This document shows, piece after piece, positions 1-64,000 of a stretch of DNA of 64,000 nt. The number at the start of each line of letters is the position of its first letter. Within the stretch, counting starts at the first letter, position 1. This DNA comes from Candidatus Micrarchaeota archaeon (GTDB taxonomy: Archaea > Micrarchaeota > Micrarchaeia > Micrarchaeales > CABMGC01). The position numbers and the translations under genes were made by a program. The notes beneath the pieces were generated by a model. That model was not told where the DNA came from and made no database searches. It saw only the letters and a list, made by a program, of their open reading frames with translations. The DNA is taken from contig JAWDMB010000003.1 of assembly GCA_046536795.1 (NCBI GenBank), forward strand, positions 35,645 through 99,644, given 5' to 3'.

Positions 1-2335
1 CCTCTGCCATATGCGGTGCTATAGGCTGCAACATCAACACAACACTCTGAAGGTATTCTCTCAATACAACCACATTTCTTCCGCCACGCTCAAAGTAGCG
101 CTTAAGCTCTTTTATTGAATCGTAGAATATTGAGGTTATAGCGTCTCTAAGTTCAAGCTTTTCCATATGCTCTGTAGCATTTTTTATCTTCCTGTTGAGC
201 TTTGAATATAGCCAATAATCTATCTTCTTTAGCTCGCTTCCTTCATATTTATCAAGAGACTGAACTGTATTGAATAGATATTCTAATCTCTCCATTATTC
301 CTTTCGCGTCTTTATCTGTAAAGTTTGAATCGCTTAGCAAATCAGAGCCACCGTTTACAACTATTCTTATTGTATCTATTCCATAATTTTTTGCACCAGA
401 AATAACGGATATAGTGTTGCCCAGGCTCTTGCTCATCTTTTCTCCTTCATAAAGGACCATGCCGTTTACAACAATCTGCTTTGGCCAGTATGCTTTGTCA
501 AATATTATCGCATGATTGAAGATATACATTGTTAAGTGATTGAAGATAAGATCAGAGCCAGAATGCCTAGATGTAAACCTATACCAATATGTAAACGAAT
601 CTCTGCACTTCTTTATGATCTCCGAATCTATTCCTGTATTCTTAGAAACCTCTTCTAATGAGCCGATACCACGATACACATAATCGAAGAACTCAGGCTT
701 TAGCTGCTCTGGCTTTATTCCCCTTTCCTTTATTATGTGTGATATTGTATAGAATGCAGTGTATATTGTTGAATCAGATAATGATTCTATTATGAACCTG
801 TTATCTAATGGCAGTCTTGTACCAAGTCCTTGTGCTCTCGCAACAGCCCTTAGATCGATCCAGTCAATAGCAGATTCAAAAGCGGTTCTAGCCCTATCAG
901 GAACAATATTTATTTTTGAGAAAGCCTCTTTTGCAAGTGCCTTCCAGTGCTCATCGCCATAATTGAGGAACCACTGGTCTTCAACAACCTTGACAACAAT
1001 CTTTGCACCGCATCTGCAGTAGACAGGAGCGTTTGCAAGAATATATAATTCAAATGCATTTCCTTTTGAAATGAGCTCATTCTTCACCTTTTCTCTCGCT
1101 TCAGGCTCGCTCATGCCTTCATAGCCAGGAACAAGCATCTTGCCCCAATGTGATTCTTCTCTATACTCTAGCTTTGTAGCAAACTCAAGCATATCGTCTA
1201 TTGCATTTACGTTTGTATGAAGTATTTCAAGATATGCAAGCGCAGGTATATCTATATGTATGGGCTTCACTTCACCAACACCAACATCAACAAGCGATCT
1301 GCCTATCTCTACATCTATGAGCTTCTTTGGCTTAATCTCTGGCATAGGATAGCCACTTGCCCGAAGCCTTTCTATAGCAGCATAATCAAAAGGAGCATGA
1401 GAAGGCACACTCATAACAACGCCCGTGCCAACATCAGGCTTTACAAAAAATCCAGGAAGCACTGGAAGTTCTTCATTATTAATCGGATTTATGCATTTCT
1501 TACTTAGCAGCGAACTGCCGTTTACAACTTCTATAATATCGATCTTTAATTGATAAGAAAGAATCTCTGCCGCTTCTTTTGCTATATAGTATATTTCATT
1601 GCCTATCCTGCATTTAACATAAAAAGCATTTTCATTAACAAATATGTTTGTAACACCAAATATTGTTTCTGGCCTATATGTAGCACATAGCATATATGCT
1701 TCTTCACCAACAACTTTGAACTTTATTGCAACTTCTTTTTCTATATCTGGTTGAACATCACCTTTTGTATCATGCATGCCGACAGGATTGCCTTCATTAG
1801 GGCACCACCCAACAGGATGTTTGCCTTGAACAAGCAGATGGTTTGCATTTAAAATACCAAACTGCCACTCTACAAACTTGCTGAATATAGGATCTATGCT
1901 TACAAACTTTCTGCGCCAGTCTATGCTCAAGCCAGATGTGCGCATATCATTCTCTATCGACTTTATAAAGTAGTTTGCAATATATAGAGGATCAACCATC
2001 TTCTTTATTTCTTCATCAGGAACTCCGACGTTCTTAAGCTCTTTTATAATCTCTGGATCGTTGTTCTTTATCCTCTTTGCAAAAGCGAGAACCGGTGTTC
2101 CCGTTGCGTGGAAGCCCATAGGGAAAAGCACGTTGTAGCCACGCATGCGCTTATACCTTGCTAATATATCGCCATCGCCATATGTCTTAAGGTGCCCTAT
2201 ATGCAATGGGCTATTAACATATGGAAAAGCAACAGTTACCATATACGGCTCTTTATCATTGGGCTCAGCTTCGAATATCTTTGCATCTTCCCAAGCTTTA
2301 TTCCACTTGCTTTCTATTTCTTCAAAATTAATCAT
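1..2335 (-). CDS. leuS: Leucyl-tRNA synthetase, archaeal type (C-terminus runs off the left edge)
   Basis: Not in the ORF track; translated by hand from ATG at 2335: MINFEEIESKWNKAWEDAKIFEAEP...AFPYVNSPLHIGHLKTY (HIGH motif), FPMGFHATGTP, and YEGEKMSKSLGN (KMSKS motif) near 420-450. Confidence 0.95.
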   Translation of the reverse strand, partial: MINFEEIESKWNKAWEDAKIFEAEPNDKEPYMVTVAFPYVNSPLHIGHLKTYGDGDILARYKRMRGYNVLFPMGFHATGTPVLAFAKRIKNNDPEIIKELKNVGVPDEEIKKMVDPLYIANYFIKSIENDMRTSGLSIDWRRKFVSIDPIFSKFVEWQFGILNANHLLVQGKHPVGWCPNEGNPVGMHDTKGDVQPDIEKEVAIKFKVVGEEAYMLCATYRPETIFGVTNIFVNENAFYVKCRIGNEIYYIAKEAAEILSYQLKIDIIEVVNGSSLLSKKCINPINNEELPVLPGFFVKPDVGTGVVMSVPSHAPFDYAAIERLRASGYPMPEIKPKKLIDVEIGRSLVDVGVGEVKPIHIDIPALAYLEILHTNVNAIDDMLEFATKLEYREESHWGKMLVPGYEGMSEPEAREKVKNELISKGNAFELYILANAPVYCRCGAKIVVKVVEDQWFLNYGDEHWKALAKEAFSKINIVPDRARTAFESAIDWIDLRAVARAQGLGTRLPLDNRFIIESLSDSTIYTAFYTISHIIKERGIKPEQLKPEFFDYVYRGIGSLEEVSKNTGIDSEIIKKCRDSFTYWYRFTSRHSGSDLIFNHLTMYIFNHAIIFDKAYWPKQIVVNGMVLYEGEKMSKSLGNTISVISGAKNYGIDTIRIVVNGGSDLLSDSNFTDKDAKGIMERLEYLFNTVQSLDKYEGSELKKIDYWLYSKLNRKIKNATEHMEKLELRDAITSIFYDSIKELKRYFERGGRNVVVLREYLQSVVLMLQPIAPHMAE

Positions 2336-2487
2336 AAAATTCACTTTAAAGTTTATTGTAAGAAAACTATTTATTACTTATATTCAATGTATAAAAAGCT
2401 AGCATAGCAAAAAGCCCAGCATAGCAAACTCTAAAAATTTATATATGTTTACTTCTGAATAATACTAACTATTTGTTGGTGTTTAAG

Positions 2488-2640
2488 ATGGGAAGAATAC
2501 CTATAGCTGACGAAAAACTAGCAAAGATATGGATCTGTAAAAGATGCAAGGCAAGAAATCCGGCGGGAGCAACAAAATGTAGAAAATGCGGCTATAAAGC
2601 GCTTAGACCAAAGAGAAGAGAAGTTAGAGTGAAGAAGTAA
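2488..2640 (+). CDS. rpl40e: 50S ribosomal protein L40e
   Basis: Hand-translated 50 aa: [50 protein letters not shown]; CxxC...CxxCG zinc finger and LRPK motif. Confidence 0.93.
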
Positions 2641-2665
2641 TTATGCTTTTAAAGTGGTTGATAGT

Positions 2666-2893
2666 ATGGTAGACCTAACACCAAATGAAAAACTTGTTAT
2701 AAAGGCGATGCAGGAGCTTGGAGCAACAAAGGAAGATTCACTCAAGACAGCAGACGACATAGCAAAGAAGTGCAACAGGCCAAAGAGCCTTGTTACAAAC
2801 ACATTGGTGCAGTTGGCGCAGAAAAATATAGTAAAAAGAGTTGCTAGAGAAAAGGCTGCAGGCTACTATCTTACACAGCAGATATCGGTATAA
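2666..2893 (+). CDS. Small winged-helix (HTH) DNA-binding protein
   Basis: ORF track 2654..2893; second ATG at 2666 preferred. Helix-turn-helix pattern followed by a wing (TADDIAKKCNRPKSLVTNTLVQLAQKNIVKRV...GYYL). Confidence 0.7.
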   Translation: MVDLTPNEKLVIKAMQELGATKEDSLKTADDIAKKCNRPKSLVTNTLVQLAQKNIVKRVAREKAAGYYLTQQISV

Positions 2894-2903
2894 GGTTTTT
2901 AAT

Positions 2904-3362
2904 ATGGGGAGTAGTGAGGAAAGAGACTCTATAGACTTCCTAGCAAAGTACAAGGATTGGATAGCTATAAAGAAGATGAGCATAGACGCTGATACAAAGC
3001 CAGAGGAGATAGCGTTTCATCTAGCTTCAATAAGGCAGACAATAGACAAAAAAGCCTTTGAAATACTTGGCATCGACACCAAACAGCTAGATGATCTTGC
3101 AAACAAGATAACAAGTGGAGCTAGGAAGAGCTATAAAGCACTTGCAGAAGCTATAGCAAGCCTTGGCAGCCAAGAAGCTAGGGATATTGTTGCAAAGGCA
3201 TGCAATGGAAAGGAAGAGTTGCAAGAGGTTGCGAATGCATACCTTCTAAGAAAGGTTGTGCAAAACCTTGGCTTTGACTTTGATGTAAACCAGGAGATGC
3301 TTGCAAAGGTTTACCCACAGCTAAAGATACCTAAGCCACTTGGCAGAAAGCCAAAGGCTTGA
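2904..3362 (+). CDS. Conserved archaeal protein, DUF2666-like
   Basis: ATG at 2904 within track ORF 2841..3362. FLAKYKDWIAIKKMSID...EIAFHLASI and terminal KVYPQLKIPKPLGRKPK resemble DUF2666 (from recall). Confidence 0.6.
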   Translation: MGSSEERDSIDFLAKYKDWIAIKKMSIDADTKPEEIAFHLASIRQTIDKKAFEILGIDTKQLDDLANKITSGARKSYKALAEAIASLGSQEARDIVAKACNGKEELQEVANAYLLRKVVQNLGFDFDVNQEMLAKVYPQLKIPKPLGRKPKA

Positions 3363-3376
3363 CTTTTTCTTTTTTG

Positions 3377-3449
3377 GGGGAGTTAGGCTAGCTTGGTAGG
3401 CTTCCAGGTTTGGGACCTGGCGACCCGTGTTCAAATCACGGACTCCCCG
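3377..3449 (+). tRNA. tRNA-Pro(TGG)
   Basis: Acceptor stem GGGGAGT/ACTCCCC, anticodon arm CCAGG-TTTGGGA-CCTGG, T-arm CCGTG-TTCAAAT-CACGG; CCA not encoded. Confidence 0.95.
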
Positions 3450-3482
3450 CTTTAGATAAATCTAAGATTAGCACTAATTGGT

Positions 3483-4217
3483 TTAGGTAGATATCACGCT
3501 TAAATTGCATGGTTTACCATATTCTATGCAACCGTTTGTAAAGTTATTGTTTCTGAATGGCAGATAAATTGCAACATTGCTTAATGGTGAACCACCCAAA
3601 CCGCGCATATAAAGAGTGTATATCTCGCTACTATTTAATGAGGTATTGTAGAATTGTACATCATTAAGATAGCCATTGAAGTATGCAAAAGTTGGTATTT
3701 TACCGTTTATGTAAAATGTTGATGTTCTCTTTCCTATTTCTATAACTTTAGCTCCAAACACCTTGTAAGGCGTAGCTGTTTTATTTACAAGCTTTCCATC
3801 AATATAGATACTTATGTAAGATTTGTTGTATGTACAAGCGATCATATGCCATGAGCCGGTGCCTATAAATGGTGCTGTAGCAAACCTCCAGCCTGCTGTA
3901 TAGTTGCCTTCCACTCGTTCATCACTGAATACACCGCATGCTGTCACATTTGATATCTCGCCCCCGGCACCCACATACCATGTTGAGTGAGTGCCTTCGC
4001 TTATTCCCTGCGAAGCAATAACACCAATGCCGTTAAAGCTTTTGTAATATACCCAAGCAAAAAAGGTAAAGTTGCCTGGAAAAGATGCATTGAGCAACAA
4101 ATAGGTATGGCCATTAAAGTATGCGCCACTCTGCTTTGAAGCTAGAGCAAGCAAAAGATAAGCTAAAGCGAGTAAAAGTAAAATAACAAAAATTAAAGCA
4201 AATATAAGTTTCTTCAT
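3483..4217 (-). CDS. Secreted or membrane-anchored LamG (ConA-like lectin/glucanase) domain protein
   Basis: N-terminal hydrophobic signal (MKKLIFALIFVILLLLALAYLLL); LamG motifs FTFFAWV, WHMIACTY, IYIDGKLV, FNGYLNDVQFYNTSL. Confidence 0.85.
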   Translation of the reverse strand: MKKLIFALIFVILLLLALAYLLLALASKQSGAYFNGHTYLLLNASFPGNFTFFAWVYYKSFNGIGVIASQGISEGTHSTWYVGAGGEISNVTACGVFSDERVEGNYTAGWRFATAPFIGTGSWHMIACTYNKSYISIYIDGKLVNKTATPYKVFGAKVIEIGKRTSTFYINGKIPTFAYFNGYLNDVQFYNTSLNSSEIYTLYMRGLGGSPLSNVAIYLPFRNNNFTNGCIEYGKPCNLSVIST

Positions 4218-4221
4218 ATTA

Positions 4222-4608
4222 TTATCTGCCAACGAGTATATTTTTGATATCATCGGGTATCTCTACAGAGTGCCATACATTTCTGTCTATAATTTTTTGC
4301 GCTAAATAGCCGGTTGTTGTAAGCTCTTTTCCTCTAAATATTTTGAAGTTTGTGATTATCTTTCTTTCTTTTACCTCAGGTTCTATCACAATTTTTATTT
4401 TATTTCCCAAATATAAGGGTTTTTTATATGCTGCATGAGATTCTACAATAACAAACCAGAGATTGCTATATTTTGCCATTATCTTGCTAAGTTTTTTCTC
4501 GGCAAACGATGAAAGTGCATCGGTCACAAAACGGTAGTAAGATGCATAGTGTGCAATACCTTGATAGTCAGTATCATAAGGCATAACTTTATCGTAGAAA
4601 ATATACAT
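4222..4608 (-). CDS. Hotdog-fold acyl-CoA thioesterase (YbgC/4HBT family)
   Basis: YDTDYQGIAHYASYYRF signature; 128 aa. Confidence 0.85.
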   Translation of the reverse strand: MYIFYDKVMPYDTDYQGIAHYASYYRFVTDALSSFAEKKLSKIMAKYSNLWFVIVESHAAYKKPLYLGNKIKIVIEPEVKERKIITNFKIFRGKELTTTGYLAQKIIDRNVWHSVEIPDDIKNILVGR

Positions 4609-4732
4609 AAAAACCCAAAAAATCTTCAGATTTAAGATTATTATATTTTTTGCAAAAAAAGGAAATAAGGGAGAAGAATAAAAAAGAAGTAAATAATATA
4701 AATATTAATTAGCAAATTCTAGTGTTTTGCGC

Positions 4733-4818
4733 GCCGCAGTAGCTCAGTCCGGGAGAGCGTCCGGCTGAAGTCAAATATGGAAACCGGAATGTCGTCGGTT
4801 CAAATCCGACCTGCGGCA
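4733..4818 (+). tRNA. tRNA-Phe(GAA) with about 12-nt intron at 37/38
   Basis: GCCGCAG/CTGCGGC acceptor stem, TCCGG/CCGGA anticodon stem, CT-GAA-G followed by the insert TCAAATATGGAA, GTCGG-TTCAAAT-CCGAC T-arm. Confidence 0.92.
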
Positions 4819-4856
4819 TTTATTTTTAAAATTAAGTTAGCAAATTGAATATTTTT

Positions 4857-5639
4857 CTAAGCTATGCTTGCATCGAGTACTTGTGCAATTTCCTTCTTTA
4901 AATCAGGATTTATGCTTGCGAGTTCCATAGGGCTAACCGTTATTGACTTTTTAATAAAGAGCTCATAGCAATCAGTACCCTTCTTAAACCTCTTCTTCAA
5001 TGTGCCACCTAGCCAATAGTATAGCTTGTTTGATGGATCTATTCTCTCATTTACGAAATTATCGAACAAGGTGTCTTCGAGATCGCAGATTTTCACCTTT
5101 GTAGAACTATTTAAAGCTGTTGGAAGATTTATGTTTAGCATGTCTATATCGCTCGGAAAACCTTTTTTCTTTATAGAATTTAGTATCTTTACAATTTGCG
5201 TTTTAACATTGCTAAAAGTCTTTTTTTGTAAACCCATTTCTGTAGCAAGAGAGAAGGCAATACCTTTTATGCCGTATATTGCACCGAACTTAACAGCAGA
5301 TACAGTGCCACTAGACTCTACTGCTTGGAGGCTTGCGTTTGAACCATTATTAACACCTGAAAGCACAAGATCAATCTTCTTGTTTTTTAAAATGTGATAT
5401 ATTGAAACAAAAACACAATCGGCGGGTGTGCCTGATACAGAAAAACCTTTTATACCTGGCATCATTACCTTTTCTATTCTAAGAGGCTTATGAAAGGTCA
5501 GACTCATACCGCTTGCGCTTCTTGGACCAGATGGCGCAACAACAGTAACGTTTTTCTCTCCAAAAACTTCTACTGCGGCGCTATAAAGCGTTTTTATACC
5601 TTTGCTATATATACCATCATCATTTGTTACTATAATCAG
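4857..5639 (-). CDS. surE: 5'/3'-nucleotidase SurE (probable CTG start)
   Basis: The track ORF (start 5507) extends in frame to IIVTNDDGIYSKG...VVAPSGPRSASG; also has SGTPADCV, SGVNNG and SSGTV motifs. Confidence 0.92.
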   Translation of the reverse strand: MIIVTNDDGIYSKGIKTLYSAAVEVFGEKNVTVVAPSGPRSASGMSLTFHKPLRIEKVMMPGIKGFSVSGTPADCVFVSIYHILKNKKIDLVLSGVNNGSNASLQAVESSGTVSAVKFGAIYGIKGIAFSLATEMGLQKKTFSNVKTQIVKILNSIKKKGFPSDIDMLNINLPTALNSSTKVKICDLEDTLFDNFVNERIDPSNKLYYWLGGTLKKRFKKGTDCYELFIKKSITVSPMELASINPDLKKEIAQVLDASIA

Positions 5640-5721
5640 AAAAACACCTCCGTTAAAAACAAGATAAGAACTCGTTAATTTTTAAATATATTATCTCATT
5701 AAACTTTTAAATATATCTCTT

Positions 5722-6198
5722 TTATGGCTTGTTTTTACTTTGCACTGGCTTATAATTAAAGACTTTTCTTAGCTTCTCTACTTCAGGCTCTACCTTGTGC
5801 TTTGCAAGCTTCTCAAGTTCAAACTTCCTTAAATCGGCATACAGCCTGTCAGTATAGTCGCTGTACATATCATACTTGTTTCTCGGTATTATATGAATAT
5901 GCAAATGTTCTATAGATCTGCCTGAATAAGGACCCACCTGTGCCACAAGATTATATGAGCTGTCAGCATTATATACCTTTAGAAGCTTTGGAGTAACATA
6001 TCTTATTGTCTTTATCAAATCTACTGCCTCCTTTTCGCTAAGTTCGTTCAAACTCTTTACATGCCTCTTTGGCACTATTAGTGTGTGGCCCCTTACCACC
6101 GGATACAAATTATAAAGTACGTTCATATACTTTGTTTCATAGTAAATCTGTGTCTCAATGCTTTTTTTATCGCAGAACGGATCATTCTTTTTGTTCAT
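5722..6198 (-). CDS. HIT family hydrolase
   Basis: GHTLIVPKRH and HLHIHIIPR (HxHxH triad). Confidence 0.93.
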   Translation of the reverse strand: MNKKNDPFCDKKSIETQIYYETKYMNVLYNLYPVVRGHTLIVPKRHVKSLNELSEKEAVDLIKTIRYVTPKLLKVYNADSSYNLVAQVGPYSGRSIEHLHIHIIPRNKYDMYSDYTDRLYADLRKFELEKLAKHKVEPEVEKLRKVFNYKPVQSKNKP

Positions 6199-6253
6199 AT
6201 GATCACTGCTTCATTATAAAGATTTATAATAATGCAAAATCTATTTATTGTAG

Positions 6254-7816
6254 ATGGATAGCGAAATAGGTGCTGACAAAAGATGGTATGAGCTCGGCCC
6301 CGCAACAAGTCTTGTAAAGCTAGAAGGCTTAGCATTTAGAGAATATCAGTTCAACATAACAAAGAGCATACTCCAGGGCAAAAACACGCTTGTTATATTG
6401 CCAACAGGGCTTGGAAAAACACTCATAGGAATATTTGCGATAGCAGATGCACTATATAAAGGGAAGAAAGCAATGTTCCTAGCACCAACAAAGCCTCTAT
6501 GCGAGCAGCACTACAATACGCTTCTTGAGCTTCTCAGATTAGAGCCAAATGAAATACTTTTACTCACAGGCGCGGTCGGCAAGAAGAAGAGAATGATGCT
6601 TGAGAATGAAGCAAAAGTTATTGTTGCAACACCGCAAACAATAGCAAATGATTTAAAGCACGCACTTCTTAGCCTAAACGATTTCGGTGTTATCGTTTTT
6701 GATGAGTGCCACAGGGCTGTGGGCAAATATGCATATACCTATATAGCAAACGAAGCAGAGCAGAAAGGTGTACAGATTGTTGGCTTGACAGCATCGCCTG
6801 GTGGTAAGCCAGAGAAGATAAAGGAGCTTATCGATACATTAAAGATAGAAAACATAGAGGTAAGAATATCAACAGATGAAGATGTTGCAAAATATGTAAT
6901 GCCGAAATATCTTCATGTAATATATGTTGAGAAATCCGATAGAATAAAGCTCATAACGAGCTACTTAAGGCCGCTAATAGAAGAGAGCCTTGAATCATTA
7001 AATAAGATGGAGCTTATAGGCTTCAAAAAGTTTGAGCATATACCAAAAGGCAAGCTCATAGAGCTAGGAAATGAAATAAGCAAGATAACCGCAACAAACT
7101 ATAGATTCGGGGCGATGTATAGCTATATAAAGCTCTTAAACCTGCTTCATATGTATGATCTTGTAGAGACAGAAGGGCTATATGCATTCTCAAGCTATAT
7201 CGAGAGCCTCGCAAAAAGGGAGAAGAAGAGCAGAGCTATACTAAGCCTTCTTAACAACAAGAATATTGTTATAGCAAAACAGATATGCGATGAAGGTATA
7301 AGGCTAGGCTATGAGCATCCGAAAGTCGAGGCCCTACTTGGCATATTGGCAGGATACAGAGATAAAAGCATTATTGTATTTGCACAATATAGGTCTACCA
7401 TAAAGATGCTTGTAGACCAACTGAACAAGCGTGGCTATAATGCAAGACCTTTTGTAGGTAAAAAAGAAGGAATAACGCAGATGCAGCAGAAGCAGATAAT
7501 AGAAGATTTTAGAAGCGGTAAATTCAATATACTTGTTGCAAGCTCAATAGGCGAAGAAGGCTTAGATATACCAAGCGTAGATGTTGTAGTGTTCTATGAG
7601 CCAATACCAAATGAGATAAGAAATATACAGAGGCGAGGTAGGACGGGTAGGTTTAGAGCAGGCGAAATTTATATACTTGTTACAAAGGCCACTAAAGATG
7701 AGGTATATTTCTTCGTTTCAAGGCAGAGAGAAAGGAAGATGCTATCTATCATTAATAGTATAAAGGCAAAACTTGCAGCAGAGAAGAGTGGGGGCCAGAA
7801 AAAGCTTAGCATTTGA
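6254..7816 (+). CDS. Hef/FANCM-like SF2 DEAH helicase, helicase module only
   Basis: LPTGLGKT (Walker A), DECH, LTASPG, EEGLDIP, QRRGRTGR; 520 aa with no ERCC4 nuclease domain. Confidence 0.9.
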   Translation: MDSEIGADKRWYELGPATSLVKLEGLAFREYQFNITKSILQGKNTLVILPTGLGKTLIGIFAIADALYKGKKAMFLAPTKPLCEQHYNTLLELLRLEPNEILLLTGAVGKKKRMMLENEAKVIVATPQTIANDLKHALLSLNDFGVIVFDECHRAVGKYAYTYIANEAEQKGVQIVGLTASPGGKPEKIKELIDTLKIENIEVRISTDEDVAKYVMPKYLHVIYVEKSDRIKLITSYLRPLIEESLESLNKMELIGFKKFEHIPKGKLIELGNEISKITATNYRFGAMYSYIKLLNLLHMYDLVETEGLYAFSSYIESLAKREKKSRAILSLLNNKNIVIAKQICDEGIRLGYEHPKVEALLGILAGYRDKSIIVFAQYRSTIKMLVDQLNKRGYNARPFVGKKEGITQMQQKQIIEDFRSGKFNILVASSIGEEGLDIPSVDVVVFYEPIPNEIRNIQRRGRTGRFRAGEIYILVTKATKDEVYFFVSRQRERKMLSIINSIKAKLAAEKSGGQKKLSI

Positions 7817-7906
7817 TAAACGCATGAATAGTGGAATAAAAGATGGGGTTAAATTTAAATATGACTTTGATTATCAATAGTAATCGAATGGGGGTGGGGA
7901 AGATAT

Positions 7907-8158
7907 ATGGAAATAAAAAAAGGGAGGTTAGAGTTAGGTAGTGTGAGTGCAGATCAGATACTACAGAAGCTCAAGCAAAGCAAAGGATATGCACCCATAA
8001 TAGCAGATGAAGCAGCACAAAAAGAGGAGATAAGACCGGCGGTAATAGAGGCAATGGAGAGATATATAAAAGAAGAAGATGGCCCAGAAGGAGCAGTAAT
8101 TAAGAAAATGCTGCTCGAACTTGAGACAATAGAATTCCTAGAAGCACTCAAAGAGTAA
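7907..8158 (+). CDS. Hypothetical 83-aa helical protein
   Basis: ORF with a G-rich SD-like upstream tract (GGGGGTGGGGA); no recognisable family. Confidence 0.6.
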   Translation: MEIKKGRLELGSVSADQILQKLKQSKGYAPIIADEAAQKEEIRPAVIEAMERYIKEEDGPEGAVIKKMLLELETIEFLEALKE

Positions 8159-8169
8159 TGTGTGCAAAG

Positions 8170-8209
8170 GTGTGTCACGAGAGTGGCACACGCTATTTTT
8201 TGTTACTTT
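8170..8209 (+). terminator. Stem-loop plus U-tract (intrinsic-terminator-like)
   Basis: GTGTGTCAC-GAGA-GTGGCACAC, a 9-bp stem with one G-U pair and a GNRA loop, followed by TATTTTTTGTTACTTT. Confidence 0.55.
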
Positions 8210-8357
8210 TATTTCTCTTTTTCTCCACCCTTTTTCAATAACCGAGTTATATTTATATTTTTCTAAACATATTTTATATGCAAACTAGCATAAATGAAAG
8301 CAAAAATAAATTATATCTTAGATATCGCACTAGTAGAAGAGTTAAAAGAGGATACAA

Positions 8358-9464
8358 ATGAGATACTTAGATATAGTAAAAGGGCTTGATAAAGAACTTC
8401 CTGAAGAGCCAAATCCACTCTATGTAAGGAATAGCATGAGGATAGAGCTTAGAAAAAGTGCTAGGCCCAGCATAGATGAAATGCAGAACTTTGCAAAAGA
8501 AAATAGATTGGCATTTGATATTATTACAAACGGTTCCGAATTTATAGTAAATAGAGTAAGCAATGCCAATATAGAGGTTCATGGTATAGAAGATGAATTG
8601 ACCTATGAATTTAAAACAAAGGCAGAAAGCAGATACATTGGTTTTACAATGGGTAATGTGGAAAAATTTCTACTCTTAAGCGTGGAAAGAAAAAATAAGG
8701 CACGCTTAAGGCTTCTTATGGGCGGTGAAGGGCTGCTGGTCATCGCTAAAGCATATGAAGATGCTGAGCTTAGCTTAGAAGAATTCCTATATGGCGACAA
8801 TAGTATTATAAATGAGATCAATGCTGAAAAACGCTCTAAGGTGGGACTTGATATTATACAGCTAAGCAACAAAAGGTCTCTTAACTTCTACAATGCTAAC
8901 CTCAGCGAAGGCTCAGAGCTTAATGTAAACAACTTTACCTCCAACAGAGAAGCAAAGTCGAGGAACAAAGTGATAGGCTATGCGGGCAGCAAGGTTATGA
9001 TAAATAATATTATCATGGGAAAAAATAGCATTGTAGATATAGCAGATTTAGTAAATAGCAAAGGTCCTGAAACAAAGAGTTTTATTGAGGTTAATGCAAT
9101 AGGCTCTTATGGCTCTACGATATCAATAAAAGAGAACTCAAGCATAGAAAAAGGAGCTTATCGCAGCGAATCAGTAATATCAACAAAGGGTATTAACTTG
9201 GATGATTCAAAAATAGAGGCAATACCTTCAATGGGCACAGAAGAAAATGACGTAAAAGCTTCACATGCGGCTGCTGTATCGCCTATAAGCACAGAGGCAA
9301 TAGAATATCTTATGAGTAGGGGCATTAGCAAAAGTGATTCAAAGAAGCTTATTCTAATGGGCATGCTCGATAAGCATATTATGAAGTTTTCATCAAATGA
9401 ATATTTAAAAAATAAAATAGATTTGATGCTTAATGAGCTTTTGGGTGTTTTAAATGCTTCTTGA
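8358..9464 (+). CDS. sufD: SufBD-family Fe-S assembly protein (SufD-like)
   Basis: C-terminal DVKASHAAAV...YLMSRGI motif; overlaps the sufC start. Confidence 0.8.
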   Translation: MRYLDIVKGLDKELPEEPNPLYVRNSMRIELRKSARPSIDEMQNFAKENRLAFDIITNGSEFIVNRVSNANIEVHGIEDELTYEFKTKAESRYIGFTMGNVEKFLLLSVERKNKARLRLLMGGEGLLVIAKAYEDAELSLEEFLYGDNSIINEINAEKRSKVGLDIIQLSNKRSLNFYNANLSEGSELNVNNFTSNREAKSRNKVIGYAGSKVMINNIIMGKNSIVDIADLVNSKGPETKSFIEVNAIGSYGSTISIKENSSIEKGAYRSESVISTKGINLDDSKIEAIPSMGTEENDVKASHAAAVSPISTEAIEYLMSRGISKSDSKKLILMGMLDKHIMKFSSNEYLKNKIDLMLNELLGVLNAS

Positions 9465-10188
9465 GGTAAAAGATCTTTATGCGGAGATAGAAGGAAAAGA
9501 GATCCTAAATGGGATAAATTTAAGTGTAAAGAGCGGAGAGCTTCATGTAATAATGGGCCCAAATGGAAGCGGCAAAACAACTCTTGCAAAGGCTATAATG
9601 GGGCTCTCAGGTATAAAAATTAAAAAAGGAGATATACTTGTTGATGGCAAGAGCATACTCGGGCTGAGAACGGATGAGCGCGCAAGGCTCGGCATCTTCT
9701 TGCAGTATCAAAACCCTGTAGAGATAGATGGTGTTTCATTTCTTTCATTCCTTAATAACGCAAAATCAGCACTAGGTGGAAGCGATATAAAAGAGCTTAT
9801 GCAAAGCGTAAAAGAAGGTATAAGTGAATTAGCGATGAGCGAAGAGGTAATAAAAAGGCCTGTAAATTTGGGCTTCTCAGGCGGCGAAAAGAAGAAAAGC
9901 GAAATTCTGCAGATGCTTGTGCTTAAGCCAAAGATTGCTATTCTTGATGAGCCAGACTCGGGGCTAGATGTAGATGCTGTAAGAATTATTGGAAAAGCCA
10001 TTAGCAAGAGTGTAAGCAATGGCATGGGGTGTATAGTTATAACACATTATACAAGGATATTAAGCTCTCTCGAATTTAAGAATGGAAGCGTGCATATACT
10101 AAGCAAGGGAAGGATTGTTGAGAGTGGCGGCAAAGAGCTCGCTGAGAAAATAGAGAAAGAGGGCTATGCGAGCTTTACTAAGGAATAA
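9454..10188 (+). CDS. sufC: Fe-S assembly ABC ATPase SufC
   Basis: [30 protein letters not shown]. Confidence 0.95.
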
Positions 10189-11062
10189 GCTTTGTATTAT
10201 TAACCTTTGCTATATAGTTCCACATCTCATCAATATACGCTTGCATATTTGCAAGTTCTTCGTTGCTTAACCCGCTAAACCTCTCCTGAAGCTTTAGGTA
10301 TTCTTCCAAAGGCTTGCGCTTTGTCTTCTCAATATAAGGCTTGCTTATGCTAGAAAGCTTGAATACACCGTTTTCTATTTCATATAATGGCCATACGCCT
10401 GTTTCAACAGCAAGCTTGCCTATATTCATTGTTAAGCTTGCATCAAACTTCCATCCAGGAGGACATGGAGAAAGAAGGTGTATATACCTAAAGCCTTTCA
10501 TACTCTTAGCTTTAGCGAATTTTGCCTTGAAATCTGCAAGATAAGATATCGATGCTGTCGCAACATAAGGCACATTATGCATAGCGATTATGAAAGGCAG
10601 AGGTTTCTTAAATTCGTGTTTGTGCGATGGAGTAGTTGTAGTCCAAGCACCATATGGAGTTAAGCTAGATCTCTGTATACCAGTATTCATATATGCTTCA
10701 TTGTCATAGCAAACATAGGTCATGTCTTCATTCCTTTCTGCTGCTCCGCTTACTGTTGCAAAACCTATGTCACTTGTTGAGCCATCACCAGCCCAGACCA
10801 ATATGTTTGCATCATCTTTTCTAAACTTCATTGCGGCAGATAAGCCAGATGCAATAGAAGCAGCTGCCGCAAAAGGGCTATGAACAACAGTAACCGGCGA
10901 AGGCATACCTAGAACAGTATCACCCATTATTACTGTCGAGCATGAGGCGGGAACTACAACCACTGTCTTCTTTCCATAAACCTCAAGTATTGCATCTAAC
11001 TCTTTTGGTATCGGACAACCAGGACATGCTGCGTTTCCTTTAAGAAAGTTCATAAAACCCAC
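10178..11062 (-). CDS. porB: Pyruvate/2-oxoacid:ferredoxin oxidoreductase beta subunit (TPP-binding)
   Basis: ACPGC, GDG...[13 protein letters not shown] motifs. Confidence 0.92.
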
Positions 11063-12186
11063 ACCTCATTCTCAAGCTTACCGCTAAGGAGCTTTTCAAC
11101 AACCCCTATAATCTCATTTTTTCCAAACTCCTTACCACCTATGCCTCCTATAACACTATATACAGGTATATTGGTATTATACAGAGAGGCCTTCACCTCC
11201 GTCGCTAATACGCCGCCAAATCCATAAGAATATGCTCTATCAAGCACAATAAGCGCCTTCCTATCTTTAACCTGCATAAGCTTTTCTTTTGGGAAAGGTC
11301 TTACAACCCTGAGCTTTGCGAGCCCTATACTAATACCCTTGCTCCTTAGCTCATCTACAGCCACTCTTGCATCGCCAGCCCATGCACCCATCGCCACTAT
11401 TACATATTCTGCATCATCACACTTGTAGAATTCTACAAGCCCATGCTGCTCCCTGCCACTAAGCTTAGAATACTCTTTAGAGACCTCTTCTATAACCTCT
11501 TTTGAACGCTCCATCGCCTGCATTGCCTTATATCTATATTTTATGTAATTATCCTGTGTTGCTATCGCACCTATACCTATTGGCTTATCAAAGTCTATAA
11601 TGTTAAAATCACGCTCTGGTATAAAAGAGTCTACAACCGCATCGTCTAAGGTGCTAAGCCTTTCCATCGTGTGCGTTAGTACAAATCCATCAAAGCCCAT
11701 CATCACAGGCAGTATTACGCGCTTGTCCTCTGAAATCTTAAAAGCTTGCAAAGTCATGTCGTAAGCATCTTGCACATTTTCTGCCATCATCTGGATCCAT
11801 ATTGCATCTCTCTTGCTCACAAAATCCTGGTGGTCATCCCATATTGACCAAGGCGAACCAACAGCCCTTGTTGCTATGCCAGCAACGATCGGCACTCTTT
11901 GCCCACCAGCCCAATAAATTACTTCTGTCATATATAGTAAGCCTTGCGATGATGTTGCGGTAAACACCCTTGCCCCAGCTAGTGCGGCACCATATATAGA
12001 AGCCATAGCAGAGTGTTCGCTCTCAACCTTTATAAGCTTGGCATTAAGCTCGCCTGAAGCAGCATAACTAGCAAGCTTCTCCAACATTGTGGTTTGTGGC
12101 GTTATAGGATAAACAGCAAGAACCTGCGGCTTTGCCTGCTTAACAGCATATGCCACAGCATGATTTCCAACCATAGCTGTAATCAC
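11050..12186 (-). CDS. porA: Pyruvate/2-oxoacid:ferredoxin oxidoreductase alpha subunit
   Basis: [22 protein letters not shown] motifs. Confidence 0.93.
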
Positions 12187-12461
12187 ATTTTCACCTCTGT
12201 AACCATCTTAATTGCCTTCACAGGGCACACGGTTGAGCACACACCGCAACCCTTACAATAATTATAGTCTATCGCAGGATAGCCATCGCTTCTTTTCTCT
12301 ATAGTGTTTTCAACGCACTCCAATATACATATATCACACTTCTTGCATGCATCTAAATCTATCACAGGCTTCTCTACACGCCATGTGCCTGTCTTACCAG
12401 CAGAGCCTATGCTGGGCTTTGAGACTGGTATCTCTTCAGCAAGCTCATCTATATTAGTCAA
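12183..12461 (-). CDS. porD: Oxidoreductase delta subunit (2x[4Fe-4S])
   Basis: [17 protein letters not shown] and [12 protein letters not shown] ferredoxin motifs. Confidence 0.93.
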
Positions 12462-12993
12462 GCTTCTTCACCCCGTTTGCACCAAGCTCTATTGCTTTTG
12501 CATTAAGTTCGCCTCTGCGACCAAACTGCTCTATTGCTATTGCTTCTAAATCTTCTACATTTACAATACCAGAGATCTTTGCAAGTGCACCCATAAGAGG
12601 TGTATTTACCAAAGGCCAACCAGCAATAACCAAACCGAGTGACTTTGCTATGCTTGTCGCATCAACATAATAAGTATTTTGTACAATCTTTTTTGGATTT
12701 GGTGAATTAATAAGAAGAGAGCCACTATCCTTTAAGATGTGCAAATCAACAACATCCAAGAGAGAGACATCGAATATCACCATTATATCAGCATTCTTTA
12801 TGCTCTCATGAGTATAAATTGGTGAATCAGATATTCTAACTCCAGACCTAACTGGCGCCCCTCTTCTCTCGCCACCGAAGAACGGAATAGACTGCGCATA
12901 TATGCCTTGTTTAACCGCGCCTTTTACTAGTAGTTCCCCTGCAGCAACTACACCCTGGCCGCCTCTACCATGAAGTGATATCTCTATCACCAA
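12454..12993 (-). CDS. porC: Oxidoreductase gamma subunit
   Basis: HGRGGQGVV and FGGERRGAPV motifs; first gene of the porCDAB operon. Confidence 0.92.
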   Translation of the reverse strand: MVIEISLHGRGGQGVVAAGELLVKGAVKQGIYAQSIPFFGGERRGAPVRSGVRISDSPIYTHESIKNADIMVIFDVSLLDVVDLHILKDSGSLLINSPNPKKIVQNTYYVDATSIAKSLGLVIAGWPLVNTPLMGALAKISGIVNVEDLEAIAIEQFGRRGELNAKAIELGANGVKKLD

Positions 12994-13154
12994 ACCACAA
13001 TACTTATCTACACAAAATAATATTTATAGTTATCTATAATTTTATTGCCCTAGAAGGTATGAAAGAAGGTATGAAAGAAAAATAAGGAATTAGTTCTTAA
13101 AAACCTTTACGTAACTACAAAAATAACTAAAACTCTAAATTTTCAAACTATATA

Positions 13155-13460
13155 TTAATCGTCCCTCTTAATAAATACGTCCAATGGGATCGGGTGCCTC
13201 TTTTTAACTTCGAAATCCCAATCATTTGACTCAAAATTAATTCGTTCACCATGAAGTAATATTTTAAACTTTCCGCTAAGAAGTATGTCTTCGCCATCTC
13301 TTTTGTTTTTGATTGCTTTAATTATATCCTTCACTTTTTCACTATTAGTATATATAACAACATGGTAATGCTCATCTGAACCTTGTGGAATATTTGTTAT
13401 CAGCATAACCCTTTCTTCGTATTGCTTGTAGCCTATAATTTTCATATTTTTAATTTCCAT
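13155..13460 (-). CDS. Hypothetical protein
   Basis: 101-aa ORF in an AT-rich stretch; the frame stays open about 100 nt further upstream without an ATG. Confidence 0.5.
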   Translation of the reverse strand: MEIKNMKIIGYKQYEERVMLITNIPQGSDEHYHVVIYTNSEKVKDIIKAIKNKRDGEDILLSGKFKILLHGERINFESNDWDFEVKKRHPIPLDVFIKRDD

Positions 13461-13676
13461 TGTATCTATGCCAGAGCTTTTTAGCTTTTTGGCCGTTTCT
13501 ATTAGAATATCATAAACACTCTTTTCTATTTTTTCCGAAGGTATCGTTTTCTCTATGATTGAATTTTATTTTTTCTTATTTAAATATTTACCTGATTTTG
13601 TTCAGAAAAATTTAATTTATAAAGCAAACAGTATATAAAATAAAAGGCAATTAGATAATGTATCTCTGAGGATTAC

Positions 13677-14345
13677 ATGGATTTAAATAAATTCTTCTCA
13701 AAGATAGCGCCAAAGTATGACAAACTAATTGAAATGCTCAGTATGGGTTTGGATAAAGAAATAATAAAAGAGGCTGTAAAAGAAACAGAGATAGGCAAAG
13801 GCAAGAAAAGTATTCTTGACGTCGCTACAGGCACAGGACGCATAGCATATGCAATAGCAAGGTCTCACACCAATTACAAAGTAGTTGGAATAGATATAAA
13901 CAATGATATGCTGAGCGAAGCGATTAAAAAGAGCAAAGGACTTCCAAACTTAAGCTACATGCTTGGCGATGTTGAACTTCTGAATTTTGAGAATAACTCG
14001 TTTGATGCTGTCGTCACAGCCTTTTCACTTAGTGTCTTTAACAATTTAGATAATGCGATTAGCGAGATGCACAGAGTGCTCAAGCCTGGTGGAAAGCTTA
14101 TTCTTCTAGACATGCTCAAACCAAAGGATAGCGTGCTTAAGAAATTAACACAGCTTTACTACTCTGTAAATATAATTCCTGCACTTGATGCCAAGCTTAA
14201 GCATGATGTTGAAGTTTATATAAGGCGCGGCTTTAGCATAGATAAAGATTATATTATCAGGCTTATACAGCAGCATGGATTTAAAGATATAAAAGAAAGA
14301 GATCTTTCTGGAGGCCTAGCTTTTGTGGTAGTAGCAAAAAAGTAG
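13677..14345 (+). CDS. Class I SAM methyltransferase (UbiE/MenG-like)
   Basis: FFSKIAPKYD, ILDVATGTG, FDAV, RVLKPGG motifs. Confidence 0.88.
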   Translation: MDLNKFFSKIAPKYDKLIEMLSMGLDKEIIKEAVKETEIGKGKKSILDVATGTGRIAYAIARSHTNYKVVGIDINNDMLSEAIKKSKGLPNLSYMLGDVELLNFENNSFDAVVTAFSLSVFNNLDNAISEMHRVLKPGGKLILLDMLKPKDSVLKKLTQLYYSVNIIPALDAKLKHDVEVYIRRGFSIDKDYIIRLIQQHGFKDIKERDLSGGLAFVVVAKK

Positions 14346-15173
14346 CTACGCAAAGATTATGCTTGCATATGCAACAACCGATGAATAATCGTTATTTGCA
14401 TCCCCCGAATTTGCATATTTTAAGAGATGGCCTGACTTCGCTCCTTTTTCCTTTGCAAAAATTGTGGCTACAGTTATGGGGCCAAAGCCGCATGCGGTAT
14501 CGCCGCTTTGTTCTAGCCTTTTATTAAATTCAAGATAGTCTAATTTAAGCAATGCCTCGATTGCGGGCATATCCTTCCTTTTCGCTACTTCGGCACTTTC
14601 GTAGTGATTGAAATCCGAGCTTGCTATAACAGCCACTTCTCTGCCTAATTCTTTGCTTGCCTCCAATATTGCTTCTGCAAGCTCTCTGCTTGCATCTATG
14701 CTCTGATCTCCCATGCAGACAAACACACACTTTGGATTTTCTACAACTTTTTGAAGGAATGGCAATTGAACCTCAATTGAATGCTCATTTACATGCGCTG
14801 ATTCATCAAGATTTATGTAGTCTGATTTCTCAGCGATCAGTTTTGAAAGCTGCAAATCATTTTTTACAATGCCAAATGGCATATGCCAGTCCTCTGCAGA
14901 TATAGAGATAGGTGTACCAAAACCTGTGTGGTTAGGACCTATAATTATGAAAGTGTCTATTTTTCTTGCACTCACCATTATCTCAATAGCCTTATATGTA
15001 TAAGCGGCAACACGACCTGAGTAAATGTAGCCGGCATGAGGGGCTACAAATGAGAGTGCGTGCTCAGCAATACCTTTATCAACATTAGCTTCCTGCAACG
15101 CTTTATCTATAAACTGCCCAAGCTCTTTCTTGTCAAATGTATAGAAAGATCCAGCAAACGCTTCGTAGCGCAT
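14346..15173 (-). CDS. MEMO1 family protein (AmmeMemoRadiSam protein B)
   Basis: AGSFY, PHAGYIYSG, GPNH, EHSIEVQLPFLQ, SSDFNHY, CGFGP motifs. Confidence 0.93.
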   Translation of the reverse strand: MRYEAFAGSFYTFDKKELGQFIDKALQEANVDKGIAEHALSFVAPHAGYIYSGRVAAYTYKAIEIMVSARKIDTFIIIGPNHTGFGTPISISAEDWHMPFGIVKNDLQLSKLIAEKSDYINLDESAHVNEHSIEVQLPFLQKVVENPKCVFVCMGDQSIDASRELAEAILEASKELGREVAVIASSDFNHYESAEVAKRKDMPAIEALLKLDYLEFNKRLEQSGDTACGFGPITVATIFAKEKGAKSGHLLKYANSGDANNDYSSVVAYASIIFA

Positions 15174-15190
15174 CGTATCACAATAAAAAT

Positions 15191-15895
15191 ATGCAACATA
15201 AAAATAAATATATGCAAGCTAGAGCCGAGAAAAAGGCAAGGAGTAATGCTAATACAGAATATGCAAAGAAGGTTTTAGACAAGCTCATTGAACACTATGG
15301 CGAGCAGCATACTGCACTTATCTACAAAAATCCAATGCAGCTCTTTGTCGCTGTATTGCTTTCACCGCAGAATTCTGATGCCCAGGTTAACAGAGTTACA
15401 AAAAATCTTTTTGATAAATATAAAAGCTTTGAAGATATTGCGAATGCTAAGATAAAAGAGCTAGAAAAAGATTTGTCGAGCCTTAACTTCTACAAAACAA
15501 AAGCGAAGCACCTCAAAGAAAGTGCAAAGATAATGATTGAAAGATATAATGGCAAAGTTCCAAAAAGTATTAATGAGCTCATAATTCTTCCAGGAGTAGG
15601 TAGGAAGGTTGCAAACGTTGTTCTAAACGAGCTCTACAATATAAATGAAGGTATAGCTGTTGATACCCATTGCATTACAGTAGCGAATAGGTTGGGATTT
15701 GCAAAAAGCAAAAAAGCAGAAGTTGTTGAAAAAGAGCTAATGAAAAAAATACCTAAGAAGTACTGGGGACTTGTTTCAAACCTCTTTATTGCGCTTGGGC
15801 GCGATACGTGTAAGGCAAGAAATAAAGAATGCTATAGGTGCGTACTAAAAGATATATGCCCTAGCAGCACCGAAAAAGAAAAGAAAAAAGATTAA
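15191..15895 (+). CDS. nth: Endonuclease III
   Basis: HhH motif LPGVGRKVA, AVDTH, C-terminal CKARNKECYRCVLKDICP 4Fe-4S motif; start uncertain (15191 or 15212). Confidence 0.93.
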   Translation: MQHKNKYMQARAEKKARSNANTEYAKKVLDKLIEHYGEQHTALIYKNPMQLFVAVLLSPQNSDAQVNRVTKNLFDKYKSFEDIANAKIKELEKDLSSLNFYKTKAKHLKESAKIMIERYNGKVPKSINELIILPGVGRKVANVVLNELYNINEGIAVDTHCITVANRLGFAKSKKAEVVEKELMKKIPKKYWGLVSNLFIALGRDTCKARNKECYRCVLKDICPSSTEKEKKKD

Positions 15896-18165
15896 GAGCA
15901 TTTGCTATAGCCGCATACCGGACATGTCGCGCATCCCTCGCCTACTATCATAAGCGCACCGCATTCTGGGCATCTCTCACCTCCTGTATACTCCTCTAAC
16001 TGGAAGCCCTGCGCCTCTACTTTTATCTCTTCTAGAGTTTTGCTTGTAATCTCTTCTTTCTCCTTGTGCAGCTTTGCTACATCTTCTAATTTTCTTTGAT
16101 TAGTGTCAACAGTTGTAAGAACTTGCCTGCTCTTGCTCTTATCTCTATATATTGTTATGCCCTTGCAACCGAGCTTGTATGCAAGCATATAAGCCTCTTC
16201 TACATCCTGCGGTGTTGCGTAGCTTGGCATGTTTATTGTCTTTGATACGGCGTTATCAACATATTTCTGGAACGCAGCTTGCATTTTCACATGCCACTCA
16301 GGCGAGACATCAAAAGCTGTTACAAATAGCCTTCTAATCTCCTTAGGTATTTCTTCTACGTCTTGTATAGAGGTTCTCCCAGCAAGCTTCTTCATGAGGG
16401 CATCGCTATAGAAACCATATTTTAATGCAAACTCCTCGAACACGTTGTTTACCTCTATAAGGTCTGTACCTATGCTTGAGCTAACGTTTCTTTTGTATAC
16501 TACAGCGAAGAGCGGCTCTATGCTTGGTGATGCGCCACCAGCTATTATGCTTATAGTACCTGTAGGGGCTATGGTTGTTACTGTAGAGTTTCTTAGAGGC
16601 TTGTAGCCGAATTTATACCATATACTGTTTTCCCACTCAGGGAATGGACCTCTTACCTTAGCAAGCTCAGCGCTCTCCTCCCTAGCTTCGTCTCTTATGA
16701 ACTTCATAACCTTTTCAGCGAGATATAGTGCTTCGTTTGAATCATATGGTATACCGAGCTTTATGAGCATGTCAGCCCAACCCATAACGCCAAGACCAAC
16801 ACGCCTTATTGCTCTAGTTACCTGTTCTATCTGTGGCAGAGGAAAGTTGTTTGCATCAATCACATCATCTAGGAACCTTATCGCAAGTCTTGTTGTATAT
16901 CTCAACTTATCCCAGTCGATCTCGTACTTTCCGTTTTTCTCTTTCAGCATGCGTGATAGGTTTATTGAACCAAGATTGCACGAATCAAAAGGATAAAGTG
17001 GCTGTTCTCCGCACGGATTGGTAGATTCTATAGGACCATACTTCGGAACCGGATTTGAGTATGTTGAATTCATCCTATCTATAAATATAACTCCCGGATC
17101 CCCTGTTCTCCATGCCATTGTAGTCATTAGATTCCAAACCACTCTTGCACTTAGCTTTCCAACTTCTTTGTTGTTCCTTGGATTTATTAGGCTATATTCC
17201 TCACCACGCTGCAATGCATCCATAAATGCATCTGTAACAGCAACGCTTATATTGAAGTTTTCTAAAACACCTTCTTTTTCCTTAGCTACTATAAAATTGA
17301 GTATGTCTGGGTGGTCAACTCTAAGTACACCCATGTTTGCGCCCCTTCTTTTGCCACCCTGCTTTATTTGCTCTGTTGCTGCATCGAAGACCTTCATGAA
17401 AGATATCGGACCAGAGGCAACACCGCCTGTGCTTCTTACTATATCGCCACTAGGCCTGAGCCTCGAAAAAGAAAAGCCTGTACCACCACCAGATTGGTGG
17501 ACAAGCGCAGCCCACTTGACGGCATCAAATATCTCTGCTATTGAATCCCCAACAGGCAATACGAAACATGCACTTAGCTGGCCAAGCCTAGTACCTGCAT
17601 TCATCAATGTAGGGCTGTTCGGCATAAATTCAAATCTAGTCATAACATTGTAGTACTCGTTTGCAAGCTTTGCTATCTCTTCCTCGCTCACACCGTATCT
17701 AGATTCTACGCCAGCTATGGTGTTGGCAACCCTTGTGAAGAGCTGCTTTGGTGTCTCTATAATCTTGCCTTCTTCATTTTTTAGCAGATACCTAGCAGCA
17801 AGCACAACGAGAGAATTCAAAGGAAGCTTAAGATCATCGACTACACCAAGTGAAGCTTTATAAGCCCTTATCTCTGCATGCTTGTTTCTATATATAATGT
17901 ATGCCTTAGCTGTCTTCTGGTCGACGCTCATGAGCACCTGCTCTACAATGTCTTGTATCTCCTCCACATGCACCTTCTCTTTTCCAAGCTCCACAAGCTT
18001 CTGCACAACAAGATTTGCATACTCGCTTGCCTTACTCATTAACTCCTCATCGCTCATGCTGCCATCGTATACTTCCCTCATAGCCTTGCTTATTGCTATT
18101 GCTATCTTCTGCTTGTCGAAAGGAACAACAGATCCATCCCTCTTAACAACTTCTTTCACCTCCAT
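15892..18165 (-). CDS. nrdJ: Class II (AdoCbl-dependent) ribonucleotide reductase with N-terminal ATP cone
   Basis: ATP cone (VVKRDGSVVPFDKQKI), PNSPTLMNAG, SACFV, TNPCGEQP, RRVGLGVMG, TIAPTGTIS, C-terminal CPECG...CGYSKC. Confidence 0.95.
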   Translation of the reverse strand: MEVKEVVKRDGSVVPFDKQKIAIAISKAMREVYDGSMSDEELMSKASEYANLVVQKLVELGKEKVHVEEIQDIVEQVLMSVDQKTAKAYIIYRNKHAEIRAYKASLGVVDDLKLPLNSLVVLAARYLLKNEEGKIIETPKQLFTRVANTIAGVESRYGVSEEEIAKLANEYYNVMTRFEFMPNSPTLMNAGTRLGQLSACFVLPVGDSIAEIFDAVKWAALVHQSGGGTGFSFSRLRPSGDIVRSTGGVASGPISFMKVFDAATEQIKQGGKRRGANMGVLRVDHPDILNFIVAKEKEGVLENFNISVAVTDAFMDALQRGEEYSLINPRNNKEVGKLSARVVWNLMTTMAWRTGDPGVIFIDRMNSTYSNPVPKYGPIESTNPCGEQPLYPFDSCNLGSINLSRMLKEKNGKYEIDWDKLRYTTRLAIRFLDDVIDANNFPLPQIEQVTRAIRRVGLGVMGWADMLIKLGIPYDSNEALYLAEKVMKFIRDEAREESAELAKVRGPFPEWENSIWYKFGYKPLRNSTVTTIAPTGTISIIAGGASPSIEPLFAVVYKRNVSSSIGTDLIEVNNVFEEFALKYGFYSDALMKKLAGRTSIQDVEEIPKEIRRLFVTAFDVSPEWHVKMQAAFQKYVDNAVSKTINMPSYATPQDVEEAYMLAYKLGCKGITIYRDKSKSRQVLTTVDTNQRKLEDVAKLHKEKEEITSKTLEEIKVEAQGFQLEEYTGGERCPECGALMIVGEGCATCPVCGYSKCS

Positions 18166-18173
18166 AAAAACAC

Positions 18174-18635
18174 CTAAGCATTCCTCTTATTCTTAAGCAT
18201 CATCGCAATCTTTCTAAACTGGTCTGGCGAGTCAAAATTGTTGTATACACTTGCAAACCTAATGTAAGCTACCGGATCAAGTTTGTAAAGTTCACTCATC
18301 ACCATCTCACCTATCTTTCTGCTTGTTACCTCCTTCTTGTTTTGCGATATAAGCTTTCTCTCTATCTTCTCAGCGATCTCTTCCATTCTCTCTCTGCTTA
18401 TAGGCCTCTTTTCGCACGCCTTCATAATGCCATTAAGCACCTTGTTTCTATCAAATGGCTCCCTGTTGCCATTTTTCTTTATCACTGTTATCTGCATTGT
18501 ATAAACGCGCTCATAGGTTGTAAACCTTCTTTTGCATGCATCGCAAACCCTTCTGCGCCTTATGCTGTTATCTGATGCAACAAACCTTGAATCTATCACA
18601 TGTGTTTTATTTGAACCGCAGTAAGGGCAGTGCAT
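18174..18635 (-). CDS. nrdR: Transcriptional repressor NrdR
   Basis: MHCPYCG...VIDSR...RRRRVCDACKRRFTTYER zinc ribbon plus ATP cone (VIKKNG.REPFDRNK) and DPVAYIRFASVY. Confidence 0.96.
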   Translation of the reverse strand: MHCPYCGSNKTHVIDSRFVASDNSIRRRRVCDACKRRFTTYERVYTMQITVIKKNGNREPFDRNKVLNGIMKACEKRPISRERMEEIAEKIERKLISQNKKEVTSRKIGEMVMSELYKLDPVAYIRFASVYNNFDSPDQFRKIAMMLKNKRNA

Positions 18636-18639
18636 ACCA

Positions 18640-18687
18640 TCACAACATATAGTATTTTAATCATACTAAAAATACAATATTTAGTAT
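18640..18687. promoter_or_regulatory. Two tandem NrdR boxes
   Basis: TCACAACATATAGTAT (18640-18655) and ATACAATATTTAGTAT (18672-18687) both fit the consensus acaCwAtATaTwGtgt; starts are 32 bp apart, directly upstream of nrdR. Confidence 0.82.
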
Positions 18688-18799
18688 ATTTATTTAAATA
18701 TCAATGCTTTCAAAAAGGAAAATGAGGTTAACTTTTTGTAGCATATTTATTTAAATATTAATCGCTTTCAAAAGGAAAACGAGATTATTTTTTGTAGCA
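18687..18799. repeat. Imperfect tandem duplication, 57 bp + 56 bp, each copy containing a TATA-like TATTTAAATA
   Basis: 18687-18743 tatttatttaaatatcaatgctttcaaaaaggaaaatgaggttaactttttgtagca versus 18744-18799 tatttatttaaatattaatcgctttcaaaaggaaaacgagattattttttgtagca. Confidence 0.88.
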
Positions 18800-18830
18800 G
18801 ACTTTACAAATGTTGAAAAAGGTAAAAAGA

Positions 18831-19556
18831 TTATTTTAAGAACTCAAAAATCTTCAGCTGCCTTATAAGCTTTAATGTCTTCCACTCAGATCTCACATGC
18901 TTTAACAGCCTTTCATTATCAAGATTCCTTCTTATCATATCTATCGTTGTTTTGTCAGACGGGTAACCAGAACCAAGATCAAAGCCAAGACTCTCTTCAA
19001 GTTCTTCTATTGCTCGATCCCTTGTTACCTTAGCTATTATACTGGCTGCAGACACAACAGGATATTTTACGTCAGCCTTATGCTCTGCTATTATCTTAGC
19101 CACAGCCGTAGCCGCACTGCCACTGCCATTCTTGCCTTTTCGCCTTACCCCATTAACCTTCAAAGGTTTTTTAGAGATAAGGCTAACCCTTATACCAAAC
19201 TTCTCTGGAATAACATCAGGCGAATCTAGATATATCTTTTTGGGATTGGCCTCGCTTTCATCGATAAGCCTTGCAAAGTGAATAGCTTCTAGTTCATTTA
19301 GTGAGATGTTGCTCCGCATAGCATTATTTATCTCTTCAGGCGTTATTGCATAGGTTCTTACATCTTCTGCAAGAGAATAAATATCGTCAAACAAAAATTC
19401 TCGCTTCTTCCTGCTCAGCATCTTTGAGTCCCTTACTCCTATCTCAGAAAGCTTCTTCACCTTGCCCTCATTTATACTAACAAGACTAACTACTAAAGGC
19501 CCTAAAACAGCTCCGCGGCCAGCCTCATCGCCGCCAGCTATTATAATAAAAACCAC
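18831..19556 (-). CDS. rnhB: Ribonuclease HII
   Basis: DEAGRGAVLGPLV, DSK, AEHKAD...VSAASIIAKV.RD, GSGYPSD motifs. Confidence 0.95.
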   Translation of the reverse strand: MVFIIIAGGDEAGRGAVLGPLVVSLVSINEGKVKKLSEIGVRDSKMLSRKKREFLFDDIYSLAEDVRTYAITPEEINNAMRSNISLNELEAIHFARLIDESEANPKKIYLDSPDVIPEKFGIRVSLISKKPLKVNGVRRKGKNGSGSAATAVAKIIAEHKADVKYPVVSAASIIAKVTRDRAIEELEESLGFDLGSGYPSDKTTIDMIRRNLDNERLLKHVRSEWKTLKLIRQLKIFEFLK

Positions 19557-19558
19557 CG

Positions 19559-19810
19559 TCAGAGAGATTTTCTGTCTACAACTATAAAGTCATTTACAGC
19601 AAGCACAGAATTGTAGTTTATCTTTAGCTTGCCATCCTTTACATCGAGCTTGTTTACGAACTCGCTATCAGCATTAGCATCTATTATCATTGCTGTAAGC
19701 TTTCCTGTAACTTCATTGACCTCTGCATCAAGGAACTTTCCTAGGTCAAAGCCATCGTTTGTTATAACCTCTTTTCCAACTAGCTCCTCTGCGGCTATAT
19801 ATTTTACCAT
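19559..19810 (-). CDS. PRC-barrel domain protein
   Basis: EELVGKEVITNDGFDLGKFLD...TGKL...VLAVNDFIVVD; standalone 83-aa PRC barrel. Confidence 0.88.
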   Translation of the reverse strand: MVKYIAAEELVGKEVITNDGFDLGKFLDAEVNEVTGKLTAMIIDANADSEFVNKLDVKDGKLKINYNSVLAVNDFIVVDRKSL

Positions 19811-19910
19811 ACAAACACACCCTCTTTGTATTTAAATTATTTTAATAGTTAAGATTTTATATATTTATGTTTTTATCGAGAAAATGAGAACAAAAGAAAA
19901 AGGTGAATTT

Positions 19911-20243
19911 ATGAAGGATTTTGGAAGTTTATTCTTCAAGGAAAAACAAGTAAAGGCGTTTCTACTCATGGCAAGCACAAATAACCAGCAAGAGTGGAAT
20001 ATCTCCAATTTAGCCAAAAGCTCAGGAATGACTTATGTGCATTTAAGCAGATTTATAAACGAGTGCGAGAAAACAGGATTGGTAGAGAGCACAAGGCATG
20101 GTAGGATAAAGGGGATAAAGCTAACATCAAAAGGTATTGAAGTGGCTAACCATCTATCAAGTATATCAAACTCATTAGGCAAAGAGAAAGCGGAGCATGC
20201 AGAAGCAGAAAAAGAAGCCGAACCTAAACAACCTCAACAATAG
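19911..20243 (+). CDS. Winged-helix transcriptional regulator
   Basis: ATG at 19911 follows a GGTGA SD; NISNLAKSSGMTYVHLSRFINECEKTGLVESTRHGRIKGIKLTSKG. Confidence 0.8.
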   Translation: MKDFGSLFFKEKQVKAFLLMASTNNQQEWNISNLAKSSGMTYVHLSRFINECEKTGLVESTRHGRIKGIKLTSKGIEVANHLSSISNSLGKEKAEHAEAEKEAEPKQPQQ

Positions 20244-20637
20244 ATCTCTTCTTCATTGCATTAAGCACATGGCCATAATCTCTGTAGTGCGCAAATGCTG
20301 TAAGAACAAGAGTGTACTCACCTTTTTCTGTGCCTGAATTACTGTATATATCTGCCCTTACTTCTTTTTCTTCGTTTGGTGCAAGCTCACCTATTCTTAT
20401 TTCTTTAGTATTTGCAAGGCCCATCTCATCGAAACTTATTCCTTTTGGAAGCTCGATAACAATAGAGCTCAAAAGGGGCTCGTTTGTCATATTTTTTACC
20501 CTTATAAGCATCATAACGCTGCTCTTTCTGTTCGCATAGAGCTTATAAGGCACAAGCTCTGTCATAATCCTATATGGCGCTTGCTTTGATAAATCTGCAG
20601 ATACGTCTTTCTTCCCAAAAAGGCTAAATAGTTTCAT
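20224..20637 (-). CDS. Hypothetical protein, probable Ig-like beta-sandwich
   Basis: Alternating beta pattern (IRVKN...IELPKGISF...IGELAPNEEKEV...GEYTLVLTA); start taken at ATG 20637. Confidence 0.6.
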   Translation of the reverse strand: MKLFSLFGKKDVSADLSKQAPYRIMTELVPYKLYANRKSSVMMLIRVKNMTNEPLLSSIVIELPKGISFDEMGLANTKEIRIGELAPNEEKEVRADIYSNSGTEKGEYTLVLTAFAHYRDYGHVLNAMKKRSIVEVV

Positions 20638-20730
20638 AGGGCCACCTCGAATATAAATAGACAACAAAATTATTTAATTTTTACTAAGAAAGAGAATGAT
20701 AATAAAAATAAAAATAAGATAAAAGAAAAA

Positions 20731-22239
20731 TCAGCTTGCTGTTGTGTTGGCAGAAGCGTATGCTCCTTCTGTGCCGATTACTGAAACCCTGTAATGATCA
20801 CCTGGTATTACAGCTATTGTTATGTGACCGTTTGCAAAGCTTATCTTGCCATCAAATGTTAGTGTAGCGCTTCCGTGTGCAGGTATTGTGTAGCTGTTGT
20901 TAAACTCCTGATAGAGTTCTGCAATATCTTCGCTTTCGTTTGCATTAATAGAAGCTATGCCGTTTGGTGCGTACCTGATAAATGGCAGTACAAGTGTACC
21001 GTTCTGCGTAGCGACGAAATTAAGTACTCTAAAGTGCTCAGCGTCTATAGAAACCCTTATTTGACCTATATCATTGGCTATTCCTATGTTGCCTAGTATT
21101 GAGTTGAATGCAGGGCTTTTGTTTTCGATCATATTTTCAAGCTCTTTTTCCGATATATTAAAGTTGTGTATACTCTTCATTATTTTTGATATGTTTTCTG
21201 GCGAAAGCCTTGTTGAGGAATTTAATGATATGTTAAACTCGCTTCTAAGCCTCGCTATCTCGCTCTGATTAATACCTAGTATTTTTGAAGCGTTTCCTAG
21301 AGTCATGTTAGTGAATGCGCCCAAATTAAAATTGCCGTTTCCTATATTAAAGTTGCTATATCCTGGCATTTCCATGCCTGTATTTAATGTATCGTTTGAA
21401 AATCTTCTTACATCTATCTGCCTGTCCTCTATTTTTATATTTGCAAAGCTTGTGTTTATTGATATGCTCTCATTTCCAAAGAGCAGTACATGCCTTATCC
21501 TTACGCTTGTATTTGCATTGTTTACCACACTTACCTTAAACAATGTTATATTATTGCTCTCTGAAAGAGAGATGCTAGAGATGGTTATATTTGGCTTTAT
21601 AGATTCAAGCTCATGCTTCTCTGTGTAGTTTATTGCGACTTTTGCTCCAACTGTAGTTGAGGCGCTTCCAGGCACTACCACTGCCCTAAGAGAAGGCACA
21701 AGCACAAAGATAACAGAATTGTTTGTATATATTGAAGCCACAACAGGTGTTATATCTATTAAGGCGCTCGCTGTGCCGTTTACTTTCTGAGTGTTTGAGA
21801 CGTGTACTATAATTTGCTTGCTTGGAACGGTAACATTGTATGTATTATTGTCGATTGTTATTGTGGCGCTAGTTATATTGAACTTAACCATATCAACTGT
21901 AGAATTCTTTGGTATATTTACACTTCCTATAATCTGGCTTATATTGACTAGCGATAGTAAGTTAACAGACCCGGTGTTAGTTGAGCTAACCCATTCACTA
22001 GTGCCATTAGCTAGCAACACATGTGCACTCAGTGAAGAGTAACTTATAACTAAGGCCTGGGTATTGTTTGGAACCTGTGGTGGGTCAATAAGCTGAAATG
22101 TTAGCAAGCTCGTAGCCACAGGCGCAGACAAAGGTAAAGTTGTGGTTATTGATGTTGTCGAAGGCTTGCCCATTAAAAGCGCTATCCCGATTACTAAGAT
22201 AACTATTATTATACCGGCAACTATCTCTGCCTTATTCAT
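20731..22239 (-). CDS. Membrane-anchored surface protein with DUF4382-like domain
   Basis: N-terminal TM segment, Thr/Ser linker, LIDPPQVP...VNLLSL... region, many N-x-S/T sequons; ATG at 22239 follows GTGA. Confidence 0.7.
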   Translation of the reverse strand: MNKAEIVAGIIIVILVIGIALLMGKPSTTSITTTLPLSAPVATSLLTFQLIDPPQVPNNTQALVISYSSLSAHVLLANGTSEWVSSTNTGSVNLLSLVNISQIIGSVNIPKNSTVDMVKFNITSATITIDNNTYNVTVPSKQIIVHVSNTQKVNGTASALIDITPVVASIYTNNSVIFVLVPSLRAVVVPGSASTTVGAKVAINYTEKHELESIKPNITISSISLSESNNITLFKVSVVNNANTSVRIRHVLLFGNESISINTSFANIKIEDRQIDVRRFSNDTLNTGMEMPGYSNFNIGNGNFNLGAFTNMTLGNASKILGINQSEIARLRSEFNISLNSSTRLSPENISKIMKSIHNFNISEKELENMIENKSPAFNSILGNIGIANDIGQIRVSIDAEHFRVLNFVATQNGTLVLPFIRYAPNGIASINANESEDIAELYQEFNNSYTIPAHGSATLTFDGKISFANGHITIAVIPGDHYRVSVIGTEGAYASANTTAS

Positions 22240-22325
22240 AGAATCACTATTTATTATAGTAATTGACAATAATAAAAAACCTTCTCATTTTTTAAGTTTT
22301 TAAATAAAGTTTGGCTTGTGATATT

Positions 22326-22838
22326 TTGAAAGGACAAAAAAGAACAGCTATAGGAATATTAGCTGCCTTAATAATATTATTAACCCTTAGCCTTACGTTC
22401 CAGCAAAAGGCAACGACAAATCAGCTCTCGCTACTGAAGAGCTGCAACCTCACAATAATAGCAAGCAACAACACATATAATACCACAATATATGAAGCGA
22501 TAACTCAGGCAGAGCAGGAGCAAGGCTATATGAACGTATCGATTATTGGAAAAAATGTAGAATGTAAAAGTAATTGTGGCATGCTCTTTCCATTCAATGC
22601 ATCGCAGGAGTCATGCTTTTGGATGAAGAATACAGAGTTTCCGATAAAGCAGATTTGGCTTAACAACAGTGGCGGTGAAGCTAAAGTTGTATATATAGAA
22701 AACGCTAGCCCGTATAGCACTAATATTGTGTGTGCATATGGCAATGCTGTGTTGGAGCTTCCAATGAATTATACAATAGGCAACCTCAATGTTTCAAAGA
22801 TAGGGTATAATGATTTATTTTATTTCAAGAACTGCTGA
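22326..22838 (+). CDS. DUF192 family exported protein
   Basis: Signal/TM segment then GMLFPF...FWMKNTEFPI...VLELP motifs; TTG start inferred from an upstream GTGA. Confidence 0.8.
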   Translation: MKGQKRTAIGILAALIILLTLSLTFQQKATTNQLSLLKSCNLTIIASNNTYNTTIYEAITQAEQEQGYMNVSIIGKNVECKSNCGMLFPFNASQESCFWMKNTEFPIKQIWLNNSGGEAKVVYIENASPYSTNIVCAYGNAVLELPMNYTIGNLNVSKIGYNDLFYFKNC

Positions 22839-22922
22839 AAAATAAAAATTAACATTTGTATAACCCAGTAATAAGGTATTTATATTTTTGCCTTCATTCT
22901 TTTAAGGTCCTACGTGATTTTT

Positions 22923-24170
22923 ATGGATTACTATGAAGAAGCAATAAAGCTTGCAAGAACATATAGGGGCAAGATAAGCATAAAGCCTAAAATGAAGATT
23001 AAAAAGCAGAGAGACTTCTCGCTATTATATACGCCAGGAGTAGCCGCCGTTTCAAAAGCGATAAAAGAAAAAGGAGAGAGGTTTCTTACATACAAATGGA
23101 ATAGCATTGCGATAGTAACTGATGGCACGCGTGTTCTTGGCTTAGGCAATATAGGTCCAGATGCGGCAATGCCTGTAATGGAAGGTAAGGCCCTTCTCTT
23201 CAAGCACCTTGGAGGTGTTGATGCCATACCCATAACGCTAAGCGTAACAGATAAAGACAAGATAGTTGAAGCGGTCAAAGCGATTGCGCCATCCTTTAGC
23301 GGTATAAATCTAGAGGATATAGAATCACCTAAAGCCTTTGAGATACTTGAGATTTTGCAGAAAGAGTTAAACATACCTGTATGGCATGACGACAACCAAG
23401 GCACAGCAGCTGCTGCGCTTGCTGCACTTATCAATGCACTAAAATTTGTTGGCAAAAAGCCAGAGGAAGTAAAGATAGCTTTTATAGGTGCGGGTACAGC
23501 CAACATATCAACATATAGGCTGTTTAAAACATATGGTGTAAAGCCAGGCAATACCATATTTGTAGATACAAAAGGTGTTCTTTTTAGAGGTAGAGCTGAT
23601 GAGAACGAGCTTAGTAAGAGCAACCCATACAAATATAGTGTAATGCAAGAGACAAATAGTGAAAATATATCGACAATAGAAGATGCGGTAAAAGGGGCTG
23701 ACGTAATAATAGGTGCATCATCGCCCGGTGCAATAAAGAAAGAATACATAAAGAGTATGAATAGCAAGCCCATTGTATTCGCACTTGCAAATCCGGAACC
23801 AGAGATAACAAGAAAGGAAGCACTTAAGGCTGGTGCAGCTATATATTGTAGTGGTAGAAGCGATATGCCAAATCAGGTGAACAATTCTTTAATATTTCCA
23901 GGACTGTTTAGGGGCGTTTTAGACGTCCAGGCAAGTAAGATTACGGATTCACTTGCTATAGCTGCGGCAACTGAGCTTGCAAAATATGCAGAGCAAAAAG
24001 GTCTAGACAAAGATTATATAATACCAAAAATGAGCGAGGAAGAAGTATACTTTAGGATAGCCGCTGCTGTTGGCGTTGAAGCGCAGAGATCCGGCATTGC
24101 ATCTACAAACAAAAGCTACGATGAGCTATACGAAGAAGCGAAGGAGATGATTCTTAAAGAAAGAAAGTAA
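22923..24170 (+). CDS. NAD(P)-dependent malic enzyme
   Basis: YTPGVA, TDGTRVLGLGNIG, PVMEGKA, INLEDI, HDD.QGT, GAGTA, FALANP, QVNN.LIFPG motifs. Confidence 0.95.
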   Translation: MDYYEEAIKLARTYRGKISIKPKMKIKKQRDFSLLYTPGVAAVSKAIKEKGERFLTYKWNSIAIVTDGTRVLGLGNIGPDAAMPVMEGKALLFKHLGGVDAIPITLSVTDKDKIVEAVKAIAPSFSGINLEDIESPKAFEILEILQKELNIPVWHDDNQGTAAAALAALINALKFVGKKPEEVKIAFIGAGTANISTYRLFKTYGVKPGNTIFVDTKGVLFRGRADENELSKSNPYKYSVMQETNSENISTIEDAVKGADVIIGASSPGAIKKEYIKSMNSKPIVFALANPEPEITRKEALKAGAAIYCSGRSDMPNQVNNSLIFPGLFRGVLDVQASKITDSLAIAAATELAKYAEQKGLDKDYIIPKMSEEEVYFRIAAAVGVEAQRSGIASTNKSYDELYEEAKEMILKERK

Positions 24171-24437
24171 TTAGTAAACATCGCCGTTCTCTTCCTTCTT
24201 TTTATCTTCGTAAGGCGCAACAACTCTTCTGTAAAACTCCTGCTTTATGCACTCAAGCACACCGATGGCCCTGTTATAATTGAAATACCTGGGCTTGTAA
24301 AGGCTTGCTAGAACTCTGGTAAAAGCATAGTTTATCTGACCATCAACCTCTTCTGTGCCCTTCGTTTTGAGAAAGTCGATCAAAGGCTGCAACAGCTTAT
24401 CAAGCTCCTGTCTCTCTTCTTTCTTTATATAAGGCAT
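24171..24437 (-). CDS. DUF6899-like small protein
   Basis: MPYIK..R...G.INY..T...RY..YN.AIGVLEC.KQEFYRR..APYED.K..ENGDVY pattern (family assignment from recall). Confidence 0.7.
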   Translation of the reverse strand: MPYIKKEERQELDKLLQPLIDFLKTKGTEEVDGQINYAFTRVLASLYKPRYFNYNRAIGVLECIKQEFYRRVVAPYEDKKKEENGDVY

Positions 24438-24675
24438 AAGACCACCCGATTAAATTCTAAATAGGAGATGCAATGCCATCATATTAGCTTTCATCTCTGC
24501 CTGCTTCAGTTCTTGGAGTGAAATTTGACTCTGTATTTGTTCTTTTTTAGAGCTTGCGTGAGATAGCAGATGAAACCGGTAAAATATCGTCAAAAGTGAG
24601 GCCCCCATATTTTGACAATACAATTTAGATTTAACTCTGGTTCTTAAAAACCTTTCTCAAAATTTATCTTTTGCT

Positions 24676-25269
24676 TTAAAACTTGCTGGCCCTGTAGCTC
24701 AATACAAGCCCATAATGGTTTGGGCTTGGCTGAAATTCCTTCTCAAGCTTAAAATCCTTGAATATGCTTATATAGTCTTCTTTGCTTAGCCTTATGCTAA
24801 GTGGTGGTCCAAAAGGTGTTTCTTTTTTCTCCCAATCTATTATTACTACTTTGCCGCTATCATTTAGAATGCGCTTTATTTCATTATATACCTCATCTTT
24901 TTGCATATCGTGAAAAGAGTTTGCAAGCAGTATTGCATCAACACTTTTAGAAGGGATTGAAGTATGTGCAGCATCTTCTACAAGAAATATTACATTACTC
25001 CCATTCACAGCTTTCTTTGCTTCTTCTATTGCTTCGGCGCTTGAATCAACGCAGTAGAGCTGTTCAGCAAGCTTCTGTAAGTATTTGCAGTAGAAGCCAG
25101 CACCACAGCCAAGTTCTGCTACCACTTTTGCACCTTCCATTATTGGTTGCAGGTATATCTCGGGCTTCTCCATAGCTTCGCGCATAGAATTACTCATTCT
25201 ATGAAACCCATGGCCATGCATATGGCCAAAATGCTTGCTTGCCTTAGCTACATTATTTTTATCTTCCAT
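24676..25269 (-). CDS. Class I SAM methyltransferase with His-rich N-terminus
   Basis: ELGCGAG motif I, VDS, DAILLANSFH, GKVVIIDW; N-terminal HFGHMHGHGFH. Confidence 0.85.
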   Translation of the reverse strand: MEDKNNVAKASKHFGHMHGHGFHRMSNSMREAMEKPEIYLQPIMEGAKVVAELGCGAGFYCKYLQKLAEQLYCVDSSAEAIEEAKKAVNGSNVIFLVEDAAHTSIPSKSVDAILLANSFHDMQKDEVYNEIKRILNDSGKVVIIDWEKKETPFGPPLSIRLSKEDYISIFKDFKLEKEFQPSPNHYGLVLSYRASKF

Positions 25270-25273
25270 ATAA

Positions 25274-26461
25274 TCACAAAAATTTCAGGACAACTTTTGT
25301 GTCGCTGATTATGTTGCTTATTTTTGCATATTCATTTGGGCTATGCGCAGTCTCATCTATTGTCATCCATACTATTGAAGGCATGCCGATTTTCCTAAAA
25401 TATTTCGCAACTGTGCCTCCCCCTATACCTAAAAGCTTAGGTTCAACATTTTTTACAGCCTTTACCGCATCTGAAAATTCTTTAACAAATGCACCGCTTG
25501 TTGGTTTAGGTGCATCTTCACGGGAAACAATGCTTATGTTTATTTTACAGCCATGCGCTTTTGAAAAAATAGCTGCAGTCTTTCTAATAAGAGAAAGTAC
25601 AGTATCTACTCTATACCTCGGCAGTATTCTGCAATCAAAGTACTGCACATCGGTACCTGGTATTGTATTGATATTAGGCACATTCTGCTCTTTCTTTGTA
25701 GGCTCGAATGTTGAAACTGGAGGCTCGAAGAGCATATCCTTGCTATTGAATCTTTTATGGAGTATATCATAGAGCTCTGAATAAAAGAGCATGCCAAGCC
25801 TATTTGCATTGAGTCCTTTTTCAGGCGTAGAACCATGGCTTTGCTTGCCTATAACCTCGAACCTAAGCCAGAGTATATGCTTCTCTGCTATTTCTATCAT
25901 AGAACCGTCACTATTGCCACCGTCAGGCACCAATGCAAAATCTTTCTTTGAAAATATTTTTTTATTTATAAGGTACTGCGCACCGTATACACTTCCTACT
26001 TCTTCATCAGCCACAAATGCAAGGCCAAGCCTAAAACGTGGCTCTACATTTGCTTCAACAATATGCTTTGCTACACCTAATGCGAGCATTATACCCTGCC
26101 CATTGTCCTCTGTACCCCTACCATAAACATAATCTCCTTTTATTACAGCCTCAAACGGCTTTGTCTTCCATAATGAAATATCGCCCTCAGGCACAACATC
26201 TGTATGAGCAACTATCCAAAATGCCTTTTTATTGCTTGGGCCATACATTGCCACAAGATTTGGCCTTATAGCACCATGCGAATCTTTGACATTATACCAT
26301 TTTGCCTTAATGCCCATCTCAGATAGCACACCTTCTATATACTTTGCCTTTTCATATTCACCCACGCCACCCGACTCTGGCGATATGGCCTTTATTGGTA
26401 TCATTTCCTTATATGTCTTTTTTATAAACTCTACATAATCGTCGTCTAATTTCAAATCCAT
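25274..26461 (-). CDS. M20 family metallo-hydrolase (DapE/ArgE-like)
   Basis: AHTDVVP, YGRGTEDN, DEE, PDG, HGS, GGGT, AHSPNE motifs. Confidence 0.92.
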   Translation of the reverse strand: MDLKLDDDYVEFIKKTYKEMIPIKAISPESGGVGEYEKAKYIEGVLSEMGIKAKWYNVKDSHGAIRPNLVAMYGPSNKKAFWIVAHTDVVPEGDISLWKTKPFEAVIKGDYVYGRGTEDNGQGIMLALGVAKHIVEANVEPRFRLGLAFVADEEVGSVYGAQYLINKKIFSKKDFALVPDGGNSDGSMIEIAEKHILWLRFEVIGKQSHGSTPEKGLNANRLGMLFYSELYDILHKRFNSKDMLFEPPVSTFEPTKKEQNVPNINTIPGTDVQYFDCRILPRYRVDTVLSLIRKTAAIFSKAHGCKINISIVSREDAPKPTSGAFVKEFSDAVKAVKNVEPKLLGIGGGTVAKYFRKIGMPSIVWMTIDETAHSPNEYAKISNIISDTKVVLKFL

Positions 26462-26599
26462 TTCAATCTCATTTAATATTCTGAATCAGATTTTTATTTT
26501 TATTGCATTATTTTAGTAGAGATCATAAAAAGGTGTATAATTATATATACGAGACCCGCGCAATGATTTAATCCAAAAAGAGGGTTTTTAAAATTCGAT

Positions 26600-28612
26600 A
26601 TGCTAAGTTTATGCGAGAATATGCTCAGGAATACACATTCTTATAATATAAGTTCTGTGGAAAATGCCGAGGATATAGGCTTTAAGATATCAAACATGGA
26701 TTTGCATGTTGATCCATTTGATGATTTCTATAATTATGCATGTGGCACATGGCTAAAGCGAAGAAAAATACCAAAGGATTTACCTCGCATAAACTCATTT
26801 TACGAACTCAAGAATATTACTTATAAAAAATTGAAATTAATACTTCTTTCTTGTATAAATGAGCCGTCAAAGTTCAAGAACGGAAAGCTTTTGGCTGATT
26901 TTTATCAATCGTATATTGATATAAGGACAAGAGAGCGCCTGAAGTTCGGCCCTATTAAGTACATAATTGAAAGAATAGATGCATTGAGAAGTAAGGATGA
27001 ACTACCTAAGCTTATTGCCTTCCTTATGCTGAACGCTGTAAATACATTTATAAGCTTTGATCCAAGCCCCGATGAAAAAAATAGTAGCATATATGCACTT
27101 CATATCTACCAAAGTGGGCTTAGCCTTCCTGAAAAGAGTTATTACATAGAGGATCTGTTTAAGAAAGTAAGATCAGATTTCAGGAAAAACATAATCAAAA
27201 TGTTCAGGCTTTATGGCGTTAGCATCGCTGAAGCGCAAAGGGCTGCTGATGCGGTAATAAAAATAGAGACAAAAATTGCGAAGATTAGCAGAAGCGAAGA
27301 GGAGCTACGCGACGTATTAAAGAATTATAACAAGATGAGCATTAATGAGTTTAGAAGAAGGTTTGCGTATCTAAATTTGGATGAATTACTAAATGGAATT
27401 GTAACTAAACTTCCCAATTACTTAATAGTTGGCCAGCCAGAGTTTCTTAGTGGCTTGGAAAAAATTATAGAAGAAGAAAATATAGATGACATAAAGTTTT
27501 ATTTGAAGTGGCATGTACTAAAATCAAAAGCAAATTTGCTTCATAAGAGGGCTGTGAAAACACTATTCCTCTTTTTTGGTAAACAACTTACAGGGCAGAA
27601 GAAGATGAAGCCGATGTGGCGTAGGGCAACTAACTTTATAATTGATACAATAGGGGATGCACTTTCTGAACTTTATATTAAAGAGTATTTTGATAAATCA
27701 ACCGAAGCAAAAGCAGTAAAGCTTGTAAACAACATAAGAAAGGCGTTTAGAAAAAGGCTGAGCAATGTAGCTTGGATGAGTCCATCTACAAAGAAAAAAG
27801 CTTTAGAAAAATTCGATGCAATGCGTGTAGAGATAGGTTACCCCGCAAAGTTCAGAGATTATTCAAGCATAAAGTCAAGCAAGAATGATCTAGTTGGTAA
27901 TTATATAAAAGCTTATCAGTTTGAGCTAAAAAGGGTTATGAGCAGGATAGGTAAGAAAGTTGATAAGAAGGAGTGGGATATGGAAGCATTTACTATAAAT
28001 GCATATTATGATTTATCAATGAATAAGATTGTTTTGCCTGCCGGAATTTTTCAGCCACCATTCTTCGACCCTAATTTGGATGATGCCATAAACTATGGTG
28101 GAATAGGCGGTGTAATAGGTCACGAGCTTACGCACGGCTTTGATGATCAAGGGAGCAAATACGATAAATATGGTAATGCAAAGGAATGGTGGACAACTAA
28201 GGATAGGGAAAAATTTAATGAAAAAGCGAAAGAGGTAGAAAAATTATATAGCTCTTTGGAAGTGCTTCCAGGTATACACGTAAATGGCAAACTTACCTTA
28301 GGTGAAAATATAGCAGATTTAGGGGGTATACATATTGCTTATGATGCACTGCATTATGCATTAAATGGCAAAAACCCAATAATAGATGGATTTACAGAAG
28401 AGCAACGTTTCTTTATCGCATGGGCACAAATTTGGAAGGAGAAATCAACAAACAAACTAAAAAAACTGCTTGCCAAAGTAGATCCACATCCGCCAGGAAG
28501 ATTTAGGGGGTTAATACCAGTAGTGACACATGGTGATTTTGAGCGTGTTTTCAAAGAGAAAAGTAAACTTAATGCACCAAAGTTTAGATACAGCGATGTT
28601 AATCTGTGGTAG
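26600..28612 (+). CDS. M13 family metallo-endopeptidase (PepO/neprilysin-like)
   Basis: DPFDDFYNYACG, NAYY, GGVIGHELTHGFDD, GENIAD, DPHPP motifs; no obvious signal peptide. Confidence 0.95.
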   Translation: MLSLCENMLRNTHSYNISSVENAEDIGFKISNMDLHVDPFDDFYNYACGTWLKRRKIPKDLPRINSFYELKNITYKKLKLILLSCINEPSKFKNGKLLADFYQSYIDIRTRERLKFGPIKYIIERIDALRSKDELPKLIAFLMLNAVNTFISFDPSPDEKNSSIYALHIYQSGLSLPEKSYYIEDLFKKVRSDFRKNIIKMFRLYGVSIAEAQRAADAVIKIETKIAKISRSEEELRDVLKNYNKMSINEFRRRFAYLNLDELLNGIVTKLPNYLIVGQPEFLSGLEKIIEEENIDDIKFYLKWHVLKSKANLLHKRAVKTLFLFFGKQLTGQKKMKPMWRRATNFIIDTIGDALSELYIKEYFDKSTEAKAVKLVNNIRKAFRKRLSNVAWMSPSTKKKALEKFDAMRVEIGYPAKFRDYSSIKSSKNDLVGNYIKAYQFELKRVMSRIGKKVDKKEWDMEAFTINAYYDLSMNKIVLPAGIFQPPFFDPNLDDAINYGGIGGVIGHELTHGFDDQGSKYDKYGNAKEWWTTKDREKFNEKAKEVEKLYSSLEVLPGIHVNGKLTLGENIADLGGIHIAYDALHYALNGKNPIIDGFTEEQRFFIAWAQIWKEKSTNKLKKLLAKVDPHPPGRFRGLIPVVTHGDFERVFKEKSKLNAPKFRYSDVNLW

Positions 28613-28668
28613 ATTATATTAATTTAAACTCCAGCTTTTGAGAAAAAGGTTTGAACTCCTATCGCTAA

Positions 28669-28776
28669 AGCCCTGAGAGGGGATTGAACCCTCGACCTCC
28701 TGTTTTCCCGTTTCTTGATTAAACTTCTTCTTAAGAAGTTTACAAGACAGGCGCTCTACCACTGAGCTACCAGGGC
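28669..28776 (-). tRNA. tRNA-Thr(TGT) with 36-nt intron (28705-28740) at 37/38
   Basis: Reverse complement reads GCCCTGG...CCTGT-CT-TGT-A[intron]A-ACAGG...GAGGG-TTCAATC-CCCTC-TCAGGGC-T; U73 discriminator; BHB central helix CUUG/CGGG. Confidence 0.92.
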
Positions 28777-28845
28777 GTCATTCTGATTATATTCTGATTA
28801 AGATCGTTTTAATTATTTAAATATTTTGCTTAATAAAAAGGCCGC

Positions 28846-29703
28846 TCAAAGAAGAGTAAATAAAAGATACCCTATAGTTGCCACTAAAAAACCAAATTTC
28901 TGCCTTACTGTTATCTTTTCGTGGTAAGCGATAAGGCCTATAAGCCAAATTATTATGGGCTCTGAAGAAAGAATAGCACTGCCAAGCACAACTTTGTTAC
29001 TAAATGAGACAAAGGCAAATGAGATATTGCCAAAGCCATCAAATAGTCCTGCAAGAATGAGAATGAGCATTATTGAAATTTCGGGCTTTGAAAGATTTAT
29101 TTTATAGTAATTTTTAGGCGGTTTTGCTTTGTAGTAGAGATAAGCAAAAAGTGCACCGAACATCCTTGCGAAAAGAAGGGGCAATACAAAGTTCTTGTAA
29201 TACAAAAACGCAAGTATTATTATGGCCCAGTATATTGCCCACATCACATTGCCCATAAGTGCTGGAACTAGCTGTTTATCGAGTTTAAACTTCTTGCTAA
29301 GCATGATAAACGAAATTCCTACGAATACTAGTATTATACTTGCAACCTTTTCGATACTTATATACTCTCCAAGAACAAAAATGCCCAAAAGTATGAGAAT
29401 GATTGGCTGAATTTCAAGTAATATATATGAGTTTGATACACCGCGAGATGGCACAGACTTATATATAAATATATAACCTAAAAAGAGCACAAGGCCACCA
29501 GAAAACCCGATGAAAAGCAAAAAGAGTATATTGCCTAAATAAGGAAAAGCTATAGCTAAAAGCAACATAGGTATAATACCAATCGTAAGTAGTATTAATG
29601 ATGACAGCTCTTTACCAAATCTATTTATGTATAACTTTGATACTGCATCTACAAATGACCAGGATAAAACTGCCAATAAGGATGCAATTATTATATATGT
29701 CAT
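28846..29703 (-). CDS. EamA/DMT family transporter
   Basis: About 10 TM segments in two EamA-like repeats (QPIILILLGIFVLGE; EPIIIWLIGLIAYHEK). Confidence 0.85.
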   Translation of the reverse strand: MTYIIIASLLAVLSWSFVDAVSKLYINRFGKELSSLILLTIGIIPMLLLAIAFPYLGNILFLLFIGFSGGLVLFLGYIFIYKSVPSRGVSNSYILLEIQPIILILLGIFVLGEYISIEKVASIILVFVGISFIMLSKKFKLDKQLVPALMGNVMWAIYWAIIILAFLYYKNFVLPLLFARMFGALFAYLYYKAKPPKNYYKINLSKPEISIMLILILAGLFDGFGNISFAFVSFSNKVVLGSAILSSEPIIIWLIGLIAYHEKITVRQKFGFLVATIGYLLFTLL

Positions 29704-29762
29704 AGGTTATTACTTTCCACACTCAGATATATATCTCTTTATATTAGGCTAATTTCTCATAG

Positions 29763-30290
29763 TCAAACATTCCACATACGCCAAAACTCTGCCTTAAGCT
29801 TCTTTATGTAATTTGGATCATTGCTTATCTCTAGGTGCTCTATATTCTTGTGCATACCCCTATATGTTAGATTTGCAGATCCTGTTATTGCTTCAGCATC
29901 GCCAACATAAAATTTTGCGTGGATAAATTCTTTTGGAACCTTTAGCTTTATGTTCTTTGGCTTCCTAGTAGATAAGCGCACAATAAACAGTGCAAAGAAA
30001 AGAGAGCCAATAATAAGAATAGGTATGTAGCTTAAGCCTGCTAGCCACAGTAGATAATATAATGAGAACATTATAACTGAAAGTAAGAAGGTAAGAGATG
30101 GAAAGCTACCTTTTGTGAGCATCTTTTTAGCCTTTTCTTCAGGCGATGATGATATTATGTATATCTTCTTGTTGCGGGCATGCTTCAAGAGGAACCTAGC
30201 ATAATATTCATCTATATATGGCGATACAATAAACAAGTTCTTGCTTCTTCTGATTAGCTTCTCGATATGCTTGTACTGTTCCTGCTCCAT
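29763..30290 (-). CDS. Single-HKD phospholipase D/nuclease-superfamily protein with an inserted TM hairpin
   Basis: IVSPY, HAKFYVGD (HxKxxxxD), TGSANLT...N.E; hydrophobic segments near aa 62-104. Confidence 0.82.
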   Translation of the reverse strand: MEQEQYKHIEKLIRRSKNLFIVSPYIDEYYARFLLKHARNKKIYIISSSPEEKAKKMLTKGSFPSLTFLLSVIMFSLYYLLWLAGLSYIPILIIGSLFFALFIVRLSTRKPKNIKLKVPKEFIHAKFYVGDAEAITGSANLTYRGMHKNIEHLEISNDPNYIKKLKAEFWRMWNV

Positions 30291-30421
30291 ACTTAAAAAT
30301 ATGACTAAAAGAAATAAAAAGATGCAAAATTTAAAGCTTAATAATAGTTGCGCATCTTTATATTCACATACACAGATACGATTACAATTTTATAAAGATC
30401 AAGATCTATCGCGGCCCGGAT

Positions 30422-31627
30422 CTAAAAAAGCGAAAGGACAAGTTCCTTGTATCTGTTTATCATCTTCTCTTCACTAAACTCATTTGCTATTTTTTGTGAT
30501 GTTTTCTTTGCATCATCATATATTTTTCTATCCGAGTGCATTTCATTAATCTTATTTGCTAAATCATCTGCGCTACCCGGATCAAAGCTTTGAACCTTTA
30601 TCTTCAATTTTTCAAAATCTTTTGGATAAGCTTTCTTTGATAACAGTATAGGAAGAGAATGAGAAGCAGCTTCGAGCATTGTTATGCTAAACCCTTCCCA
30701 GAACGAAGGTAGTACAAAAACGTGAGAGAGCCAATAAGCACTATTGAGCATTGAATCATCTAAACCTCCGGTGAACAAGATCCTTTTATCACCTTTTGCG
30801 AGCTCAATATAATCACTTAGAGAAGGACCTTCGCCAACAAGCAAAAGGAGCATGCTCTCACATTGAATTTTCTTAAAAGCCTTTATAAGAGTACTTACGT
30901 TCTTCTGCCTCTCAAACATGCGCCCAACATACAAAACAATAAATTTATCATCTAAGCTATATCTCTCCTTGAACCTCTTTATTACTTTTTCATCTCTCTT
31001 TGGCTTTGCTATACCGTTTGGTATATATGCTACTTTTTGTGTGTATTTTTTAATCCACTCTTCCTGCTCAGCATTAAGTGCAACATTTGCATCAAAGAAA
31101 TTGAAGAACTTTCTCTTCATATTATTAATGCTCAAACCAAGCATACCAGTACCAAGAGTAAAAGGTAGGGAGTTCTTAGATAGCAAGTTTTTGAAAACGT
31201 CGCCAGAGAGATTTACATGATCTATGTAAATCGACTTGAATTCAAGCCAGTGCTTTGCTAGTCTTAATATAGGAAAGTCTGCGAGTGAATTTGAGATAAC
31301 AACATCAGGCTTGATTTCATCAAATATATTTTTTAGCTCGGCCTTGCTTATACCTATGTTAATTAGCCTACCAGCTAGAAAATAGTAGCCTACTCGCAAA
31401 ATCCAATTCTCTGCTAGTCCTGTTCTCATCTTACTATGGAGCTTTATGCTGCTTCTTTCTATTATGTGGCAGTTTTTATTGCACTTAAGATATGGTGTTT
31501 CATAGCCAAGATAAAAAGTCTCGAAATAATCTGATAGCTTGCTGTGTAGCTGCGCTGCAACTCTAGCTTCACCACCGAATCTATTCATCTTTGAGCCCAT
31601 GTCCAAGATTAGGACTCTTTCTTTCAT
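30422..31627 (-). CDS. GT4 family glycosyltransferase
   Basis: IPNGI, YVGRM..RQKN, FVLPSFWEGFSITMLEA motifs. Confidence 0.92.
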   Translation of the reverse strand: MKERVLILDMGSKMNRFGGEARVAAQLHSKLSDYFETFYLGYETPYLKCNKNCHIIERSSIKLHSKMRTGLAENWILRVGYYFLAGRLINIGISKAELKNIFDEIKPDVVISNSLADFPILRLAKHWLEFKSIYIDHVNLSGDVFKNLLSKNSLPFTLGTGMLGLSINNMKRKFFNFFDANVALNAEQEEWIKKYTQKVAYIPNGIAKPKRDEKVIKRFKERYSLDDKFIVLYVGRMFERQKNVSTLIKAFKKIQCESMLLLLVGEGPSLSDYIELAKGDKRILFTGGLDDSMLNSAYWLSHVFVLPSFWEGFSITMLEAASHSLPILLSKKAYPKDFEKLKIKVQSFDPGSADDLANKINEMHSDRKIYDDAKKTSQKIANEFSEEKMINRYKELVLSLF

Positions 31628-31645
31628 CTATAACCCTATTCTCTA

Positions 31646-33052
31646 TTATTCTATTCTGCCCTGTTCCTTTGTATATATGATAAGGTCTGCAGGCTTCTTA
31701 GGCATAGGGTTTGCCCTTAGCCCATATAGAGCCTTTATTCCTTTCTGTAGAGCAAGCTCTACAAGCCTTTGCGTTATTATACCGTTTAGAACAACACCGT
31801 AAATGCCATTTGTCTGCTGTATTGTAGGTATTAACTCACGTATTGGTATATCCTTGCCGTATATTACTTCACCCGCACTATTGTAAAGCCTTGCGTTGAG
31901 TGTATTTGAAAGTTCATCTAGGGCTTTTGCAAGCTGTGACAAAACAACTGCCTTCAGCACAGGCTCCTTTGGATTCTGCGCTGATGATGAACCTGAGCTT
32001 TGAAGATCATGAGTGCTCTCATCTTGCTGAAAATCCATTTGATCTATCAATGCTGGTTCTTCATTGCTAACTTCTTTTAGCATAGGTTCTTCACTAGATT
32101 CACTTGTTTTCTCAGCAGGCTCCCTAACTTGCTCCTGCTCCTCTTCAGGCAATTGCTCTTGCTCCTTTGCTAAGCCGTTCCTGGCTTGCTGATTTTGCAT
32201 AGCCTGCTGCTTCCCCTTGCTAATACCAAGATACTGACTTAATGGAATCTTTGTACGCAGCGCCTTTATTATCTCTTTTCTTGTAAGCTCTTCTACCTCT
32301 TTGCCATCGGGGGCCTTTGCAATATAGTCTACTTCTGCCACTTTTATGACAGACCTTATAATCATGTCTCCTCCTCTGTCACCATCTACAAAGAGCGTTA
32401 CATCTTTTTCATTGCACAAATTGATTATACTTTTAGGTATGTTGCTTGTTGCTCCTCCAAGTGCTATTACATTTGTTATATCATTCCTAAGCAAGTTAAG
32501 TACATCTGCTCTCCCTTCTACTATTATTATCTCATTGCTCTTTGCAACATCAGGTCCTGCTGGAAGGTTCTCAGGCCCATAGCTTACAATCTCGCTTGCC
32601 TTTACCTCACTCTGGACAAGCTCAGCAAGCTCCTTACTATCTGGCAACTCGGTCGTTAGAAGCTGCTTTACTAGTTCTTTTGCCCTTTCGAGAAGCTTTC
32701 TCCTCTTCTCAGCCCTTGTGTCCTCTACCTTTGTTATCTTGAATTGTGCTTCATAAGGGCCTACTCTGTCTACAGATTCGATAGCTGCAGCAAGTATGCA
32801 TGTCTCCACCCTGTCTAGAGAAGCTGGCAAGTAAATTTTGCCATAAGTTTTGCTTCCTGACTGTGAAAGGTCTATTTCTATTCTTCCAATCTTTCCGTTC
32901 TTCTGTAATTCTCTAAGGTCTAGATCATCACCGAGCAAGCCTTCTGTCTGACCAAAAACTGCTCCTATAATGTCTGGTTTATCAACAAGACCTTCTATGC
33001 TAAAAGTACCTTCAATCATATATTTTACAATATCCAGATATGTTTTTGCCAT
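31646..33052 (-). CDS. dnaG: Archaeal DnaG (toprim primase-like, exosome-associated)
   Basis: VDKPDIIGAVFGQTEGLLG.DLDLRELQ, IIVEGRADV, DGDRGG; ATG at 33052 follows a GAGGTGA SD. Confidence 0.94.
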   Translation of the reverse strand: MAKTYLDIVKYMIEGTFSIEGLVDKPDIIGAVFGQTEGLLGDDLDLRELQKNGKIGRIEIDLSQSGSKTYGKIYLPASLDRVETCILAAAIESVDRVGPYEAQFKITKVEDTRAEKRRKLLERAKELVKQLLTTELPDSKELAELVQSEVKASEIVSYGPENLPAGPDVAKSNEIIIVEGRADVLNLLRNDITNVIALGGATSNIPKSIINLCNEKDVTLFVDGDRGGDMIIRSVIKVAEVDYIAKAPDGKEVEELTRKEIIKALRTKIPLSQYLGISKGKQQAMQNQQARNGLAKEQEQLPEEEQEQVREPAEKTSESSEEPMLKEVSNEEPALIDQMDFQQDESTHDLQSSGSSSAQNPKEPVLKAVVLSQLAKALDELSNTLNARLYNSAGEVIYGKDIPIRELIPTIQQTNGIYGVVLNGIITQRLVELALQKGIKALYGLRANPMPKKPADLIIYTKEQGRIE

Positions 33053-33057
33053 AAAAA

Positions 33058-33495
33058 TCACCTCATTAAGTTAAAAAATTCGTCTATGCTGAACATCTCC
33101 ATTATTGGTCTTATTATACCTTCTATACAGTTGGTCCCGAGAATTTTAAGAAGCCTTGTGCCTGTATTTTCATCGATTGTTGAATGAGGATATTTTACCC
33201 TTATAAGTGCAATAGCTTGCTCTTTTTTATCTATTCCTGATCTGTCGTTGTCTGTTGCAATTATAATCTTTTTGCCATCTATATCAAGATGGTTATATCT
33301 AAGCATATCTATTGTTACTGCTTTTATTGCTTTATCTGATATAAGCCCATTGTCGCTAAGATACTCGATCATACTATCGAGTGCTTCTATGTCGTGCTTT
33401 CCTTCTACTATTACTACTGTATTCTCATCCTGCATTCTCTTTATTATTTCTATAATACTTTCGCTTCTCTGTTTGCTCTTTGCCAATTCAACCAC
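33058..33495 (-). CDS. Small toprim domain protein (RNase M5-like)
   Basis: IVEGKHD and IATDNDRSG toprim motifs; directly upstream of dnaG. Confidence 0.85.
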   Translation of the reverse strand: MVELAKSKQRSESIIEIIKRMQDENTVVIVEGKHDIEALDSMIEYLSDNGLISDKAIKAVTIDMLRYNHLDIDGKKIIIATDNDRSGIDKKEQAIALIRVKYPHSTIDENTGTRLLKILGTNCIEGIIRPIMEMFSIDEFFNLMR

Positions 33496-33660
33496 TGTAT
33501 AGAATTAGCTGCAGTTATTATGCCTGCTTACCTTTGGCCTTAGCATTACGCTGTGGCACAAATATGGTTAAGCATGAATAAAGCATAAATTCACTGCAAC
33601 TAATTTATGATAATATATCAAAGCAAAACTTAATATATATTTCCTATAATCAATAGATTG

Positions 33661-34044
33661 ATGAACAGATACGTTAAAGGCGCCAGGGGAGAAAGAGAAC
33701 TCTTAGCAAAGTTTGCTGAGCTTGGTTACTCTGTTATGAGAAGCGCAGGTAGCGGTGTAAACTCGATAAGCCCAGATATTATAGCAATTAAGTCAGGAAA
33801 AGGCTTTGCATTTGAATGCAAGGCTTGGGAAACAAGCGTTGCGATAGAGCAAGAAAAGTACAACGTTCTTAAAAACTGGGAAAATAATACAGGACTAAAA
33901 ACATTTATAGCCTGGCGCATGAACGGCAAAGGCTGGTTTTTCATACCGATAGACAAGCTAAGACAGACGGAAAAGAGCTATAGGATAAGCAAGAAAGAAG
34001 CTTTCGAGCATGGAATGAGCATGGAGCAGATCCTTTCTCTTTAA
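33661..34044 (+). CDS. hjc: Holliday junction resolvase Hjc
   Basis: KGARGEREL...RSAGSG...PDIIA...FECK (PD-(D/E)xK). Confidence 0.92.
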   Translation: MNRYVKGARGERELLAKFAELGYSVMRSAGSGVNSISPDIIAIKSGKGFAFECKAWETSVAIEQEKYNVLKNWENNTGLKTFIAWRMNGKGWFFIPIDKLRQTEKSYRISKKEAFEHGMSMEQILSL

Positions 34045-34133
34045 AAGTGAATACCACTATTCACACCATTAGCAAATAATTTAAAAAGCTTGTTTAATAA
34101 TATGCTAATGCTTTTCTCAGTGGGGTGACATTT

Positions 34134-34346
34134 GTGGGAGGTAGGGGGTTTAGTCTATACGATATTGAGCAATTTATAAGAGAGGCGGGCGCAGAGAAGG
34201 TAACAGAAGACGCTGTTCTTGATCTTGAAAAGGAGCTCGAGCGATTAACAGAAAAGATAGCCAACAAGGCACTCAAATATGCGAGGCATGCTGGCAGGAA
34301 AAGGCTCATAAAGAGTTCTGATATTTTGCTGCTCAAGAAGGAGTAG
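34134..34346 (+). CDS. Archaeal histone-fold protein (divergent HMf-like)
   Basis: IREAGAEKVTEDA...ARHAGRK..IK..DI; GTG at 34134 follows a GGGGTGA SD. Confidence 0.87.
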   Translation: MGGRGFSLYDIEQFIREAGAEKVTEDAVLDLEKELERLTEKIANKALKYARHAGRKRLIKSSDILLLKKE

Positions 34347-34413
34347 CTGCTTCTTTTGCTTTCTTTTTTATCTTTTATTAATTACACCAAAACCCACAAA
34401 CTCTGAATTAAAT

Positions 34414-35334
34414 CTATATAGCTATGTGCAATGCATATCTTGCATAAAAGCCAAGGAGTATTGTTACCGATGCAGCACCGAGTGATAATATAATTGATTC
34501 TATAACTCTTTTAGCCACACTCTGATCGCTAAGTATCGCTATCATAGAAGAGGCTATTGCAAGAACAAGTATTGTGGATAATATTGAAAAAACTATGCCG
34601 TATGCTCCACTTACTCCTAATGCAAATGGCAAGATCGGGAAAAATGCACCAAGCAGATATGCTATACCAGTCCACAGCGCAGATAAATGAGGGCTTCTCT
34701 TTACTTTTGTATTACCAATATCCCTTTCGTATTTAGTTGATAGATAGGCGCCACTTGACATTGAAAGAGCGCCTGAAATTGCGACAAGTAATCCAGCAAT
34801 TAACACTAATGTTGGCGAACGTAAAGCTGCGCTAAACCCGACAGTAGCCGCCAAAACCTCAACAAGTCCATCATTCATTCCAAACACAACATCACGTATA
34901 TTGGTGAGAACATCGTTCATAGATAAAAGCATGTTGCCCAATGCATCTTCTGCGCGTTCACCTCTAACCATCTTTTTAAGCAGTTCCTCTTCTTTTATGC
35001 TAAAGCTAAACTGCTTCATAGCTACGTTGAGTTTCTCGTTTGTAATAATTTTATTATATTCCATTAATTTCATTGTAAAGGCTATGCCAAAGACCTTTCT
35101 TGAAATCAAGATAAGAAGTATGCGCAAAGTGTTGTTCCTTTTGCGTACTTTAAAACCATTAATCTTAAGTATGCTTTTAAGTATAGAAGAATGCAAAACT
35201 TCTATTTTATAAAGCCTGAGAAGAACATTCTTTACATTCTGATTTTTCTCACGCTGCGATAGTATATTATATACCTGCGCATGAAAATCTTCATCCTGCT
35301 GAAGGCTTTGTATATAGACCTCTTTACTTAACAT
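34414..35334 (-). CDS. VIT1/CCC1 family transporter with N-terminal ferritin/rubrerythrin-like domain
   Basis: ExxH motifs (EDFH, EVLH) in the N-terminal half; IRDVVFGMNDGL...GALSMSSGAYLS VIT1 signature. Confidence 0.88.
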   Translation of the reverse strand: MLSKEVYIQSLQQDEDFHAQVYNILSQREKNQNVKNVLLRLYKIEVLHSSILKSILKINGFKVRKRNNTLRILLILISRKVFGIAFTMKLMEYNKIITNEKLNVAMKQFSFSIKEEELLKKMVRGERAEDALGNMLLSMNDVLTNIRDVVFGMNDGLVEVLAATVGFSAALRSPTLVLIAGLLVAISGALSMSSGAYLSTKYERDIGNTKVKRSPHLSALWTGIAYLLGAFFPILPFALGVSGAYGIVFSILSTILVLAIASSMIAILSDQSVAKRVIESIILSLGAASVTILLGFYARYALHIAI

Positions 35335-35473
35335 AATAAATTTTCAACTTGAAGCAATTTAAATTTAACTAAGAAGCATAAAAATGGCTTATTTTATTTA
35401 TTTTGTTTTTAGTGGATTAGAATGCAACATGAATTTACGAACTATTTTAAATCTTAAATGCTAAATTGAAAGC

Positions 35474-37981
35474 ATGGAGGTTTTACCCAAAAAATATGAA
35501 CTTAAAATATATCCAGATGCCAAAAGCAAGAAGTTCAGAGGAAATGTAAGTATTTATACACAAATAATTGGATCAGCAAATAAAATAGTACTCAATGCTA
35601 AAGAGCTTGAGATAAAAAGTGCAGAAGTTATTTCAAATGGATCAAGCCAAATTCCGAAGGTAAAGCTAGATAAAGAAAAGCAGGAGCTTATTCTTGAGCT
35701 GGATAAGCCGGTAAAGAAAAATGCAGTTATAAAGATTGAATATGTTGGCATACACAACGAAGAGCTGTATGGGTTTTATCTTTCAAAATATAAAATGAAT
35801 GGAAAAGAAGAAACACTGCTTACAACACAGTTTGAATCTAGCGATGCTAGAGCTGCATTTCCGTGCTTTGATAACCCTTCAATGAAGGCTGTATTTGAGC
35901 TGACGCTTGTGATAGACAAGGAGCTAGAAGCAATATCAAACATGCCAGTAAAGAGTGTAAAGGTTATTGGAGATAAAAAAGAGGTGCTATTTTACCCAAC
36001 ACCCAAGATGTCAACATACCTGCTTTATATGGGTGTTGGAAAATTTGAATACCTTCAAAGCAGTCTTGGCAAACTAAAAATAAGGGTTGCCACAACTCCC
36101 GGAAAGCTCAAATATGCAAAGATACCATTATTGTATGCAAAGCAGTTTGTTTCGTTTTATGAAAAATATTTTGGCATAAAGTACCCGCTCCCTAAGCTAG
36201 ATTTAATAGCAATACCAGATTTTAGTGCTGGAGCAATGGAGAACTGGGGTGCAATAACATTTAGAGAGATAGACCTTCTTATAGATCCAGATAATACCTC
36301 CGCTAGCAGCAGAATAAATGCTGCAACTACGATTGCACATGAACTTGCGCACCAATGGTTTGGAGATCTTGTAACTATGAAGTGGTGGGATGATCTTTGG
36401 CTTAATGAAAGCTTTGCTACATATATGAGCAGCAAGTGTGTAAATGCTGTTTATCCAGAATGGAAGCTAAATCTTAATTTTCTTATAGATGAAGTATCAA
36501 CTGGAATGAGCGCAGACCAGCTTGAATCTACTCACCCAATAAATGTAAGAGTTAAATCGCCAGAGGAGATAGAAAGTATATTTGACAGAATAAGCTATGA
36601 GAAAGGGGGCTCAATCTTAATGATGCTTGAAGATTACGCTGGACCAGAAACATTCAGGAAGGGCTTGCATAGATATTTAAAAGAGCATGCTTATGGCAAT
36701 GCCACAAAGTTTGACTTATGGAATGCAATACAGAAAGAGGCAAACATAGAAGGTAAAAAGCTAAAGGTAGGCGAAGTTGCAAAGGCTTGGATAGAAAAGG
36801 CTGGCTACCCAATAGTAAAGCTTAGCAGAGCAGAGAAAGGTTACTCAATGGCGCAAGAAAGGTTCACTTTGCTAGGTAAAACAAAGAATGGCTTGTGGCC
36901 CATACCAATAACATACTTAGCTTATACAAAAGGAAAAAAGGATATTGCAAAAATCCTTTTTGAAACAAAAAACAAGCTAATAAATACAAAGGCAGAATGG
37001 CTAAAGCTTAACTTCGGCCAGAAGGGATTCTATAGAGTAAAGTATTATGATGAAATGCTTACCCTTCTTGGCGAAGCATATAAATCAAAGATTATAGATG
37101 ACGTTGAGGGCATAGGCATAGAAAGCGACTTGTATAATTTGCTTATAGCACGCTACATAAAGCTTGATACCTATCTTGACTTCATAAGAAATTATATGCT
37201 TGATACTGAGTATCCGCTCAACATGCAGATTGCAAATCACCTCACTGCTCTTAATACATTTACATATGGCATGGGAGTAAACCAAAAAGTAAGGGATGTA
37301 GCGCTTGCATATTTCAGAAACGCAATTAAAAAAATAGGAATAAATCCAAAGAAAAATGAAGATGAACCTACAAAGATATTCAGGGCTAAGGTTATAACAA
37401 GCCTCGGCTTTCTTGAAGATAATGAAATAAAGGATTTTGCAAAAAGAAATTTTGAAAATGCATTAAATGACAAGGTGGATCCAAATATAAGAAATCCTAT
37501 ATTCTTTGTTTCAGCATGGAATGGTGATAATGAGGTGTTTGAAAAAATAAAAGAGGCTTATTTGAAAGAAACACTTCCAGAAAAGAAGATATATCTTCTT
37601 GTATCCCTTGGCCTCTTTAGAGACAAGCAAATCTGCCAAAATGCACTAGCTTTTACCTTATCTAAGGATGTTAGGCTTCAGGATTCATTTTACATACCAA
37701 ATGAGCTTTCTTCAAATCCTTCTGGGAAGGATTTATTACTGCCATGGCTTAAGGAGAATTGGCTTTTGCTTAAAGAAAAATTCAGTGCAGGAACACACAT
37801 GCTACCAAGGTATGTAGAGACTCTTTCAACACAAAGAGGCTATGACAAGCTTAAAGAAATAAAAGAATTCTTTACAAGCAAAAAGAACTACACGCCAGCA
37901 ATAAAGAAAGAACTTAGAGAAACGCTTGAACACATAGAGATAAATACACTCTTCGAAGAGTGGCTAGGAAATAATTCTTGA
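35474..37981 (+). CDS. M1 family aminopeptidase (tricorn-interacting factor F2/F3-like)
   Basis: GAMENWG, HELAHQW...NES, YEKG motifs; ERAP1-like C-terminal region. Confidence 0.95.
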   Translation: MEVLPKKYELKIYPDAKSKKFRGNVSIYTQIIGSANKIVLNAKELEIKSAEVISNGSSQIPKVKLDKEKQELILELDKPVKKNAVIKIEYVGIHNEELYGFYLSKYKMNGKEETLLTTQFESSDARAAFPCFDNPSMKAVFELTLVIDKELEAISNMPVKSVKVIGDKKEVLFYPTPKMSTYLLYMGVGKFEYLQSSLGKLKIRVATTPGKLKYAKIPLLYAKQFVSFYEKYFGIKYPLPKLDLIAIPDFSAGAMENWGAITFREIDLLIDPDNTSASSRINAATTIAHELAHQWFGDLVTMKWWDDLWLNESFATYMSSKCVNAVYPEWKLNLNFLIDEVSTGMSADQLESTHPINVRVKSPEEIESIFDRISYEKGGSILMMLEDYAGPETFRKGLHRYLKEHAYGNATKFDLWNAIQKEANIEGKKLKVGEVAKAWIEKAGYPIVKLSRAEKGYSMAQERFTLLGKTKNGLWPIPITYLAYTKGKKDIAKILFETKNKLINTKAEWLKLNFGQKGFYRVKYYDEMLTLLGEAYKSKIIDDVEGIGIESDLYNLLIARYIKLDTYLDFIRNYMLDTEYPLNMQIANHLTALNTFTYGMGVNQKVRDVALAYFRNAIKKIGINPKKNEDEPTKIFRAKVITSLGFLEDNEIKDFAKRNFENALNDKVDPNIRNPIFFVSAWNGDNEVFEKIKEAYLKETLPEKKIYLLVSLGLFRDKQICQNALAFTLSKDVRLQDSFYIPNELSSNPSGKDLLLPWLKENWLLLKEKFSAGTHMLPRYVETLSTQRGYDKLKEIKEFFTSKKNYTPAIKKELRETLEHIEINTLFEEWLGNNS

Positions 37982-38377
37982 TATTCTAGCGAGCCTGTGC
38001 CCCTTTGCCTTAAGCTCTATCTCATAAAACATGCCAAAAGAGAGCCTGCACACATTAAACTTTCTATCCTCAAGCCTCTTTGAGAGCTCGTTAAGCATTT
38101 CTATTGCATCTTCTGGCTTAGCTAAATCCGCAAACAAATGGGCAAATGGATTTAATATGAGTGTATTAACCTTTAGTTGTGAAGCTATTGCTTGTATTTC
38201 ATTTACAGCTTTGTCTACTATATCTACCTTTTTCTCAACGTCGCTTTTCTCAAAACTTATAAAGAGAAGCAAGGCTTCGCCACATTCTACTCGCTTAGCC
38301 TCTTCAACAAGGCTTGAACGCCCATGCTCTGTTGGAAATGCCTTAAAGTAGTCAACATGCCAAGCCATGAACCTCAT
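37964..38377 (-). CDS. Free-standing archaeal threonyl-tRNA synthetase editing domain (DTD-like fold)
   Basis: MRFMAWHVDY, FISFEKSD, NPFAHL..DLA.P, FG...E..LKAKGHRLARISR match the archaeal ThrRS N-terminal editing domain; only 137 aa. Confidence 0.85.
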   Translation of the reverse strand: MRFMAWHVDYFKAFPTEHGRSSLVEEAKRVECGEALLLFISFEKSDVEKKVDIVDKAVNEIQAIASQLKVNTLILNPFAHLFADLAKPEDAIEMLNELSKRLEDRKFNVCRLSFGMFYEIELKAKGHRLARISRIIS

Positions 38378-39273
38378 AACACAACACCTTTGGCAAAGAG
38401 CCTTGGCTGCTTCTGTCTTATAAGGAAAAATTCATCTCCCTTCTCAAACGGTAAAGGCTTATCTAGTTTTAGCTCAGCGGTGTTGCCTTCTATCTTTTCA
38501 ACAAAGCAAGAAGTAAATGAGAAATTAATGGCAAGCCCATAGCTACTGCCTTCTTTGAGCTCACCTTCTACTATGCTAGATACCTTTAACTTCGCTGAGA
38601 TTCTATCTTTTGGGGTTATTGCGTTGCTTGCAAATATTTCACCTTTCTCTATCTCGTCTGCTTCTATCCCTTTTATCGCCAATCCGACTCTTGTATAAAG
38701 TGGTGCGAGATCAATATCTCTATCCTGGCTTTGTATTGACCTGACGAAAGCCTGCTTGCCACTTGATGCATAAAGGGTATCGTGCACAGCCACACTGCCT
38801 TTGCTGACTATACCTAGCACCACGGTACCAACACCCCTTACAACAAATGCCCTGTCTATATCAACACGCTTTTCTTTGCTATCTACGAGCTCTTGCTTTG
38901 GCTTAAATTCAACAATCTTGTCTAGAAGTTCTTCCTTAGCATATATCTCATAAGCAGCTATTCCAGCACTCTTTGCAAGGTTGCCAATCTCGTTATCATT
39001 TGTAAATATAACGCGCTTCTCTAGAAGGCCTGCGGCAACAAGCACTTCACCAAAATACCTATCTATGCTAGCTGTACTTATAACTATTTGGCTCGACATA
39101 AGCATAGATTGGGCAAGCCCGTAGGGTTTATCATCTATGCTTGAAGGCGCAAGAGCAACCACAACATTCTCGCCATACAGCCTGTTGTAGAAGGTTATAC
39201 TGTTTTCAGAACCTTTCTTACCTATAAAACCTGCTAGCTCCTTGTCAAGAGGTATTGAAATTATGAAGTGCAT
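38374..39273 (-). CDS. EF-Tu/SelB-like protein with degenerate G-domain
   Basis: Domain II signature IDRAFVVRGVGTVVLG...VRSIQSQD...RVGLAIKG; no GxxxxGK[ST] motif; start moved to ATG 39273. Confidence 0.78.
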   Translation of the reverse strand: MHFIISIPLDKELAGFIGKKGSENSITFYNRLYGENVVVALAPSSIDDKPYGLAQSMLMSSQIVISTASIDRYFGEVLVAAGLLEKRVIFTNDNEIGNLAKSAGIAAYEIYAKEELLDKIVEFKPKQELVDSKEKRVDIDRAFVVRGVGTVVLGIVSKGSVAVHDTLYASSGKQAFVRSIQSQDRDIDLAPLYTRVGLAIKGIEADEIEKGEIFASNAITPKDRISAKLKVSSIVEGELKEGSSYGLAINFSFTSCFVEKIEGNTAELKLDKPLPFEKGDEFFLIRQKQPRLFAKGVVL

Positions 39274-39435
39274 AATAGTATTTTTTGGAGCAAACTTATA
39301 AAGATAGATTGGATGAAATACCTTCTTCTTGGTACATGCAGCAACAATGATATGAAAGCACTCAATGCCAAAACTCACGTCAATGACGTTCTGCTTCCTT
39401 TACATCTTTTTCTTTGATAGATTTTTCAGTAACAT

Positions 39436-40032
39436 CTATATTAATACCTCTGCATTGCCGAAGACTTGTGCATTGCCGTGTACTTGTGCATTACCGTAGA
39501 CCTGCGCAATGCCGTATACTTGTGCATTGTCAAATACACTTGCATTGCCGAAGACCTGCACATCGTCATAAATCCATGCCATGTTGTAGACCCTTGCATT
39601 GCCATAGACTTGTGCATTGCCAAAGACACTTGCAAAGCCGAAGACCTGCACATCATCGTAGACCTGTGCATTGTCGAAGACCCATGCATTGCCAAAGACC
39701 CTCGAAAAGCCAGAGACGTGTGCATTGCCGAAGGTCATTGCACTACCATATACCAATGCATTACTATCCACCCGTGCATTGCCGAAGATCATTGCACCTT
39801 CGGAGACCCATGCGTTTGAACTGTAGTCAAGATTGTCCTCTTTCTCTATAAAACCTCCCATGTCCCCTTTTCTTGCAATAACTTTACCAGATTCATCTAC
39901 GATATCTTTTGTTGCCCTAATTCTGTATAGTGTGTGCGTTTCGCCATTGATTTTAATTATTTTACTCTCGCCTGTGAATTCATACTTATCGTTGTATTCG
40001 CTTGTTTTAGGCATTTCTTTTTGTAAACCCAC
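39436..40032 (-). CDS. Hexapeptide-repeat (left-handed beta-helix-like) protein of a phage-associated type
   Basis: N-terminal YRIRATKD...KGDMGGFIEKEDNL followed by 21 NAxVxG-type hexapeptides. Confidence 0.85.
   Translation of the reverse strand: MGLQKEMPKTSEYNDKYEFTGESKIIKINGETHTLYRIRATKDIVDESGKVIARKGDMGGFIEKEDNLDYSSNAWVSEGAMIFGNARVDSNALVYGSAMTFGNAHVSGFSRVFGNAWVFDNAQVYDDVQVFGFASVFGNAQVYGNARVYNMAWIYDDVQVFGNASVFDNAQVYGIAQVYGNAQVHGNAQVFGNAEVLI
39439..39816 (-). repeat. 21 x 18-bp degenerate coding tandem repeat with a 90-bp higher-order duplication
   Basis: Units such as gcattgccgaagacttgt; gccgaagacctgcacatc occurs at both 39547 and 39637. Confidence 0.9.
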
Positions 40033-40182
40033 TCATCACTTTCTCAATCATTTTTTCACTGTTTGCACTACCAATTAAAAATTACCCCCAAATATTTTGT
40101 TTATATATACTTTATTTAAACATTTACATTTACACTTAGGCAAACTATTTTAAACTATATTGCACATTTTATATTTGATTTC

Positions 40183-40704
40183 ATGGAAGAGGTAATATTG
40201 GTAGACGAACAGGATAGGCCGATAGGCACTATGGAGAAGCTGCAAGCGCATATGAATGGTGGCAGACTACACAGGGCAATTTCTATATTTGTATTCAACA
40301 AAAAAGGAGAGCTAATGCTGCAAAAGCGAGCTATGACAAAATATCACAGCAAAGGGAAATGGAGCAATACTGTGTGCACACACCCAAGGCCAAATGAGAA
40401 ACTTGAAGATGCTGCGCATAGAAGACTCAAGGAGGAGATGGGCTTTGACTGCCCACTTAAAGAAGAATTTAGCTTCATATATAAGGCGGATGTAGGCGAA
40501 GGGCTTACAGAATATGAATTTGACCACGTCTTCTTTGGAAGATATGATGGCGAGCCAGAAATAAATAAGGAAGAAGCGGATGACTGGAAATGGGCGAGCT
40601 TAGAAGAAATAAGCAAAGATATGAAAGAGAATCCAGAGAAGTACACACCATGGTTTAGGATAATGTTTGATAGAGTAGTAGAAAGAGCAAATAAGAAAAA
40701 ATAG
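40183..40704 (+). CDS. idi: Isopentenyl-diphosphate delta-isomerase, type 1 (Nudix fold)
   Basis: LHRAISIFVFN, LQKRA..K, WSNTVCTHP, RRLKEEMG, EYEFDHVF, W residue, YTPWF. Confidence 0.95.
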   Translation: MEEVILVDEQDRPIGTMEKLQAHMNGGRLHRAISIFVFNKKGELMLQKRAMTKYHSKGKWSNTVCTHPRPNEKLEDAAHRRLKEEMGFDCPLKEEFSFIYKADVGEGLTEYEFDHVFFGRYDGEPEINKEEADDWKWASLEEISKDMKENPEKYTPWFRIMFDRVVERANKKK

Positions 40705-40707
40705 ATA

Positions 40708-41517
40708 TTATTTCTCGACTTCTACTATCTTTTTAGCTATTTTGGTAAATTCATCCATTATTTCATTGTTCTCCAATATAGGCACTTTTCCTTCATCAGA
40801 TAATTTTGAAATAAGATCATTTTTCTTTATTGTTCCAAGAAGCTCGCAGCCAAGAGCTTCTGCGACTTCCTTTCCGCCCTTCGCATAACCATCTGACATA
40901 TTTTCCACTACACCAAGCAGCGCTATGTTGAACTTTTTCACCATTGTGCCTGATCTAATTGTGTTCACCGCTGCTATATGCTGTGGCGTTGTTACAAGGA
41001 TAAAACCTGTAAGATTAAGAAGCTGCATAATAGATATTGGCGCATCACTTGTACCTGGAGGCAAATCGATAATAAGAAAATCTAGCTCACCCCATTCTGT
41101 ATTTTTCAAAAAATCTCCAACCATCTTTGCTATTAAAGGGCCTCGCCACACTATGGGTTTTGAGGCATCATCTGTAAGCATCGCTGTTGATAATACCTTA
41201 ACACCGTTGTGTTCGAATGGTTTGAGTGGATATTCATCTATTCTATGATTAATGCCAAGGAAGAAAGTAACATTAGGACAATCAATATCTGCATCAAGCA
41301 AACCAACTTTAAAGCCCATCCTATTAAGGGTATATGCTAGATTTATTGCTACTGTTGTTTTTCCTACACCGCCTTTTGCACTGTATACACCGATCCTGTG
41401 CTTTACCTTTAACATCTTGTCTTCTACATCGCGCTTCTCCCTTATCACATTAAAAAGAGATGGATGCACATTTACCTCTTTGTTTTTAATGACATCCTCT
41501 GGTTTATAGCTTTCCAT
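40708..41517 (-). CDS. Mrp/ApbC/NBP35-family P-loop ATPase
   Basis: KGGVGKTT, DAD, WRGPL, DLPPGTSD, VTTPQ, VVENMS motifs; lacks the C-terminal CxxC. Confidence 0.9.
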   Translation of the reverse strand: MESYKPEDVIKNKEVNVHPSLFNVIREKRDVEDKMLKVKHRIGVYSAKGGVGKTTVAINLAYTLNRMGFKVGLLDADIDCPNVTFFLGINHRIDEYPLKPFEHNGVKVLSTAMLTDDASKPIVWRGPLIAKMVGDFLKNTEWGELDFLIIDLPPGTSDAPISIMQLLNLTGFILVTTPQHIAAVNTIRSGTMVKKFNIALLGVVENMSDGYAKGGKEVAEALGCELLGTIKKNDLISKLSDEGKVPILENNEIMDEFTKIAKKIVEVEK

Positions 41518-41689
41518 GAAAAATACCCGTTAAACTTTATATTAATTCTTTACTTCTATACTTATTTAATGTTATCCTTTTACAGTGCTTTTCAAAATAT
41601 AATTGCCTAGCAAATTCTTAAGGAAGTATGATATAAAAATATTATTTACATTATCTATTAAAATCTAAATTAAAATAATAGTTGGTTAC

Positions 41690-43426
41690 ATGGCTATACT
41701 TGGACTACACGATGCACACGATGCGGGCGCTGGTATTGTAAGAGATGGCGTGGTTTTGGGAGCGGTAAATGAGGAGAGATTTACAAGAAAGAAAAACGAT
41801 GTCGGCTTTCCTGAAAATTCTATAAGATACCTTATCAATTCACTAAAAGATGAAGAGATAGAAAAAATCGCGGTAGCATGGTATGGAGGAAGTGCTTTAT
41901 TTGCAAGAATATGGCCCGAGCTTGAGGTTAAAAGAAGAAAGCTTTGGAGAAAAGAAGTAGAAAAGCCATCAAGGCTAAGCATGCATGCTAGAAATGCTGT
42001 TTTCAGGCTTGTCCAAGACCAAAATCCAAAATGGCTCTGGAAGTGGCTTGGCGTTAATATAGGCTCTTATATCATTGCTAAAAAGCTTAAAAAGCTTGGA
42101 TTGGAAAAGAAGATTGAGTTTGTTGAGCACCATCTTGCTCATGCATCTTCTGCATATTATGCTTCTGGCTTTAAAGAAGCTCTTGTAATAACCCTTGACG
42201 GAGCTGGCGATGGGCTTAGCGGAACAGTTTCTATAGGAGACAACGGCGAATTAAAGAGAATAAATCAGTTTAAAGCAAGTGCAAGCATAGGCATACTCTA
42301 TGGCGCCGCCACAATTGCTTTGGATATGAGGTATAGTGAGGATGAGGGCAAGCTCATGAGCCTAGCTGCGTATTCTTATCCAGCAGAAGTTCCGGAGCTT
42401 AAGGAAATGCTGTATTATGATGAAAAAAGCAAGCAGCTTGTGAGCAGAAGTGGGATAAAATTTGAATACCTGCTTGCAGAATACATGAAAGACCACATAT
42501 TATGGAAATATAATAGAGAGGCTTTTGCATATGGTGTACAGAAGTATGTTGAAGAGCAGGTGCTGAAGATAGTAAAGCAGTACATTGAAGAAACAGGTAT
42601 AAGAAATGTAGCGGTTGCTGGAGGCTTTTTCTCAAACATAATAACGAATATGCTGATAAATGAACTTCCTGAAGTTAAGGACTTTTTTGTCTTTCCACAT
42701 ATGGGCGATGGGGGCTTAGCTCTTGGTGCTGCTTATTATGTAGACTTCAAGGAGCATGGTAAGTTTAACAAAAAACAGATAGATAACCTATACTATGGAC
42801 CAGAATACACAAACAGCGAGATAGAGGAGGTGCTAAAGAAGTATGCAAAAGAGAAAAAGATAAGATATGAGGAAAGAAAAGATATTGTAAAATACACAGC
42901 GGAACGTGTTGCAGAGAAGAATGACATTGTATTGTGGTTCCAGGGAAGAATGGAATACGGCCCAAGGGCTCTAGGAAACAGAAGTGTTGTTGCTTTGGCG
43001 AGTGATCCAGAAAACAGAAACAAGCTAAACATAATAATTAAGAGAAGACCATATTACCAGCCTTTTGCAAGCACAATCTTAGAAGAAGATGCTGAAGAGC
43101 TTCTTAGCCCATATTTAAGGCCAAATAGGTTTATGACTGTAGGCTATAAGGTAAAAAAGGAGCATTGGAATGACCTTGTCGCAGCTTCGCACATAGATGG
43201 TACAACAAGGCCACAGATACTTGGAAATGAGAACAAGAGGTTTAGAGAGCTTATAAAAGAAATAAAGAAAGAAACGGGCATAGGAGCTATTGTCAACACA
43301 AGCTTTAACAAGCATGGCGTGCCGATAGTCATGGATCCAGATTATGCTATATGGACTCTTCTAAATACAGGCTCGCAGTATTTGGCGATAGGAGACTTCT
43401 TTGTAGAGAAAGTGAATAAGGGCTAG
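41690..43426 (+). CDS. Carbamoyltransferase (NodU/CmcH/TobZ family)
   Basis: HDAGA, EERFTRKK, HHLAHASSAY, DGAGD, EGKLMSLA, GRMEYGPRALGNRS, RPYYQPFA, NTSFNKHG motifs. Confidence 0.95.
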   Translation: MAILGLHDAHDAGAGIVRDGVVLGAVNEERFTRKKNDVGFPENSIRYLINSLKDEEIEKIAVAWYGGSALFARIWPELEVKRRKLWRKEVEKPSRLSMHARNAVFRLVQDQNPKWLWKWLGVNIGSYIIAKKLKKLGLEKKIEFVEHHLAHASSAYYASGFKEALVITLDGAGDGLSGTVSIGDNGELKRINQFKASASIGILYGAATIALDMRYSEDEGKLMSLAAYSYPAEVPELKEMLYYDEKSKQLVSRSGIKFEYLLAEYMKDHILWKYNREAFAYGVQKYVEEQVLKIVKQYIEETGIRNVAVAGGFFSNIITNMLINELPEVKDFFVFPHMGDGGLALGAAYYVDFKEHGKFNKKQIDNLYYGPEYTNSEIEEVLKKYAKEKKIRYEERKDIVKYTAERVAEKNDIVLWFQGRMEYGPRALGNRSVVALASDPENRNKLNIIIKRRPYYQPFASTILEEDAEELLSPYLRPNRFMTVGYKVKKEHWNDLVAASHIDGTTRPQILGNENKRFRELIKEIKKETGIGAIVNTSFNKHGVPIVMDPDYAIWTLLNTGSQYLAIGDFFVEKVNKG

Positions 43427-45624
43427 CCGCTTGTAAATGTAATATTTGTTATACCAAAGTTGAGCCCATTTGAGTATGTTGTGTTTGGCGTTAAAAGTAT
43501 AAGCATATTAAGCCCTGGCTGAAGGCTCAAGCTAACAGAGTAATTCTCCGGATAAGGAGTAAGACTTATTCTTTTTACCAGATTATTTGCGGAGTTTAAG
43601 TATATGCCCATAGTTGAGCTACCACCATAGTACATTGCGGTAAAATTCATAACTATATTTGTGCTATTTTCTGGCACATATATTCCTATACCTCTTGCAT
43701 TGCTGCCCCACCACATGCTTGAGAATGTTGTGTTACAGAAAATAGATGTACAAAGGCTATAACCAGGAACCCAGGAACCTATAGTATATGCCACAATGTG
43801 CTTGCCAACATTATCTGCTATTGCTTTGCTTGTAGCGAAGATTATTGTACTATTTGACTGATAAACTGGATTACCTAACATACTATAGAGATAGCTAGCA
43901 AGCTGAAGAAGGTCTGTATAATTATATGCCTGCCTTATAATACCAATGAACCCAACATTAAGGCTTGCAAGTATGAAGAGGTTAAGCTGCGTATAATTTT
44001 CAATTATTGGATATGGGAAAGCAAGCTTGCCGGTATTACTTAGATAATCTGCTTCTACAGCTATTGGTATCTGCTCGACAACGCCTAGCTGCGTTTGGTT
44101 CATTCTTGTTGCGTACCCACCGACAAGCGGCTTCTGAAATGCTGTTTGATAATATAACTCAACCCCCATATATTTCTCTGGAGCTGCGCTAGTGTAGTTT
44201 GGCAGTGCGGGCAATATAAGCACTGAGAAATTGCCAGGTATTTGCCTTATATAATAATAAGCTTTTGGAATAATTGCAGGCGTTACCTGTGGCACAAAAT
44301 ATGCCCAATATTCTATTAATATAAGAATAGCAAATATACCAAACAAAATTTCTTTGCGGTTGCCACTAGACTTTTCTGATATAAATTTGAAACCAAATGC
44401 GGCAAGAACAGCTAAAGCAAGTACAGTAGCAAAGTCAAATCTACCAGGCTCTCTAAATACGTTAAGCAATGGTATATGGTGATATAGCAAATATAATCCA
44501 GGCAAAAGACCAGAGGTAGTTTCTGGAAAACCACTCCATCTTATATATGGGCCTAAAGAGAGCCATATAAAGAATATTGCTAAAAATAGCCATAGCCCTA
44601 TTTTTGCTAGCTCTTTTTTCTTATATGCAAGGTAAATAGAGGCTATTGCAAGGAACAAAACGCTATAGCCAATATACGCGGTGCCTTCAGCTGGATCTAC
44701 AACTGACTTTTGATAAAAAGCAGCGTAGCCATTTAAAGAGCCAAATATCGGGTTTATGTAAGAGGGCAAGAAGAACGAAGAGATTGTATCACTATATAGA
44801 ATGTTGTAAGGTATTGAACCTTGCGTGTTAACATAAGAGAGCACACCACTCTCAATGCCTTGTATCATCGGTATAAAACCTGGTGAACCAAGAACAAAAG
44901 AAAGTATGATAAAGAGCGCAAAAAGGTACGCGAACTTTCTGCTTAGTATATTCTTCCTTTCATTTTTATCAAAAAGAAGATAGTAGATCAAAATAAAGAA
45001 TGCAACAAGCGCAAGAAGTATTCCTTGTTCAACATCACCCATAAATACCGAGAGAACAAAAGAAATTGCAGCATAGAAAGCATATTTTATCTTTCTCTCC
45101 TTTATCATGAGAAGAAAGAAGAGGACAAATAGGGGTATAAATTCAGTATTGGTCCACTGCAAGTGACCTACGCTCTGCATTATATGCTCAGGGCTAAAGG
45201 CGAAGATTAACCCAGCAAGAAATGAACCAGGAATATTTCCTGTAAGGTATTTTGCGAGTATATATGTAAATAGACCTGATAAAACTATCCCTATTATTAT
45301 TGCTGTGTTCATCGCAAACGGCAGGCTTATGAGTTGCAAAGGATATGTTAATACGCCCAAGAGTGGAGCCATTGTTTGCGTTACTAAATTAGCTCCAACC
45401 GGATATAATATCAAATTTGTAAAATAAGGTGTTGTATGTAGATAAAATATTGCATAGTTCACCCACCAGAGATCCCATAAGCCTTGATAGCTATCACCAC
45501 CATAACCAAATGTAGAAGTTGTAAAATTTGCAATCAGCTGGGGGAACATAATAACTGCTACCAGCGCATAGGCAAAAAATACTAATACATATTCTCTAAA
45601 TTTTCTATTACCAATTGATAGCAT
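43423..45624 (-). CDS. Multi-pass GT-C-like (YfhO/ArnT-like) membrane protein with C-terminal external domain
   Basis: About 13 TM segments; GGDSYQGLW in the first loop, FREPGRF, YYQTAFQKPLVGGY; Asn-rich beta C-terminus. Confidence 0.72.
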   Translation of the reverse strand: MLSIGNRKFREYVLVFFAYALVAVIMFPQLIANFTTSTFGYGGDSYQGLWDLWWVNYAIFYLHTTPYFTNLILYPVGANLVTQTMAPLLGVLTYPLQLISLPFAMNTAIIIGIVLSGLFTYILAKYLTGNIPGSFLAGLIFAFSPEHIMQSVGHLQWTNTEFIPLFVLFFLLMIKERKIKYAFYAAISFVLSVFMGDVEQGILLALVAFFILIYYLLFDKNERKNILSRKFAYLFALFIILSFVLGSPGFIPMIQGIESGVLSYVNTQGSIPYNILYSDTISSFFLPSYINPIFGSLNGYAAFYQKSVVDPAEGTAYIGYSVLFLAIASIYLAYKKKELAKIGLWLFLAIFFIWLSLGPYIRWSGFPETTSGLLPGLYLLYHHIPLLNVFREPGRFDFATVLALAVLAAFGFKFISEKSSGNRKEILFGIFAILILIEYWAYFVPQVTPAIIPKAYYYIRQIPGNFSVLILPALPNYTSAAPEKYMGVELYYQTAFQKPLVGGYATRMNQTQLGVVEQIPIAVEADYLSNTGKLAFPYPIIENYTQLNLFILASLNVGFIGIIRQAYNYTDLLQLASYLYSMLGNPVYQSNSTIIFATSKAIADNVGKHIVAYTIGSWVPGYSLCTSIFCNTTFSSMWWGSNARGIGIYVPENSTNIVMNFTAMYYGGSSTMGIYLNSANNLVKRISLTPYPENYSVSLSLQPGLNMLILLTPNTTYSNGLNFGITNITFTSG

Positions 45625-45698
45625 CTGGAAACCCCATTCTGCATAAGAATAAAAACTATAAGAATGTTATATATAAATACCTAACTAGCGATGAAGCT

Positions 45699-46895
45699 AT
45701 GAAATCCAAAAGACCAAACATCTCAATTATTATATTAGATTCGCTTAGGCTTGATGCTTTCAAAAAGCTAGACGATGAAAAAGGCTTATTCAAAGAGTTT
45801 AAAAGAATAGAAGAATGCATCGCTCCAGCGCCTTGGACGCTGCCTTCACACGCTTCCTTATTTACAGGCATGTACCCTAGCGAGCATGGCGCGCACGAAA
45901 CCGAAGAGATTAAATCGCTCGACATAGAAAGAATAAAGCTCAGGAAAGAAACCTTTATAAGTGAACTAAGCAGGCTTGGCTACCATACCTATGCAATCTC
46001 AGCAAACCCATACGTGCATCCAATATATGGCTTTAACGAATTTGCTACTTTCATCGAAGAAACATATTTTACAGATGTTTTTGGAAGTGTTTTTGAAATA
46101 CCAAAAAGTGCAAAGGAAGTGGCTGCAAAATATAGAAATATTTATGGAAATAACCCCATAAAGATTGCAGGCTCCCTCATAAAAGAAAACCCAGCACTTG
46201 CTGCTGCGTTGATAGAAGGTATGCTATTTCTAACACCCATAAATATAGCAAAGAAGTTTAAGGCAAAGTTCATAGAAGGCTGGCCGCTTGAGAAAGGTGG
46301 CAAAAAAATAGTTGAAAAGGTTAAAAGGCTAAAGCTCAAAGAGCCGTTCTTTTTGTTCATAAACATGATGGAACCGCACGACCCATATATCGGTGTTAAG
46401 AAAGATGTAGACTGGTCGACCTCATTTATGAAGAAGAAGCCAGAAAAGAGGGCTGTAGAGTTATGGAAGAAGCTTTATTACAAAGCATCTGCTAAAGCGC
46501 TCGGGTATGCAAATCAAGTGGTGAATAATTTAGCTGAGAGATTTGGTGATAACCAGATAAACATAGTTACTTCAGACCATGGACAAGAATTCAATGAGCA
46601 CGGCTTTATAGGGCATGGAGTAATGCTTCACGATGAAATTGTCAAGGTTCCTTTTCTGCTTAAAATGCCAAGTTCATTTAATATCGAAAGAGATGGTAGA
46701 TATATCTCGCTTGTAAATGTAAAGAGCTTTATAGAAGAAGCTTTGTCAGGCAATAAAGATGCTGCAAAGAGACTTTATTCGGGCAGGATATACGCTGAGA
46801 GCTTCGGTATACCTGCAAATATGAGTATAATAAAAGGCATAGATAAAGCGAAGATAAAAAGAAATGAAAAATATAGAATAAGGGTATTTCAATAG
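45699..46895 (+). CDS. Sulfatase-like (alkaline phosphatase superfamily) hydrolase/transferase
   Basis: IILDSLRLD, PWTLPSHASLFTG, EPHDPY, TSDHG motifs; start taken at ATG 45699. Confidence 0.88.
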   Translation: MKSKRPNISIIILDSLRLDAFKKLDDEKGLFKEFKRIEECIAPAPWTLPSHASLFTGMYPSEHGAHETEEIKSLDIERIKLRKETFISELSRLGYHTYAISANPYVHPIYGFNEFATFIEETYFTDVFGSVFEIPKSAKEVAAKYRNIYGNNPIKIAGSLIKENPALAAALIEGMLFLTPINIAKKFKAKFIEGWPLEKGGKKIVEKVKRLKLKEPFFLFINMMEPHDPYIGVKKDVDWSTSFMKKKPEKRAVELWKKLYYKASAKALGYANQVVNNLAERFGDNQINIVTSDHGQEFNEHGFIGHGVMLHDEIVKVPFLLKMPSSFNIERDGRYISLVNVKSFIEEALSGNKDAAKRLYSGRIYAESFGIPANMSIIKGIDKAKIKRNEKYRIRVFQ

Positions 46896-46896
46896 C

Positions 46897-48123
46897 TTAT
46901 TCCACTATGCCTATACCACCAAACTTATTTTCTATGTAAAAGCTGAATCTGCCCATACTTTTCAAAATATTATATCTTTCGAAGGCGATATCTGATTCTA
47001 GTTCTAGATCCAAAATTCCTGCATTCAACGGTTCTATCAGGCTCTTTTTACTTAAAGCACCTGTTGTAGTATCTATGTGCTTTATTATGCTAAGCTTATT
47101 GCATTTTACTTCATTTCCTAGAACCCTTATGACTATTTTAGAGTTTGGCGTGAGCTTAGCTAAAGTAAAGATGAGTGCATTTAGTTTATTCGCTACTATC
47201 GGCTCTTCACCTTCTTTAGCGATCACAAGGCCACGTGGATTCTCTATATCTTTATCGAGTTCGATTGCCACACTAGAGCCTTCGCCTGCTTTAGCTACCG
47301 CCCTTCCTTTTAGGATTATCTTTTTTGCATATCTTTCTATATTGCCAGGAAAGAACGTTATTTTACCTTTCTCAATCTTACCGTTTAGTATCTTTGCACT
47401 TATTAGCTTTTTGTTGCCATCTTCTATGTATCCCTGCACTACCGCTCTCAACTTATTAAATTTATTTTTATCCTTTTTGCCTGCACCTTTGGTCATTCTA
47501 TAAAGCTCTTCCAAAAGAGGCATGCCCTTGTACCACTTCATTTTATCTGAGCGTCTTATTATATTCTCTCCATTATATGCGGAGATGGGCACATACCTTA
47601 TTATCCCATCAAATTTAATATTAGATAAAAACTTACCAATTAATTTTGTTATTTTATTGTATATGTTTTCATCATAATTTATAGTATCCATCTTGTTTAC
47701 TGCAACAATAAGGTTTTCTATGCCAAGCATCTTTGCAACAAAGACATGCCTTTTTGTCTGCTTTCTTATTCCTTCTCCGGGCTTAGCAGATACAAGGAGT
47801 ATGGCTGTTTCTGCAAAAGAAGCGCCACTCAGCATGTTCTTGATAAGCTCTTCATGCCCGGGAACGTCTATAAATTCAAATGCAAGATCTTTGTATTTAG
47901 CTTCGGCTCTTGTAGAATCAATTGTAAGCCCGCCTTTGCGCTCTTCTTCCAAGCTATCTAATATAAATGCAGGTTCAAATGACTTACCAAGCTTTTCACT
48001 ATATCTCTTAGCTTCTTCTATTCTTGTATTGCTGACAGAATTTGTAAGCATAAGAATGCTGCCTATTAGAGTTGACTTGCCGTGGTCTTTGTGGCCTAGC
48101 ATTGTAACGTTCTCGACAAGCAT
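46897..48123 (-). CDS. cysN: Sulfate adenylyltransferase subunit 1 (GTPase)
   Basis: GHKDHGKSTLIG, GLTID, DVPGH, NKMD, ISA motifs; directly downstream of cysD; no fused APS kinase domain. Confidence 0.82.
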   Translation of the reverse strand: MLVENVTMLGHKDHGKSTLIGSILMLTNSVSNTRIEEAKRYSEKLGKSFEPAFILDSLEEERKGGLTIDSTRAEAKYKDLAFEFIDVPGHEELIKNMLSGASFAETAILLVSAKPGEGIRKQTKRHVFVAKMLGIENLIVAVNKMDTINYDENIYNKITKLIGKFLSNIKFDGIIRYVPISAYNGENIIRRSDKMKWYKGMPLLEELYRMTKGAGKKDKNKFNKLRAVVQGYIEDGNKKLISAKILNGKIEKGKITFFPGNIERYAKKIILKGRAVAKAGEGSSVAIELDKDIENPRGLVIAKEGEEPIVANKLNALIFTLAKLTPNSKIVIRVLGNEVKCNKLSIIKHIDTTTGALSKKSLIEPLNAGILDLELESDIAFERYNILKSMGRFSFYIENKFGGIGIVE

Positions 48124-48131
48124 ATATTCAC

Positions 48132-48920
48132 CTACATGTAGCCAAGTGCCCTAAGTTTTTGCATCACATACTCTCTTTCTTTGTCCTGCTCTCTGCCTGC
48201 TCTTTCCTCTACATTAGTTGTTTTAAGCTCTTTTATAATATCATCTACAGTCTTTGCATTCGACTTTAGAGGCACAGTGCAATGCGTGCAGCCAAGGCTT
48301 CTATACCTAAACCCATTTCTAGAAAAGTATAATGGATTTACAGGTATGTGCTCCTTCTTTATGTAGTTCCATATGTCTATCTCATTCCAATCTAGGAGAG
48401 GGTGTATTCTAACATGTCCTTCATTTTCTATCTTTGAAGAATAATCATCCCAAAGTTCTGCAGGTTGGTCTTTATAGTTCCACCTGAAGTTCTTATCTCT
48501 AGGACTAAAGACCCTTTCCTTTGCCCTAACACCATGTTCATCCCTTCTTATAGATACAATTAATGCGTCAAACTTATACTGCTTCATCACCTTCTTGAGT
48601 GCCTCCGTCTTATTTGCACCACAACAACTAAAGCCCGATATTTCTGGCTTTATCTCGCTTTTTGCCACTATTAAGTTAAGTTTCCACTTCTTTGTAAGCT
48701 CCTCCCTAAACTTATAAGTTTCTGGGAAGTCTATCCCATTATCTATATGAATAACAGGAAAAGGCACCTTTCCAAGAAACGCCTTCCTTGCAAGTGCTAG
48801 CATTGTTGTGGAATCCTTTCCCATGCTCCATAGAGCAGCTATATTTTTGAACTTCGAACGCGCTTCTCTAAGTATAAATATACTCCTTTCTTCGAGCTCT
48901 TTTAGATTTTGTTCTATCAT
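48132..48920 (-). CDS. cysD: Sulfate adenylyltransferase subunit 2
   Basis: SMGKDS, RRDEHGVRAKERVFS, QPAELW, RIHPLLDWNE.DIW.YI, RSLGC, ERAGREQD motifs. Confidence 0.95.
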   Translation of the reverse strand: MIEQNLKELEERSIFILREARSKFKNIAALWSMGKDSTTMLALARKAFLGKVPFPVIHIDNGIDFPETYKFREELTKKWKLNLIVAKSEIKPEISGFSCCGANKTEALKKVMKQYKFDALIVSIRRDEHGVRAKERVFSPRDKNFRWNYKDQPAELWDDYSSKIENEGHVRIHPLLDWNEIDIWNYIKKEHIPVNPLYFSRNGFRYRSLGCTHCTVPLKSNAKTVDDIIKELKTTNVEERAGREQDKEREYVMQKLRALGYM

Positions 48921-48924
48921 TCTA

Positions 48925-49212
48925 TCACCATTTGTTTATATTGAGCAAACCCTTCAGGTATATGGTAGCACCTTCTACCCTCTTTCCGTTGACTCTCTTA
49001 AAAATCGGTACCTTTGTCACAAGCTTGCCTTTTGCATCAAATAGCTCTGCATAAGATTTGGTTAAATCTTCTGCATTTTTTAGTGTTACATAAACTATTC
49101 TGTAATATTTAATGCCTGATTTCTTGAGCGCTTTCGCAAACTTTTCCCAGTTTGCTTCGTTCGGCTCTTTTTGAAGTAAATCTGCTATTCTAATTATTTC
49201 GTCATTCTTCAT
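48925..49212 (-). CDS. Hypothetical protein in the RHH-cysDN operon
   Basis: ORF with a GAGGGAG SD lying between the RHH gene and cysD. Confidence 0.6.
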   Translation of the reverse strand: MKNDEIIRIADLLQKEPNEANWEKFAKALKKSGIKYYRIVYVTLKNAEDLTKSYAELFDAKGKLVTKVPIFKRVNGKRVEGATIYLKGLLNINKW

Positions 49213-49220
49213 TTTCTCCC

Positions 49221-49454
49221 TCAAATATAACCAAGCGCCTTCAGCTTTCTTGTAAGCTCATCTCCGGGCTTCGCCTTACCTTGCTTCTCTTCTTCTATCC
49301 TAGCAACTGTCTCCCTAAGTACATATGTCGCGTAATCAGAGACGGAAGAGAATCCGGTCTTTTCTATTACCTTTTCTATCCTTTCAAAAAGTGGGGTTGG
49401 TATTGTTATAGTTGTGTACTTTCTCTTAACACCTTTTTGCACATCTTTCTTCAT
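49221..49454 (-). CDS. Ribbon-helix-helix (CopG-like) regulator
   Basis: YTTITIPTPLFERIEKVI..TGFSSVSDYATYVLRE pattern. Confidence 0.85.
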   Translation of the reverse strand: MKKDVQKGVKRKYTTITIPTPLFERIEKVIEKTGFSSVSDYATYVLRETVARIEEEKQGKAKPGDELTRKLKALGYI

Positions 49455-49647
49455 GCTCTCACATTATATAGTTTAATGTTATAACATTAAAATATAAAAA
49501 GCTTTCTAATCTGCTTTTAGAAAGAAACATAAAAATAAAACTTAAGGAAAAAGAAAATTTATAAAGAAAATAGAAAAGATGAAGTAAGGATTAAATACTT
49601 TGTATTACACAATATTATTAATAATTTGAAACGAGCAAGCTGATTGT

Positions 49648-50067
49648 ATGGGTAGCAGGGGAATTACTAACAAATATGAATTGCTCGTTAATGATGTAAG
49701 GAAAGTATCAAAAAAGCACGAGATAGAAAATGAAGGAGAGAAGAAGATAAAAGATATGGCAGCGCTTATAGCATCACTTTCATCAAGTCATTCCTGGAAA
49801 ACTTACAAATACCTGCATGATGGAGGAGAACTTGACAAAGATGCAATCATTATGGAAGCGAATACAGCATTCTCAGAAGGATGGAAGAGCATAACAGAGG
49901 CAGATGTAGAAGAGGTAGTAAACTCTAATATAGATGACTATCTTCTCTCGATGTGGCTCTTCTATGCCATAGAAAAAGATAAAAGAGACTACTTCAAGAG
50001 CCTTTTGCAAGAGATGAAGAAAGAACTCGCAGACGGTATAGAGCCTATAGAGAAGAAAGAGGATTGA
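49648..50067 (+). CDS. Hypothetical acidic helical protein
   Basis: 139-aa ORF divergent from the RHH gene; no recognised motif. Confidence 0.65.
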   Translation: MGSRGITNKYELLVNDVRKVSKKHEIENEGEKKIKDMAALIASLSSSHSWKTYKYLHDGGELDKDAIIMEANTAFSEGWKSITEADVEEVVNSNIDDYLLSMWLFYAIEKDKRDYFKSLLQEMKKELADGIEPIEKKED

Positions 50068-50087
50068 AAAAGCACATGCCACTTATT

Positions 50088-50162
50088 GGGCATGTGGCGC
50101 AACTTGGATAGCGCGCCTGGCTTCGGACCAGGTGGTTGCGGGTTCAAATCCCGTCATGCCCG
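50088..50162 (+). tRNA. tRNA-Arg(TCG)
   Basis: GGGCATG/CATGCCC acceptor stem, CCTGG-CTTCGGA-CCAGG anticodon arm, GCGGG-TTCAAAT-CCCGT T-arm. Confidence 0.95.
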
Positions 50163-50204
50163 CAGTGAAAAATAAATAATATAATTCTTACCTTCATAAA
50201 TAAA

Positions 50205-50690
50205 ATGGATGAAATGGGGCAATTTCCAATAGGAGCGGGAATAACAGAGCTTAGGGGCGTGCTAAAAATCTTAAAGGAAAACGAAGGCGCACTTAGCTTA
50301 GCTAAGCTTGCAGATGAAAGTGAAGAAGAGATAGACAAGCTACTCCCACTTTTAGATGCTGGCGAGCTCCTTGGATTGCTTGAAGTAAAAAACGGTATAG
50401 TAAGGCTTACAGAAGAAGGAAAAAGGCTGGGGCTGAGTAACATTACCAGTATGCTATCAAAAAGGCTCAAAGAGATTGAACCATTCAAGAGCGTTATTGA
50501 TATTCTAAGCAAAAAAAGCTTAAACACCGAAGAAATAGCAGAAGAGTTGAAAAGTAGAGATATAATACTAAATGCTGATGATATAACCAATGTCGAAATA
50601 CTTAGGAACCTTTTGATCAAGTGGGGGGTTAGAACAAAGCTCCTCGCATATAACAAAGACTCAGATTCATGGAGTATAGGCAAAGAGTGA
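50205..50690 (+). CDS. Standalone AAA-associated domain protein (normally the C-terminus of NitT/TauT ABC ATPases)
   Basis: GLxxIL...LAKLADE...DKLLPLLDAGELLGLLEVKNG.VRLTEEG pattern (family assignment from recall). Confidence 0.72.
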   Translation: MDEMGQFPIGAGITELRGVLKILKENEGALSLAKLADESEEEIDKLLPLLDAGELLGLLEVKNGIVRLTEEGKRLGLSNITSMLSKRLKEIEPFKSVIDILSKKSLNTEEIAEELKSRDIILNADDITNVEILRNLLIKWGVRTKLLAYNKDSDSWSIGKE

Positions 50691-51431
50691 CTATTCAGTA
50701 AGAACTTTGTAGATATGCTCTACTTCTTGCATAAAGTCCTTGCTACGCTTATTTCTTGGATATCTTAGCCCTATTCTTTTAATCTCCTTAACATGTGAAG
50801 GCCTTTCAGATAATATCACAACCTTGCTTGAGAGTTCTACTGCTTCTTCAACGTTATGCGTAACCATTATGACAAGGCTTACAGGAGTATCTGGGCTTCT
50901 CAGCATATTTATCACATCACTCCTTAATGCCTCGGCTGTAAGCTCATCCAAAGAGCTGAAAGGCTCATCCATAAGAAGCACCTTTGGATCAGATATTATT
51001 GCTCTTGCTAATCCAACGCGTTGCTTCATACCGCCGCTTAGCATATTAGGATATGCATTTTCAAAACCTTCTAAACCCATCTTCTTAAATAAAAGCTTCG
51101 CTTTTCTTTCCTTCTCTTCTTCACTAATATCAAAGAGAGAAAGACCGAGCTTTACGTTCTCTATGTTTGTAAGCCATGGTAGCAGTGCAAAATCCTGAAA
51201 CACAAACGAAATATCCTTATTTGGTTTCTCTACCCGCACACCATTATATAAGACCTCTCCACGCAAAGGCTTTATAAGACCAGCAATAATCCTGAGCAGT
51301 GTACTCTTTCCGCAACCAGATGGGCCTATTATAGATACAAACTCATTCTTCATAGCTGTAAATGTTATATTTTCTATTACATGCACAGGTCCTATTGAAT
51401 AGCCTATATTTTTAACGTCAAGAAGGCCCAA
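50691..51431 (-). CDS. NitT/TauT-family ABC transporter ATP-binding protein
   Basis: GPSGCGKST, FQDFALLPW, LSGGMKQRVG, DEPFSSLD, VTHNVEEA motifs. Confidence 0.93.
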   Translation of the reverse strand: MGLLDVKNIGYSIGPVHVIENITFTAMKNEFVSIIGPSGCGKSTLLRIIAGLIKPLRGEVLYNGVRVEKPNKDISFVFQDFALLPWLTNIENVKLGLSLFDISEEEKERKAKLLFKKMGLEGFENAYPNMLSGGMKQRVGLARAIISDPKVLLMDEPFSSLDELTAEALRSDVINMLRSPDTPVSLVIMVTHNVEEAVELSSKVVILSERPSHVKEIKRIGLRYPRNKRSKDFMQEVEHIYKVLTE

Positions 51432-51439
51432 GCAAACAC

Positions 51440-52993
51440 CTATTTGTAAATCTCTTCAATTTTATTAAATAACCTTTTCCATACAAGCCTATTTATTACA
51501 ATTATCATTATTGTAAAGTTTAAAAGTGCAAGAAGCATAAGAACCATGTTGCCATTATCAAGCGATACGTCAAGGAGCTTTCCTATACCGATTGATACAG
51601 ATGTTAAGACAGCACCATTCCCAATTCCAGAGGAAGTAAAGTACTCAGCCACTATGCTTGCATTCCATTCTGCAGCTATGCCTGTAACAGCGCCTGTTAT
51701 TAGCCCAGGAACTATCGCATGGAGATATATCTTTTTCCATGCCTGCAAGCCCTTTATACCAAATAGTTTCTTTACCTCAAATATGCTTTGTGGAATGTAT
51801 GCTTTTTGCGAGAGTATGCTAAAGATAATATACCATATTCCACTAAGAAAATAAACAGAGAAGGCAACAGCTTCGCTATGAAAAGGCATTTTAACAAACA
51901 ACGAGACTATTAAAGGTAGCATTATTGTAGCAGGTATTGATGCTATTATTTGAAATAAAAGTATATAGGCGCTAAGCCTCTTTGAGAAAAAGATAAGATA
52001 AACACTGAGGGGAACCGAGATTAATAATATTACCGCAAATGCAAACCAAACTCTTGCAAATGATGCGAGAAGCGCTACAAGAATGCTTAGCTCATATGAA
52101 AATAAGGTTTTATTTGAAACAATAACTGCTACAAATAAAATTGCAAGTACTGCATAAACAAGATTTGCATATTCACTTTTCTTTGGCTTTATACCCACTT
52201 CATTGCTCAATGAATAGGTATCACGCTTTTTGCCAAATGCAAACTTTATGGGCATCCTTGCTTTTGGGATTTTAAATTTCAACTTTGACTTTATGAGATG
52301 CACAAAACAAATTGCATGCTTTTTTTGTATATAGCTCATGTTGTGTTTGTTAAAGTACCTTTCTAAAGGGGCGAAGAATAATAGCCTTGTTAATATTACA
52401 AATACAATTAAGATTAATATTCCCACAATATATTCGCTAAAATTACCGCTGAGTGCTAGTTGAGTTAATGCAACCCCAATGCCATGCTTTACCATAAATG
52501 TCTCGTTTGATGTAGAGAAGATCTCGCTTGTAACAAGGTAGAATAAGCCTATAGCCCAAGATAGGGTGGACTGGCTCATCACTTTTGGCATGCTTGCTGG
52601 TATATATATCTTGGAAAGCTTTTCCTTAAGGCCCATACCATATATAGCAGCAAGCTCCATAAACTCATGTGGCAACTCCTTTATCGATTCGTAAACCCCA
52701 AAAATTATGTTCCATAACATGCTCGTTATAATTAAGAATATTACAGCCGCATTTATTCCTATATATCCAGGAATTGCGGCAACTATAATGTATATTACAA
52801 AAGGGAAGAATGCGAGAATAGGAAGTGTTTGAAGTATATCTACTATTGGTATTATGACTTTCTCTGCTCTTCTGCTTGTTGCGGCCCATATACCTAAGCC
52901 GAGTCCTAGAAGGATAGAAAAGCCTAGAGCTATAAACATTCTAACCCATGAAAAAGAGATATCAATTAAAAGTTGCAAAATATAATCAAACAT
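51440..52993 (-). CDS. NitT/TauT-family ABC permease (duplicated TM domains)
   Basis: Two permease halves (DILQTLPILAF; QIIASIPATIM); ATG at 52993. Confidence 0.88.
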   Translation of the reverse strand: MFDYILQLLIDISFSWVRMFIALGFSILLGLGLGIWAATSRRAEKVIIPIVDILQTLPILAFFPFVIYIIVAAIPGYIGINAAVIFLIITSMLWNIIFGVYESIKELPHEFMELAAIYGMGLKEKLSKIYIPASMPKVMSQSTLSWAIGLFYLVTSEIFSTSNETFMVKHGIGVALTQLALSGNFSEYIVGILILIVFVILTRLLFFAPLERYFNKHNMSYIQKKHAICFVHLIKSKLKFKIPKARMPIKFAFGKKRDTYSLSNEVGIKPKKSEYANLVYAVLAILFVAVIVSNKTLFSYELSILVALLASFARVWFAFAVILLISVPLSVYLIFFSKRLSAYILLFQIIASIPATIMLPLIVSLFVKMPFHSEAVAFSVYFLSGIWYIIFSILSQKAYIPQSIFEVKKLFGIKGLQAWKKIYLHAIVPGLITGAVTGIAAEWNASIVAEYFTSSGIGNGAVLTSVSIGIGKLLDVSLDNGNMVLMLLALLNFTIMIIVINRLVWKRLFNKIEEIYK

Positions 52994-53087
52994 ACAAAAA
53001 CCCAATCAAACAATTAAAAAAACATATTTCGAAGCTTGTAGCACAACAATATTAATGTAAATAATTTTTATAAACTTAATATTGCAC

Positions 53088-55565
53088 TTATGTAACATTC
53101 AATATAGCACAATTTTGAGATAATATATTTATTACAGAGCTGTTCACAATATCGATCTGATGATAAGCGAGATAGTTGTAAAGGTTGCCAAAACCACCCA
53201 TTAGCTTTGTATTATTATAAGTTGCAAAATAACCGCCACATAGCTTCAATTGCTTACCTACCATATTCTGATTCGGTGTAATAACCCAGTGCACAAGAAG
53301 ATAATGATTTGGATCAAGATAAAAGAGCTGATGCGGCTCACCTATCTGTGTTATATAATTATACCATGGGCCGTTGTTTTGCACAAGTAGCATACCTGTT
53401 TGGTTTGCAAGCTCCACGCCATAGTAATGAAAGTTTATTAGCGGCTCGTGAATTGTCTGATTTAGATAATAGGAGGTTGCTGGATTTGCATACCACTTGA
53501 ATTCGCCGTAGAATATTACATTTACACTTACATACTCTCCAGGGTAAGCAGAACTTTTATTTAGTACAATGCTTACATTATCTACATGATTTACTACTGT
53601 AAAGTTTTCAAGTATGTTATTTGCTGGATTTATATAGCCAACACCTGTTAGATTAAAGTAATTGAAATTGAAATAACTTATTGTTGTGGTAGGAATTGTA
53701 GTTTGAGTTGTAGAATTTGCTACACTTATTGGCTTAATACTTCCGCCAGGCACATAATAAAGCTTAGCCCCAAACGGCTGTGAAACGCTTAATATTGAAG
53801 CATTTTTCATAGGGTAAGGATATGTAGGATAATATACAAGCTGCCAATAAGGACAGTACTTACGTGGATTTGGTGTATAATTAAGACCAAAATTCTGAAC
53901 ATACTTTGGTATTACTACGAAGCTCCCATTCGGTATTTCTCTGCAGTTCGGAATATTATCATAAGCAAAAAACCTGCCCATATTTTCAAACTTCATATAA
54001 ATGGGTAGGTTAGAGAACGAAGAAGAGAAGTAGATCTTTACATAGCTTGGGTAGTGCAAAAGATAATTTGCTATCGCAAGCTGATCGTATCGCTGATAAG
54101 CTAAAGTATTATATGCAAAAACATTTATCTGGAAAGATGTATATATTAAGAATATAAGCAGGAGCAAAACAGCAATTAGCATGAATGGCTTAGCTTTTTT
54201 GCTGAAATTTATAAGCTCTGCAAGCCCTATTCCAAATGTAACCACTATAGGTATACCAAGAACGGCAAGAAAACGCTGAAGTCTGTAGACAATTAAATAG
54301 TAAAAAGGATGAAGCGAGATGTGCATTGGACCATAATTTAGCAACAATAAGCCAAATAAGAATATAAAGAACGGCATATATATGCTAGTATTCCTTAAAA
54401 GGAACAGCTCTACAAAGAGTATAATAAATGGAATAAATGTAAGATAAAACAGTTTAGGTGGACATTGTGCGCTTATTATGCCAGTTGTGCAAGGAAGTGA
54501 ATTTTGTATAGGTACAAGATAATACAAATAAGCTAGTGATATTCCACCAATTATTAATACATATAAAAGCTTAGCCCAAGCCCTTCTTAGCTTTATTATG
54601 GGTAATATAAATGTTACAACAAATAATGCGTAGAAGAAAAAGCCAGAGAAAGAATTTACTATATAGTTGAAAGAAAGGTTATGACGCAGCAAGTTAAAGA
54701 ATAGGTTATAGTTAAACATTGTATTAAGATAAAATCGAGGGTCTATGTTGGTAGATGGTATATACCCCGTAGGACCAACAGTGCTATAGAAATTGTTATT
54801 CACCGATAATGTTATCAGCGGATTTCCACAATTTATATAGTTAAAGAGCATAAGGAGCAAACCAGCAAAAATTATACCATAAATTGTAAACAAAAAGACC
54901 TTGTCAAACTTAACCTTTCTTCTGAAGAGCTCTACTATAACAAAAAGAACGATAGCAAAATCTACAAGTAATGCTTCCGGAGTTATTAATATACTCCAAA
55001 CAAAGAAAGCACCAGACATGAAGTAATAAAGCCTAGAATTCTTTTCCTTGCCGTATAGGTAAAAGAGAAACACAATACCAACAAAGAACATAGAAGGTAT
55101 ATCATCGCTAATGGTTGGAGCAAGCATAGCCACATTTGGTATAAAAGCTAAAGAAAGCGCCGCTATAAGCCCGGCTGTAGAGCTATGAAGCTTTTTACCT
55201 ATCAAAAAAGCTATTATTATTGATCCTATAAAACTGATTATATCCCAAAGGGAGCTAGTTAGCATGCTAACTCCAAACAGAGCGTAAAATAGCGCTATTG
55301 GGTAGATTTGAAGAAGCCTTACACTAAATATATATGGGCTTTCATGAAAAATGTCGGCAAGCACAAAATAAGCCTCACCAAGATAGGCGGTATCATCGCC
55401 GTAAAAAGATGGCCCTCCAAGAAACATAACAGAGTAGACAATTGCGTATATAACGATTATGGATAATACAATAATATCCAATGGTATTTTTTTCTTTTTC
55501 TCCTCTGCTAGCAGACTCTTTTCTAGTTTTGCCTCCTTTTTAACTAACCTATCTAGAACCCCCAT
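53088..55565 (-). CDS. GT-C (ArnT/PMT, GT39/83-like) membrane glycosyltransferase with large C-terminal domain
   Basis: FYGDDTAY acidic first loop, many TM segments, DDIPS, C-terminal Cys/Asn-rich external region. Confidence 0.75.
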   Translation of the reverse strand: MGVLDRLVKKEAKLEKSLLAEEKKKKIPLDIIVLSIIVIYAIVYSVMFLGGPSFYGDDTAYLGEAYFVLADIFHESPYIFSVRLLQIYPIALFYALFGVSMLTSSLWDIISFIGSIIIAFLIGKKLHSSTAGLIAALSLAFIPNVAMLAPTISDDIPSMFFVGIVFLFYLYGKEKNSRLYYFMSGAFFVWSILITPEALLVDFAIVLFVIVELFRRKVKFDKVFLFTIYGIIFAGLLLMLFNYINCGNPLITLSVNNNFYSTVGPTGYIPSTNIDPRFYLNTMFNYNLFFNLLRHNLSFNYIVNSFSGFFFYALFVVTFILPIIKLRRAWAKLLYVLIIGGISLAYLYYLVPIQNSLPCTTGIISAQCPPKLFYLTFIPFIILFVELFLLRNTSIYMPFFIFLFGLLLLNYGPMHISLHPFYYLIVYRLQRFLAVLGIPIVVTFGIGLAELINFSKKAKPFMLIAVLLLLIFLIYTSFQINVFAYNTLAYQRYDQLAIANYLLHYPSYVKIYFSSSFSNLPIYMKFENMGRFFAYDNIPNCREIPNGSFVVIPKYVQNFGLNYTPNPRKYCPYWQLVYYPTYPYPMKNASILSVSQPFGAKLYYVPGGSIKPISVANSTTQTTIPTTTISYFNFNYFNLTGVGYINPANNILENFTVVNHVDNVSIVLNKSSAYPGEYVSVNVIFYGEFKWYANPATSYYLNQTIHEPLINFHYYGVELANQTGMLLVQNNGPWYNYITQIGEPHQLFYLDPNHYLLVHWVITPNQNMVGKQLKLCGGYFATYNNTKLMGGFGNLYNYLAYHQIDIVNSSVINILSQNCAILNVT

Positions 55566-55617
55566 GCAATAACACTCAAGATATTAAGAATAGAGACAAA
55601 AAAACTTAAAATATTCA

Positions 55618-56598
55618 TTAGTTGCGCTTTGCTTCTTTGAATATATTTCTTATATAAATTCTTTCTTCTGGAGTAGGTGAGATATATTTTTCTTCTTCAA
55701 GCTTTTTTCTAAGCCAAGCATATCTTTCGTTGCGCATTATCGTTGTCAAATCCAATGTTGTAAACTCTTCTTTTCTGAATCCGTATTTTAAGAGTGTATC
55801 TTTTATTTCCTCTTCGTTAATTTTCTCGTATCTTATATTCTCATAAGCACCTATATATACAGTACCGTAATCAGTAGTTACTTTTATACTCTTACCTTGC
55901 TCAATTAAGTTGAACTCTCTTAGAGTGCTAAAAATTTCATCCTTCTTCTTGTTAAGCTCTCTCCATAATATAATATAACTCTTTAATAGTTCGCTTATGT
56001 ATTCTAGGGCGTAACGCCCACCAGCATATAAATCTATTTTTTCTTGCACAACGCTCGTGTGCTTCGCCTCATTTATTAGCTTATCAGTATCTATATTTCT
56101 TGTATCTATGTTTTCCCATAGTTCTATCTGTATTAAGCCATTTTCTTGCAATTCCCTAAGAGCATTTATCGCATTCTGGTCCCCGACTTTCGCTGCCTTT
56201 ATAAGCACACCAAAATAAAGATGTGTTGGAATTTCTTTATCAAACCTTGTAAGACTTTTAAAGATATTTTCATTTGCCTGTGCTATAGCTTTTCTAAATC
56301 TGTTTAAACTTTCTTTATCATTTACCTTCATTTTTGCGGCATTAGATATAGGCGTATTTGAATACATTAGATTCTCCAAGTATACATCGTATCCTGGGAG
56401 TGAAACTTTTATTGTGTTTGACTCTTTGCTATGCATGAGATTTACTTTTTTAATGTCTGAAAATATTTCTCTCTTTATCCTTTGGAGTTCTGCAAGAATT
56501 GGTAAGTACTCTGTTCTAACAATAAAGCTCACAAAATTAAGTGCCTCTTTGTCATTATGGACTTTGAAAAAATCATCAAGTGTTTTTTGTACTACCAT
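55618..56598 (-). CDS. Hypothetical 326-aa protein
   Basis: Long ORF with no confident family assignment. Confidence 0.7.
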   Translation of the reverse strand: MVVQKTLDDFFKVHNDKEALNFVSFIVRTEYLPILAELQRIKREIFSDIKKVNLMHSKESNTIKVSLPGYDVYLENLMYSNTPISNAAKMKVNDKESLNRFRKAIAQANENIFKSLTRFDKEIPTHLYFGVLIKAAKVGDQNAINALRELQENGLIQIELWENIDTRNIDTDKLINEAKHTSVVQEKIDLYAGGRYALEYISELLKSYIILWRELNKKKDEIFSTLREFNLIEQGKSIKVTTDYGTVYIGAYENIRYEKINEEEIKDTLLKYGFRKEEFTTLDLTTIMRNERYAWLRKKLEEEKYISPTPEERIYIRNIFKEAKRN

Positions 56599-56691
56599 GA
56601 ATATATATTAGCAATTATTCTTTAAATTTATTTCCTCACTTGTTGTTGAAAGAAGTTTTTTATTCTTATTTAAACTAAATAAAGAAATTGT

Positions 56692-56764
56692 GCGATCGTA
56701 GTCTAGCCTGGTAGGACGTAGCCTTGCCAAGGCTATGACCCGGGTTCAAATCCCGGCGGTCGCA
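56692..56764 (+). tRNA. tRNA-Gly(GCC)
   Basis: GCGATCG/CGGTCGC acceptor stem, TAGCC-TTGCCAA-GGCTA anticodon arm, CCGGG-TTCAAAT-CCCGG T-arm. Confidence 0.96.
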
Positions 56765-56850
56765 TTTTTGCTCTTGTTCTTCTTTGCTTTTTGTCTAATC
56801 TGGCATAGACATTTATAAAACTATCTTTTTAAAATCACTTATGTGATTTT

Positions 56851-58419
56851 ATGAACGAGAAAAATATAGAAAGTGGTATAAGTTATATTGGCATAGAGGT
56901 GCCACCGTATGTAGTTACGGCAGATGTGATTGCAGAGAGAGAGAAAGTACCAAAGGAGAAGATAGAAAAAGGCCTTTTAATAAGGGAGTTTAGATTTCCT
57001 GGAGAAGCAGATACTATAGTAACACTAGCCGCAAATAATCTGCTCAAATTTGCAGAAAATATTGTAAAAAATGACTTGCTATACAATAAATATAAGGAAA
57101 GCAGAATAGGGAGTATATATTTTGCTACCGAATCTAGCCCAGAGCAGAGCAGACCTGTTGCGATGGCTGTGCTAGAACTTGTTGAACCAATATTATATGA
57201 GCGCATGAATAATGCCCCTGAAGGCTCGAGGGAAAAAGAGGTATATAGAATGCTACTTGAAGACTTCAGATATAGTGATAGCTTTGAGGTTAAGTTTGCA
57301 TGCACAGCAGATGCAAAAATTATAAACTTAGCAAATCAGGCCATTGGGCCCTACTCTAAAGGTGTTGTTATTATCGGCTCAGACGAAGCTATATATGATT
57401 CAAGCAAAGCTAAAAATGCAGAGCCAACACAAGGCGCTGCAAGCAGTTTAGTTTATATAACAAAGGACCCGCTAATCGCTACGATAGATAAAAGGGCAAT
57501 ACATTATAATTTGCCTGCATATGATTTCTTCAAGCCAGATGAGCACACACCAAGAGTACCTTCAGGTTACGGATCTGAGGTGGATTATGTAGTTACAATT
57601 GGCTCAGCGATAGAGAAGTTCGAAAAAGAATTTGGTTTACCTTTAGATTACTATATAGTAAGTCATGTGCCATTTCCGAAAGAAGCAATATATCTTGCTT
57701 CATTCCTTTACACACACTATCTAAGGAAAAATGGAAAAATGGAAGAGCTTGAAAAAGAGATAGGCGAAAAGGAGCCACTGGGAGATGCAAAAAGCGCTAT
57801 TGAGCTTATAAGAAGGGTTGCTGCTGAGTATAGAAATGACAGCAAAAACGGAGATTTGATAAGATATATTGCTGAGGATGAAAGAATAAAGCGCTTGTGG
57901 CAGTTCCATAAGAAAGTAAGAGAAACAGAAGGCTTCAAAAAATTCGTAAAGGATTTGGGTATAGAGTATGCAATAGAAATACCATCGATTGTTGGAAATT
58001 CATATAACAATTCTATTGTTGTTGCAACAGCTAGCCTTTTACTAAATGCGCCTGAGCTTAAGTCAATAGTATGGGCTTCTTATGGTAGTGGTTCAGGTAC
58101 TACTGTAACTGTTTTGCAACCAAAAGAGCTTAGCAAAGAGAAGCTCCAGTCACTTATAGATATAAGTTCGCTAAAGCGCAGAACAGAGCTAAGCTTAGAT
58201 GAATATACAGATTTACATAATAAGCTTATCAGCGATACAGAGTATAAGCGAGGCTTAGAAGCTGTAAGGAGAGGAAGAACATTAGTTGAGAATGACAAGG
58301 ATACATTAGGCAATAAGTTCGATGATCGTGGCTTTAAGTTGCTAGGTATAAGGGAAGACGGCATAGGAAGGTATTCGTATAACGGCAAAGAGCTGAAACT
58401 AATGCCTATCATCCTTTAA
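56851..58419 (+). CDS. Hydroxymethylglutaryl-CoA synthase (long, MvaS-like)
   Basis: ATES, EVKFAC (catalytic Cys), EPTQGAAS, DFFKP, HVPF, VGNSY, SYGSG motifs; 522 aa with insertions. Confidence 0.85.
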   Translation: MNEKNIESGISYIGIEVPPYVVTADVIAEREKVPKEKIEKGLLIREFRFPGEADTIVTLAANNLLKFAENIVKNDLLYNKYKESRIGSIYFATESSPEQSRPVAMAVLELVEPILYERMNNAPEGSREKEVYRMLLEDFRYSDSFEVKFACTADAKIINLANQAIGPYSKGVVIIGSDEAIYDSSKAKNAEPTQGAASSLVYITKDPLIATIDKRAIHYNLPAYDFFKPDEHTPRVPSGYGSEVDYVVTIGSAIEKFEKEFGLPLDYYIVSHVPFPKEAIYLASFLYTHYLRKNGKMEELEKEIGEKEPLGDAKSAIELIRRVAAEYRNDSKNGDLIRYIAEDERIKRLWQFHKKVRETEGFKKFVKDLGIEYAIEIPSIVGNSYNNSIVVATASLLLNAPELKSIVWASYGSGSGTTVTVLQPKELSKEKLQSLIDISSLKRRTELSLDEYTDLHNKLISDTEYKRGLEAVRRGRTLVENDKDTLGNKFDDRGFKLLGIREDGIGRYSYNGKELKLMPIIL

Positions 58420-58494
58420 TCATGTAGGCTAGCAATCCGCTAGGCTAGACAATAAAGAACTTTAAAAACTTTAACCTTAAAATAGAATATAGCT

Positions 58495-58567
58495 GCGATC
58501 GTAGTCTAGCCTGGTAGGACTTTGGCCTTCCAAGCCAACGACCCGGGTTCAAATCCCGGCGATCGCA
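58495..58567 (+). tRNA. tRNA-Gly(TCC)
   Basis: GCGATCG/CGATCGC acceptor stem, TTGGC-CTTCCAA-GCCAA anticodon arm, CCGGG-TTCAAAT-CCCGG T-arm. Confidence 0.96.
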
Positions 58568-58606
58568 TATGCGGCTTAGTTACTTCTAAGGAAAGATGAT
58601 CTGACA

Positions 58607-59158
58607 ATGGCCGGAGATATAATAGAAGAATTTACAGCGAAAGATGGTAGAAAATTTATATTGCGAGTTCCAACTATGAATGATCTAAGTACATATCTTG
58701 ACTTTGTAAATGAATTAGTTAGAGAAGGTGCTGAGATTGAACAAAACGAGGAGCAAACCTATGAAAAAGAGGGTGGATATTTAAAAGAGAAGCTAGAAAA
58801 GATTGCTTCTGGAGACGAAATTTGTGTATCTGCTTTTTTCAACGATAAACTTGTTGGCGATGCTGAAATAGTTAGAAATCCAGGAAGAAGCTCTTCAACA
58901 GGAACCCTTGGCATATCTATAATAGAAGGTTATAGAGGCATTGGGCTCGGCACTGAAATGATGAGAATACTTCTTGAAAAGGCAAAAGAAGCAGGGTATA
59001 GAATGGTAATATTAGACGTTTATGCAGATAATTTACGGGCGATACATCTTTATGAGAAATTTGGATTTGTAAAAGCAGGGACTATCCCGAAGTATGCATA
59101 CTTTGAAGACAAAGGATTTGTCGACTCTATTACAATGTACAAATTCTTGCAAGAATGA
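58607..59158 (+). CDS. GNAT family N-acetyltransferase
   Basis: YRGIGLGTEM acetyl-CoA motif; N..AIHLYEKFGF. Confidence 0.92.
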   Translation: MAGDIIEEFTAKDGRKFILRVPTMNDLSTYLDFVNELVREGAEIEQNEEQTYEKEGGYLKEKLEKIASGDEICVSAFFNDKLVGDAEIVRNPGRSSSTGTLGISIIEGYRGIGLGTEMMRILLEKAKEAGYRMVILDVYADNLRAIHLYEKFGFVKAGTIPKYAYFEDKGFVDSITMYKFLQE

Positions 59159-59203
59159 ATTTGGTCAAAAATAAAATAGAGCATAATTTGGTTAAAAACA
59201 AGT

Positions 59204-60727
59204 TTATCGTGGAACTATTTTGAAAAGCTCGCCTTCTGTCCAGAGATTCGGACCTGTATCTACTCTATAAGAGGCAATGTTAACAAGTGAACAATTACTA
59301 CCGAGCCAGGAAGTTAGCGAGGCGTTGTTTTGCTCCGCTGCAAAATTGGTAAAGGAATCAATTAGCATTGCTCTGTAATAGCTTGGCGTGCATACTGGAC
59401 CAGCAGGCGAAAAGTTCACTCCATTGAAACCATCGAGGAATTCTAGGTATTGCTGATCAAGACCTTGGAGCATACTTGATATATATACCCTGTTTGCATT
59501 GTTCTCATTTATCACGTATAGAAGTGCAGAATATATTGTATTGTAGCTTCTTACTCCAAGATTATAGTAGTAAAGTGCATGGTAAGTTGGAAGATTAAGA
59601 AATGTTGTGTATAAAATTATTATGATTATGACAAAAGATGCTATTGCTTTGCTTTCTTTTTTTACAGAATTGTACAATGCACTTAGTGTATATGCAGCAA
59701 GTATCACAAGGGGTGCTGCTATGATCGCCATATATCTAGATATAACAGAGATAGGCATGTACTGGCTTAACGACTTTGTGCCGAAGAAGGTATATAGCAT
59801 TGGAATCAATATTATCAAAGAAAAAAATATTATTACCTTATTTTTCCTTGCGATACCTATAATTGCGCCAATGAATGCAAGCACTATGATAAGCCCCATG
59901 GGGAATGTCTGTGGATTTATTTGATACCATCCTTGTATGTGCAGAAGGTAAATAGGGTTTACAGAAATGCTAAGTGCGTTTATATTGTTAGAAAGAGTTG
60001 TTGGAGCTATATTTACAAATGCCATTGAATATACATGTAGATTAAAGAGTAGGTTACCTGTAAGAAGATAAAAATAAAGCATCATTATTAGCAGTGGTAT
60101 TATCATTCCAACAAATGCGTATGCAAGCATGCGCTTGTATTTCCTGAACTTTTTATGCGCATATAGATATGCAAGACTTATAAGAAATGATGCAATCATT
60201 ATTGCCCCTGCCGTTTTGACAAGCATTGTCAATGCAATAAAAAACCCAGCAAGAAACATTGCACGTTCTGACTTCAATTCAATCGCATCGTATATGTAGT
60301 AGCATGCTATTGCTACAGTCAGGCCTGTAAATATATCAGGCAATGCCCTTGTTGTATAGCCTACAACAAAAGGAGCGGTTGCATATAAAAACGATGCAAC
60401 GCCCCCAAAATAATCGTTGAACATTTTTCTGCCAAGAAAGAATATTGCTACAATTGTTGCAAGGTATTCAACAAGGCTTGGCAATGCAGCCTGCAAAGGA
60501 CCATAGCCAAACAAGAGAAATGATAAGGCAATACTTGCGATTGTAAGCGTTTCAACAGTGAACGGAATGCCATTAGGCCTAAATGTACCTTTAAGCATTT
60601 GGTGTGCTGAAAATATGTAGTAGTTGTCATCAAAGTAAACAAATGGCCCAGAGTAGAAGATATAAGAAAGTACAACTCCAGTAAATAATATCAAACCCAA
60701 TATTACTATTTCTTTTGTATTAGCCAT
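59204..60727 (-). CDS. GT-C (ArnT/PMT-like) membrane glycosyltransferase
   Basis: YFDDNYY first loop, RALPDIF, about 11 TM segments, RYMA. Confidence 0.78.
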   Translation of the reverse strand: MANTKEIVILGLILFTGVVLSYIFYSGPFVYFDDNYYIFSAHQMLKGTFRPNGIPFTVETLTIASIALSFLLFGYGPLQAALPSLVEYLATIVAIFFLGRKMFNDYFGGVASFLYATAPFVVGYTTRALPDIFTGLTVAIACYYIYDAIELKSERAMFLAGFFIALTMLVKTAGAIMIASFLISLAYLYAHKKFRKYKRMLAYAFVGMIIPLLIMMLYFYLLTGNLLFNLHVYSMAFVNIAPTTLSNNINALSISVNPIYLLHIQGWYQINPQTFPMGLIIVLAFIGAIIGIARKNKVIIFFSLIILIPMLYTFFGTKSLSQYMPISVISRYMAIIAAPLVILAAYTLSALYNSVKKESKAIASFVIIIIILYTTFLNLPTYHALYYYNLGVRSYNTIYSALLYVINENNANRVYISSMLQGLDQQYLEFLDGFNGVNFSPAGPVCTPSYYRAMLIDSFTNFAAEQNNASLTSWLGSNCSLVNIASYRVDTGPNLWTEGELFKIVPR

Positions 60728-60784
60728 GGCATTCAAAAAGTAAAATTAAATATATTTATAGCTTTAGCTTGAAAACTTATATTA

Positions 60785-60905
60785 GGCGGGGTAGCTCAGG
60801 TGGTTAGAGCGCTAGACTCATAGGCAAAGCCTTATGAGTGATGAGCCTTTAGGCTATGATTGCTAAGAAATCTAGAGGTCGCGTGTTCGAATCCCGCCCC
60901 CGCCA
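60785..60905 (+). tRNA. tRNA-Met(CAT), probably elongator, with 47-nt intron (60823-60869)
   Basis: GGCGGGG/CCCCGCC acceptor stem (G1-C72), CTAGA-CTCATA[intron]A-TCTAG anticodon arm; BHB-like outer helix GCAA/TTGC; one T-stem mismatch. Ile2 identity is not fully excluded. Confidence 0.88.
60823..60869 (+). ncRNA. Candidate intron-encoded box C/D-type guide for tRNA-Met C34
   Basis: TATGAGT is antisense to the anticodon loop, followed by ATGA (D-like), the AGCCT/AGGCT hairpin and ATGATT (C-like). Confidence 0.55.
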
Positions 60906-60971
60906 AATTTTTTAATAGGATTGCTTTCTAAAAAATTGCACAAAACATATATAAATGCAAATTTTTAGTTA

Positions 60972-61244
60972 ATGATGAGATTTATGCAGAGCGACTTTGA
61001 TAGATTGTTAAAAGTTTGTAGGATAAGGCTCGATAAGGAAGAAAAGGAAAAAATGGAGAAGGAGCTAGAGGAAATAATAAAGTACTTTGATGTGCTTGAC
61101 TCTGTGAAAATCGAAGAAGTAAATGAGCAGCGTGCAAAGGTAGAAAGGTTAAGGAAAGATGAGGTTAAGCAATTTGATAATATTGAAGGCTTGCTCAAAA
61201 ATACAAAAACATACAGATTCTATGTTGTAGGACCGAAAGTATGA
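60972..61244 (+). CDS. gatC: Asp/Glu-tRNA amidotransferase subunit C
   Basis: CRIRLDKEEKEKMEKELEEIIKYFDVL...LRKDEV...FYVVGPKV; directly upstream of gatA. Confidence 0.85.
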   Translation: MMRFMQSDFDRLLKVCRIRLDKEEKEKMEKELEEIIKYFDVLDSVKIEEVNEQRAKVERLRKDEVKQFDNIEGLLKNTKTYRFYVVGPKV

Positions 61245-62596
61245 GCGGCATAAATAGCATAGAAGAGTTTGCTAGCATAGAAAAGGGTAGCGATTATTAC
61301 CAAAAGCTCTTAGAAGAACTTGCACAGCTAAATGAAAAATTGCATGCGTTCAGTAACATAAATTCTAGCATAAACAGCTTTCCGTTTAGCGCAAAAGATA
61401 ATCTGTGCGTTAAAGGCGTTGAAACAACCGCTTCTTCTAAAATTCTTGATGGCTATATACCACCATATAATGCGACTGTTGTTGAAAGGCTTCTTAATAA
61501 TGGATTTTCATTCCTTGGAAAGACAAACATGGATGAATTCGGCTTTGGAAGCTTCGGTATTAATGCACATGAAATTGCGAGAAACCCTTTCGATGAAAGG
61601 TATGTTGCTGGTGGCTCAAGCAGCGGGGCTGCTGTTGCAACTTCCATACTAAAATACCACGTTGCGATAGCAGAATCGACCGGTGGCTCTATAGCAACAC
61701 CAGCATCTTTTTGTGGTGTCGTTGGCTTCACACCAACATATAGCACAATTTCGAGATATGGCTTAATAGACTACTCTAACAGTATGGATAAAATTGGGAT
61801 AATGGCTAGAACCGCAAAAGATATCAGGCCTATATTTGATCTAATAAGAGGTCCTGATGGCTACGATTCAACTACATCTGATTCATCTATTACCTCGATA
61901 AATAAGAAAAAGCTCATTGTTATAGACCAACTGCTCGATCTCGTAGACCAAAGAATAAGAGAGCTTTTTGAAAAGATGCTCGATAAGCTTAATGCTAAGG
62001 GCTACACCATAGAACATAGAAGCATAGATTTAATCGATGCTAGTATAGCAAGCTATTATATAATAGCTATGGCTGAGGCTTCTACAAATCTTGCAAGATA
62101 TACAGGCTTCAAATACGGCTTTAAGATAGAGGATTTTGATAAAGGTTATAATGAATTCTTCACAGAAGCCAGATCTGTATTCGGCGAAGAGGCAAAAAGA
62201 AGAATACTGCTTGGCACATTTGTAAGAAGTGCAAATGTAAAAGATAAATATTATTTTAAGGCGCTTAAAGTAAGAGATATGCTCTCTTCTAGACTAGAAA
62301 AAATACTTGAAGAAGGCTTTATCATTCTTCCAGTAATGCCTATTCCCACACCGAAAATAGAAGATGCGAAGAAGCTAACACCATTGCAAGTCTATAAGAT
62401 GGATGCACTTACTATACCACCAAACCTTTGCGGCTTGCCGCACATCTCTTTCCCTTATGCATATGATAATGGCTTGCCTCTTGGCGCAGAAGTGATTACA
62501 AGCAAGTTCAATGATTATGCTATCATTGATTTTGTAGAAGAATGGGAAGAAGACTTTGAATACAAATTCAAATATAATATAGGCGAGATAAAATGA
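61241..62596 (+). CDS. gatA: Asp/Glu-tRNA amidotransferase subunit A
   Basis: KDN, GKTNMDEF, GGSSSG, TGGSI, EASTNLARY, RRILLGTF motifs. Confidence 0.92.
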   Translation: MSGINSIEEFASIEKGSDYYQKLLEELAQLNEKLHAFSNINSSINSFPFSAKDNLCVKGVETTASSKILDGYIPPYNATVVERLLNNGFSFLGKTNMDEFGFGSFGINAHEIARNPFDERYVAGGSSSGAAVATSILKYHVAIAESTGGSIATPASFCGVVGFTPTYSTISRYGLIDYSNSMDKIGIMARTAKDIRPIFDLIRGPDGYDSTTSDSSITSINKKKLIVIDQLLDLVDQRIRELFEKMLDKLNAKGYTIEHRSIDLIDASIASYYIIAMAEASTNLARYTGFKYGFKIEDFDKGYNEFFTEARSVFGEEAKRRILLGTFVRSANVKDKYYFKALKVRDMLSSRLEKILEEGFIILPVMPIPTPKIEDAKKLTPLQVYKMDALTIPPNLCGLPHISFPYAYDNGLPLGAEVITSKFNDYAIIDFVEEWEEDFEYKFKYNIGEIK

Positions 62597-63867
62597 AGAT
62601 AGGATTAGAGGTTCATGTAAGCCTTCCAACAAAGAGTAAACTTTTCTGCAGTTGCAGCACCAAGGCTAGCGAACCAAACAGTGCTGTATGCCCTATCTGC
62701 ATGGGCTTCCCTGGAGCAAAGCCTATGCTAAATGAAGAAGCCCTACGCTTTGCGGTAAGCATCGCAAACGCTCTACATTGCAACATAAACGATAGAGTAT
62801 CGTTTGTTAGAAAGGTCTACTTTTATCCAGATTTGCCAAAATCATACCAAATAACGCAGCTTTATGAGCCTATAGGGATTAACGGATTTGTAGAATGCTG
62901 CGATGGTAAGAGAATAGGTATAAGGCGCATCCAGCTAGAAGAGGATGCGGCAAAGATTATAAGAGGCGACGATTATACACTCCTCGACTTTAACAGATCT
63001 GGCATACCACTTGTTGAAATAGTTACCGAGCCTGATATTAAGAGCGAGGATGAGCTAAGGTCTTTTTTGACAGAGTTAACAAGCATACTTTACTATCTGG
63101 GCATAGACATAGAAGGCGAGCTTAAGACAGACCTTAATATCTCGCTAGCAGATGCACGCGTAGAGGTAAAGAATATAACAGGTATAAGAAATTTGATAGA
63201 TGCTGCAAGATACGAAATACAAAGGCAAGAAAAGCTTATAAAAAGTGGAGCAAAAGTGGCTCAAGAAACAAGATCCTACATAGAAGCAAAGAAAGAAACA
63301 GTAGGAACAAGAGAGAAGGAAACAGAAGAAGAATATGGGTTTATACCAGAACCAGACTTAACCTCTTACGATACAACACACATACCAAGGATAAAGCCTA
63401 TATATGCAAGCAAGATAGCAGAAGAGTATGCAAAAGCCTATAATGTTGATAAAAAGCTCATTGCTGAATTTATCCTATTTGACAAGCATGCTTTAGAGCT
63501 TATCGATGCAACAAAAGATAAGTATGAAATGAAGTACATACTCAATGGAATTGGGCTTATCAAAAAATATAGAAAGGGTGAAATGAAGCTAGAGGCTTTC
63601 GAAAAACTTCTAGAGCTGATAAAGGAAAGAGCTTATATTGATGAAGAGACACTTTCAAAAATAGAAAAAGGAGAACAAATAAGCACTGAAAGCTTAAATA
63701 TTGAGTTAATAAAAAAGGAAGTAAGAGAACTTCTTACCCCAAGCATAAAGTTAAATTATAAGAAAAACCCAAAAATCATTAATTTTATAATAGGTAAAAT
63801 AACTACAAAGTATAAAATAAGCCCTAGAGAGGTGGCCGAGATTGTAAAAGAAGAAATTAGTGATTGA
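62593..63867 (+). CDS. gatB: Asp/Glu-tRNA amidotransferase subunit B
   Basis: IGLEVH, TKSKLFC, YFYPDLPK.YQITQ, EEDAAK, NRSGIPLVEIVTEP motifs. Confidence 0.94.
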   Translation: MKIGLEVHVSLPTKSKLFCSCSTKASEPNSAVCPICMGFPGAKPMLNEEALRFAVSIANALHCNINDRVSFVRKVYFYPDLPKSYQITQLYEPIGINGFVECCDGKRIGIRRIQLEEDAAKIIRGDDYTLLDFNRSGIPLVEIVTEPDIKSEDELRSFLTELTSILYYLGIDIEGELKTDLNISLADARVEVKNITGIRNLIDAARYEIQRQEKLIKSGAKVAQETRSYIEAKKETVGTREKETEEEYGFIPEPDLTSYDTTHIPRIKPIYASKIAEEYAKAYNVDKKLIAEFILFDKHALELIDATKDKYEMKYILNGIGLIKKYRKGEMKLEAFEKLLELIKERAYIDEETLSKIEKGEQISTESLNIELIKKEVRELLTPSIKLNYKKNPKIINFIIGKITTKYKISPREVAEIVKEEISD

Positions 63868-64000
63868 ATGGCAATAGATGTTAACTGCGGAGAGCTAAAT
63901 GAAGAGTATATAGGAAAGAAGGTTGCTTTGCGTGGTTGGTGCAGATATATAAGAGATCATGGTGGCAAGCTCTTTATAGACCTTGCTGATATGCATGGTA
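63868..64000 (+). CDS. aspS: Aspartyl-tRNA synthetase N-terminus (OB-fold; partial, runs off the right edge)
   Basis: Hand-translated [44 protein letters not shown]; follows gatCAB. Confidence 0.82.

Follow-up and report, generated by a model that had tools for sequence, protein, structure and literature searches.

The window, the whole stretch of 64,000 nucleotides that we analyzed, very probably carries an nrdR-nrdJ operon that is functional and autoregulated, in the genome of a Micrarchaeia (DPANN) archaeon; the repressor NrdR would control both its own gene and a ribonucleotide reductase (RNR) gene through a pair of NrdR boxes. Here, we demonstrate the identity of the genes, the sequence and geometry of the operator, its uniqueness in the genome, its conservation, and its strict co-occurrence with nrdR. 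The genes and the elements around them are as follows.

15892-18165, minus strand: nrdJ, class II (adenosylcobalamin-dependent) RNR, 757 aa, matching NF006417/TIGR02504
18171-18175, minus strand: AGGTG, a putative Shine-Dalgarno-like motif, recognized by sequence
18174-18635, minus strand: nrdR, 153 aa, with a TIGR00244 match and Zn-ribbon/ATP-cone domains
18816-18828, minus strand: two T5 tracts, directly 3' of the RNase HII stop codon, recognized by sequence
18831-19556: RNase HII gene (TIGR00729, 193 bits), the upstream neighbor of nrdR

The nrdR product matches the NCBIfam equivalog TIGR00244 with 188.8 bits (cut-off 124.65) over model positions 1-142 of 147, and its Pfam domains are PF22811 (Zn_ribbon_NrdR; 70.9 bits) followed by PF03477 (ATP-cone; 90.6 bits). 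A PDB search with this NrdR returned the NrdR structures 9FXK and 7P37 (E ~1e-36), the top match being E. coli NrdR with 131.9 bits. In an alignment of 14 NrdRs, mostly archaeal, the Zn-ribbon cysteines C3, C6, C31, and C34, which form two CxxC motifs, are invariant, as are the DNA-contact residues D15, R17, R26-29, and R37. In Streptomyces NrdR, D15 and R17 make base-specific contacts, while R26-R29, R37, and R12 contact the backbone (PMC9110341); the phosphate-contacting R12 is H12 in the window NrdR and K12 in E. coli. The residues that bind ATP/dATP in the Streptomyces ATP-cone (V48, K50, E56, F58, and K62; PMC9110341) are kept in the window NrdR as V51, K53, E59, F61, and K65.

The nrdJ product scores 989.7 bits with NF006417 (cut-off 961) and 756 bits with TIGR02504 (cut-off 399.95). 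Its Pfam domains are an N-terminal ATP-cone, Ribonuc_red_lgN, and Ribonuc_red_lgC; the translation includes the catalytic-cysteine NPCGE loop, as STNPCGEQP, and ends in a CxxC...CxxC tail. A homologue search of the whole genome gave this single match, which makes nrdJ the sole RNR homologue found. The first-pass annotation had described a complete nrdR located 8 bp upstream of a class II RNR gene, and this holds: both products pass their equivalog cut-offs, and 8 nt separate the nrdR stop codon from the nrdJ ATG. The AGGTG motif lies 5 nt 5' of this ATG and overlaps the nrdR stop codon, a position that suggests translation of nrdJ from a bicistronic nrdR-nrdJ mRNA. Because the 3' end of the 16S rRNA, used for judging Shine-Dalgarno motifs, was not found in the assembly, the Shine-Dalgarno motifs named here are putative. 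Archaeal RNA polymerase terminates at oligo-T, and by analogy the two T5 tracts probably act as an oligo-T terminator of the RNase HII gene, which would insulate the nrdR promoter.

The genome is archaeal and belongs to the Micrarchaeia (DPANN). NrdR is mainly bacterial, and one close homologue of the window NrdR is labelled Saccharimonadales by NCBI; both would fit bacterial DNA that was misbinned or misassembled into an archaeal genome. This explanation is effectively refuted. A TBP gene sits on the same 167-kb contig, and a control search finds TBP in archaea only. The RNase HII gene directly upstream matches TIGR00729, and near-identical NrdRs carry the NCBI name Candidatus Micrarchaeia. 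ARAGORN in bacterial mode misses two tRNA matches (108 and 121 nt) that are long enough for introns and fit intron-bearing tRNAs. In addition, the TATA box before nrdR stands at the typical distance for this genome, and the same synteny recurs in four independent assemblies and extends to 26 related genomes.

Upstream of nrdR, we identified two 16-bp boxes and the linker between them:

18672-18687, minus strand: NrdR box 1, ATACTAAATATTGTAT, matrix score 16.5, genome rank #3
18656-18671, minus strand: linker between the boxes, 16 bp, conserved in length and not in sequence
18640-18655, minus strand: NrdR box 2, ATACTATATGTTGTGA, matrix score 17.6, genome rank #2

The box starts are 32 bp apart, at -52 (box 1) and -20 (box 2) from the nrdR ATG, confirming the two matches and the spacing that had been proposed, and the 16-bp linker is within the canonical 15-16 bp, so the geometry is that of bacterial operators. 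C4, A6, A8, T9, T11, and G13, the six highly conserved positions of bacterial NrdR boxes (PMC13584703), are all present in both boxes. Box 2 lies in the predicted 5' leader, and its 3' end is 4 nt before the nrdR ATG. Its placement over the leader, as first described, thus stands for the predicted leader, while the suggested overlap with a Shine-Dalgarno motif is tentative.

To score these sites, we used a matrix built from boxes of other genomes only; as its boxes were chosen by likeness to the bacterial consensus, conservation of the six positions is partly circular. With this relatives-only matrix, box 2 and box 1 rank #2 and #3 among all 16-mers of the 760-kb genome, and a matrix pair scan finds them to be the only pair at 30-33 bp spacing. 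The top-ranking 16-mer (C2:25623, score 18.98) belongs to no pair at this spacing and was dropped as an operator candidate. As a null, we generated 40 genome-sized order-2 Markov simulations and took the score of the weaker box in a pair as the statistic: the weaker box here scores 16.47, against a maximum of 10.57 and a mean of 5.1 in the simulated genomes. A chance origin of the pair is excluded. The weaker-box score replaced the sum of both scores, for which 1 of 20 simulated genomes reached 33.0. The simulated sum of 33.0 probably combined one strong and one moderate site. A published regular expression (PMC12051234), which was used on bacterial RNR upstream regions, does match the operator (spacer 22, "short" class); it also gives 55 matches over both strands of this AT-rich genome. 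Because it is not specific here, we relied on the matrix. The matrix scan of this and related genomes, one of the checks proposed in the first-pass annotation, bore out the claim, with the pair unique in this genome and conserved in relatives. From these data, the single nrdR-nrdJ operon is predicted to be the whole NrdR regulon of the genome.

Within the GTDB family, a box pair spaced 31-32 bp precedes the RNR operon in all 26 evaluable nrdR-positive genomes and in none of the six nrdR-negative genomes. One further nrdR-positive genome (G010) was left out of the 26, as its RNR gene is 183 nt from a contig end. The pair precedes the RNR gene whatever the gene order, including genomes with nrdJ-nrdR or with the two genes unlinked. 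In 17 nrdR-first loci from many genera, the boxes stand at about -52 and -20, and 16 of these aligned loci have a 15-16 bp linker. Neither box varies among 4 independent assemblies of the species; the linker differs by three substitutions between the window and four other assemblies. Orthologous loci thus retain the boxes, as the first-pass annotation implied, and the boxes go together with nrdR.

The palindromes might instead serve another factor, or mRNA structure or translation, with the archaeal NrdR not binding DNA and acting, e.g., as a nucleotide sensor only. In most loci, 4-8 nt lie between the end of box 2 and the ATG, and the 3' GTG(A/T/G) of the box could also serve in ribosome binding. 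We nevertheless regard this as very improbable: the boxes are absent from all six nrdR-negative relatives checked and go with the RNR gene where nrdR is elsewhere, the DNA-reading D15, R17, and RRRR motif are invariant, and two palindromes at three helical turns fit an NrdR tetramer and not an RNA hairpin.

The operator is embedded in a promoter region with the following elements:

18668-18670, minus strand: nrdR-nrdJ transcription start, inferred by applying the genome-wide TATA distance from 18698
18682-18799, no strand: tandem duplication of the promoter core, 57 bp, detected by Tandem Repeats Finder
18691-18698, minus strand: proximal TATA box, TTTAAATA, identified by sequence and recurring in orthologous promoters
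18748-18755: distal TATA box arising from the duplication, without a good NrdR box behind it

Our criterion for an archaeal TATA/TFB promoter was a TATA box ~23-30 bp before the start and a TBP encoded in the genome. A TATA-like box had been placed at about 18692-18701; the box is present, and its position is 18691-18698. Across the genome, the distance from the start of TATA-like 7-mers to the ATG of long ORFs peaks at 28-30 nt, which is a leaderless pattern; applied to the TATA box here, this distance places the start site just after box 1. Given this start, box 1 falls in the interval from the TATA box to the predicted start, as had been claimed of one of the two boxes. The 57-bp duplication (2.1 copies, 87% matches) occurs in 4 independent assemblies, but G002, a genome of the same genus, lacks it. 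The distal, operator-less TATA box could give partly NrdR-independent transcription.

The regulation that we propose for the operon follows what is known of NrdR in Streptomyces and E. coli, and its start site, nucleotide-dependent binding, and blocked initiation step are inferred. As the ratio of dATP to ATP increases, NrdR with both nucleotides bound would form a tetramer. Two Zn-ribbon pairs of this tetramer would then contact the two 16-bp boxes, whose starts are about three helical turns apart, and introduce kinks into the DNA. With the start where we place it, box 1 would span about -19 to -4 of a standard archaeal TATA promoter, and box 2 about +14 to +29 of a leader of ~33 nt. NrdR would probably leave the TATA box free, though only 3 bp separate box 1 from the TATA 8-mer TTTAAATA, and would occupy the DNA where TFB recruits RNA polymerase and where melting occurs. 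Transcription of nrdR and the sole RNR gene would be shut off, and would resume once dATP falls. The predicted start just after box 1 suggests that NrdR probably blocks RNA polymerase loading and not TBP binding.

A variant of this scheme is that NrdR binds the boxes and represses mainly by competing with TBP/TFB, through steric clash or kinking, and not by a polymerase block. The spacing gives it some weight: the same TATA 8-mer is found upstream of box 1 in 13 of the 17 orthologous promoters, and box 1 follows the TATA 8-mer by only 3 bp in 9/17 aligned loci and by 2-5 bp in 13/17. NrdR kinks DNA by ~90 degrees per box (PMC9110341), which could clash with the TBP-induced bend. However, four more distant genera (L002, L021, L026, and L027) lack a TATA 8-mer within 5 bp of box 1; it is 14-15 bp upstream in L026 and L027, and the scan detected none in L002 or L021. 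The two elements thus need not abut closely, and the boxes never overlap the TATA box. On balance, we consider competition with TBP/TFB unlikely as the main mode of repression. A block to polymerase loading would also have archaeal precedents. Archaeal repressors such as MDR1, LrpA, and Phr attach to the DNA from the TATA box to the start, blocking RNA polymerase recruitment. As the operator position relative to the TATA box and predicted start is the same, the blocked step is probably the same as well. The proteins themselves are unrelated: those repressors are helix-turn-helix proteins, whereas NrdR uses Zn-ribbons and two boxes and would, by analogy, respond to ATP/dATP.

The closest parallel in organization is nrdRJ of Streptomyces coelicolor (7P37/7P3F cryo-EM; PMC9110341), which has the same order, nrdR and then a class II RNR gene, with autoregulation predicted here. 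Its operator likewise comprises two partially palindromic boxes of 16 bp, spaced by about three helical turns (linker 15-16 bp), and overlaps the polymerase-binding region and start site, the start being our placement in the window. Its NrdR likewise combines a Zn-ribbon with an ATP-cone and has the DNA-reading D15, R17, and RRRR and the same nucleotide-binding residues. The two differ in that the S. coelicolor promoter is a sigma-70 promoter, whereas that in the window is a predicted archaeal TATA promoter with TBP/TFB and single-repeat TBPs; the NrdRs share ~45-50% identity, R12 is replaced by H12, and the window system is known from sequence. E. coli NrdR (9FXK, 9FVR; PMC12176259, PMC13584703) has the same box consensus, and two boxes are required there. 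The E. coli nrdR is unlinked to RNR genes and controls nrdAB, nrdHIEF, and nrdDG, in contrast to the one predicted target, nrdR-nrdJ, here. In haloarchaea, archaeal nrdR likewise lies directly 5' of RNR genes, in nrdR-nrdAB operons; their class I RNR was recently acquired from bacteria with nrdR, and some of the operons are on plasmids (PMC3019208). The window, by contrast, combines a class II RNR with an NrdR of a DPANN-wide clade that is present in 42% of the sampled phylum.

That occurrence (126 of 301 sampled genomes of the phylum), together with the report of NrdR in 22% of archaeal genomes (PMC13584703), qualifies the initial description of NrdR as predominantly bacterial: it is still mainly bacterial, and it is not rare in archaea. 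The first-pass annotation had also spoken of a bacterial repressor-operator pair "grafted" onto an archaeal promoter, which suggests recent transfer, and had named an NrdR phylogeny as a check. Our tree groups the sampled DPANN NrdRs into one clade apart from 77 bacterial sequences. This speaks against a recent graft and points to an old system inherited in DPANN; the single clade and the frequency in the phylum together mark the system as old and common in that phylum. A fuller reading is an old, largely vertically inherited DPANN NrdR-operator module, kept unchanged on an archaeal promoter and with a mechanism independent of the basal machinery, to which we give somewhat less than an even chance. 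In that case, the promoter may be read by single-repeat (half-size) TBPs, the form that TBPs of this lineage have, and NrdR would act through two kinked boxes that straddle the start site. Transcripts from the distal TATA box of this species would then have to pass bound NrdR, which would add control by roadblock.

Among the literature searched, we found no study of an archaeal NrdR. Work on NrdR has been confined to bacteria, in which the protein is under consideration as an antibacterial target, and the archaeal literature gives its occurrence alone. The locus is a further example of a system already known in archaea, and knowledge of NrdR and of archaeal regulation is otherwise unchanged. 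The locus and its relatives provide a clean natural data set in which NrdR and its operator are combined with a predicted TATA/TFB promoter, the spacing to the TATA box being fixed. This opens the in vitro question of whether NrdR acts purely by occupying and kinking start-site DNA, whatever the polymerase. In this organism, whose DPANN genome of ~0.76 Mb has a single RNR, dNTP supply is probably controlled mainly by NrdR.

The minus strand of the window carries, in order, an RNase HII gene, a 195-nt intergenic region, nrdR, an 8-nt gap, and nrdJ. These genes and the elements of the intergenic region are as follows:

18831-19556, minus strand: RNase HII gene (TIGR00729, 193 bits)
18698-18691, minus strand: TATA box TTTAAATA, ending 3 bp before box 1
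18687-18672, minus strand: predicted NrdR box 1, ATACTAAATATTGTAT
18655-18640, minus strand: predicted NrdR box 2, ATACTATATGTTGTGA
18174-18635, minus strand: nrdR, 153 aa (TIGR00244 equivalog)
15892-18165, minus strand: nrdJ, class II ribonucleotide reductase (RNR), 757 aa (NF006417)

NrdR scores 188.8 bits against the NCBIfam equivalog TIGR00244 (cut-off 124.65) and contains the NrdR Zn-ribbon (PF22811) and ATP-cone (PF03477) domains; NrdJ scores 989.7 bits against NF006417 (cut-off 961) and has its own N-terminal ATP-cone. Both assignments bear out the first-pass annotation, which had placed nrdR 8 bp upstream of a class II RNR gene. An AGGTG motif overlaps the nrdR stop codon, 5 nt upstream of the nrdJ ATG, a position that fits nrdJ translation from a bicistronic mRNA.

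We compared the window NrdR with those of Streptomyces (7P37) and E. coli (9FXK). Both CxxC motifs, the base-reading residues D15 and R17, the RRRR motif (26-29), and R37 are kept, as are the five nucleotide-binding residues V48, K50, E56, F58, and K62 (V51, K53, E59, F61, and K65 in the window NrdR). The sole difference is the backbone contact R12, where the window NrdR has H12 and E. coli NrdR K12. Judged by its DNA-reading and nucleotide-binding residues, this NrdR could serve as a repressor.

The host is an archaeon, as had been claimed. The genome (five contigs, 0.76 Mb in total, 94% complete) has a TBP gene on the 167-kb contig that contains the window, and the same search found TBP in archaeal control genomes only. 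Near-identical NrdR homologues carry the NCBI name Candidatus Micrarchaeia, and two Rfam tRNA matches (28669-28776, minus strand, 108 nt; 60785-60905, plus strand, 121 nt), missed by ARAGORN in bacterial mode, are probably intron-containing archaeal tRNAs. The RNase HII-nrdR-nrdJ synteny is common to four independent assemblies. Together, these lines of evidence rule out bacterial contamination.

The first-pass annotation also described tandem 16-bp NrdR boxes starting 32 bp apart, and this description holds. Relative to the nrdR ATG, the boxes start at -52 and -20, leaving a 16-bp linker, within the canonical 15-16 bp (PMC13584703; PMC12051234). Both contain C4, A6, A8, T9, T11, and G13, the six positions reported to be strongly conserved and important for function in bacterial boxes (PMC13584703; PMC12051234). 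With a position weight matrix derived from 16 other genomes (32 boxes), leaving out the window's own, these boxes are #2 and #3 among all 16-mers of the 759,833-bp genome and form its sole pair at 30-33 bp spacing. The weaker box scores 16.47, against a best of 10.57 and a mean of 5.1 in 40 genome-sized order-2 Markov simulations. A looser published regular expression also matches the operator, but with 55 matches genome-wide it lacks specificity in a genome this AT-rich. Since the genome has a single RNR homologue and a single box pair, the predicted regulon is the nrdR-nrdJ operon alone.

Relatives provide a comparison. NrdR was found above the cut-off in 27 of 37 genomes of the same GTDB family and in none of 24 genomes sampled from the order's other families. 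Where nrdR comes first (17 genomes from many genera), two boxes lie at about -52 and -20; 16 of these loci have a linker of 15-16 bp, and in 13 TTTAAATA precedes box 1 by 2-5 bp. Where nrdR is directly behind or beside nrdJ (five genomes), the pair is in front of nrdJ instead, and where nrdR is unlinked (four genomes), it directly precedes the distant RNR gene. In all, the pair is present in 26/26 nrdR-positive family genomes, leaving out relative G010, where a contig end prevents evaluation, versus 0/6 family genomes without nrdR, whose RNR upstream regions contain no box (Fisher exact p 8e-6 to 3e-5, counting one or two positives as failures). Thus, the boxes stay with the RNR gene and their occurrence depends on nrdR, which is the pattern predicted for a repressor-operator pair. 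The expected conservation at orthologous loci is therefore observed, and the matrix scan suggested earlier finds a pair that is unique in the window's genome and kept at the RNR genes of relatives. Across 34 archaeal boxes, C4, A6, T11, and G13 are 100% conserved and A8 and T9 88%, although these values are partly circular because boxes were picked by likeness to the consensus. Within the species (five assemblies), both boxes are invariant and the linker has three substitutions, matching the published pattern in which linker length is important and linker sequence is not (PMC13584703).

The position of the boxes on the promoter was assessed by calibrating the start site from the genome's own TATA-to-ATG distances (ORFs of at least 200 aa). 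The commonest start position of TATA-like 7-mers (TTTAWAW) is 28-30 nt upstream of the first ATG in long ORFs, a leaderless signature that fixes the TATA-to-start distance; many mRNAs of this genome are probably leaderless. The nrdR TATA starts 63 nt before the nrdR ATG, and we therefore infer a transcription start at about 18668-18670. Box 1 would then span about -19 to -4, and box 2 about +14 to +29 within a leader of ~33 nt, which agrees with the earlier placement of box 1 between the TATA and the start and of box 2 in the leader. nrdR would be one of the genome's less common leadered transcripts, with the predicted operator filling most of the leader.

Several archaeal repressors leave the TATA box free and occupy the region where RNA polymerase loads. 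Competition of NrdR with TBP/TFB for the promoter is a rival explanation, favored by the fact that box 1 abuts the TATA element. Most probably, the TATA box would stay free while bound NrdR occupies and kinks the DNA at the site of polymerase loading and DNA melting.

Two further observations concern this promoter. A 57-bp tandem duplication of its core (18682-18799; 2.1 copies, 87% matches) gives rise to a second TATA box (18748-18755) that is not followed by a good NrdR box; four independent assemblies of the species share the duplication, and a same-genus genome (G002) lacks it. The duplicated TATA could be a second promoter, whose transcripts would have to pass the NrdR-bound operator. In addition, the only TBP-domain genes of the window's genome (G000; C, contig) are two unlinked ORFs of ~97-101 aa with one TBP repeat each (loci L055 and L056):

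G000:C3:163260-163505, minus strand: single-repeat TBP ORF, outside the window
G000:C1:66442-66687, plus strand: single-repeat TBP ORF

The search for TBP-domain genes found no canonical two-repeat TBP in this genome, so the promoter under NrdR would be read by half-size TBPs. Among 41 genomes of the order, including this one, nearly all TBP hits are in short frames of ~90-160 aa, usually two unlinked per genome; only G006 has two repeats in one frame (191 aa). In one literature keyword search, single TBP domains were addressed only by a 2013 paper on TBP-domain evolution.

The first-pass annotation had viewed the system as a bacterial repressor grafted onto an archaeal promoter, and our phylogeny argues against a recent graft. 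In a tree of 41 DPANN NrdRs (39 from the window's phylum, one Nanobdellati, one Woesearchaeota) and 77 NrdRs of bacteria representing about a dozen phyla, a single branch separates the archaeal from the bacterial sequences (SH-aLRT 93, one change of label). The window's order is recovered as a clade with 99% support. The tree comes from a quick search on a short protein, with best hits as the bacterial sample and haloarchaeal NrdRs left out. Of 301 genomes sampled from the phylum, 126, spread over many families, have NrdR above the cut-off, and the Nanobdellati locus has a box pair and TATA-like element, then nrdR, then the RNR gene. Tree and distribution point to an old DPANN system, inherited and repeatedly lost. 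In eight genomes of the phylum (G136, G295, G216, G137, G233, G173, G174, and G110), a full-length NrdR match lies within open frames of 816-1230 aa and appears fused to a large protein, presumably RNR. Two NrdR homologues have probable binning or naming errors in their public labels: P0030 ("Marsarchaeota archaeon") has the same sequence as the NrdR of G014, from the window's own GTDB family, and P0077 ("Saccharimonadales bacterium") is close to that of G010.

Reported frequencies of NrdR are 77% for bacterial genomes and 22% for archaeal ones (PMC13584703), and haloarchaeal nrdR-nrdAB operons gained from bacteria were listed in 2010 (PMC3019208); published box scans cover bacterial genomes only (PMC12051234). 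Our literature searches found no paper joining NrdR with DPANN lineages, and NrdR with "TATA box" or "TFB" only in one bacterial transcription-factor review. The archaeal nrdR-nrdJ locus with paired boxes is confirmed, and its reading as a repressor-operator pair on an archaeal promoter is supported by comparative sequence evidence. The import is modest, since NrdR in archaea is already known to specialists and no new mechanism is implied. What is added here is the fixed position of the predicted operator on an archaeal TATA promoter, together with a clean natural control in nrdR-positive versus nrdR-negative relatives.

What the first reader, a model, noticed from the sequence alone, without database searches (positions are those of the whole stretch)
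37964..39273. Trans-editing domain translationally coupled to a GTPase-dead EF-Tu/SelB-like protein
A 137-aa free-standing archaeal ThrRS editing (DTD-fold) domain starts within the stop codon of a protein that retains the EF-Tu beta-barrels but has no P-loop (overlap at 38374-38377). Hypothesis: a two-component aminoacyl-tRNA quality-control module in which the EF-Tu-like barrels capture mischarged (Ser- or D-aminoacyl-) tRNA and present it to the deacylase. I know of no description of this pairing.
Basis: partly seen in the sequence, partly recalled or inferred. Interest (0 to 1): 0.62.

Follow-up and report, generated by a model that had tools for sequence, protein, structure and literature searches.

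The report
SelB-like protein plus free-standing editing domain
A tiny symbiotic archaeon (Micrarchaeota) has fused two already-catalogued tRNA-handling genes, a nucleotide-blind SelB-like protein and a remodelled stand-alone ThrRS editing domain, into one small operon. The pairing arose once in one small clade, so it is a weak hint of joint function, not evidence of a conserved quality-control machine.

Summary
On the minus strand, a 299-aa SelB/EF-Tu-like protein (38374-39273) ends in an ATGA overlap with a 137-aa full-length PF08915 editing domain (37964-38377). No P-loop is present.

Both families are already described. The first is a divergent aSelBL (Atkinson 2011); its closest structure is M. 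mazei MM1309/EF-Pyl (Foldseek TM 0.85). The second is a free-standing 'tRNA-Thr-ED' (Mukai 2017), 59% identical to the ARMAN-2 protein in that paper's dataset.

The genome keeps a full ThrRS with its own editing domain, and also DTD2, so the small protein fills no gap. Instead it carries an invariant remodelled pocket in 105 of 105 relatives: Y79N, S85F, K121Y, E134R.

Synteny does not support an obligate module:
- aSelBL occurs in about 94% of the order; the editing domain in about 30%.
- They are adjacent in 5 of 60 species genomes, a single clade with one origin.
- Elsewhere the editing domain sits in PCNA-ED-DJ-1-Rpr2, S7-EF2-ED or NFACT-RNase Z-ED contexts, and relatives occur in bacteria-labelled assemblies.

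Best reading: a lineage-specific operon fusion of two independent aminoacyl-tRNA-end binders. A protector/deacylase partnership remains possible (about 20%). Interest is modest.

The parts
38374..39273 (-). Divergent aSelBL: a 299-aa SelB/EF-Tu-like protein with three domains, no P-loop, no NKxD, and no SelB C-terminal domain
   Evidence: ORF. TIGR00475 8e-22. Best PDB hit 3WNB/MM1309 by sequence at 1.5e-17 and by fold at TMq 0.85. G motifs absent in 51 of 51 relatives. MM1309 aminoacyl/CCA-pocket residues conserved.
37964..38377 (-). Free-standing tRNA-Thr-ED paralogue (137 aa, DTD-like fold) with a remodelled pocket
   Evidence: PF08915 1.7e-29, full length. PDB ThrRS NTDs at 5e-23. 59% identical to ARMAN-2 EET89716.1 from Mukai 2017, but only 31% to the ED of its own ThrRS. 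Invariant Y79N, S85F, K121Y, E134R in 105 of 105 and Y120F in 104 of 105.
38374..38377 (-). ATGA stop/start overlap between aSelBL and the ED
   Evidence: Read directly from the sequence. The same overlap is seen in L024, L025 and L026. The sister lineage has a spacer of 8-24 nt, depending on the start codon chosen.
38385..38389 (-). SD-like AGGTG, 7 nt upstream of the ED start and inside the aSelBL coding region
   Evidence: Sequence inspection. Function is inferred.
39296..39302 (-). TATA-like TTTATAA, 22 nt upstream of the aSelBL ATG. This is the candidate promoter of a leaderless or short-leader bicistronic transcript.
   Evidence: Sequence inspection.
35474..37981 (+). M1 aminopeptidase, convergent with the ED. 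The 3' ends overlap by 18 nt. It marks the downstream boundary of the unit.
   Evidence: ORF. The same NUDIX | aSelBL-ED | M1 block is conserved in L015, L017, L018 and L024-L027.
40183..40704 (+). NUDIX hydrolase, divergent from the unit. It marks the upstream boundary of the conserved block.
   Evidence: PF00293 1.5e-24. Synteny shown.

Best explanation
The locus is a lineage-specific bicistronic operon joining two separately established families that both act on the aminoacyl end of tRNA.

Gene 1 is a divergent aSelBL. It is an EF-Tu/SelB-fold protein that has lost nucleotide binding but keeps the closed 'GTP-like' architecture and the aminoacyl/CCA pocket of M. mazei MM1309. It most likely binds and shields some aminoacyl-tRNA without a nucleotide (inferred).

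Gene 2 is a free-standing tRNA-Thr-ED paralogue. It keeps the adenosine-binding scaffold (PFAH, KGH) but has fixed replacements of the residues that hold the amino group and the catalytic water in canonical ThrRS editing domains. It is therefore most likely a deacylase with a substrate other than Ser-tRNAThr (inferred).

The ED moved once, in the ancestor of one small Micrarchaeales clade, from another context to a site directly behind aSelBL. The commonest alternative context is PCNA-ED-DJ-1-Rpr2. The two proteins are co-expressed here, but in most genomes they work without being linked. The pairing reflects at most a loose shared theme of aminoacyl-tRNA handling, not an obligate two-component machine.
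For: Identity of the parts.

Both families are in the literature, each including a Micrarchaeum (ARMAN-2) member: PMC3037878 and PMC5424206 Text S1 and dataset.

Loss of G motifs: 0 of 51 with a P-loop and 3 of 51 with NKxD. The Mg-binding Asp46 of MM1309 aligns to Leu41.

The pocket is retained. MM1309 G25, D178, F181, V183, V189, L191, S218, Q220 and R234 align to G21, D140, F143, V145, V151, L153, S179, Q181 and R195; all are invariant in the 51-sequence alignment except V151, which is nearly invariant.

The ED is remodelled under strong purifying selection. The same F85/F120/R134 signature defines a wider set of short proteins, whereas ThrRS-length hits keep Y/S/Y/K/E.

No gap is being filled: the genome has its own ThrRS with an ED, DTD2 and CysRS.

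Distribution: aSelBL gives strong hits in about 67 of 71 genomes of the order, and the ED is present in 21-23 of 71.

Adjacency occurs in 5 of 60 species genomes and forms one clade (91/85 support, one change on the tree).

Other ED contexts: PCNA/MscS-ED-DJ-1-Rpr2 in about 13 loci, S7-EF2-ED in 4, and NFACT_N-RNase Z-ED in 3.

aSelBL has variable neighbours elsewhere.

In this genome, PCNA, DJ-1 and Rpr2 remain clustered on contig C1 without the ED.
Against: The stop/start overlap is kept across the genus, and tight spacing persists in a sister lineage whose aSelBL is only 52-54% identical. This could reflect selection for co-expression. However, the flanking NUDIX and M1 peptidase genes are conserved too.

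The ED lands next to a translational GTPase-family gene twice independently (aSelBL and EF-2). This hints at more than chance.

Both proteins plausibly touch the same substrate class.

No expression, interaction or activity data could be obtained.
Confidence: 0.65

Rival explanations
1. Protector/deacylase pair, a modified form of the first reader's idea. The remodelled ED has broad or risky deacylase activity. aSelBL, made in fixed proportion through translational coupling, shields one correct aminoacyl-tRNA species from it, or from oxidation. Unshielded wrong species are hydrolysed. This would parallel the way EF-Tu protects Gly-tRNAGly from DTD.
For: ATGA overlap with an SD-like site, and tight linkage kept through the clade. 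The ED has a DTD-like fold. EF-Tu is known to prevent DTD misediting (PMC4880308). MM1309 protects Cys-tRNACys from hydrolysis (PMC4329189). The aSelBL pocket residues are conserved. Free-standing tRNA-Thr-EDs elsewhere associate with tRNACys/SepCysS genes (PMC5424206).
Against: aSelBL is present in about 70% of the order's genomes that lack the ED. The ED is unlinked to aSelBL in 55 of 60 species, and relatives occur in bacteria-labelled assemblies. Adjacency has a single origin. There is no interaction or activity evidence.
Confidence: 0.2
2. One reading: the EF-Tu-like barrels capture mischarged (Ser- or D-aminoacyl-) tRNA and hand it to the deacylase as a two-component editing machine.
For: Operon linkage and overlap. 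Both parts are homologous to aminoacyl-tRNA binders.
Against: EF-Tu-fold proteins bury the ester that the deacylase must reach, and the one assayed aSelBL protects the bond (PMC4329189). ThrRS cis-editing and DTD2 already cover Ser-tRNAThr and D-aminoacyl-tRNA. The ED lacks K121 and E134, so neither activity is expected unchanged (PMC4491819). Synteny is confined to one clade.
Confidence: 0.05
3. The ED is simply a redundant trans-acting Ser-tRNAThr editor, a duplicated ThrRS domain with unchanged function. Its place behind aSelBL is incidental.
For: Full-length PF08915 match, with PFAH and KGH retained. In PabNTD, the Y120A and E134A mutants still edit (PMC4491819). The isolated domain can discriminate between tRNAs (PMC8762117).
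Against: K121 is replaced by Tyr in 105 of 105, and K121M inactivates PabNTD. E134R, S85F and Y79N are equally invariant, and Y120F holds in 104 of 105. This pattern indicates a new constraint rather than drift. The protein is only 31% identical to its own ThrRS ED. Mukai et al. already suggested other substrates, including hydroxyacyl-tRNA.
Confidence: 0.1

Closest known systems
aSelBL family (Atkinson, Hauryliuk & Tenson 2011, PMC3037878); structural and biochemical reference M. mazei MM1309/'EF-Pyl' (PDB 3WNB/2ELF; Yanagisawa 2015, PMC4329189)
   Same: SelB-midfamily homology. Three EF-Tu-like domains without the SelB C-terminal extension. Closed architecture. Degraded G domain. Conserved aminoacyl/CCA pocket. 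The published family already includes a Micrarchaeum (ARMAN-2) member among the 'divergent' aSelBLs.
   Different: MM1309 still has a P-loop variant (Arg14), Asp46 and Asp103, and binds GTP with Kd 0.43 uM. The window protein and all 51 relatives examined lack G1 and nearly all lack G4, and domain 1 is about 50 residues shorter. The published genomic-context survey did not report an editing-domain neighbour.
Free-standing tRNA-Thr-ED proteins (Mukai et al. 2017, PMC5424206, Text S1/Fig. S4)
   Same: A single PF08915 domain without an anticodon-binding domain. The residue equivalent to Mj Glu135/Pab Glu134 is not conserved. The ARMAN-2 protein in their dataset is 59% identical to the window protein.
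   Different: The groups they discuss in detail are linked to SepCysS/tRNACys and are the most ThrRS-like (they keep WYK...E). The Micrarchaeal group belongs to a separate subfamily (N/H/L79, F85, F120, non-Lys121, R134) and has no SepCysS context. The genome uses CysRS.
ThrRS-ed, the crenarchaeal trans-editing Ser-tRNAThr hydrolase (Korencic et al. 2004; NCBIfam PRK14938)
   Same: Homologous editing domain acting in trans.
   Different: ThrRS-ed carries the anticodon-binding domain and compensates for a ThrRS-cat that lacks editing. Here there is no anticodon-binding domain (69.8 bits against a cut-off of 362), and the genome's ThrRS has its own ED.
EF-Tu / DTD interplay (Routh et al. 2016, PMC4880308)
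   Same: An EF-Tu-fold protein and a DTD-fold deacylase compete for the same aminoacyl-tRNA end. This is the closest precedent for how the pair might cooperate.
   Different: That interplay involves the general elongation factor and unlinked genes. Nothing here shows that aSelBL and the ED share a substrate.

Membership tests
aSelBL (SelB-like, archaeal) | Closest homology to SelB/aSelBL rather than EF-1alpha or aIF2gamma | tested here: met
   TIGR00475 selB is the best NCBIfam hit (8e-22, against EF-1alpha at 7e-12). The best PDB sequence hit is 3WNB, then archaeal SelB 4AC9. Foldseek ranks 1-5 are 3WNB, 4AC9, 5LZB and 4ACB.
aSelBL (SelB-like, archaeal) | Domains 1-3 only, without the SelB C-terminal SECIS-binding extension | tested here: met
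   299 aa. The AF2 model shows three domains (pLDDT 95) and aligns over its whole length to the 361-residue 3WNB chain at TMq 0.85.
aSelBL (SelB-like, archaeal) | Disrupted G domain (G1/G4 degraded) | tested here: met
   0 of 51 have GxxxxG[KR][ST] and 3 of 51 have [NT]KxD in the first 140 residues.
aSelBL (SelB-like, archaeal) | Binds aminoacyl-tRNA (shown only for MM1309 with Cys-tRNACys) | not testable with these tools
   Only indirect evidence: the MM1309 pocket residues are conserved or invariant in the family.
tRNA-Thr-ED / PF08915 (archaeal ThrRS editing domain fold) | Full-length match above the Pfam gathering score, with the adenosine-binding motifs PFAH and KGH | tested here: met
   103 bits against a cut-off of 30.2, positions 1-137 of 137. 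P77, A79, H80, G126 and H127 are invariant; F78 and K125 are nearly so.
tRNA-Thr-ED / PF08915 (archaeal ThrRS editing domain fold) | Free-standing: no catalytic or anticodon-binding domain | tested here: met
   A 137-aa ORF bounded by the aSelBL stop and its own stop. 105 homologues are 125-180 aa long.
Canonical Ser-tRNAThr editing site (PabNTD-type) | Pocket side chains Tyr120, Lys121 and Glu134 (with Tyr79 and Ser85) as in ThrRS and ThrRS-ed | tested here: not met
   Y79N, S85F, K121Y and E134R in 105 of 105, and Y120F in 104 of 105. ThrRS-length hits keep Y/S/Y/K/E. K121M inactivates PabNTD (PMC4491819).
ThrRS-ed (crenarchaeal trans-editor, PRK14938) | ED plus anticodon-binding domain, in a genome whose ThrRS lacks editing | tested here: not met
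   NF011500 scores 69.8 bits against a cut-off of 362 and covers the ED part only. The genome's own ThrRS is 634 aa with a full ED.
DTD (PF02580) / DTD2 (PF04414) | Match above the family cut-off | tested here: not met
   PF02580 scores 17.4 bits, below its cut-off of 25. A separate DTD2 gene lies at G000:C1:151511-152119. No bacterial-type DTD was found in 71 genomes of the order.
Conserved two-gene functional module (aSelBL + ED) | Linkage or co-occurrence conserved across independent lineages | tested here: not met
   Adjacent in 5 of 60 species genomes, one clade, one origin. Unlinked in 19 of 21 sampled genomes that carry both. The ED subfamily also occurs in Acidobacteriota- and Chloroflexota-labelled assemblies.

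The most novel reading that the evidence does not exclude
In this Micrarchaeales clade the two proteins form a stoichiometric protector/deacylase pair for one tRNA species. A nucleotide-independent aSelBL constitutively shields the correct aminoacyl-tRNA; Cys-tRNACys is the only precedent. The remodelled ED has lost the Glu that holds a free alpha-amino group and gained an Arg. It would clear a non-standard acyl-tRNA, such as an N-blocked, hydroxyacyl or acidic species, that escapes the shield. This would give the first function for both orphan families and a dedicated, GTP-free analogue of the EF-Tu/DTD partition.
Probability: 0.13. Interest if true: 0.7.

Novelty: new member of a known kind. 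Interest (0 to 1): 0.3.

Why it matters
Both families are orphans: widespread, clearly translation-related, and without an assigned function. If the pairing were functional, it would supply a testable hypothesis for both at once and a GTP-free counterpart of the EF-Tu/DTD partition.

As the evidence stands, the pairing is a single, clade-restricted operon fusion. The more durable result is about the ED. This free-standing subfamily has an invariant, charge-inverted aminoacyl pocket (Y79N, S85F, K121Y, E134R; Y120F in 104 of 105). It coexists with an intact ThrRS editing domain and with DTD2. That argues for a new substrate, not redundancy, and makes it a well-defined target for biochemistry.

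Tried and rejected
1. ED compensating for an editing-less ThrRS: rejected. The genome's ThrRS has a full ED with K121 and E134.
2. ED standing in for a missing D-aminoacyl-tRNA deacylase: rejected. DTD2 is present in this genome and in 62 of 71 genomes of the order, with no anticorrelation with the ED. Bacterial-type DTD is absent everywhere in the order.
3. Link to the SepRS/SepCysS route: no support. The genome has canonical CysRS. SepRS was not searched.
5. Discriminator-base survey with ARAGORN: only 27 tRNAs were found and no tRNAThr (introns are likely). The 3' ends were ambiguous, so this was not used.
6. Complex prediction: the structure tool folds single chains only, so no multimer test was possible.
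7. L036 has aSelBL about 3 kb upstream of the ED with two genes between them. One such case among about 55 small genomes is within chance expectation and was not counted as linkage.
8. Earlier notes of this scan: one note on another genome describes the same kind of free-standing ED. Nothing was found on the pairing.
Full report
OBSERVATION

The upstream one is 299 aa from the ATG at 39273, running 38374-39273. This start gives full-length agreement with about 190 homologues of 296-304 aa. The downstream one is 137 aa, running 37964-38377. The + strand reads TCAT at 38374-38377, so on the minus strand the ED's ATG overlaps the upstream TGA as ATGA.

An SD-like AGGTG sits 7 nt before that ATG, at 38385-38389. 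A TATA-like TTTATAA at 39296-39302 lies 22 nt before the aSelBL ATG. Together these suggest a leaderless or short-leader bicistronic transcript.

The unit is bounded by a convergent M1 aminopeptidase (35474-37981, with an 18-nt 3' overlap). Upstream lie a YdcK-like beta-solenoid gene and then a divergent NUDIX gene.

THE ORGANISM

The genome is 760 kb in 5 contigs, about 94% complete and about 38% G+C. Close homologues of both proteins carry Micrarchaeota/Micrarchaeia names.

GENE 1: A DIVERGENT aSelBL

- The best NCBIfam hit is selB (TIGR00475, 8e-22, residues 100-284). EF-Tu domain 2 is also detected.
- The best solved-structure hit by sequence is 3WNB, M. mazei MM1309/'EF-Pyl' (1.5e-17), followed by archaeal SelB.
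- An AlphaFold2 model built on 51 homologues is confident (pLDDT 95, pTM 0.91).
- Its best Foldseek match is again 3WNB (TMq 0.85 over the whole chain). Closed GTP-form EF-Tu and SelB structures fit at 0.73-0.81, and open GDP-form EF-Tu structures only at about 0.5.

So the protein keeps a reduced domain 1, not just the two barrels.

No member of the 51-sequence alignment has a P-loop, even in relaxed form, and 48 of 51 lack NKxD. The Mg-binding Asp46 of MM1309 aligns to Leu41.

In contrast, the residues that line the aminoacyl/CCA pocket of MM1309 are conserved. G25, D178, F181, V183, V189, L191, S218, Q220 and R234 of MM1309 (PMC4329189) align to G21, D140, F143, V145, V151, L153, S179, Q181 and R195. 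All of these are invariant in the family except V151, which is nearly invariant. T26 aligns to S22 and R249 to K210.

This matches the published description of 'divergent aSelBLs', which already includes the ARMAN-2 Micrarchaeum protein (PMC3037878). Function is unknown. The only biochemical data are that MM1309 binds GTP and protects Cys-tRNACys from hydrolysis (PMC4329189).

GENE 2: A FREE-STANDING tRNA-Thr-ED

The protein matches PF08915 over its whole length and solved ThrRS N-terminal domains at E 5e-23. Mukai et al. 2017 defined free-standing 'tRNA-Thr-ED' proteins and noted that the residue equivalent to Mj Glu135 is not conserved. They suggested that such proteins may hydrolyse aminoacyl- or hydroxyacyl-tRNAs (PMC5424206, Text S1). 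Their dataset contains the ARMAN-2 protein, which is 59% identical to the window protein (E 1e-60).

The window protein is only 31% identical to the ED of its own ThrRS. That ThrRS is a complete 634-aa enzyme whose ED retains Tyr79, Ser85, Lys121 and Glu134. The genome also has DTD2 and CysRS. The small ED therefore fills no obvious gap.

An alignment of 105 free-standing relatives shows strong purifying selection and a fixed, different pocket:
- Retained: PFAH (80-83) and KGH (128-130).
- Replaced: Y79N, S85F, K121Y and E134R in 105 of 105; Y120F in 104 of 105.
- New invariant residues: W6, H7, A13, P15 and G19-R20-S21.

In PabNTD, Pro80-His83, Tyr120, Lys121 and Glu134 are the side chains within 6 A of the scissile bond. 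Glu134 holds the substrate alpha-amino group, and K121M abolishes activity (PMC4491819).

A profile search of 1.8 billion representatives gave 840 hits. Among the 150 best, the F85/F120/non-Lys121/R134 signature occurs only in short proteins. ThrRS-length and ThrRS-ed-like hits keep Y/S/Y/K/E. Named members of the neighbouring clusters come from Chloroflexota/Anaerolineae. Three Acidobacteriota genomes also carry homologues. The inference is a deacylase-fold protein with a substrate other than Ser-tRNAThr.

IS THE PAIR A MODULE?

In 151 genomes sampled across the phylum:
- aSelBL gives strong hits in about 67 of 71 genomes of the window's order and weaker hits in many other families.
- The free-standing ED occurs in 21-23 genomes, all in that order.
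- The two are adjacent only in the window's genome and one congener. In 19 other genomes that carry both, they lie on different contigs or hundreds of kb apart; this includes four genomes in which both genes lie on one large contig.

A pattern scan of GTDB species representatives returned 59 ED loci. Their contexts are as follows:

| Context of the ED | Loci |
|---|---|
| aSelBL immediately upstream | 4 (5 with the window) |
| PCNA/(MscS)-ED-DJ-1/PfpI-Rpr2, with Tyw1 on the opposite strand | about 13 |
| S7-EF2-ED | 4 |
| ED followed by a GNAT (Acetyltransf_3) | 4 |
| NFACT_N-RNase Z-ED | 3 |
| Next to MetAP | 3 |
| Beside a DtxR-type repressor (MAGs labelled Thermoplasmata) | 5 |

In the ED tree, the aSelBL-linked genes form one clade (91/85 support, one change). 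That clade sits in an unresolved polytomy with PCNA/DJ-1-context and other lineages.

Metagenomic contigs extend the linked clade to a sister lineage. There aSelBL is only 52-54% identical, and the genes are separated by 8-24 nt depending on the start codon chosen. The flanking NUDIX and M1 peptidase genes are conserved as well, so persistence of the pair need not mean selection on the linkage itself.

In the window's genome, PCNA, DJ-1 and Rpr2 are still clustered on contig C1 without the ED. Elsewhere, aSelBL has unrelated neighbours. The published aSelBL context survey likewise found no conserved partner.

MECHANISM

Shown:
- Identity and architecture of both proteins.
- Loss of nucleotide-binding motifs.
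- Conservation of the aSelBL pocket.
- A fixed, remodelled ED pocket.
- Operon structure with overlapping stop and start.
- A single origin of the linkage.

Inferred:
- aSelBL binds and shields an aminoacyl-tRNA 3' end without GTP.
- The ED hydrolyses a non-canonical acyl-tRNA.
- The two are co-transcribed.

EF-Tu-fold proteins bury the ester, and MM1309 protects it. If the two proteins do cooperate, the better precedent is competition, as when EF-Tu protects Gly-tRNAGly from DTD (PMC4880308): a protector and a deacylase made in fixed proportion. I rate this at about 0.2, the incidental or loosely thematic operon fusion at about 0.65, and the original mechanism at about 0.05.

NOVELTY AND VERDICT

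Both genes are new members of families already described, and each family already includes a Micrarchaeum orthologue. I found no description of the adjacency. However, it is confined to one small clade, and the comparative evidence does not support an obligate module.

The most useful by-product is the sharply defined signature of this free-standing ED subfamily. Its recurrent translation- and tRNA-related neighbours (EF-2, aSelBL, RNase Z, NFACT, Rpr2, Tyw1) keep it firmly in tRNA biology while leaving its substrate open. Interest is 0.3.

Noticed in passing
window 39436-40032 (-): A YdcK-like beta-solenoid protein (198 aa; PF18836 1.3e-14) with a highly repetitive C-terminal half, which creates long overlapping ORFs in other frames. 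It lies between the NUDIX gene and aSelBL. The relatives' NUDIX | aSelBL-ED | M1 block lacks it, so it looks like a recent insertion.
   Followed up: partly
G000 contig C1:148587-153374 (outside the window): The site that holds the ED in other Micrarchaeales (PCNA-ED-DJ-1-Rpr2) is rearranged here: Rpr2 (+), DJ-1 (-), a 679-aa secreted-looking protein (-), DTD2 (-), a small membrane ORF, and PCNA (+). The other tRNA deacylase, DTD2, now sits beside PCNA. In several relatives with large contigs, DTD2 lies far from the ED locus.
   Followed up: partly
L064, L068, L069, L073; L039, L041, L045; L033, L038, L040, L066: Other recurrent neighbours of the free-standing ED: directly after ribosomal protein S7 and EF-2 (4 species); after an NFACT_N (Rqc2/NEMF-like) protein and RNase Z (3 species); and directly before an Acetyltransf_3 (RimJ/RimL-like) GNAT (4 species). 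All are translation- or tRNA-related.
   Followed up: partly
L078, L079, L081; clusters of P0231, P0236: Homologues with the same N/H79, F85, F120, R134 signature occur in Acidobacteriota ('Marinacidobacterales', 43-44% identity, on contigs of 0.37, 5.7 and 6.3 Mb) and in Chloroflexota/Anaerolineae MAGs. The subfamily therefore crosses the archaea-bacteria boundary.
   Followed up: partly
L052, L054, L061, L063, L067, L070, L075: ED genes 54-57% identical to the window's lie on contigs of up to 413 kb in MAGs labelled Thermoplasmata/Thermoplasmatales, the known host group of acidophilic Micrarchaeota, mostly beside a DtxR-type repressor. This could be host-symbiont gene transfer or mis-binning. 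G+C is 43-47%, with one locus at 68%.
   Followed up: no
Genome search table, (families f1/f2): Many ThrRS open frames in this order are only about 565-590 aa, against 620-650 in other Micrarchaeia families. Their ED matches start around query residue 21-27. The N-terminal strand of the cis-editing domain may be shortened in much of the order. This shows no obvious correlation with presence of the free-standing ED.
   Followed up: no
G104:C14:11515-11922: A second, much more divergent short ED-like ORF (159-aa frame, 32% identity to the window ED) in one genome of the order. It may represent another free-standing ED lineage.
   Followed up: no

Follow-up and report, generated by a model that had tools for sequence, protein, structure and literature searches.

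We tentatively propose that CysDN of Micrarchaeales feeds APS directly to APsf, a sulfatase-fold transferase with a Thr nucleophile that would decorate a glycoconjugate. The genes lie within a 64,000-nucleotide stretch of genomic DNA (the window) from a Candidatus Micrarchaeota archaeon. The core conserved in Micrarchaeales is a four-gene, presumably self-regulated operon, RHH-hyp99-cysD-cysN. Most of 20 neighbourhoods show this order, as do about 70 of 80 species loci; the 80 were kept from the 206 RHH-family loci in species-representative genomes. The 80 loci are labelled Micrarchaeota bar a few records, some of them probably mis-binned.

The first operon gene (49221..49454, minus strand) encodes a RHH-like regulator of 77 aa with no Pfam match. 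Its putative assignment rests on a conserved strand-helix-helix pattern (core RKYTTITIP...TGFSSVSDYVTYxLRE) and on a conserved palindromic operator. The C-terminal tail KLKALGYI duplicates that of CysD, and all of 19 loci encode KL[RK]ALGY. The presumed operator of this autoregulator is a perfect 14-bp palindrome, AATGTTATAACATT (49475..49488, unstranded), which is flanked by TATA-like boxes about 20 bp 5' of the RHH start codon. It occurs once in the window (0.04 expected) and once in the 760-kb genome, allowing up to one mismatch. The palindrome is identical in 49 fetched loci, and in the RHH-centred ones it lies just 5' of the RHH gene. The second gene, hyp99 (48925..49224, minus strand), encodes a lineage-specific small protein. 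Given a 4-nt overlap with the RHH gene and an end 4 nt short of cysD, its product is probably an accessory partner of CysD. It is present in 68 of the 80 species loci, and a copy of 25% identity again lies immediately 5' of a CysD paralogue in a more distant relative, L049. All source-named members of the 107-protein hyp99 family bear the label Micrarchaeota or 'Marsarchaeota'; none of the 107 has a Pfam domain, and the AF2 model (pLDDT 86) has no fold match in the PDB.

CysD (48132..48920, minus strand), the PP-loop catalytic subunit of heterodimeric ATP sulfurylase, is a short form of 262 aa. It scores 313 bits against PRK05253 (cut-off 195) and aligns collinearly with 1ZUN_A (E 3e-54), including the GY[FM] tail. 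The SxGKDS and RRDE motifs (here SMGKDS and RRDE, with the tail LRALGYM) are common to CysD-CysN of E. coli and P. syringae (PDB 1ZUN) and to rhizobial NodP-NodQ, and so is the pairing with an EF-Tu/EF-1alpha-like GTPase. Different from these systems, this CysD lacks about 33 residues (1ZUN 232-264), the operon has two extra genes for the tailed RHH regulator and hyp99, and four Cys residues occupy the [4Fe-4S] ligand positions of APS reductase. All of 21 sequences retain these four residues, C99, C100, C211, and C214, which form a CC...CxxC pattern and align with CC/CxxC of an APS-reductase domain. The partner (46897..48123, minus strand) is a CysN-like GTPase of the EF-1alpha family without an APS-kinase domain (GTP_EFTU, 141 bits; G1 GHKDHGKST, G3 DVPGH, G4 NKMD). 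Its scores against CysN and EF-1alpha models, 221-259 bits, are all under the cut-offs, those against EF-1alpha being slightly better. Of 61 relatives, 54 have CysD, with an identity of 48-97% (70-97% except two), and it is as conserved as aEF1A. In 18 of 20 neighbourhoods, CysN is encoded downstream of CysD; at 31-89% identity, it is far less conserved.

The invariant CC...CxxC, which characterised bacterial CysD lacks, brings up a rather improbable reading, in which the CysD-like protein, as an Fe-S PP-loop enzyme, would adenylylate a substrate other than sulfate, for example in a thiolation-type or nucleic-acid/cofactor modification together with the EF-1alpha-like GTPase and hyp99, and would owe its sulfate adenylyltransferase annotation only to homology. 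The sub-threshold GTPase scores with their slight lean to EF-1alpha, TIGR02039 and PRK12563 scores of CysD under their cut-offs, the aEF1A-like conservation, the inteins found in relatives, and the lack of a sulfate-pathway partner would all suit it. However, bacterial CysD/NodP also evolve very slowly, and PRK05253 and the 1ZUN alignment place the protein with CysD. Moreover, proteins of this CC...CxxC short form occur as fusions with APS kinase or APS reductase (P0126, P0130, and P0136), and the fusions in the same match list comprise CysH-CysD, CysC-CysD, and CysD-CysN-CysC. Strong family membership, intact motifs, and these same-clade fusions from other organisms argue for APS synthesis by CysD and CysN. 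The CysD paralogue of L049 may be non-catalytic, since its PP-loop and RRDE motifs are substituted (SMGKEST and GRGEDE).

The genomes were searched for enzymes acting after APS synthesis. Across the own 760-kb genome, no APS/PAPS reductase, sulfite reductase, APS kinase, or sulfotransferase was found, and CysD has the sole PAPS_reduct domain. Searches of 61 related genomes gave no match to Sulfotransfer_1, Sulfotransfer_3, or NIR_SIR and no real match to APS_kinase; by inspection, two weak APS_kinase matches resemble a small nucleotide kinase of CMP type and a MinD/ParA-type ATPase. This leaves both assimilation and PAPS-dependent sulfation without support, and APS itself would be the end product passed on. 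The first-pass annotation had reported these four activities missing nearby and had judged sulfate activation likelier to serve sulfo-transfer than assimilation. The absence holds genome-wide and, for APS kinase, Sulfotransfer_1/3, and sulfite reductase, extends to the 61 relatives; the lack of CysH in the own genome and of sulfite reductase in the relatives bears out the non-assimilatory role. The annotation had also drawn a parallel with rhizobial NodPQ. The two systems would be alike in serving decoration rather than assimilation, but the parallel breaks down at the APS kinase and PAPS-type sulfotransferase steps, which are both absent from the 61 genomes: there is no CysC anywhere and no NodH-type sulfotransferase.

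These absences also bear on whether PAPS-dependent sulfation or partial assimilation proceeds through unrecognised non-homologous or host enzymes, with an undetected kinase and sulfotransferase, or host-derived steps, processing the APS that CysDN makes and the neighbouring genes being unrelated. Such an arrangement seems rather improbable to us. DPANN archaea do rely on hosts for many steps, and surveys annotate partial 'APS pathways' in them (PMC8407392, PMC8091004). The genome also has small P-loop kinases of uncertain specificity, but the weak kinase matches resemble the other families named above, and the absence is shared by all 61 genomes. No exchange of APS or PAPS between cells is known.

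Inspection of the flanking genes revealed that CysDN is repeatedly linked to glycan-tailoring genes, namely those for an alkaline-phosphatase (AP)-superfamily enzyme, a GT4 glycosyltransferase, and a carbamoyltransferase. Among the 66 of the 80 species loci with room beyond cysN, 47 have an AP-superfamily gene within the ±4 kb locus of the operon, sulfatase-like in 23 and NPP-like in 24, the two types being mutually exclusive; in other genera, the slot of APsf is filled by an NPP-type enzyme (bona fide PF01663). AP-bearing CysDN loci often also have GT4 and the carbamoyltransferase CarbT-A, and the GT4 gene is immediately past cysN in five genera. APsf still adjoins CysD after rearrangement in one genome (G023) and adjoins a second CysD paralogue in another (G057). 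In L049, a hyp99-CysD-AP triad lies within a rhamnose/GT/DUF2079 glycan cluster. In the cultured Ca. Micrarchaeum A_DKE, RHH-CysD-CysN is present, but both hyp99 and an AP gene are missing within 2 kb, and APsf therefore cannot be the sole APS consumer. That unrelated housekeeping and envelope genes are juxtaposed by chance is very improbable. Mixed orientations (the operon and APsf are convergent, not co-directional), the linkage of the GT-C gene described below within the genus only, and the adjoining of unrelated genes in compact genomes are in its favour, but CysDN is linked to AP-superfamily, GT4, and CarbT genes in dozens of genera, and the linkage reappears after rearrangements and in a distinct lineage within a glycan cluster. 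Chance is thus largely refuted for CysDN, the AP enzyme, GT4, and CarbT, and survives for the GT-C gene only.

APsf (45699..46895, plus strand) is a soluble sulfatase-fold enzyme of the AP superfamily (Pfam Sulfatase, 59 bits; Phosphodiest, 26 bits). Its gene is convergent with cysN, 1 nt separating the stop codons. The real start is probably the ATG at 45699, which gives the 398-aa form that orthologues fit; a TTG at 45615 is disfavoured. The protein appears to be cytoplasmic, without a membrane domain. Its closest solved structures are S1 carbohydrate sulfatases, and its T-L-P-S-H aligns with C-S-P-S-R of S1 sulfatase 6pt4, which puts Thr at the nucleophile position and rules out a formylglycine sulfatase. 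D14, T47, D293-H294, and H306 are at least 97% conserved across 122 sequences; judged by sequence, the active site is intact and the metal site is complete. About 25 of 61 relatives have an orthologue, which adjoins CysDN in about 17; in a genome-wide search for APsf-type proteins, about 15 of 54 CysD-bearing relatives showed no homologue at E<=1e-10.

APsf is the likeliest candidate for an APS-dependent sulfotransferase, a role that the first-pass annotation did not recognise. The analogy is with Agl30 (VNG1056C) and Agl31 (VNG1057C) of Halobacterium salinarum, sulfatase-fold proteins shown to be sulfotransferases acting on N-glycans (Zaretsky et al., mBio, 2025, PMC11980604). They and APsf are AP-superfamily, sulfatase-like proteins encoded among glycosylation genes, and their closest solved structures are likewise S1 carbohydrate sulfatases. 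Agl30 and Agl31 act as transferases rather than hydrolases, and Agl31 is soluble and cytosolic (PMC11980604), as APsf apparently is. APsf has Thr-x-P-S-His. Unlike Agl30/31, it is physically coupled to the CysDN operon in genomes without APS kinase, a coupling that suggests APS as donor.

The Thr nucleophile leaves a second chemistry to weigh. Classically, AP-superfamily enzymes with this nucleophile, such as NPP, LtaS, and EptA, transfer phosphoryl, phosphodiester, or phospho-alcohol groups, so the group handled by APsf might be phosphate instead of sulfate. LtaS, EptA/MCR-1, and OpgB, metal-dependent sulfatase-fold transferases of the Sulfatase Pfam family, share its Thr nucleophile and bind the group to be moved covalently before passing it to a glycan or lipid. 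As membrane-anchored enzymes, they work outside the cytoplasmic membrane, with lipids as the source of the transferred phospho-alcohols, whereas APsf lacks a membrane domain and is tied to APS synthesis. On this reading, APsf and the NPP-type enzymes in its place would be phosphoryl, phosphodiester, or nucleotidyl enzymes in a glycoconjugate pathway that depends on GT4, without sulfuryl transfer, for example dephosphorylating sugar phosphates or transferring phospho-alcohol or AMP, and the CysDN adjacency would reflect shared regulation, chance conservation, or APS as AMP donor. The His replacing the sulfatase Arg, as in NPP/LtaS/EptA, the PF01663 proteins in the same genomic slot, APsf-GT4 operons apart from CysDN, and a second Thr-type paralogue in an unrelated gene context speak for this reading. 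We nevertheless hold it to be unlikely: two AP subfamilies beside CysDN in 47 of 66 species, with adjacency surviving rearrangements, are hard to explain without a shared substrate, APS would be left without any consumer, and sulfatase-fold proteins are proven sulfotransferases in Halobacterium (PMC11980604).

CarbT-A (41690..43426, plus strand) is an O-carbamoyltransferase of the NodU/CmcH/TobZ family and one of three paralogues in the genome. Both Pfam domains, Carbam_trans_N (145 bits) and Carbam_trans_C (171 bits), are well over threshold, and the two-domain layout with a Kae1-like N domain is shared with known members, which carbamoylate sugar hydroxyls of glycoconjugates or antibiotics. 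Orthology with NodU was rejected (NodU equivalog 99 bits, cut-off 1000). In other genera CarbT-A heads a CarbT-APsf(-GT4) operon converging on cysN, and it adjoins APsf co-directionally in four loci (L027, L029, L033, and L051). CarbT-A and APsf co-occur (18 with both, 7 and 7 with one, 29 with neither; Fisher p 6e-5, uncorrected for phylogeny).

The remaining gene (43423..45624, minus strand) encodes a 733-aa membrane protein with no Pfam match of its own; its homologues are widespread in Micrarchaeota and many carry PF19830. As its AF2 model (pLDDT 82.8) matches STT3/AglB/PglB/AftD/DPY19 in Foldseek (E ~1e-9, TM 0.43-0.47), it is predicted to be a glycosyltransferase of GT-C fold. Like GT-C enzymes (AglB/STT3/PglB, AftD, DPY19, YfhO/DUF6311-type), it combines a multi-pass N-terminal fold with a soluble domain at the C-terminus and has a conserved acidic residue close to the first loop. 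Conservation is at least 90% for D44 and complete for Q47, W53, and W54. The C-terminal domain is a CBM-like beta-sandwich with CBM35/36-like Foldseek matches and is rich in N-x-S/T sequons. Identity to solved GT-C enzymes is only 11-13%, and no WWDxG oligosaccharyltransferase signature was seen by inspection. The gene is syntenic only in L024-L026, as a genus-level neighbour. The initial reading of the window is partly supported: the listed genes (carbamoyltransferase, GT-C-like, AP-superfamily, and RHH-hyp-cysD-cysN) are all at the coordinates given, and non-assimilatory sulfate activation and the link to glycan decoration stood, whereas five functions forming one conserved system and the kinase and PAPS-sulfotransferase steps did not; its host-recognition or virus-evasion role is speculative.

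Taken together, the RHH protein would bind AATGTTATAACATT in its own promoter, and CysD, powered by the CysN GTPase, would adenylylate sulfate to APS. APsf, the most likely consumer, would take the sulfuryl group from APS onto Thr47 and hand it to a hydroxyl on a sugar of a glycoconjugate, either lipid-linked or soluble, which would be built by the co-operonic GT4 and O-carbamoylated by CarbT-A. The GT-C enzyme, inserted into the cluster in this genus, may transfer or extend the product outside the membrane. From APS as end product onward, we infer these steps from gene context and the Halobacterium precedent. The S-layer protein of Micrarchaeum A_DKE is glycosylated (bioRxiv 10.1101/2021.04.28.441871). 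This tiny symbiotic micrarchaeon would activate sulfate with no known enzyme to consume the product, and the operon's usual gene neighbours suggest an undescribed route to sulfated cell-surface sugars.

ORF calling and profile searches recovered all genes that the first-pass annotation had named in this cluster. CarbT-A (41690-43426, forward strand), a carbamoyltransferase of the NodU/CmcH/TobZ family, scores 145 bits against Carbam_trans_N (cut-off 24) and 171 bits against Carbam_trans_C (cut-off 27). Next to it are the reverse-strand gene of a 733-aa polytopic protein (43423-45624), which has no Pfam match and was assigned to GT-C by AlphaFold2 and Foldseek, and the forward-strand gene of APsf (45615/45699-46895), a sulfatase-fold enzyme of the alkaline phosphatase (AP) superfamily that falls into the Sulfatase/Phosphodiest family. 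The reverse strand then carries an EF-1alpha/CysN-like GTPase identified by profile searches (46897-48123), CysD (48132-48920), the 99-aa lineage-specific orphan hyp99 found by ORF calling (48925-49224), and a 77-aa ribbon-helix-helix-like protein (RHH, 49221-49454). The observation of the cluster stands, and its interpretation as a surface-glycan decoration system is partly supported.

We then inspected the genomes for enzymes that could act downstream of sulfate activation. Public records label homologues of the window's proteins Candidatus Micrarchaeia or Micrarchaeota, which places this DPANN archaeon in the order Micrarchaeales. The 760-kb genome to which the window belongs (contig C3, 35645-99644; 94% complete) has no PAPS_reduct domain besides CysD itself, and the sulfite reductase profile NIR_SIR matches in 0/61 genomes. 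The annotation had reported no APS/PAPS reductase or sulfite reductase nearby, and this holds genome-wide in the window's own genome. Assimilatory sulfate reduction was rejected on the lack of CysH in this genome and of Sir in all 61 genomes, the two reductase steps covered; the earlier view that the activated sulfate is not for assimilation is thus retained. The search for cysC and sulfotransferases that the annotation had proposed was run, and it returned no credible APS kinase (PF01583) in the own genome and 60 relatives, and neither Sulfotransfer_3 (PF13469, 0/61) nor Sulfotransfer_1 (PF00685, 0/61), the two sulfotransferase families covered. Of two weak PF01583 matches in the own genome, one resembles a CMP-type nucleotide kinase and the other a MinD/ParA ATPase, and both were discarded. 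The NodPQ-NodH system combines an APS kinase, which is CysC or the C-terminal domain of NodQ, with a PAPS-type sulfotransferase, whereas Micrarchaeales have no detectable counterpart of either. Hence, the suggested parallel with rhizobial nodPQ breaks down at the kinase and sulfotransferase steps. Because the kinase, sulfotransferase, and reductase searches were all empty, neither assimilation nor PAPS sulfation of the NodPQ-NodH type appears to be encoded. An ABC transporter (50691-53005) that resembles NitT/TauT systems (taurine/sulfonate/nitrate, SaoA-like) and whose permease is unusually long (521 aa) lies about 1.2 kb upstream of RHH, the first gene of the operon. It was dropped as a sulfate importer, as it scores under all equivalog cut-offs and is syntenic within the genus only.

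CysD scores 313 bits against PRK05253, above the cut-off of 195, and is under the narrower cut-offs of TIGR02039 (234 versus 397) and PRK12563 (231 versus 413). It aligns collinearly with Pseudomonas syringae CysD (PDB 1ZUN_A, E 3e-54). Compared with 1ZUN, Micrarchaeales CysD is shorter by a deletion of about 33 residues, and retains the SxGKDS, RRDE, and terminal GY[FM] motifs; the SMGKDS, IRRDEH, and C-terminal LRALGYM sequences are kept in 21/21 relatives. CysD occurs in 54 of the 61 related genomes, with 70-97% identity in all but two, a range equal to that of aEF1A in the related genomes compared. Such conservation was considered as a sign of an essential role unrelated to sulfate, a reading that was dropped since bacterial CysD/NodP evolve slowly as well. 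The neighboring GTPase, whose gene adjoins CysD in 18/20 loci, contains all of the G motifs GHKDHGKST, DVPGH, and NKMD. It is under every family cut-off (TIGR02034, 221 versus 336; PRK05124, 213 versus 590; EF-1alpha model, 259 versus 502) and is much less conserved than CysD (31-89% identity). By these profile scores it is placed as a divergent branch between CysN and EF-1alpha.

Relatives of the short-form CysD were sought among 1.8 billion cluster representatives. The fusion partners of some are APS reductase (P0126), APS kinase (P0130 and P0136), or CysN domains together with APS kinase (P0143), and these fusions tie the short form to sulfate chemistry. As part of the whole chain proposed below, the pair is best read as a sulfate-activating enzyme that would make APS. 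Micrarchaeales CysD has exactly four invariant cysteines, namely C99, C100, C211, and C214 (21/21 sequences). This CC...CxxC pattern, which bacterial CysD does not have, has its counterpart in the aligned CC and CxxC of the P0126 APS-reductase domain. The corresponding cysteines of APS reductases bind a [4Fe-4S] cluster. The pattern suggests an undescribed Fe-S form of CysD that also lacks the about 33 residues of 1ZUN, and our literature search found no description of an Fe-S CysD. Aside from the fusions, inteins with LAGLIDADG and splicing domains interrupt the short-form homologues P0123, P0127, P0148, P0149, and P0177, and one Micrarchaeota genome has a free-standing LAGLIDADG-like ORF (L051, 9428-10135) between cysN and cysD.

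The RHH-like protein has no Pfam match; its tentative assignment is supported by a conserved TTITIP strand followed by a helix pattern and by the conserved, unique palindrome described below. Its C-terminal tail, KLKALGYI, resembles that of CysD, KLRALGYM, which in turn is aligned to the GYF terminus of 1ZUN. Throughout the order the two tails are conserved, with consensus KL[RK]ALGY[IVAM] for RHH and [KR]LR[AS]LGYM for CysD. A perfect 14-bp palindrome, AATGTTATAACATT (49475-49488), lies between TATA-like boxes, about 20 bp ahead of the RHH start codon. It is unique in the own genome at one mismatch or fewer and is exactly conserved in 49 related loci, being just upstream of RHH in those centered on this gene. 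Owing to this uniqueness and conserved position, the putative regulator appears to control this operon only, acting as its autoregulator, and its tail, which imitates that of the enzyme, may serve to sense the enzyme complex.

Synteny in relatives, a check that the annotation had suggested, showed conserved linkage for RHH-hyp99-CysD-CysN with the AP gene, a GT4 glycosyltransferase, and the carbamoyltransferase, but not for the GT-C gene, which is linked at the genus level only. Across twenty neighborhoods of 15-20 kb, the unit that stays constant is RHH-hyp99-CysD-CysN. APsf is directly next to cysN in most genomes of the same family and directly next to CysD in a rearranged locus (G023), and the carbamoyltransferase is adjacent to the unit in a subset. 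With the RHH gene as marker we collected 80 species loci, which are labeled Micrarchaeota save a few unlabeled or probably mis-binned ones and include the cultured Ca. Micrarchaeum sp. A_DKE. CysD is present in 73 of them, CysN in 70, and hyp99 in 68. Sequence extends beyond cysN in 66/80 loci, and 47 of these 66 have an AP-superfamily gene within the ±4-kb locus. The 47 comprise 23 of APsf type and 24 of NPP type (another AP subfamily, PF01663); no locus has both. GT4 is present in 21 loci, and in several genera CarbT-APsf-GT4 or NPP-GT4 converge on cysN. APsf-GT4 pairs are also found away from CysDN. Orthologues of CarbT-A and APsf occur together in 18 genomes, each without the other in 7 and 7, and neither in 29 (Fisher p 6e-5, kinship ignored). 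A more distantly related lineage has a glycan cluster (RmlABCD, GT2, GT1, and DUF2079 genes) that includes a gene resembling hyp99, a CysD of 56% identity, and an AP enzyme of 28% identity that shares the WTLPSH motif. The AlphaFold2 model of hyp99 itself is confident, yet has no fold match in the PDB (best E 0.9). In one genus (G039), a HIT-family protein is encoded directly downstream of cysN (L036, 12122-12760). Some HIT proteins hydrolyse or phosphorolyse APS, so this one could be an alternative APS-handling enzyme.

APsf orthologues begin at the position matching ATG 45699, which gives a protein of 398 aa, and no signal peptide or membrane segment is evident by inspection. NCBI labels the orthologues 'sulfatase-like hydrolase/transferase'. 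In the alignment, T-L-P-S-H occupies the site of the formylglycine motif C-S-P-S-R. As the C/S-x-P-x-R motif is replaced in this way, APsf was rejected as a formylglycine-dependent S1 sulfatase. Asp14, Thr47, Asp293-His294-Gly295, and His306 are at least 97% conserved among 122 family members. Based on the motif and these residues, APsf is predicted to be an AP-superfamily enzyme that is active and uses threonine as its nucleophile, not a classical sulfatase. Three points weaken its assignment as the sulfuryl-transferring consumer of APS. Thr-type AP enzymes usually transfer phosphoryl groups, an APsf homologue is absent at E≤1e-10 from about 15 CysD-bearing relatives, and the 2 kb around the A_DKE operon contain no AP gene.

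Two further proteins combine or share these features. A second Thr-type sulfatase-fold paralogue of 478 aa, with YTVPTH and SDHGQ motifs, is encoded outside the window (C1:265967-267403 of the own genome) and occurs in most related genomes. In the own genome the gene upstream of it (402 aa) resembles archaeal SAM synthetase by inspection, a non-glycan context. P0154 (L045, 1474-3471; 665 aa) joins a 390-aa N-terminal domain bearing an SDHG motif to a CysD domain, on a phage-like 6-kb contig of mostly small ORFs devoid of Pfam matches, and may be a viral AP-CysD fusion. It was set aside as a Rosetta-stone link, since its N-terminal 388 aa match Sulfatase at E 0.25 and have no BLAST similarity to APsf; it gives a weak hint only.

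That archaea make sulfated N-glycans and glycolipids has been known for some 40 years. It was not until 2025 that archaeal glycan sulfotransferases were first identified, as AP-superfamily proteins of sulfatase fold that modify N-glycans of Halobacterium salinarum (Zaretsky et al., 2025; PMC11980604). These are the membrane-bound Agl30 (VNG1056C) and the cytosolic Agl31 (VNG1057C), whose activity was shown by deleting the genes and by expressing them heterologously in Haloferax volcanii laboratory strains; neither a sulfate donor nor a mechanism is given in that paper (PMC11980604). Agl30 and Agl31 are encoded with glycosylation genes. The genomic context of APsf comprises GT4, CarbT, GT-C, and glycan clusters. 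In Haloferax, sulfation of a DolP-hexose requires Agl7 (PMC3892788), and Ca. Micrarchaeum harzensis has a glycosylated S-layer protein (bioRxiv 10.1101/2021.04.28.441871).

CarbT-A shares the two-domain make-up of NodU/CmcH/TobZ, Carbam_trans_N plus Carbam_trans_C. It reaches 99 bits on the NodU equivalog, whose cut-off is 1000, and so is a family member but not a NodU orthologue. The AlphaFold2 model of the 733-aa protein, built from 34 sequences, has a pLDDT of 82.8 and a pTM of 0.80. Its Foldseek matches in the PDB include STT3, AglB, PglB, AftD, DPY19, and ALG12 (E 1e-9 to 1e-3, TM 0.4-0.47), and the top 21 are all GT-C enzymes (E 1e-9 to 7e-6). The C-terminal β-sandwich matches carbohydrate-binding modules, and Asp44, at least 90% conserved, is placed by the model in the first loop. 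The modeled fold is that of GT-C. Homologues are widespread in Micrarchaeota, many with PF19830, and the enzyme is a recent genus-level newcomer to the neighborhood. An 825-aa protein (53088-55565) that weakly matches the putative glycosyltransferase family LA_3751/LA_3752 is probably a further large membrane glycosyltransferase of this neighborhood.

Other observations in the window concern translation. A free-standing archaeal ThrRS editing domain of 137 aa (37964-38377) overlaps the stop codon of the upstream gene (38374-39378), whose 334-aa product lacks a recognizable G domain, its match being confined to domains II-III of SelB/EF-Tu (77 bits to selB). ARAGORN reports a tRNA at 4733-4818 with an undetermined anticodon ('ga' at position 35), which may be intron-containing or otherwise unusual.

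The proposed system would join two known parts, CysDN sulfate activation and a sulfatase-fold sulfotransferase, and what is new is the lack of a kinase. The putatively autoregulated CysDN operon would produce APS, which would be consumed directly because no kinase is available. APsf, or the NPP-fold enzyme in other genera, would move the sulfuryl group via its threonine nucleophile to a glycoconjugate made with GT4, and CarbT-A would carbamoylate this molecule or a related one. Judged from sequence, we give this whole chain, from APS synthesis to carbamoylation, a little under an even chance. A broader proposal is more speculative and somewhat less probable, namely that surface glycoconjugates are sulfated independently of PAPS in Micrarchaeota and, by extension, in many archaea and some bacteria. 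There, APS would come from an Fe-S short-form CysD together with the CysN-like GTPase and, in Micrarchaeota, also hyp99, a Thr-nucleophile AP enzyme (sulfatase- or NPP-like) would pass the sulfuryl group directly from APS to a sugar, and the tailed RHH repressor would sense the complex through the peptide common to CysD.

The module is of interest because the donor and mechanism of archaeal glycan sulfation become testable. If true, a PAPS-independent route would supply what is missing for sulfotransferases of the Agl30/Agl31 type, namely their donor and mechanism. The locus and its relatives offer a concrete proposal, with APS from a kinase-less CysDN as donor, a Thr-nucleophile sulfatase-fold catalyst, and the GT4 glycosyltransferase and carbamoyltransferase as proposed pathway partners. 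They also give leads for enzymology, which are the putative Fe-S-type CysD, its orphan partner hyp99, and a regulator mimicking the tail of its enzyme. Surveys of DPANN genomes merely noted 'sulfate adenylyltransferase' and 'arylsulfatase' genes as widespread (PMC8091004, PMC8407392). Such genes more likely represent a cell-surface decoration module than the sulfur cycling or assimilation that surveys read into them, and surface decoration bears on how host-dependent DPANN cells present themselves to hosts and viruses.

Follow-up and report, generated by a model that had tools for sequence, protein, structure and literature searches.

The 47-nt intron of an elongator tRNA-Met gene from a Candidatus Micrarchaeota archaeon appears to be a minimal, single-kink-turn guide of the box C/D type that would direct 2'-O-methylation of the wobble nucleotide C34 of its own tRNA. 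We place the probability of this reading, which is drawn from comparative sequence analysis, at about two in three. The gene lies near the end of the window, that is, the whole 64,000-nucleotide stretch of DNA that was analyzed. The intron contains a kink-turn with a C-type and a D-type box, the letters of which are degenerate outside GA, and an antisense strand of about 12 nt lies 5' of the D-type box with its target at N+5. Because it has neither a second motif nor the C-to-D order (C-guide-D'-C'-guide-D) of archaeal box C/D RNAs, we describe it as an element that would work like a box C/D guide and not as a standard box C/D sRNA.

The tRNA gene and the anatomy of its intron

The host genome is archaeal (760 kb, 38% G+C, 94% complete), and the gene and the parts of its intron are as follows.

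60785-60905, + strand: elongator tRNA-Met (CAU) gene with intron (Rfam RF00005, 54 bits)
60785-60822 and 60870-60905, + strand: 5' exon and 3' exon of the elongator tRNA-Met gene
60816-60822, + strand: target strand, tRNA A31-A37, with C34 at base 60819
60823-60869, + strand: 47-nt intron at the canonical position 37/38
60822-60832, + strand: 5' hairpin, A37-GGC / AAA / GCC-U, stacking on the guide:target helix
60829-60840, + strand: guide strand, 12 nt from the hairpin loop to the D-like box
60841-60844, + strand: D-like (D'-like) box AUGA, in which G60843 and A60844 form the sheared pairs; non-bulged strand of the kink-turn
60845-60854, + strand: C-stem of the kink-turn, GCC / UUUA / GGC, 3 bp (60845-47 with 60852-54)
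60855-60862, + strand: 3-nt bulge UAU (60855-57), then G60858 and A60859
60856-60862, + strand: C-like (C'-like) box AUGAUUG
60860-60869, + strand: 3' tail with the predicted relaxed bulge-helix-bulge splice motif

The tRNA has a class-I body with a G1-C72 pair and a discriminator A, the anticodon stem CUAGA/UCUAG, and a loop that reads CUCAUA, intron, A; only placement of the intron at 37/38 gives the 7-nt loop CUCAUAA plus a splice motif. The gene was missed by ARAGORN run without introns, and with introns the program called it tRNA-Ser(cga) with an intron at position 36, shifted by 3 nt, an assignment that we rejected on account of the class-I body and of a splice motif that fits 37/38 only. 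The initiator tRNA is a distinct gene at C1:103929 that shares the CUCAUAA loop and is distinguished by an A1-U72 pair and an anticodon stem closed by three G-C pairs. The anticodon CAU would also suit a tRNA-Ile2, in which C34 receives agmatidine and no methyl group, and sequence alone does not name the amino acid; the original prediction had itself raised this identity. It has next to no probability here, since the TiaS domain PF08489 had no match in the genome (94% complete) while four archaeal control genomes scored positive. The locus at C1:153720 is a candidate tRNA-Ile(UAU) whose 37/38 splice helix is clean and 4 bp long and whose acceptor stem is that of tRNA-Ile(GAU), and the Micrarchaeon ARMAN-2 has a published pre-tRNA-Ile(UAU) (PMC3239211). 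On the basis of the separate initiator, the absence of TiaS, the presence of tRNA-Ile(UAU), and the ARMAN-2 precedent, we assign the gene by sequence to elongator tRNA-Met.

As first proposed from the letters of the window, TATGAGT at 60833-60839 and ACTCATA at 60816-60822 (tRNA 31-37) are exact reverse complements, and the pairing with the spliced loop reaches the predicted 8 bp once T60832 is counted. The extension in cis that had been predicted for the precursor as 9 bp also exists: after U60833, bulged as a single nucleotide, the pairing goes on into the A37-GGC/GCC-U hairpin and totals 10 bp. The guide strand reads G-C-C-U-U-A-U-G-A-G-U-G; it includes the bulged U60833, the antisense AUGAGU (60834-60839) to tRNA nucleotides 31-36, and a single spacer base, G60840, ahead of the D-like box. 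Opposite it, the substrate strand comprises A31-A37 and intron bases 1-3, with a triloop linking it to the guide strand, and the exon share of the duplex is only 6-7 bp, with four pairs made by the intron's own 5' end. The proposed D+5 register was found as described, with G60836, the fifth base upstream of ATGA (60841-60844), opposite C34 (60819). The chance expectation of an exact 7-nt complement in a 47-nt intron is approximately 0.0025 (41/4^7), and conservation, described below, carries more weight than this figure. The intron has a single antisense element, and position 39 has no complementary sequence in it. Part of the resemblance to the boxes is forced by the anticodon, whose complement AUG shares letters with RUGA and AUGA.

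The D-like AUGA and the C-like ATGATT (60856-61) form the kink-turn that had been suspected, with invariant GA and UGA residues and a covarying stem. It has textbook form, its non-bulged strand being 5'-A-U-G-A-(stem) and its bulged strand (stem)-U-A-U-G-A-U-U, with sheared pairs G60858.A60844 and A60859.G60843 followed by U.U and U-A. The stem itself had been drawn as AGCCT-TT-AGGCT; it is present, but realistically as 3 bp with a UUUA loop, A60844 and U60855 being part of the kink-turn. A perfect box C proposed at 60838-44 (GTGATGA) did not survive comparison: its first GA (60840-41) varies freely among homologues whereas the second is invariant, and we regard it as a chance match. The three bases that precede the invariant GA in homologues include GAU, AAU, UAU, GAC, GGC, UAG, GCA, GUU, GAA, UUU, and AAC. 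An H/ACA pseudouridylation guide was also considered and rejected, there being no conserved ACA downstream of the motif, where the tail reads CGAGAA or UUGCUAAGAA. A search of Rfam at a permissive E-value matched the tRNA alone, apart from a 9.5-bit sR12 match to the string GAGUGAUGAGC that we treat as noise.

Conservation, covariation, and alternative folds

Full-length homologues of the gene were found by whole-gene BLAST in 55/61 related genomes, representing 43/45 genera of the order. An alignment of 52 distinct homologous sequences was used for the analyses below, and some of the counts of boxes and lengths refer to 54 homologues. The layout is constant and can be written as A37/(UGC nnn GCA)U - N - AUGAGU - NNN - GA - GC(loop)GC - NRU - GA - tail - AG - NN/A38. 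Across the 52 sequences the target strand 31-37 is invariant except that position 37 is A or G, variation among the six antisense pairs is limited to one, which is kept in 51/52, and 99.7% of the cells are paired to A31-U36. Invariance extends to the GA at 60843-44 (52/52) and to the U-G-A of the C-like box (60857-59). The spacing from the antisense to GA is free of indels in 52/52, which places the partner of C34 always at N+5 from the D-like box. The D-like tetramer is not CUGA; it is AUGA in 38, ACGA in 9, and another sequence (AAGA etc.) in 7 of the 54 homologues. The C-like heptamer fits RUGANNN, with RUGANGA in 25/54. The alignment of 52 homologues contains no second conserved GA/RUGA pair, and the order is D then C. 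The guide strand is exactly 12 nt long in 49/54 homologues, and boxes in archaeal C/D sRNAs are canonically 12 nt apart. The 5' hairpin looks like the far half of a guide:substrate duplex of standard length that is formed in cis, which would account for the presence of exon nucleotide 37 in one of the covarying pairs.

Covariation supports the flanking stems. Three of the four pairs of the 5' hairpin covary, including A37-U (38 sequences) versus G37-C (5 sequences) and a pair found as UA (38), AU (5), or GC (4). The first two pairs of the C-stem are invariant and the third covaries (AU 25, CG 9, UA 7, UG 2). In the whole pair model 97.4% of the cells are paired and seven pairs have changed on both sides; none of 500 shuffles matched the observed percentage paired, number of double-change pairs, number of doubly changed cells, or covariation score, and slid-register controls dropped to 19-44% paired. 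RNAalifold recovered the same structure from the alignment alone. The antisense helix of the tRNA-Met intron is without covariation because its partner, the anticodon loop, is invariant, and the evidence from covariation comes from the flanking stems and from paralogous introns in tRNA-Ser (see below).

The motif was also followed beyond the order. A covariance model of the anticodon arm plus intron, applied with strict filters to 301 genomes sampled across the phylum, matched 207/301 genomes and 133/176 of the high-quality ones. A scan for the exact pattern returned, among named genomes, overwhelmingly Candidatus Micrarchaeota metagenome-assembled genomes (MAGs), and the pattern is present in Ca. 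Micrarchaeum sp. A_DKE and Ca. Fermentimicrarchaeum limneticum. MAGs carrying the labels Nanoarchaeota, Woesearchaeota, Aenigmatarchaeota, and Anstonellales contain it as well, and one match, in a bacterium, is evidently due to chance. The conservation that the original prediction had called for is thus seen across the order, across the phylum, and in other DPANN phyla, and the covariation that it sought in related introns is seen in the hairpin and the C-stem.

The splice helix of the window's intron pairs C32 with G60867, U33 with A60866, and A35 with U60864, leaves a C34.A60865 mismatch, and is made by a segment (60864-67) different from AUGAGU. The bulges are UA/G and AA/A, and an inner helix of 60824-27 with 60860-63 (UUGC) is confined to the window's own family. 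Across homologues C32-G is present in 51/51 and U33-A in 48, with three additional GU pairs. The strict hBHBh' motif was rejected as a general description; it holds only partly, C34 and A35 being splice-paired in about half of the homologues (23/50 and 28/50, respectively). By sequence, the motif is of the relaxed (hBH/BHL) type, and such a motif fits a multi-unit EndA (PMC3239211). The three-unit epsilon2 EndA of ARMAN-2 cleaves both strict and relaxed motifs (PMC3239211), and the EndA encoded here, a single 392-aa frame with two endonuclease-domain matches, resembles that enzyme at the sequence level. For the anticodon arm plus intron, the guide fold has a calculated energy of -15.0 kcal/mol versus -3.3 to -5.8 kcal/mol for the splice fold, a difference of about 9 kcal/mol in favor of the guide fold. 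The two folds cannot coexist because both need C32-A35; the mutual exclusion envisaged at the outset is therefore established.

The protein machinery named in the original prediction is encoded in the genome, with matches to fibrillarin (PF01269, 273.9 bits), Nop5 (PF01798, 191.4 bits), and L7Ae (PF01248, 98.8 bits), the L7Ae family being represented by two genes; RtcB is encoded as well. Fibrillarin was detected in 293/301 genomes of the phylum, and because it is near-universal its co-occurrence with the intron is uninformative. By gene content, fibrillarin is kept in these reduced genomes.

Related introns and known guide RNAs

Two other tRNA genes of the same genome carry introns built from the same parts.

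C1:34491-34615: tRNA-Ser(UGA) gene with a 40-nt intron, same order of parts, canonical boxes
C1:253726-253862: tRNA-Trp gene with a 64-nt intron, two D-then-C modules

The tRNA-Ser intron consists of a hairpin that includes G37, followed by U, UCAAGA, G, CUGA, a UUA loop, and GUGAUGC. This layout is kept in 30/30 relatives, and nucleotide 34 covaries with the guide base at N+5 (U:A in 28, C:G in the two tRNA-Ser(CGA) cases) with no mismatch. In the tRNA-Trp intron, the first kink-turn module, NUGA-GC(loop)GC-GAUGAU, is present in 30/30 relatives. A 12-nt stretch with UYUGGAR pairs with U33-G37 and the first intron bases. Next come NNGA, a short loop, and RUGA, and in 23/30 relatives the base that pairs with C34 is five positions ahead of this second NNGA. 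The Trp intron looks from its sequence like a circularly permuted sRNA, because a circular reading gives the canonical C-guide-D'-C'-guide-D order. Opposite each of three different anticodon loops there is a matching antisense beside a kink-turn, at one common register, and this agreement among Met, Ser, and Trp is, at the level of sequence comparison, our strongest argument that the register matters.

A box C/D guide in the euryarchaeal pre-tRNA-Trp intron was reportedly described by Clouet d'Orval in 2001 and by Singh in 2004. [quoted passage not shown] Like the euryarchaeal Trp guide, the element in tRNA-Met lies inside the 37/38 intron of its own target, is complementary to its own anticodon loop, would specify Cm34, and has guide and splice folds that are alternatives. 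In contrast, the euryarchaeal Trp intron constitutes a full sRNA with two motifs (C, D', C', D), measures ~60-105 nt, guides modification of C34 and U39, and acts in trans, whereas the Met intron has one motif, one guide in place of the pair for 34 and 39, no terminal C/D stem, and a different host tRNA. Compared with the H. volcanii tRNA-Met guide as summarized in that source, the nucleotide and tRNA species are the same and an intron-containing precursor is again the predicted substrate, but the H. volcanii guide is a separate trans-acting gene and the Micrarchaeota guide sits in the substrate's own intron.

The idea of a guide in this intron is less new than the original prediction implied, a C/D-like intron RNA from tRNA-Met of Nanoarchaeum equitans having been published in 2012 (PMC3491384). 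Passages of that report (Randau 2012, Genome Biol 13:R63) describe the 66-nt intron in this archaeon's elongator tRNA-Met as an abundant and stable RNA that carries a box D of consensus sequence, a box C that is mutated, and a GC hairpin, and a guide role was proposed for it. On that description, the two introns share the host tRNA, a DPANN archaeon as host, C- and D-like boxes, and a proposed role as methylation guide. They differ in that the intron described here is 47 nt long and has one kink-turn in D-then-C order, and in that comparison defines both its register and its target, C34 of the host tRNA, whereas the N. equitans passages in question name no target. The literature searched did not yield a description of the single-kink-turn self-targeting form or of its spread.

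The core of the Met element resembles the C'/D' K-loop or K-turn of archaeal box C/D sRNAs and the synthetic half-mers of structural studies, with a D-type box, a short loop or stem, a C-type box, tandem sheared G.A pairs, and a guide immediately 5' of the D-type box. To our knowledge, the C'/D' motif of natural sRNAs is always accompanied by a terminal C/D kink-turn. Half-mer box C/D RNAs are laboratory constructs, whereas the single-motif form here is natural and conserved. Archaeal box C/D RNPs in vitro usually need both C/D and C'/D' for full activity, and some half-mer constructs are active.

Proposed mechanism, competing explanations, and implications

The following scheme joins the observed fold, its conservation, and the kink-turn motif with steps that we infer from the anatomy of the intron and the known archaeal box C/D mechanism. 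The preferred fold of the precursor would pair A31-U36 with AUGAGU and continue into the 4-bp hairpin, giving a duplex on a 12-nt guide strand that abuts the D-like NNGA box; both this fold and its conservation are shown above. The D-like box, the short capped stem, the 3-nt bulge, and the C-like RUGA would together form the kink-turn, which as a motif is conserved. L7Ae would then bind the kink-turn and recruit Nop5-fibrillarin, and fibrillarin would methylate C34, the nucleotide that faces guide base five counted upstream from the box. Once the complex is released or remodelled, the weaker, relaxed bulge-helix-bulge fold would be able to form, after which the multi-unit EndA would cut and RtcB would join the exons and probably circularise the intron. 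The free intron could act in trans too, for example on the initiator tRNA with its CUCAUAA loop. The single kink-turn, the exon duplex of 6-7 bp, and the conservation of only the GA of the D-like box are features that count against a guide. The role ascribed to Cm34 is to tie C34 to G and so prevent the reading of AUA (PMC7668247); in these organisms the modification would limit C34 to pairing with G and protect AUG decoding from AUA misreading.

The kink-turn and the helix that masks the anticodon are the features actually demonstrated, and they would suffice for an intron in which L7Ae or another protein is bound for structural reasons only, with the antisense masking the anticodon loop or timing splicing and no methyl transfer taking place. 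The preference of ~9 kcal/mol for the guide fold makes a protein-controlled switch of this kind plausible, and one kink-turn with 6-7 exon bp is weak for a canonical box C/D RNP. We nevertheless consider this explanation unlikely, as it leaves unexplained the fixed N+5 register of the C34 partner (52/52), the 12-nt length of the guide strand (49/54), and the position of nucleotide 34 at N+5 in the introns of tRNA-Ser (30/30, covarying) and tRNA-Trp (23/30). Far less can be said for the view that the complement is ordinary bulge-helix-bulge pairing and that the boxes are accidents of AT-rich sequence. A complement to the anticodon loop is usual in archaeal 37/38 introns, the supposed perfect box C (60838) was indeed accidental, and Rfam finds the tRNA alone; against this, AUGAGU is a second and stronger complement, unneeded for splicing, and the kink-turn residues are invariant and the stem covaries across the phylum. 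Chance is therefore very improbable and already contradicted by the comparative data.

A different possibility is that function resides in the intron after excision, probably as a circle, and that it acts mainly in trans, on C34 of the initiator tRNA-Met or on an rRNA site. The initiator loop is identical and UUAUGAGU could pair with it over 8 bp with one G.U, RtcB is present, the tRNA-Trp intron guide of H. volcanii acts in trans (PMC5372725, PMC7994747), and the N. equitans intron builds up in stable form according to the passages cited above (PMC3491384). The covarying hairpin, however, takes in exon nucleotide 37 (A37-U to G37-C in five sequences), arguing that the cis precursor fold is selected, and we judge a mainly trans role quite improbable; it would in any case refine the main explanation and is not exclusive of it. 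A crude regular-expression scan of the genome for a stand-alone guide, that is, for ATGAGNNNNGA with CUGA or an upstream C box, gave nothing convincing, the matches being coding-like.

A broader interpretation than methylation of C34 in this one tRNA may be offered tentatively, at somewhat less than even odds: the introns of tRNA-Met, tRNA-Ser(UGA/CGA), and tRNA-Trp could constitute, in Micrarchaeota and more widely in DPANN archaea, a family of natural half-mer box C/D guides that methylate their own nucleotide 34 in cis and gate splicing, the introns being retained as modification machinery. Each of these guides would have one kink-turn and a hairpin-capped 12-nt strand. Modification would gate splicing in such a family because the guide and splice folds exclude each other.

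If Cm34 is made by the tRNA-Met intron, a single kink-turn and a 12-nt strand would suffice in nature for targeting by fibrillarin, and the finding would inform the question of how minimal the architecture of a box C/D RNP can be. The design is general, as shown by the introns of tRNA-Ser and tRNA-Trp in the same genomes. It is missed by standard sRNA finders, and the tRNA that carries it is misnamed by ARAGORN, which is of consequence for annotation. The two exclusive folds suggest a built-in order, modify then splice, that would amount to a quality-control mechanism. Wobble modification would keep the decoding of AUG and AUA apart in organisms where AUA is read by a separate tRNA-Ile(UAU), and a guide role would account concretely, in terms of selection, for the retention of a tRNA intron by genomes of ~0.8 Mb.

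Putative guides in the introns of tRNA-Ser(UGA) and tRNA-Trp

Two further tRNA genes with guide-like introns lie outside the window, on contig C1 of the same genome.

C1:34491-34615, tRNA-Ser(UGA) gene, 40-nt intron
C1:253726-253862, tRNA-Trp gene, 64-nt intron

The tRNA-Ser(UGA) intron has the same one-module design as the tRNA-Met intron, but its boxes are canonical, and the elements run in the order hairpin-U-UCAAGA-G-CUGA-UUA-GUGAUGC. The base in the N+5 position, the fifth upstream of the D-type box, falls opposite U34. This layout was conserved in every one of the 30 relatives examined; those with a CGA anticodon carry G instead of A as the guide base. The tRNA-Trp intron contains two D-then-C kink-turn modules together with a guide to C34, at 12-nt spacing. 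Its first 12-nt stretch, distinct from the C34 guide, is AUGUUUAUAUUA. Because the canonical order C-guide-D'-C'-guide-D is obtained only on circular reading, the intron sequence looks like that of a circularly permuted box C/D RNA.

Surroundings, partial copy, and distant versions of the tRNA-Met gene

The window tRNA-Met gene is flanked by two sequence elements.

60750-60760, AT-rich TATA-like element ATATATTTATA, ∼25-35 nt upstream
60908-60913, T6 run, 3 nt past the tRNA end

Together they fit an archaeal gene transcribed as a unit of its own. The ORF that follows, starting near 60976, looks GatC-like by eye.

A second, partial copy of the gene is located in the related genome G031, ∼1.2 kb from its full tRNA-Met gene.

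G031:C29:23350-23500 (locus L060), partial tRNA-Met copy

This copy retains the intron from the 3' strand of the hairpin through antisense, kink-turn, and tail, followed by the tRNA-Met 3' exon, and is missing the 5' exon. A pseudogene, the remnant of a duplication, and the 3' half of a split tRNA are all possible readings. In the more distant versions of the intron (L072, L077, L116, L118, and L128, from MAGs labeled Woesearchaeota, 'Methanosarcinales', or archaeon), the 3' part is longer and ends in AGCGCUAGAA, a same-sense repeat of the exon D-stem/anticodon-stem sequence AGCGCUAGA. One possible role of the repeated ending is competition for the anticodon stem's 3' strand, and the tail of the window intron, GCUAAGAA, looks like a remnant of this ending.

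Other intron-bearing tRNAs and the reading of AUA

Most intron-bearing tRNAs in this genome were given wrong names by standard finders. The first two genes below were read by hand; the last is a 29.6-bit match.

Window 28669-28776 (-), called Ser(tga) by ARAGORN
C2:112637-112742 (a second contig), called Ser(cga) by ARAGORN
Window 4733-4818, tRNA-Phe(GAA), 12-nt intron
C1:153720-153809, tRNA-Ile(UAU), 15-nt intron
C1:54216-54274, tRNA-Arg(UCU)-like match

On manual reading, the two ARAGORN serine assignments become tRNA-Thr(UGU) and tRNA-Thr(CGU), respectively; the introns of these two genes are ∼34-36 nt, and neither has a kink-turn. The tRNA-Arg(UCU)-like match stops within the T-loop and may represent a T-loop intron or a split gene. 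Only 37 tRNAs were found in the genome, and several therefore remain hidden. The tRNA-Ile(UAU) candidate forms a clean 4-bp splice helix, and its presence, combined with the missing TiaS, suggests that AUA is read by a UAU anticodon in this organism, the mode of decoding described in the literature for ARMAN-2 and N. equitans.
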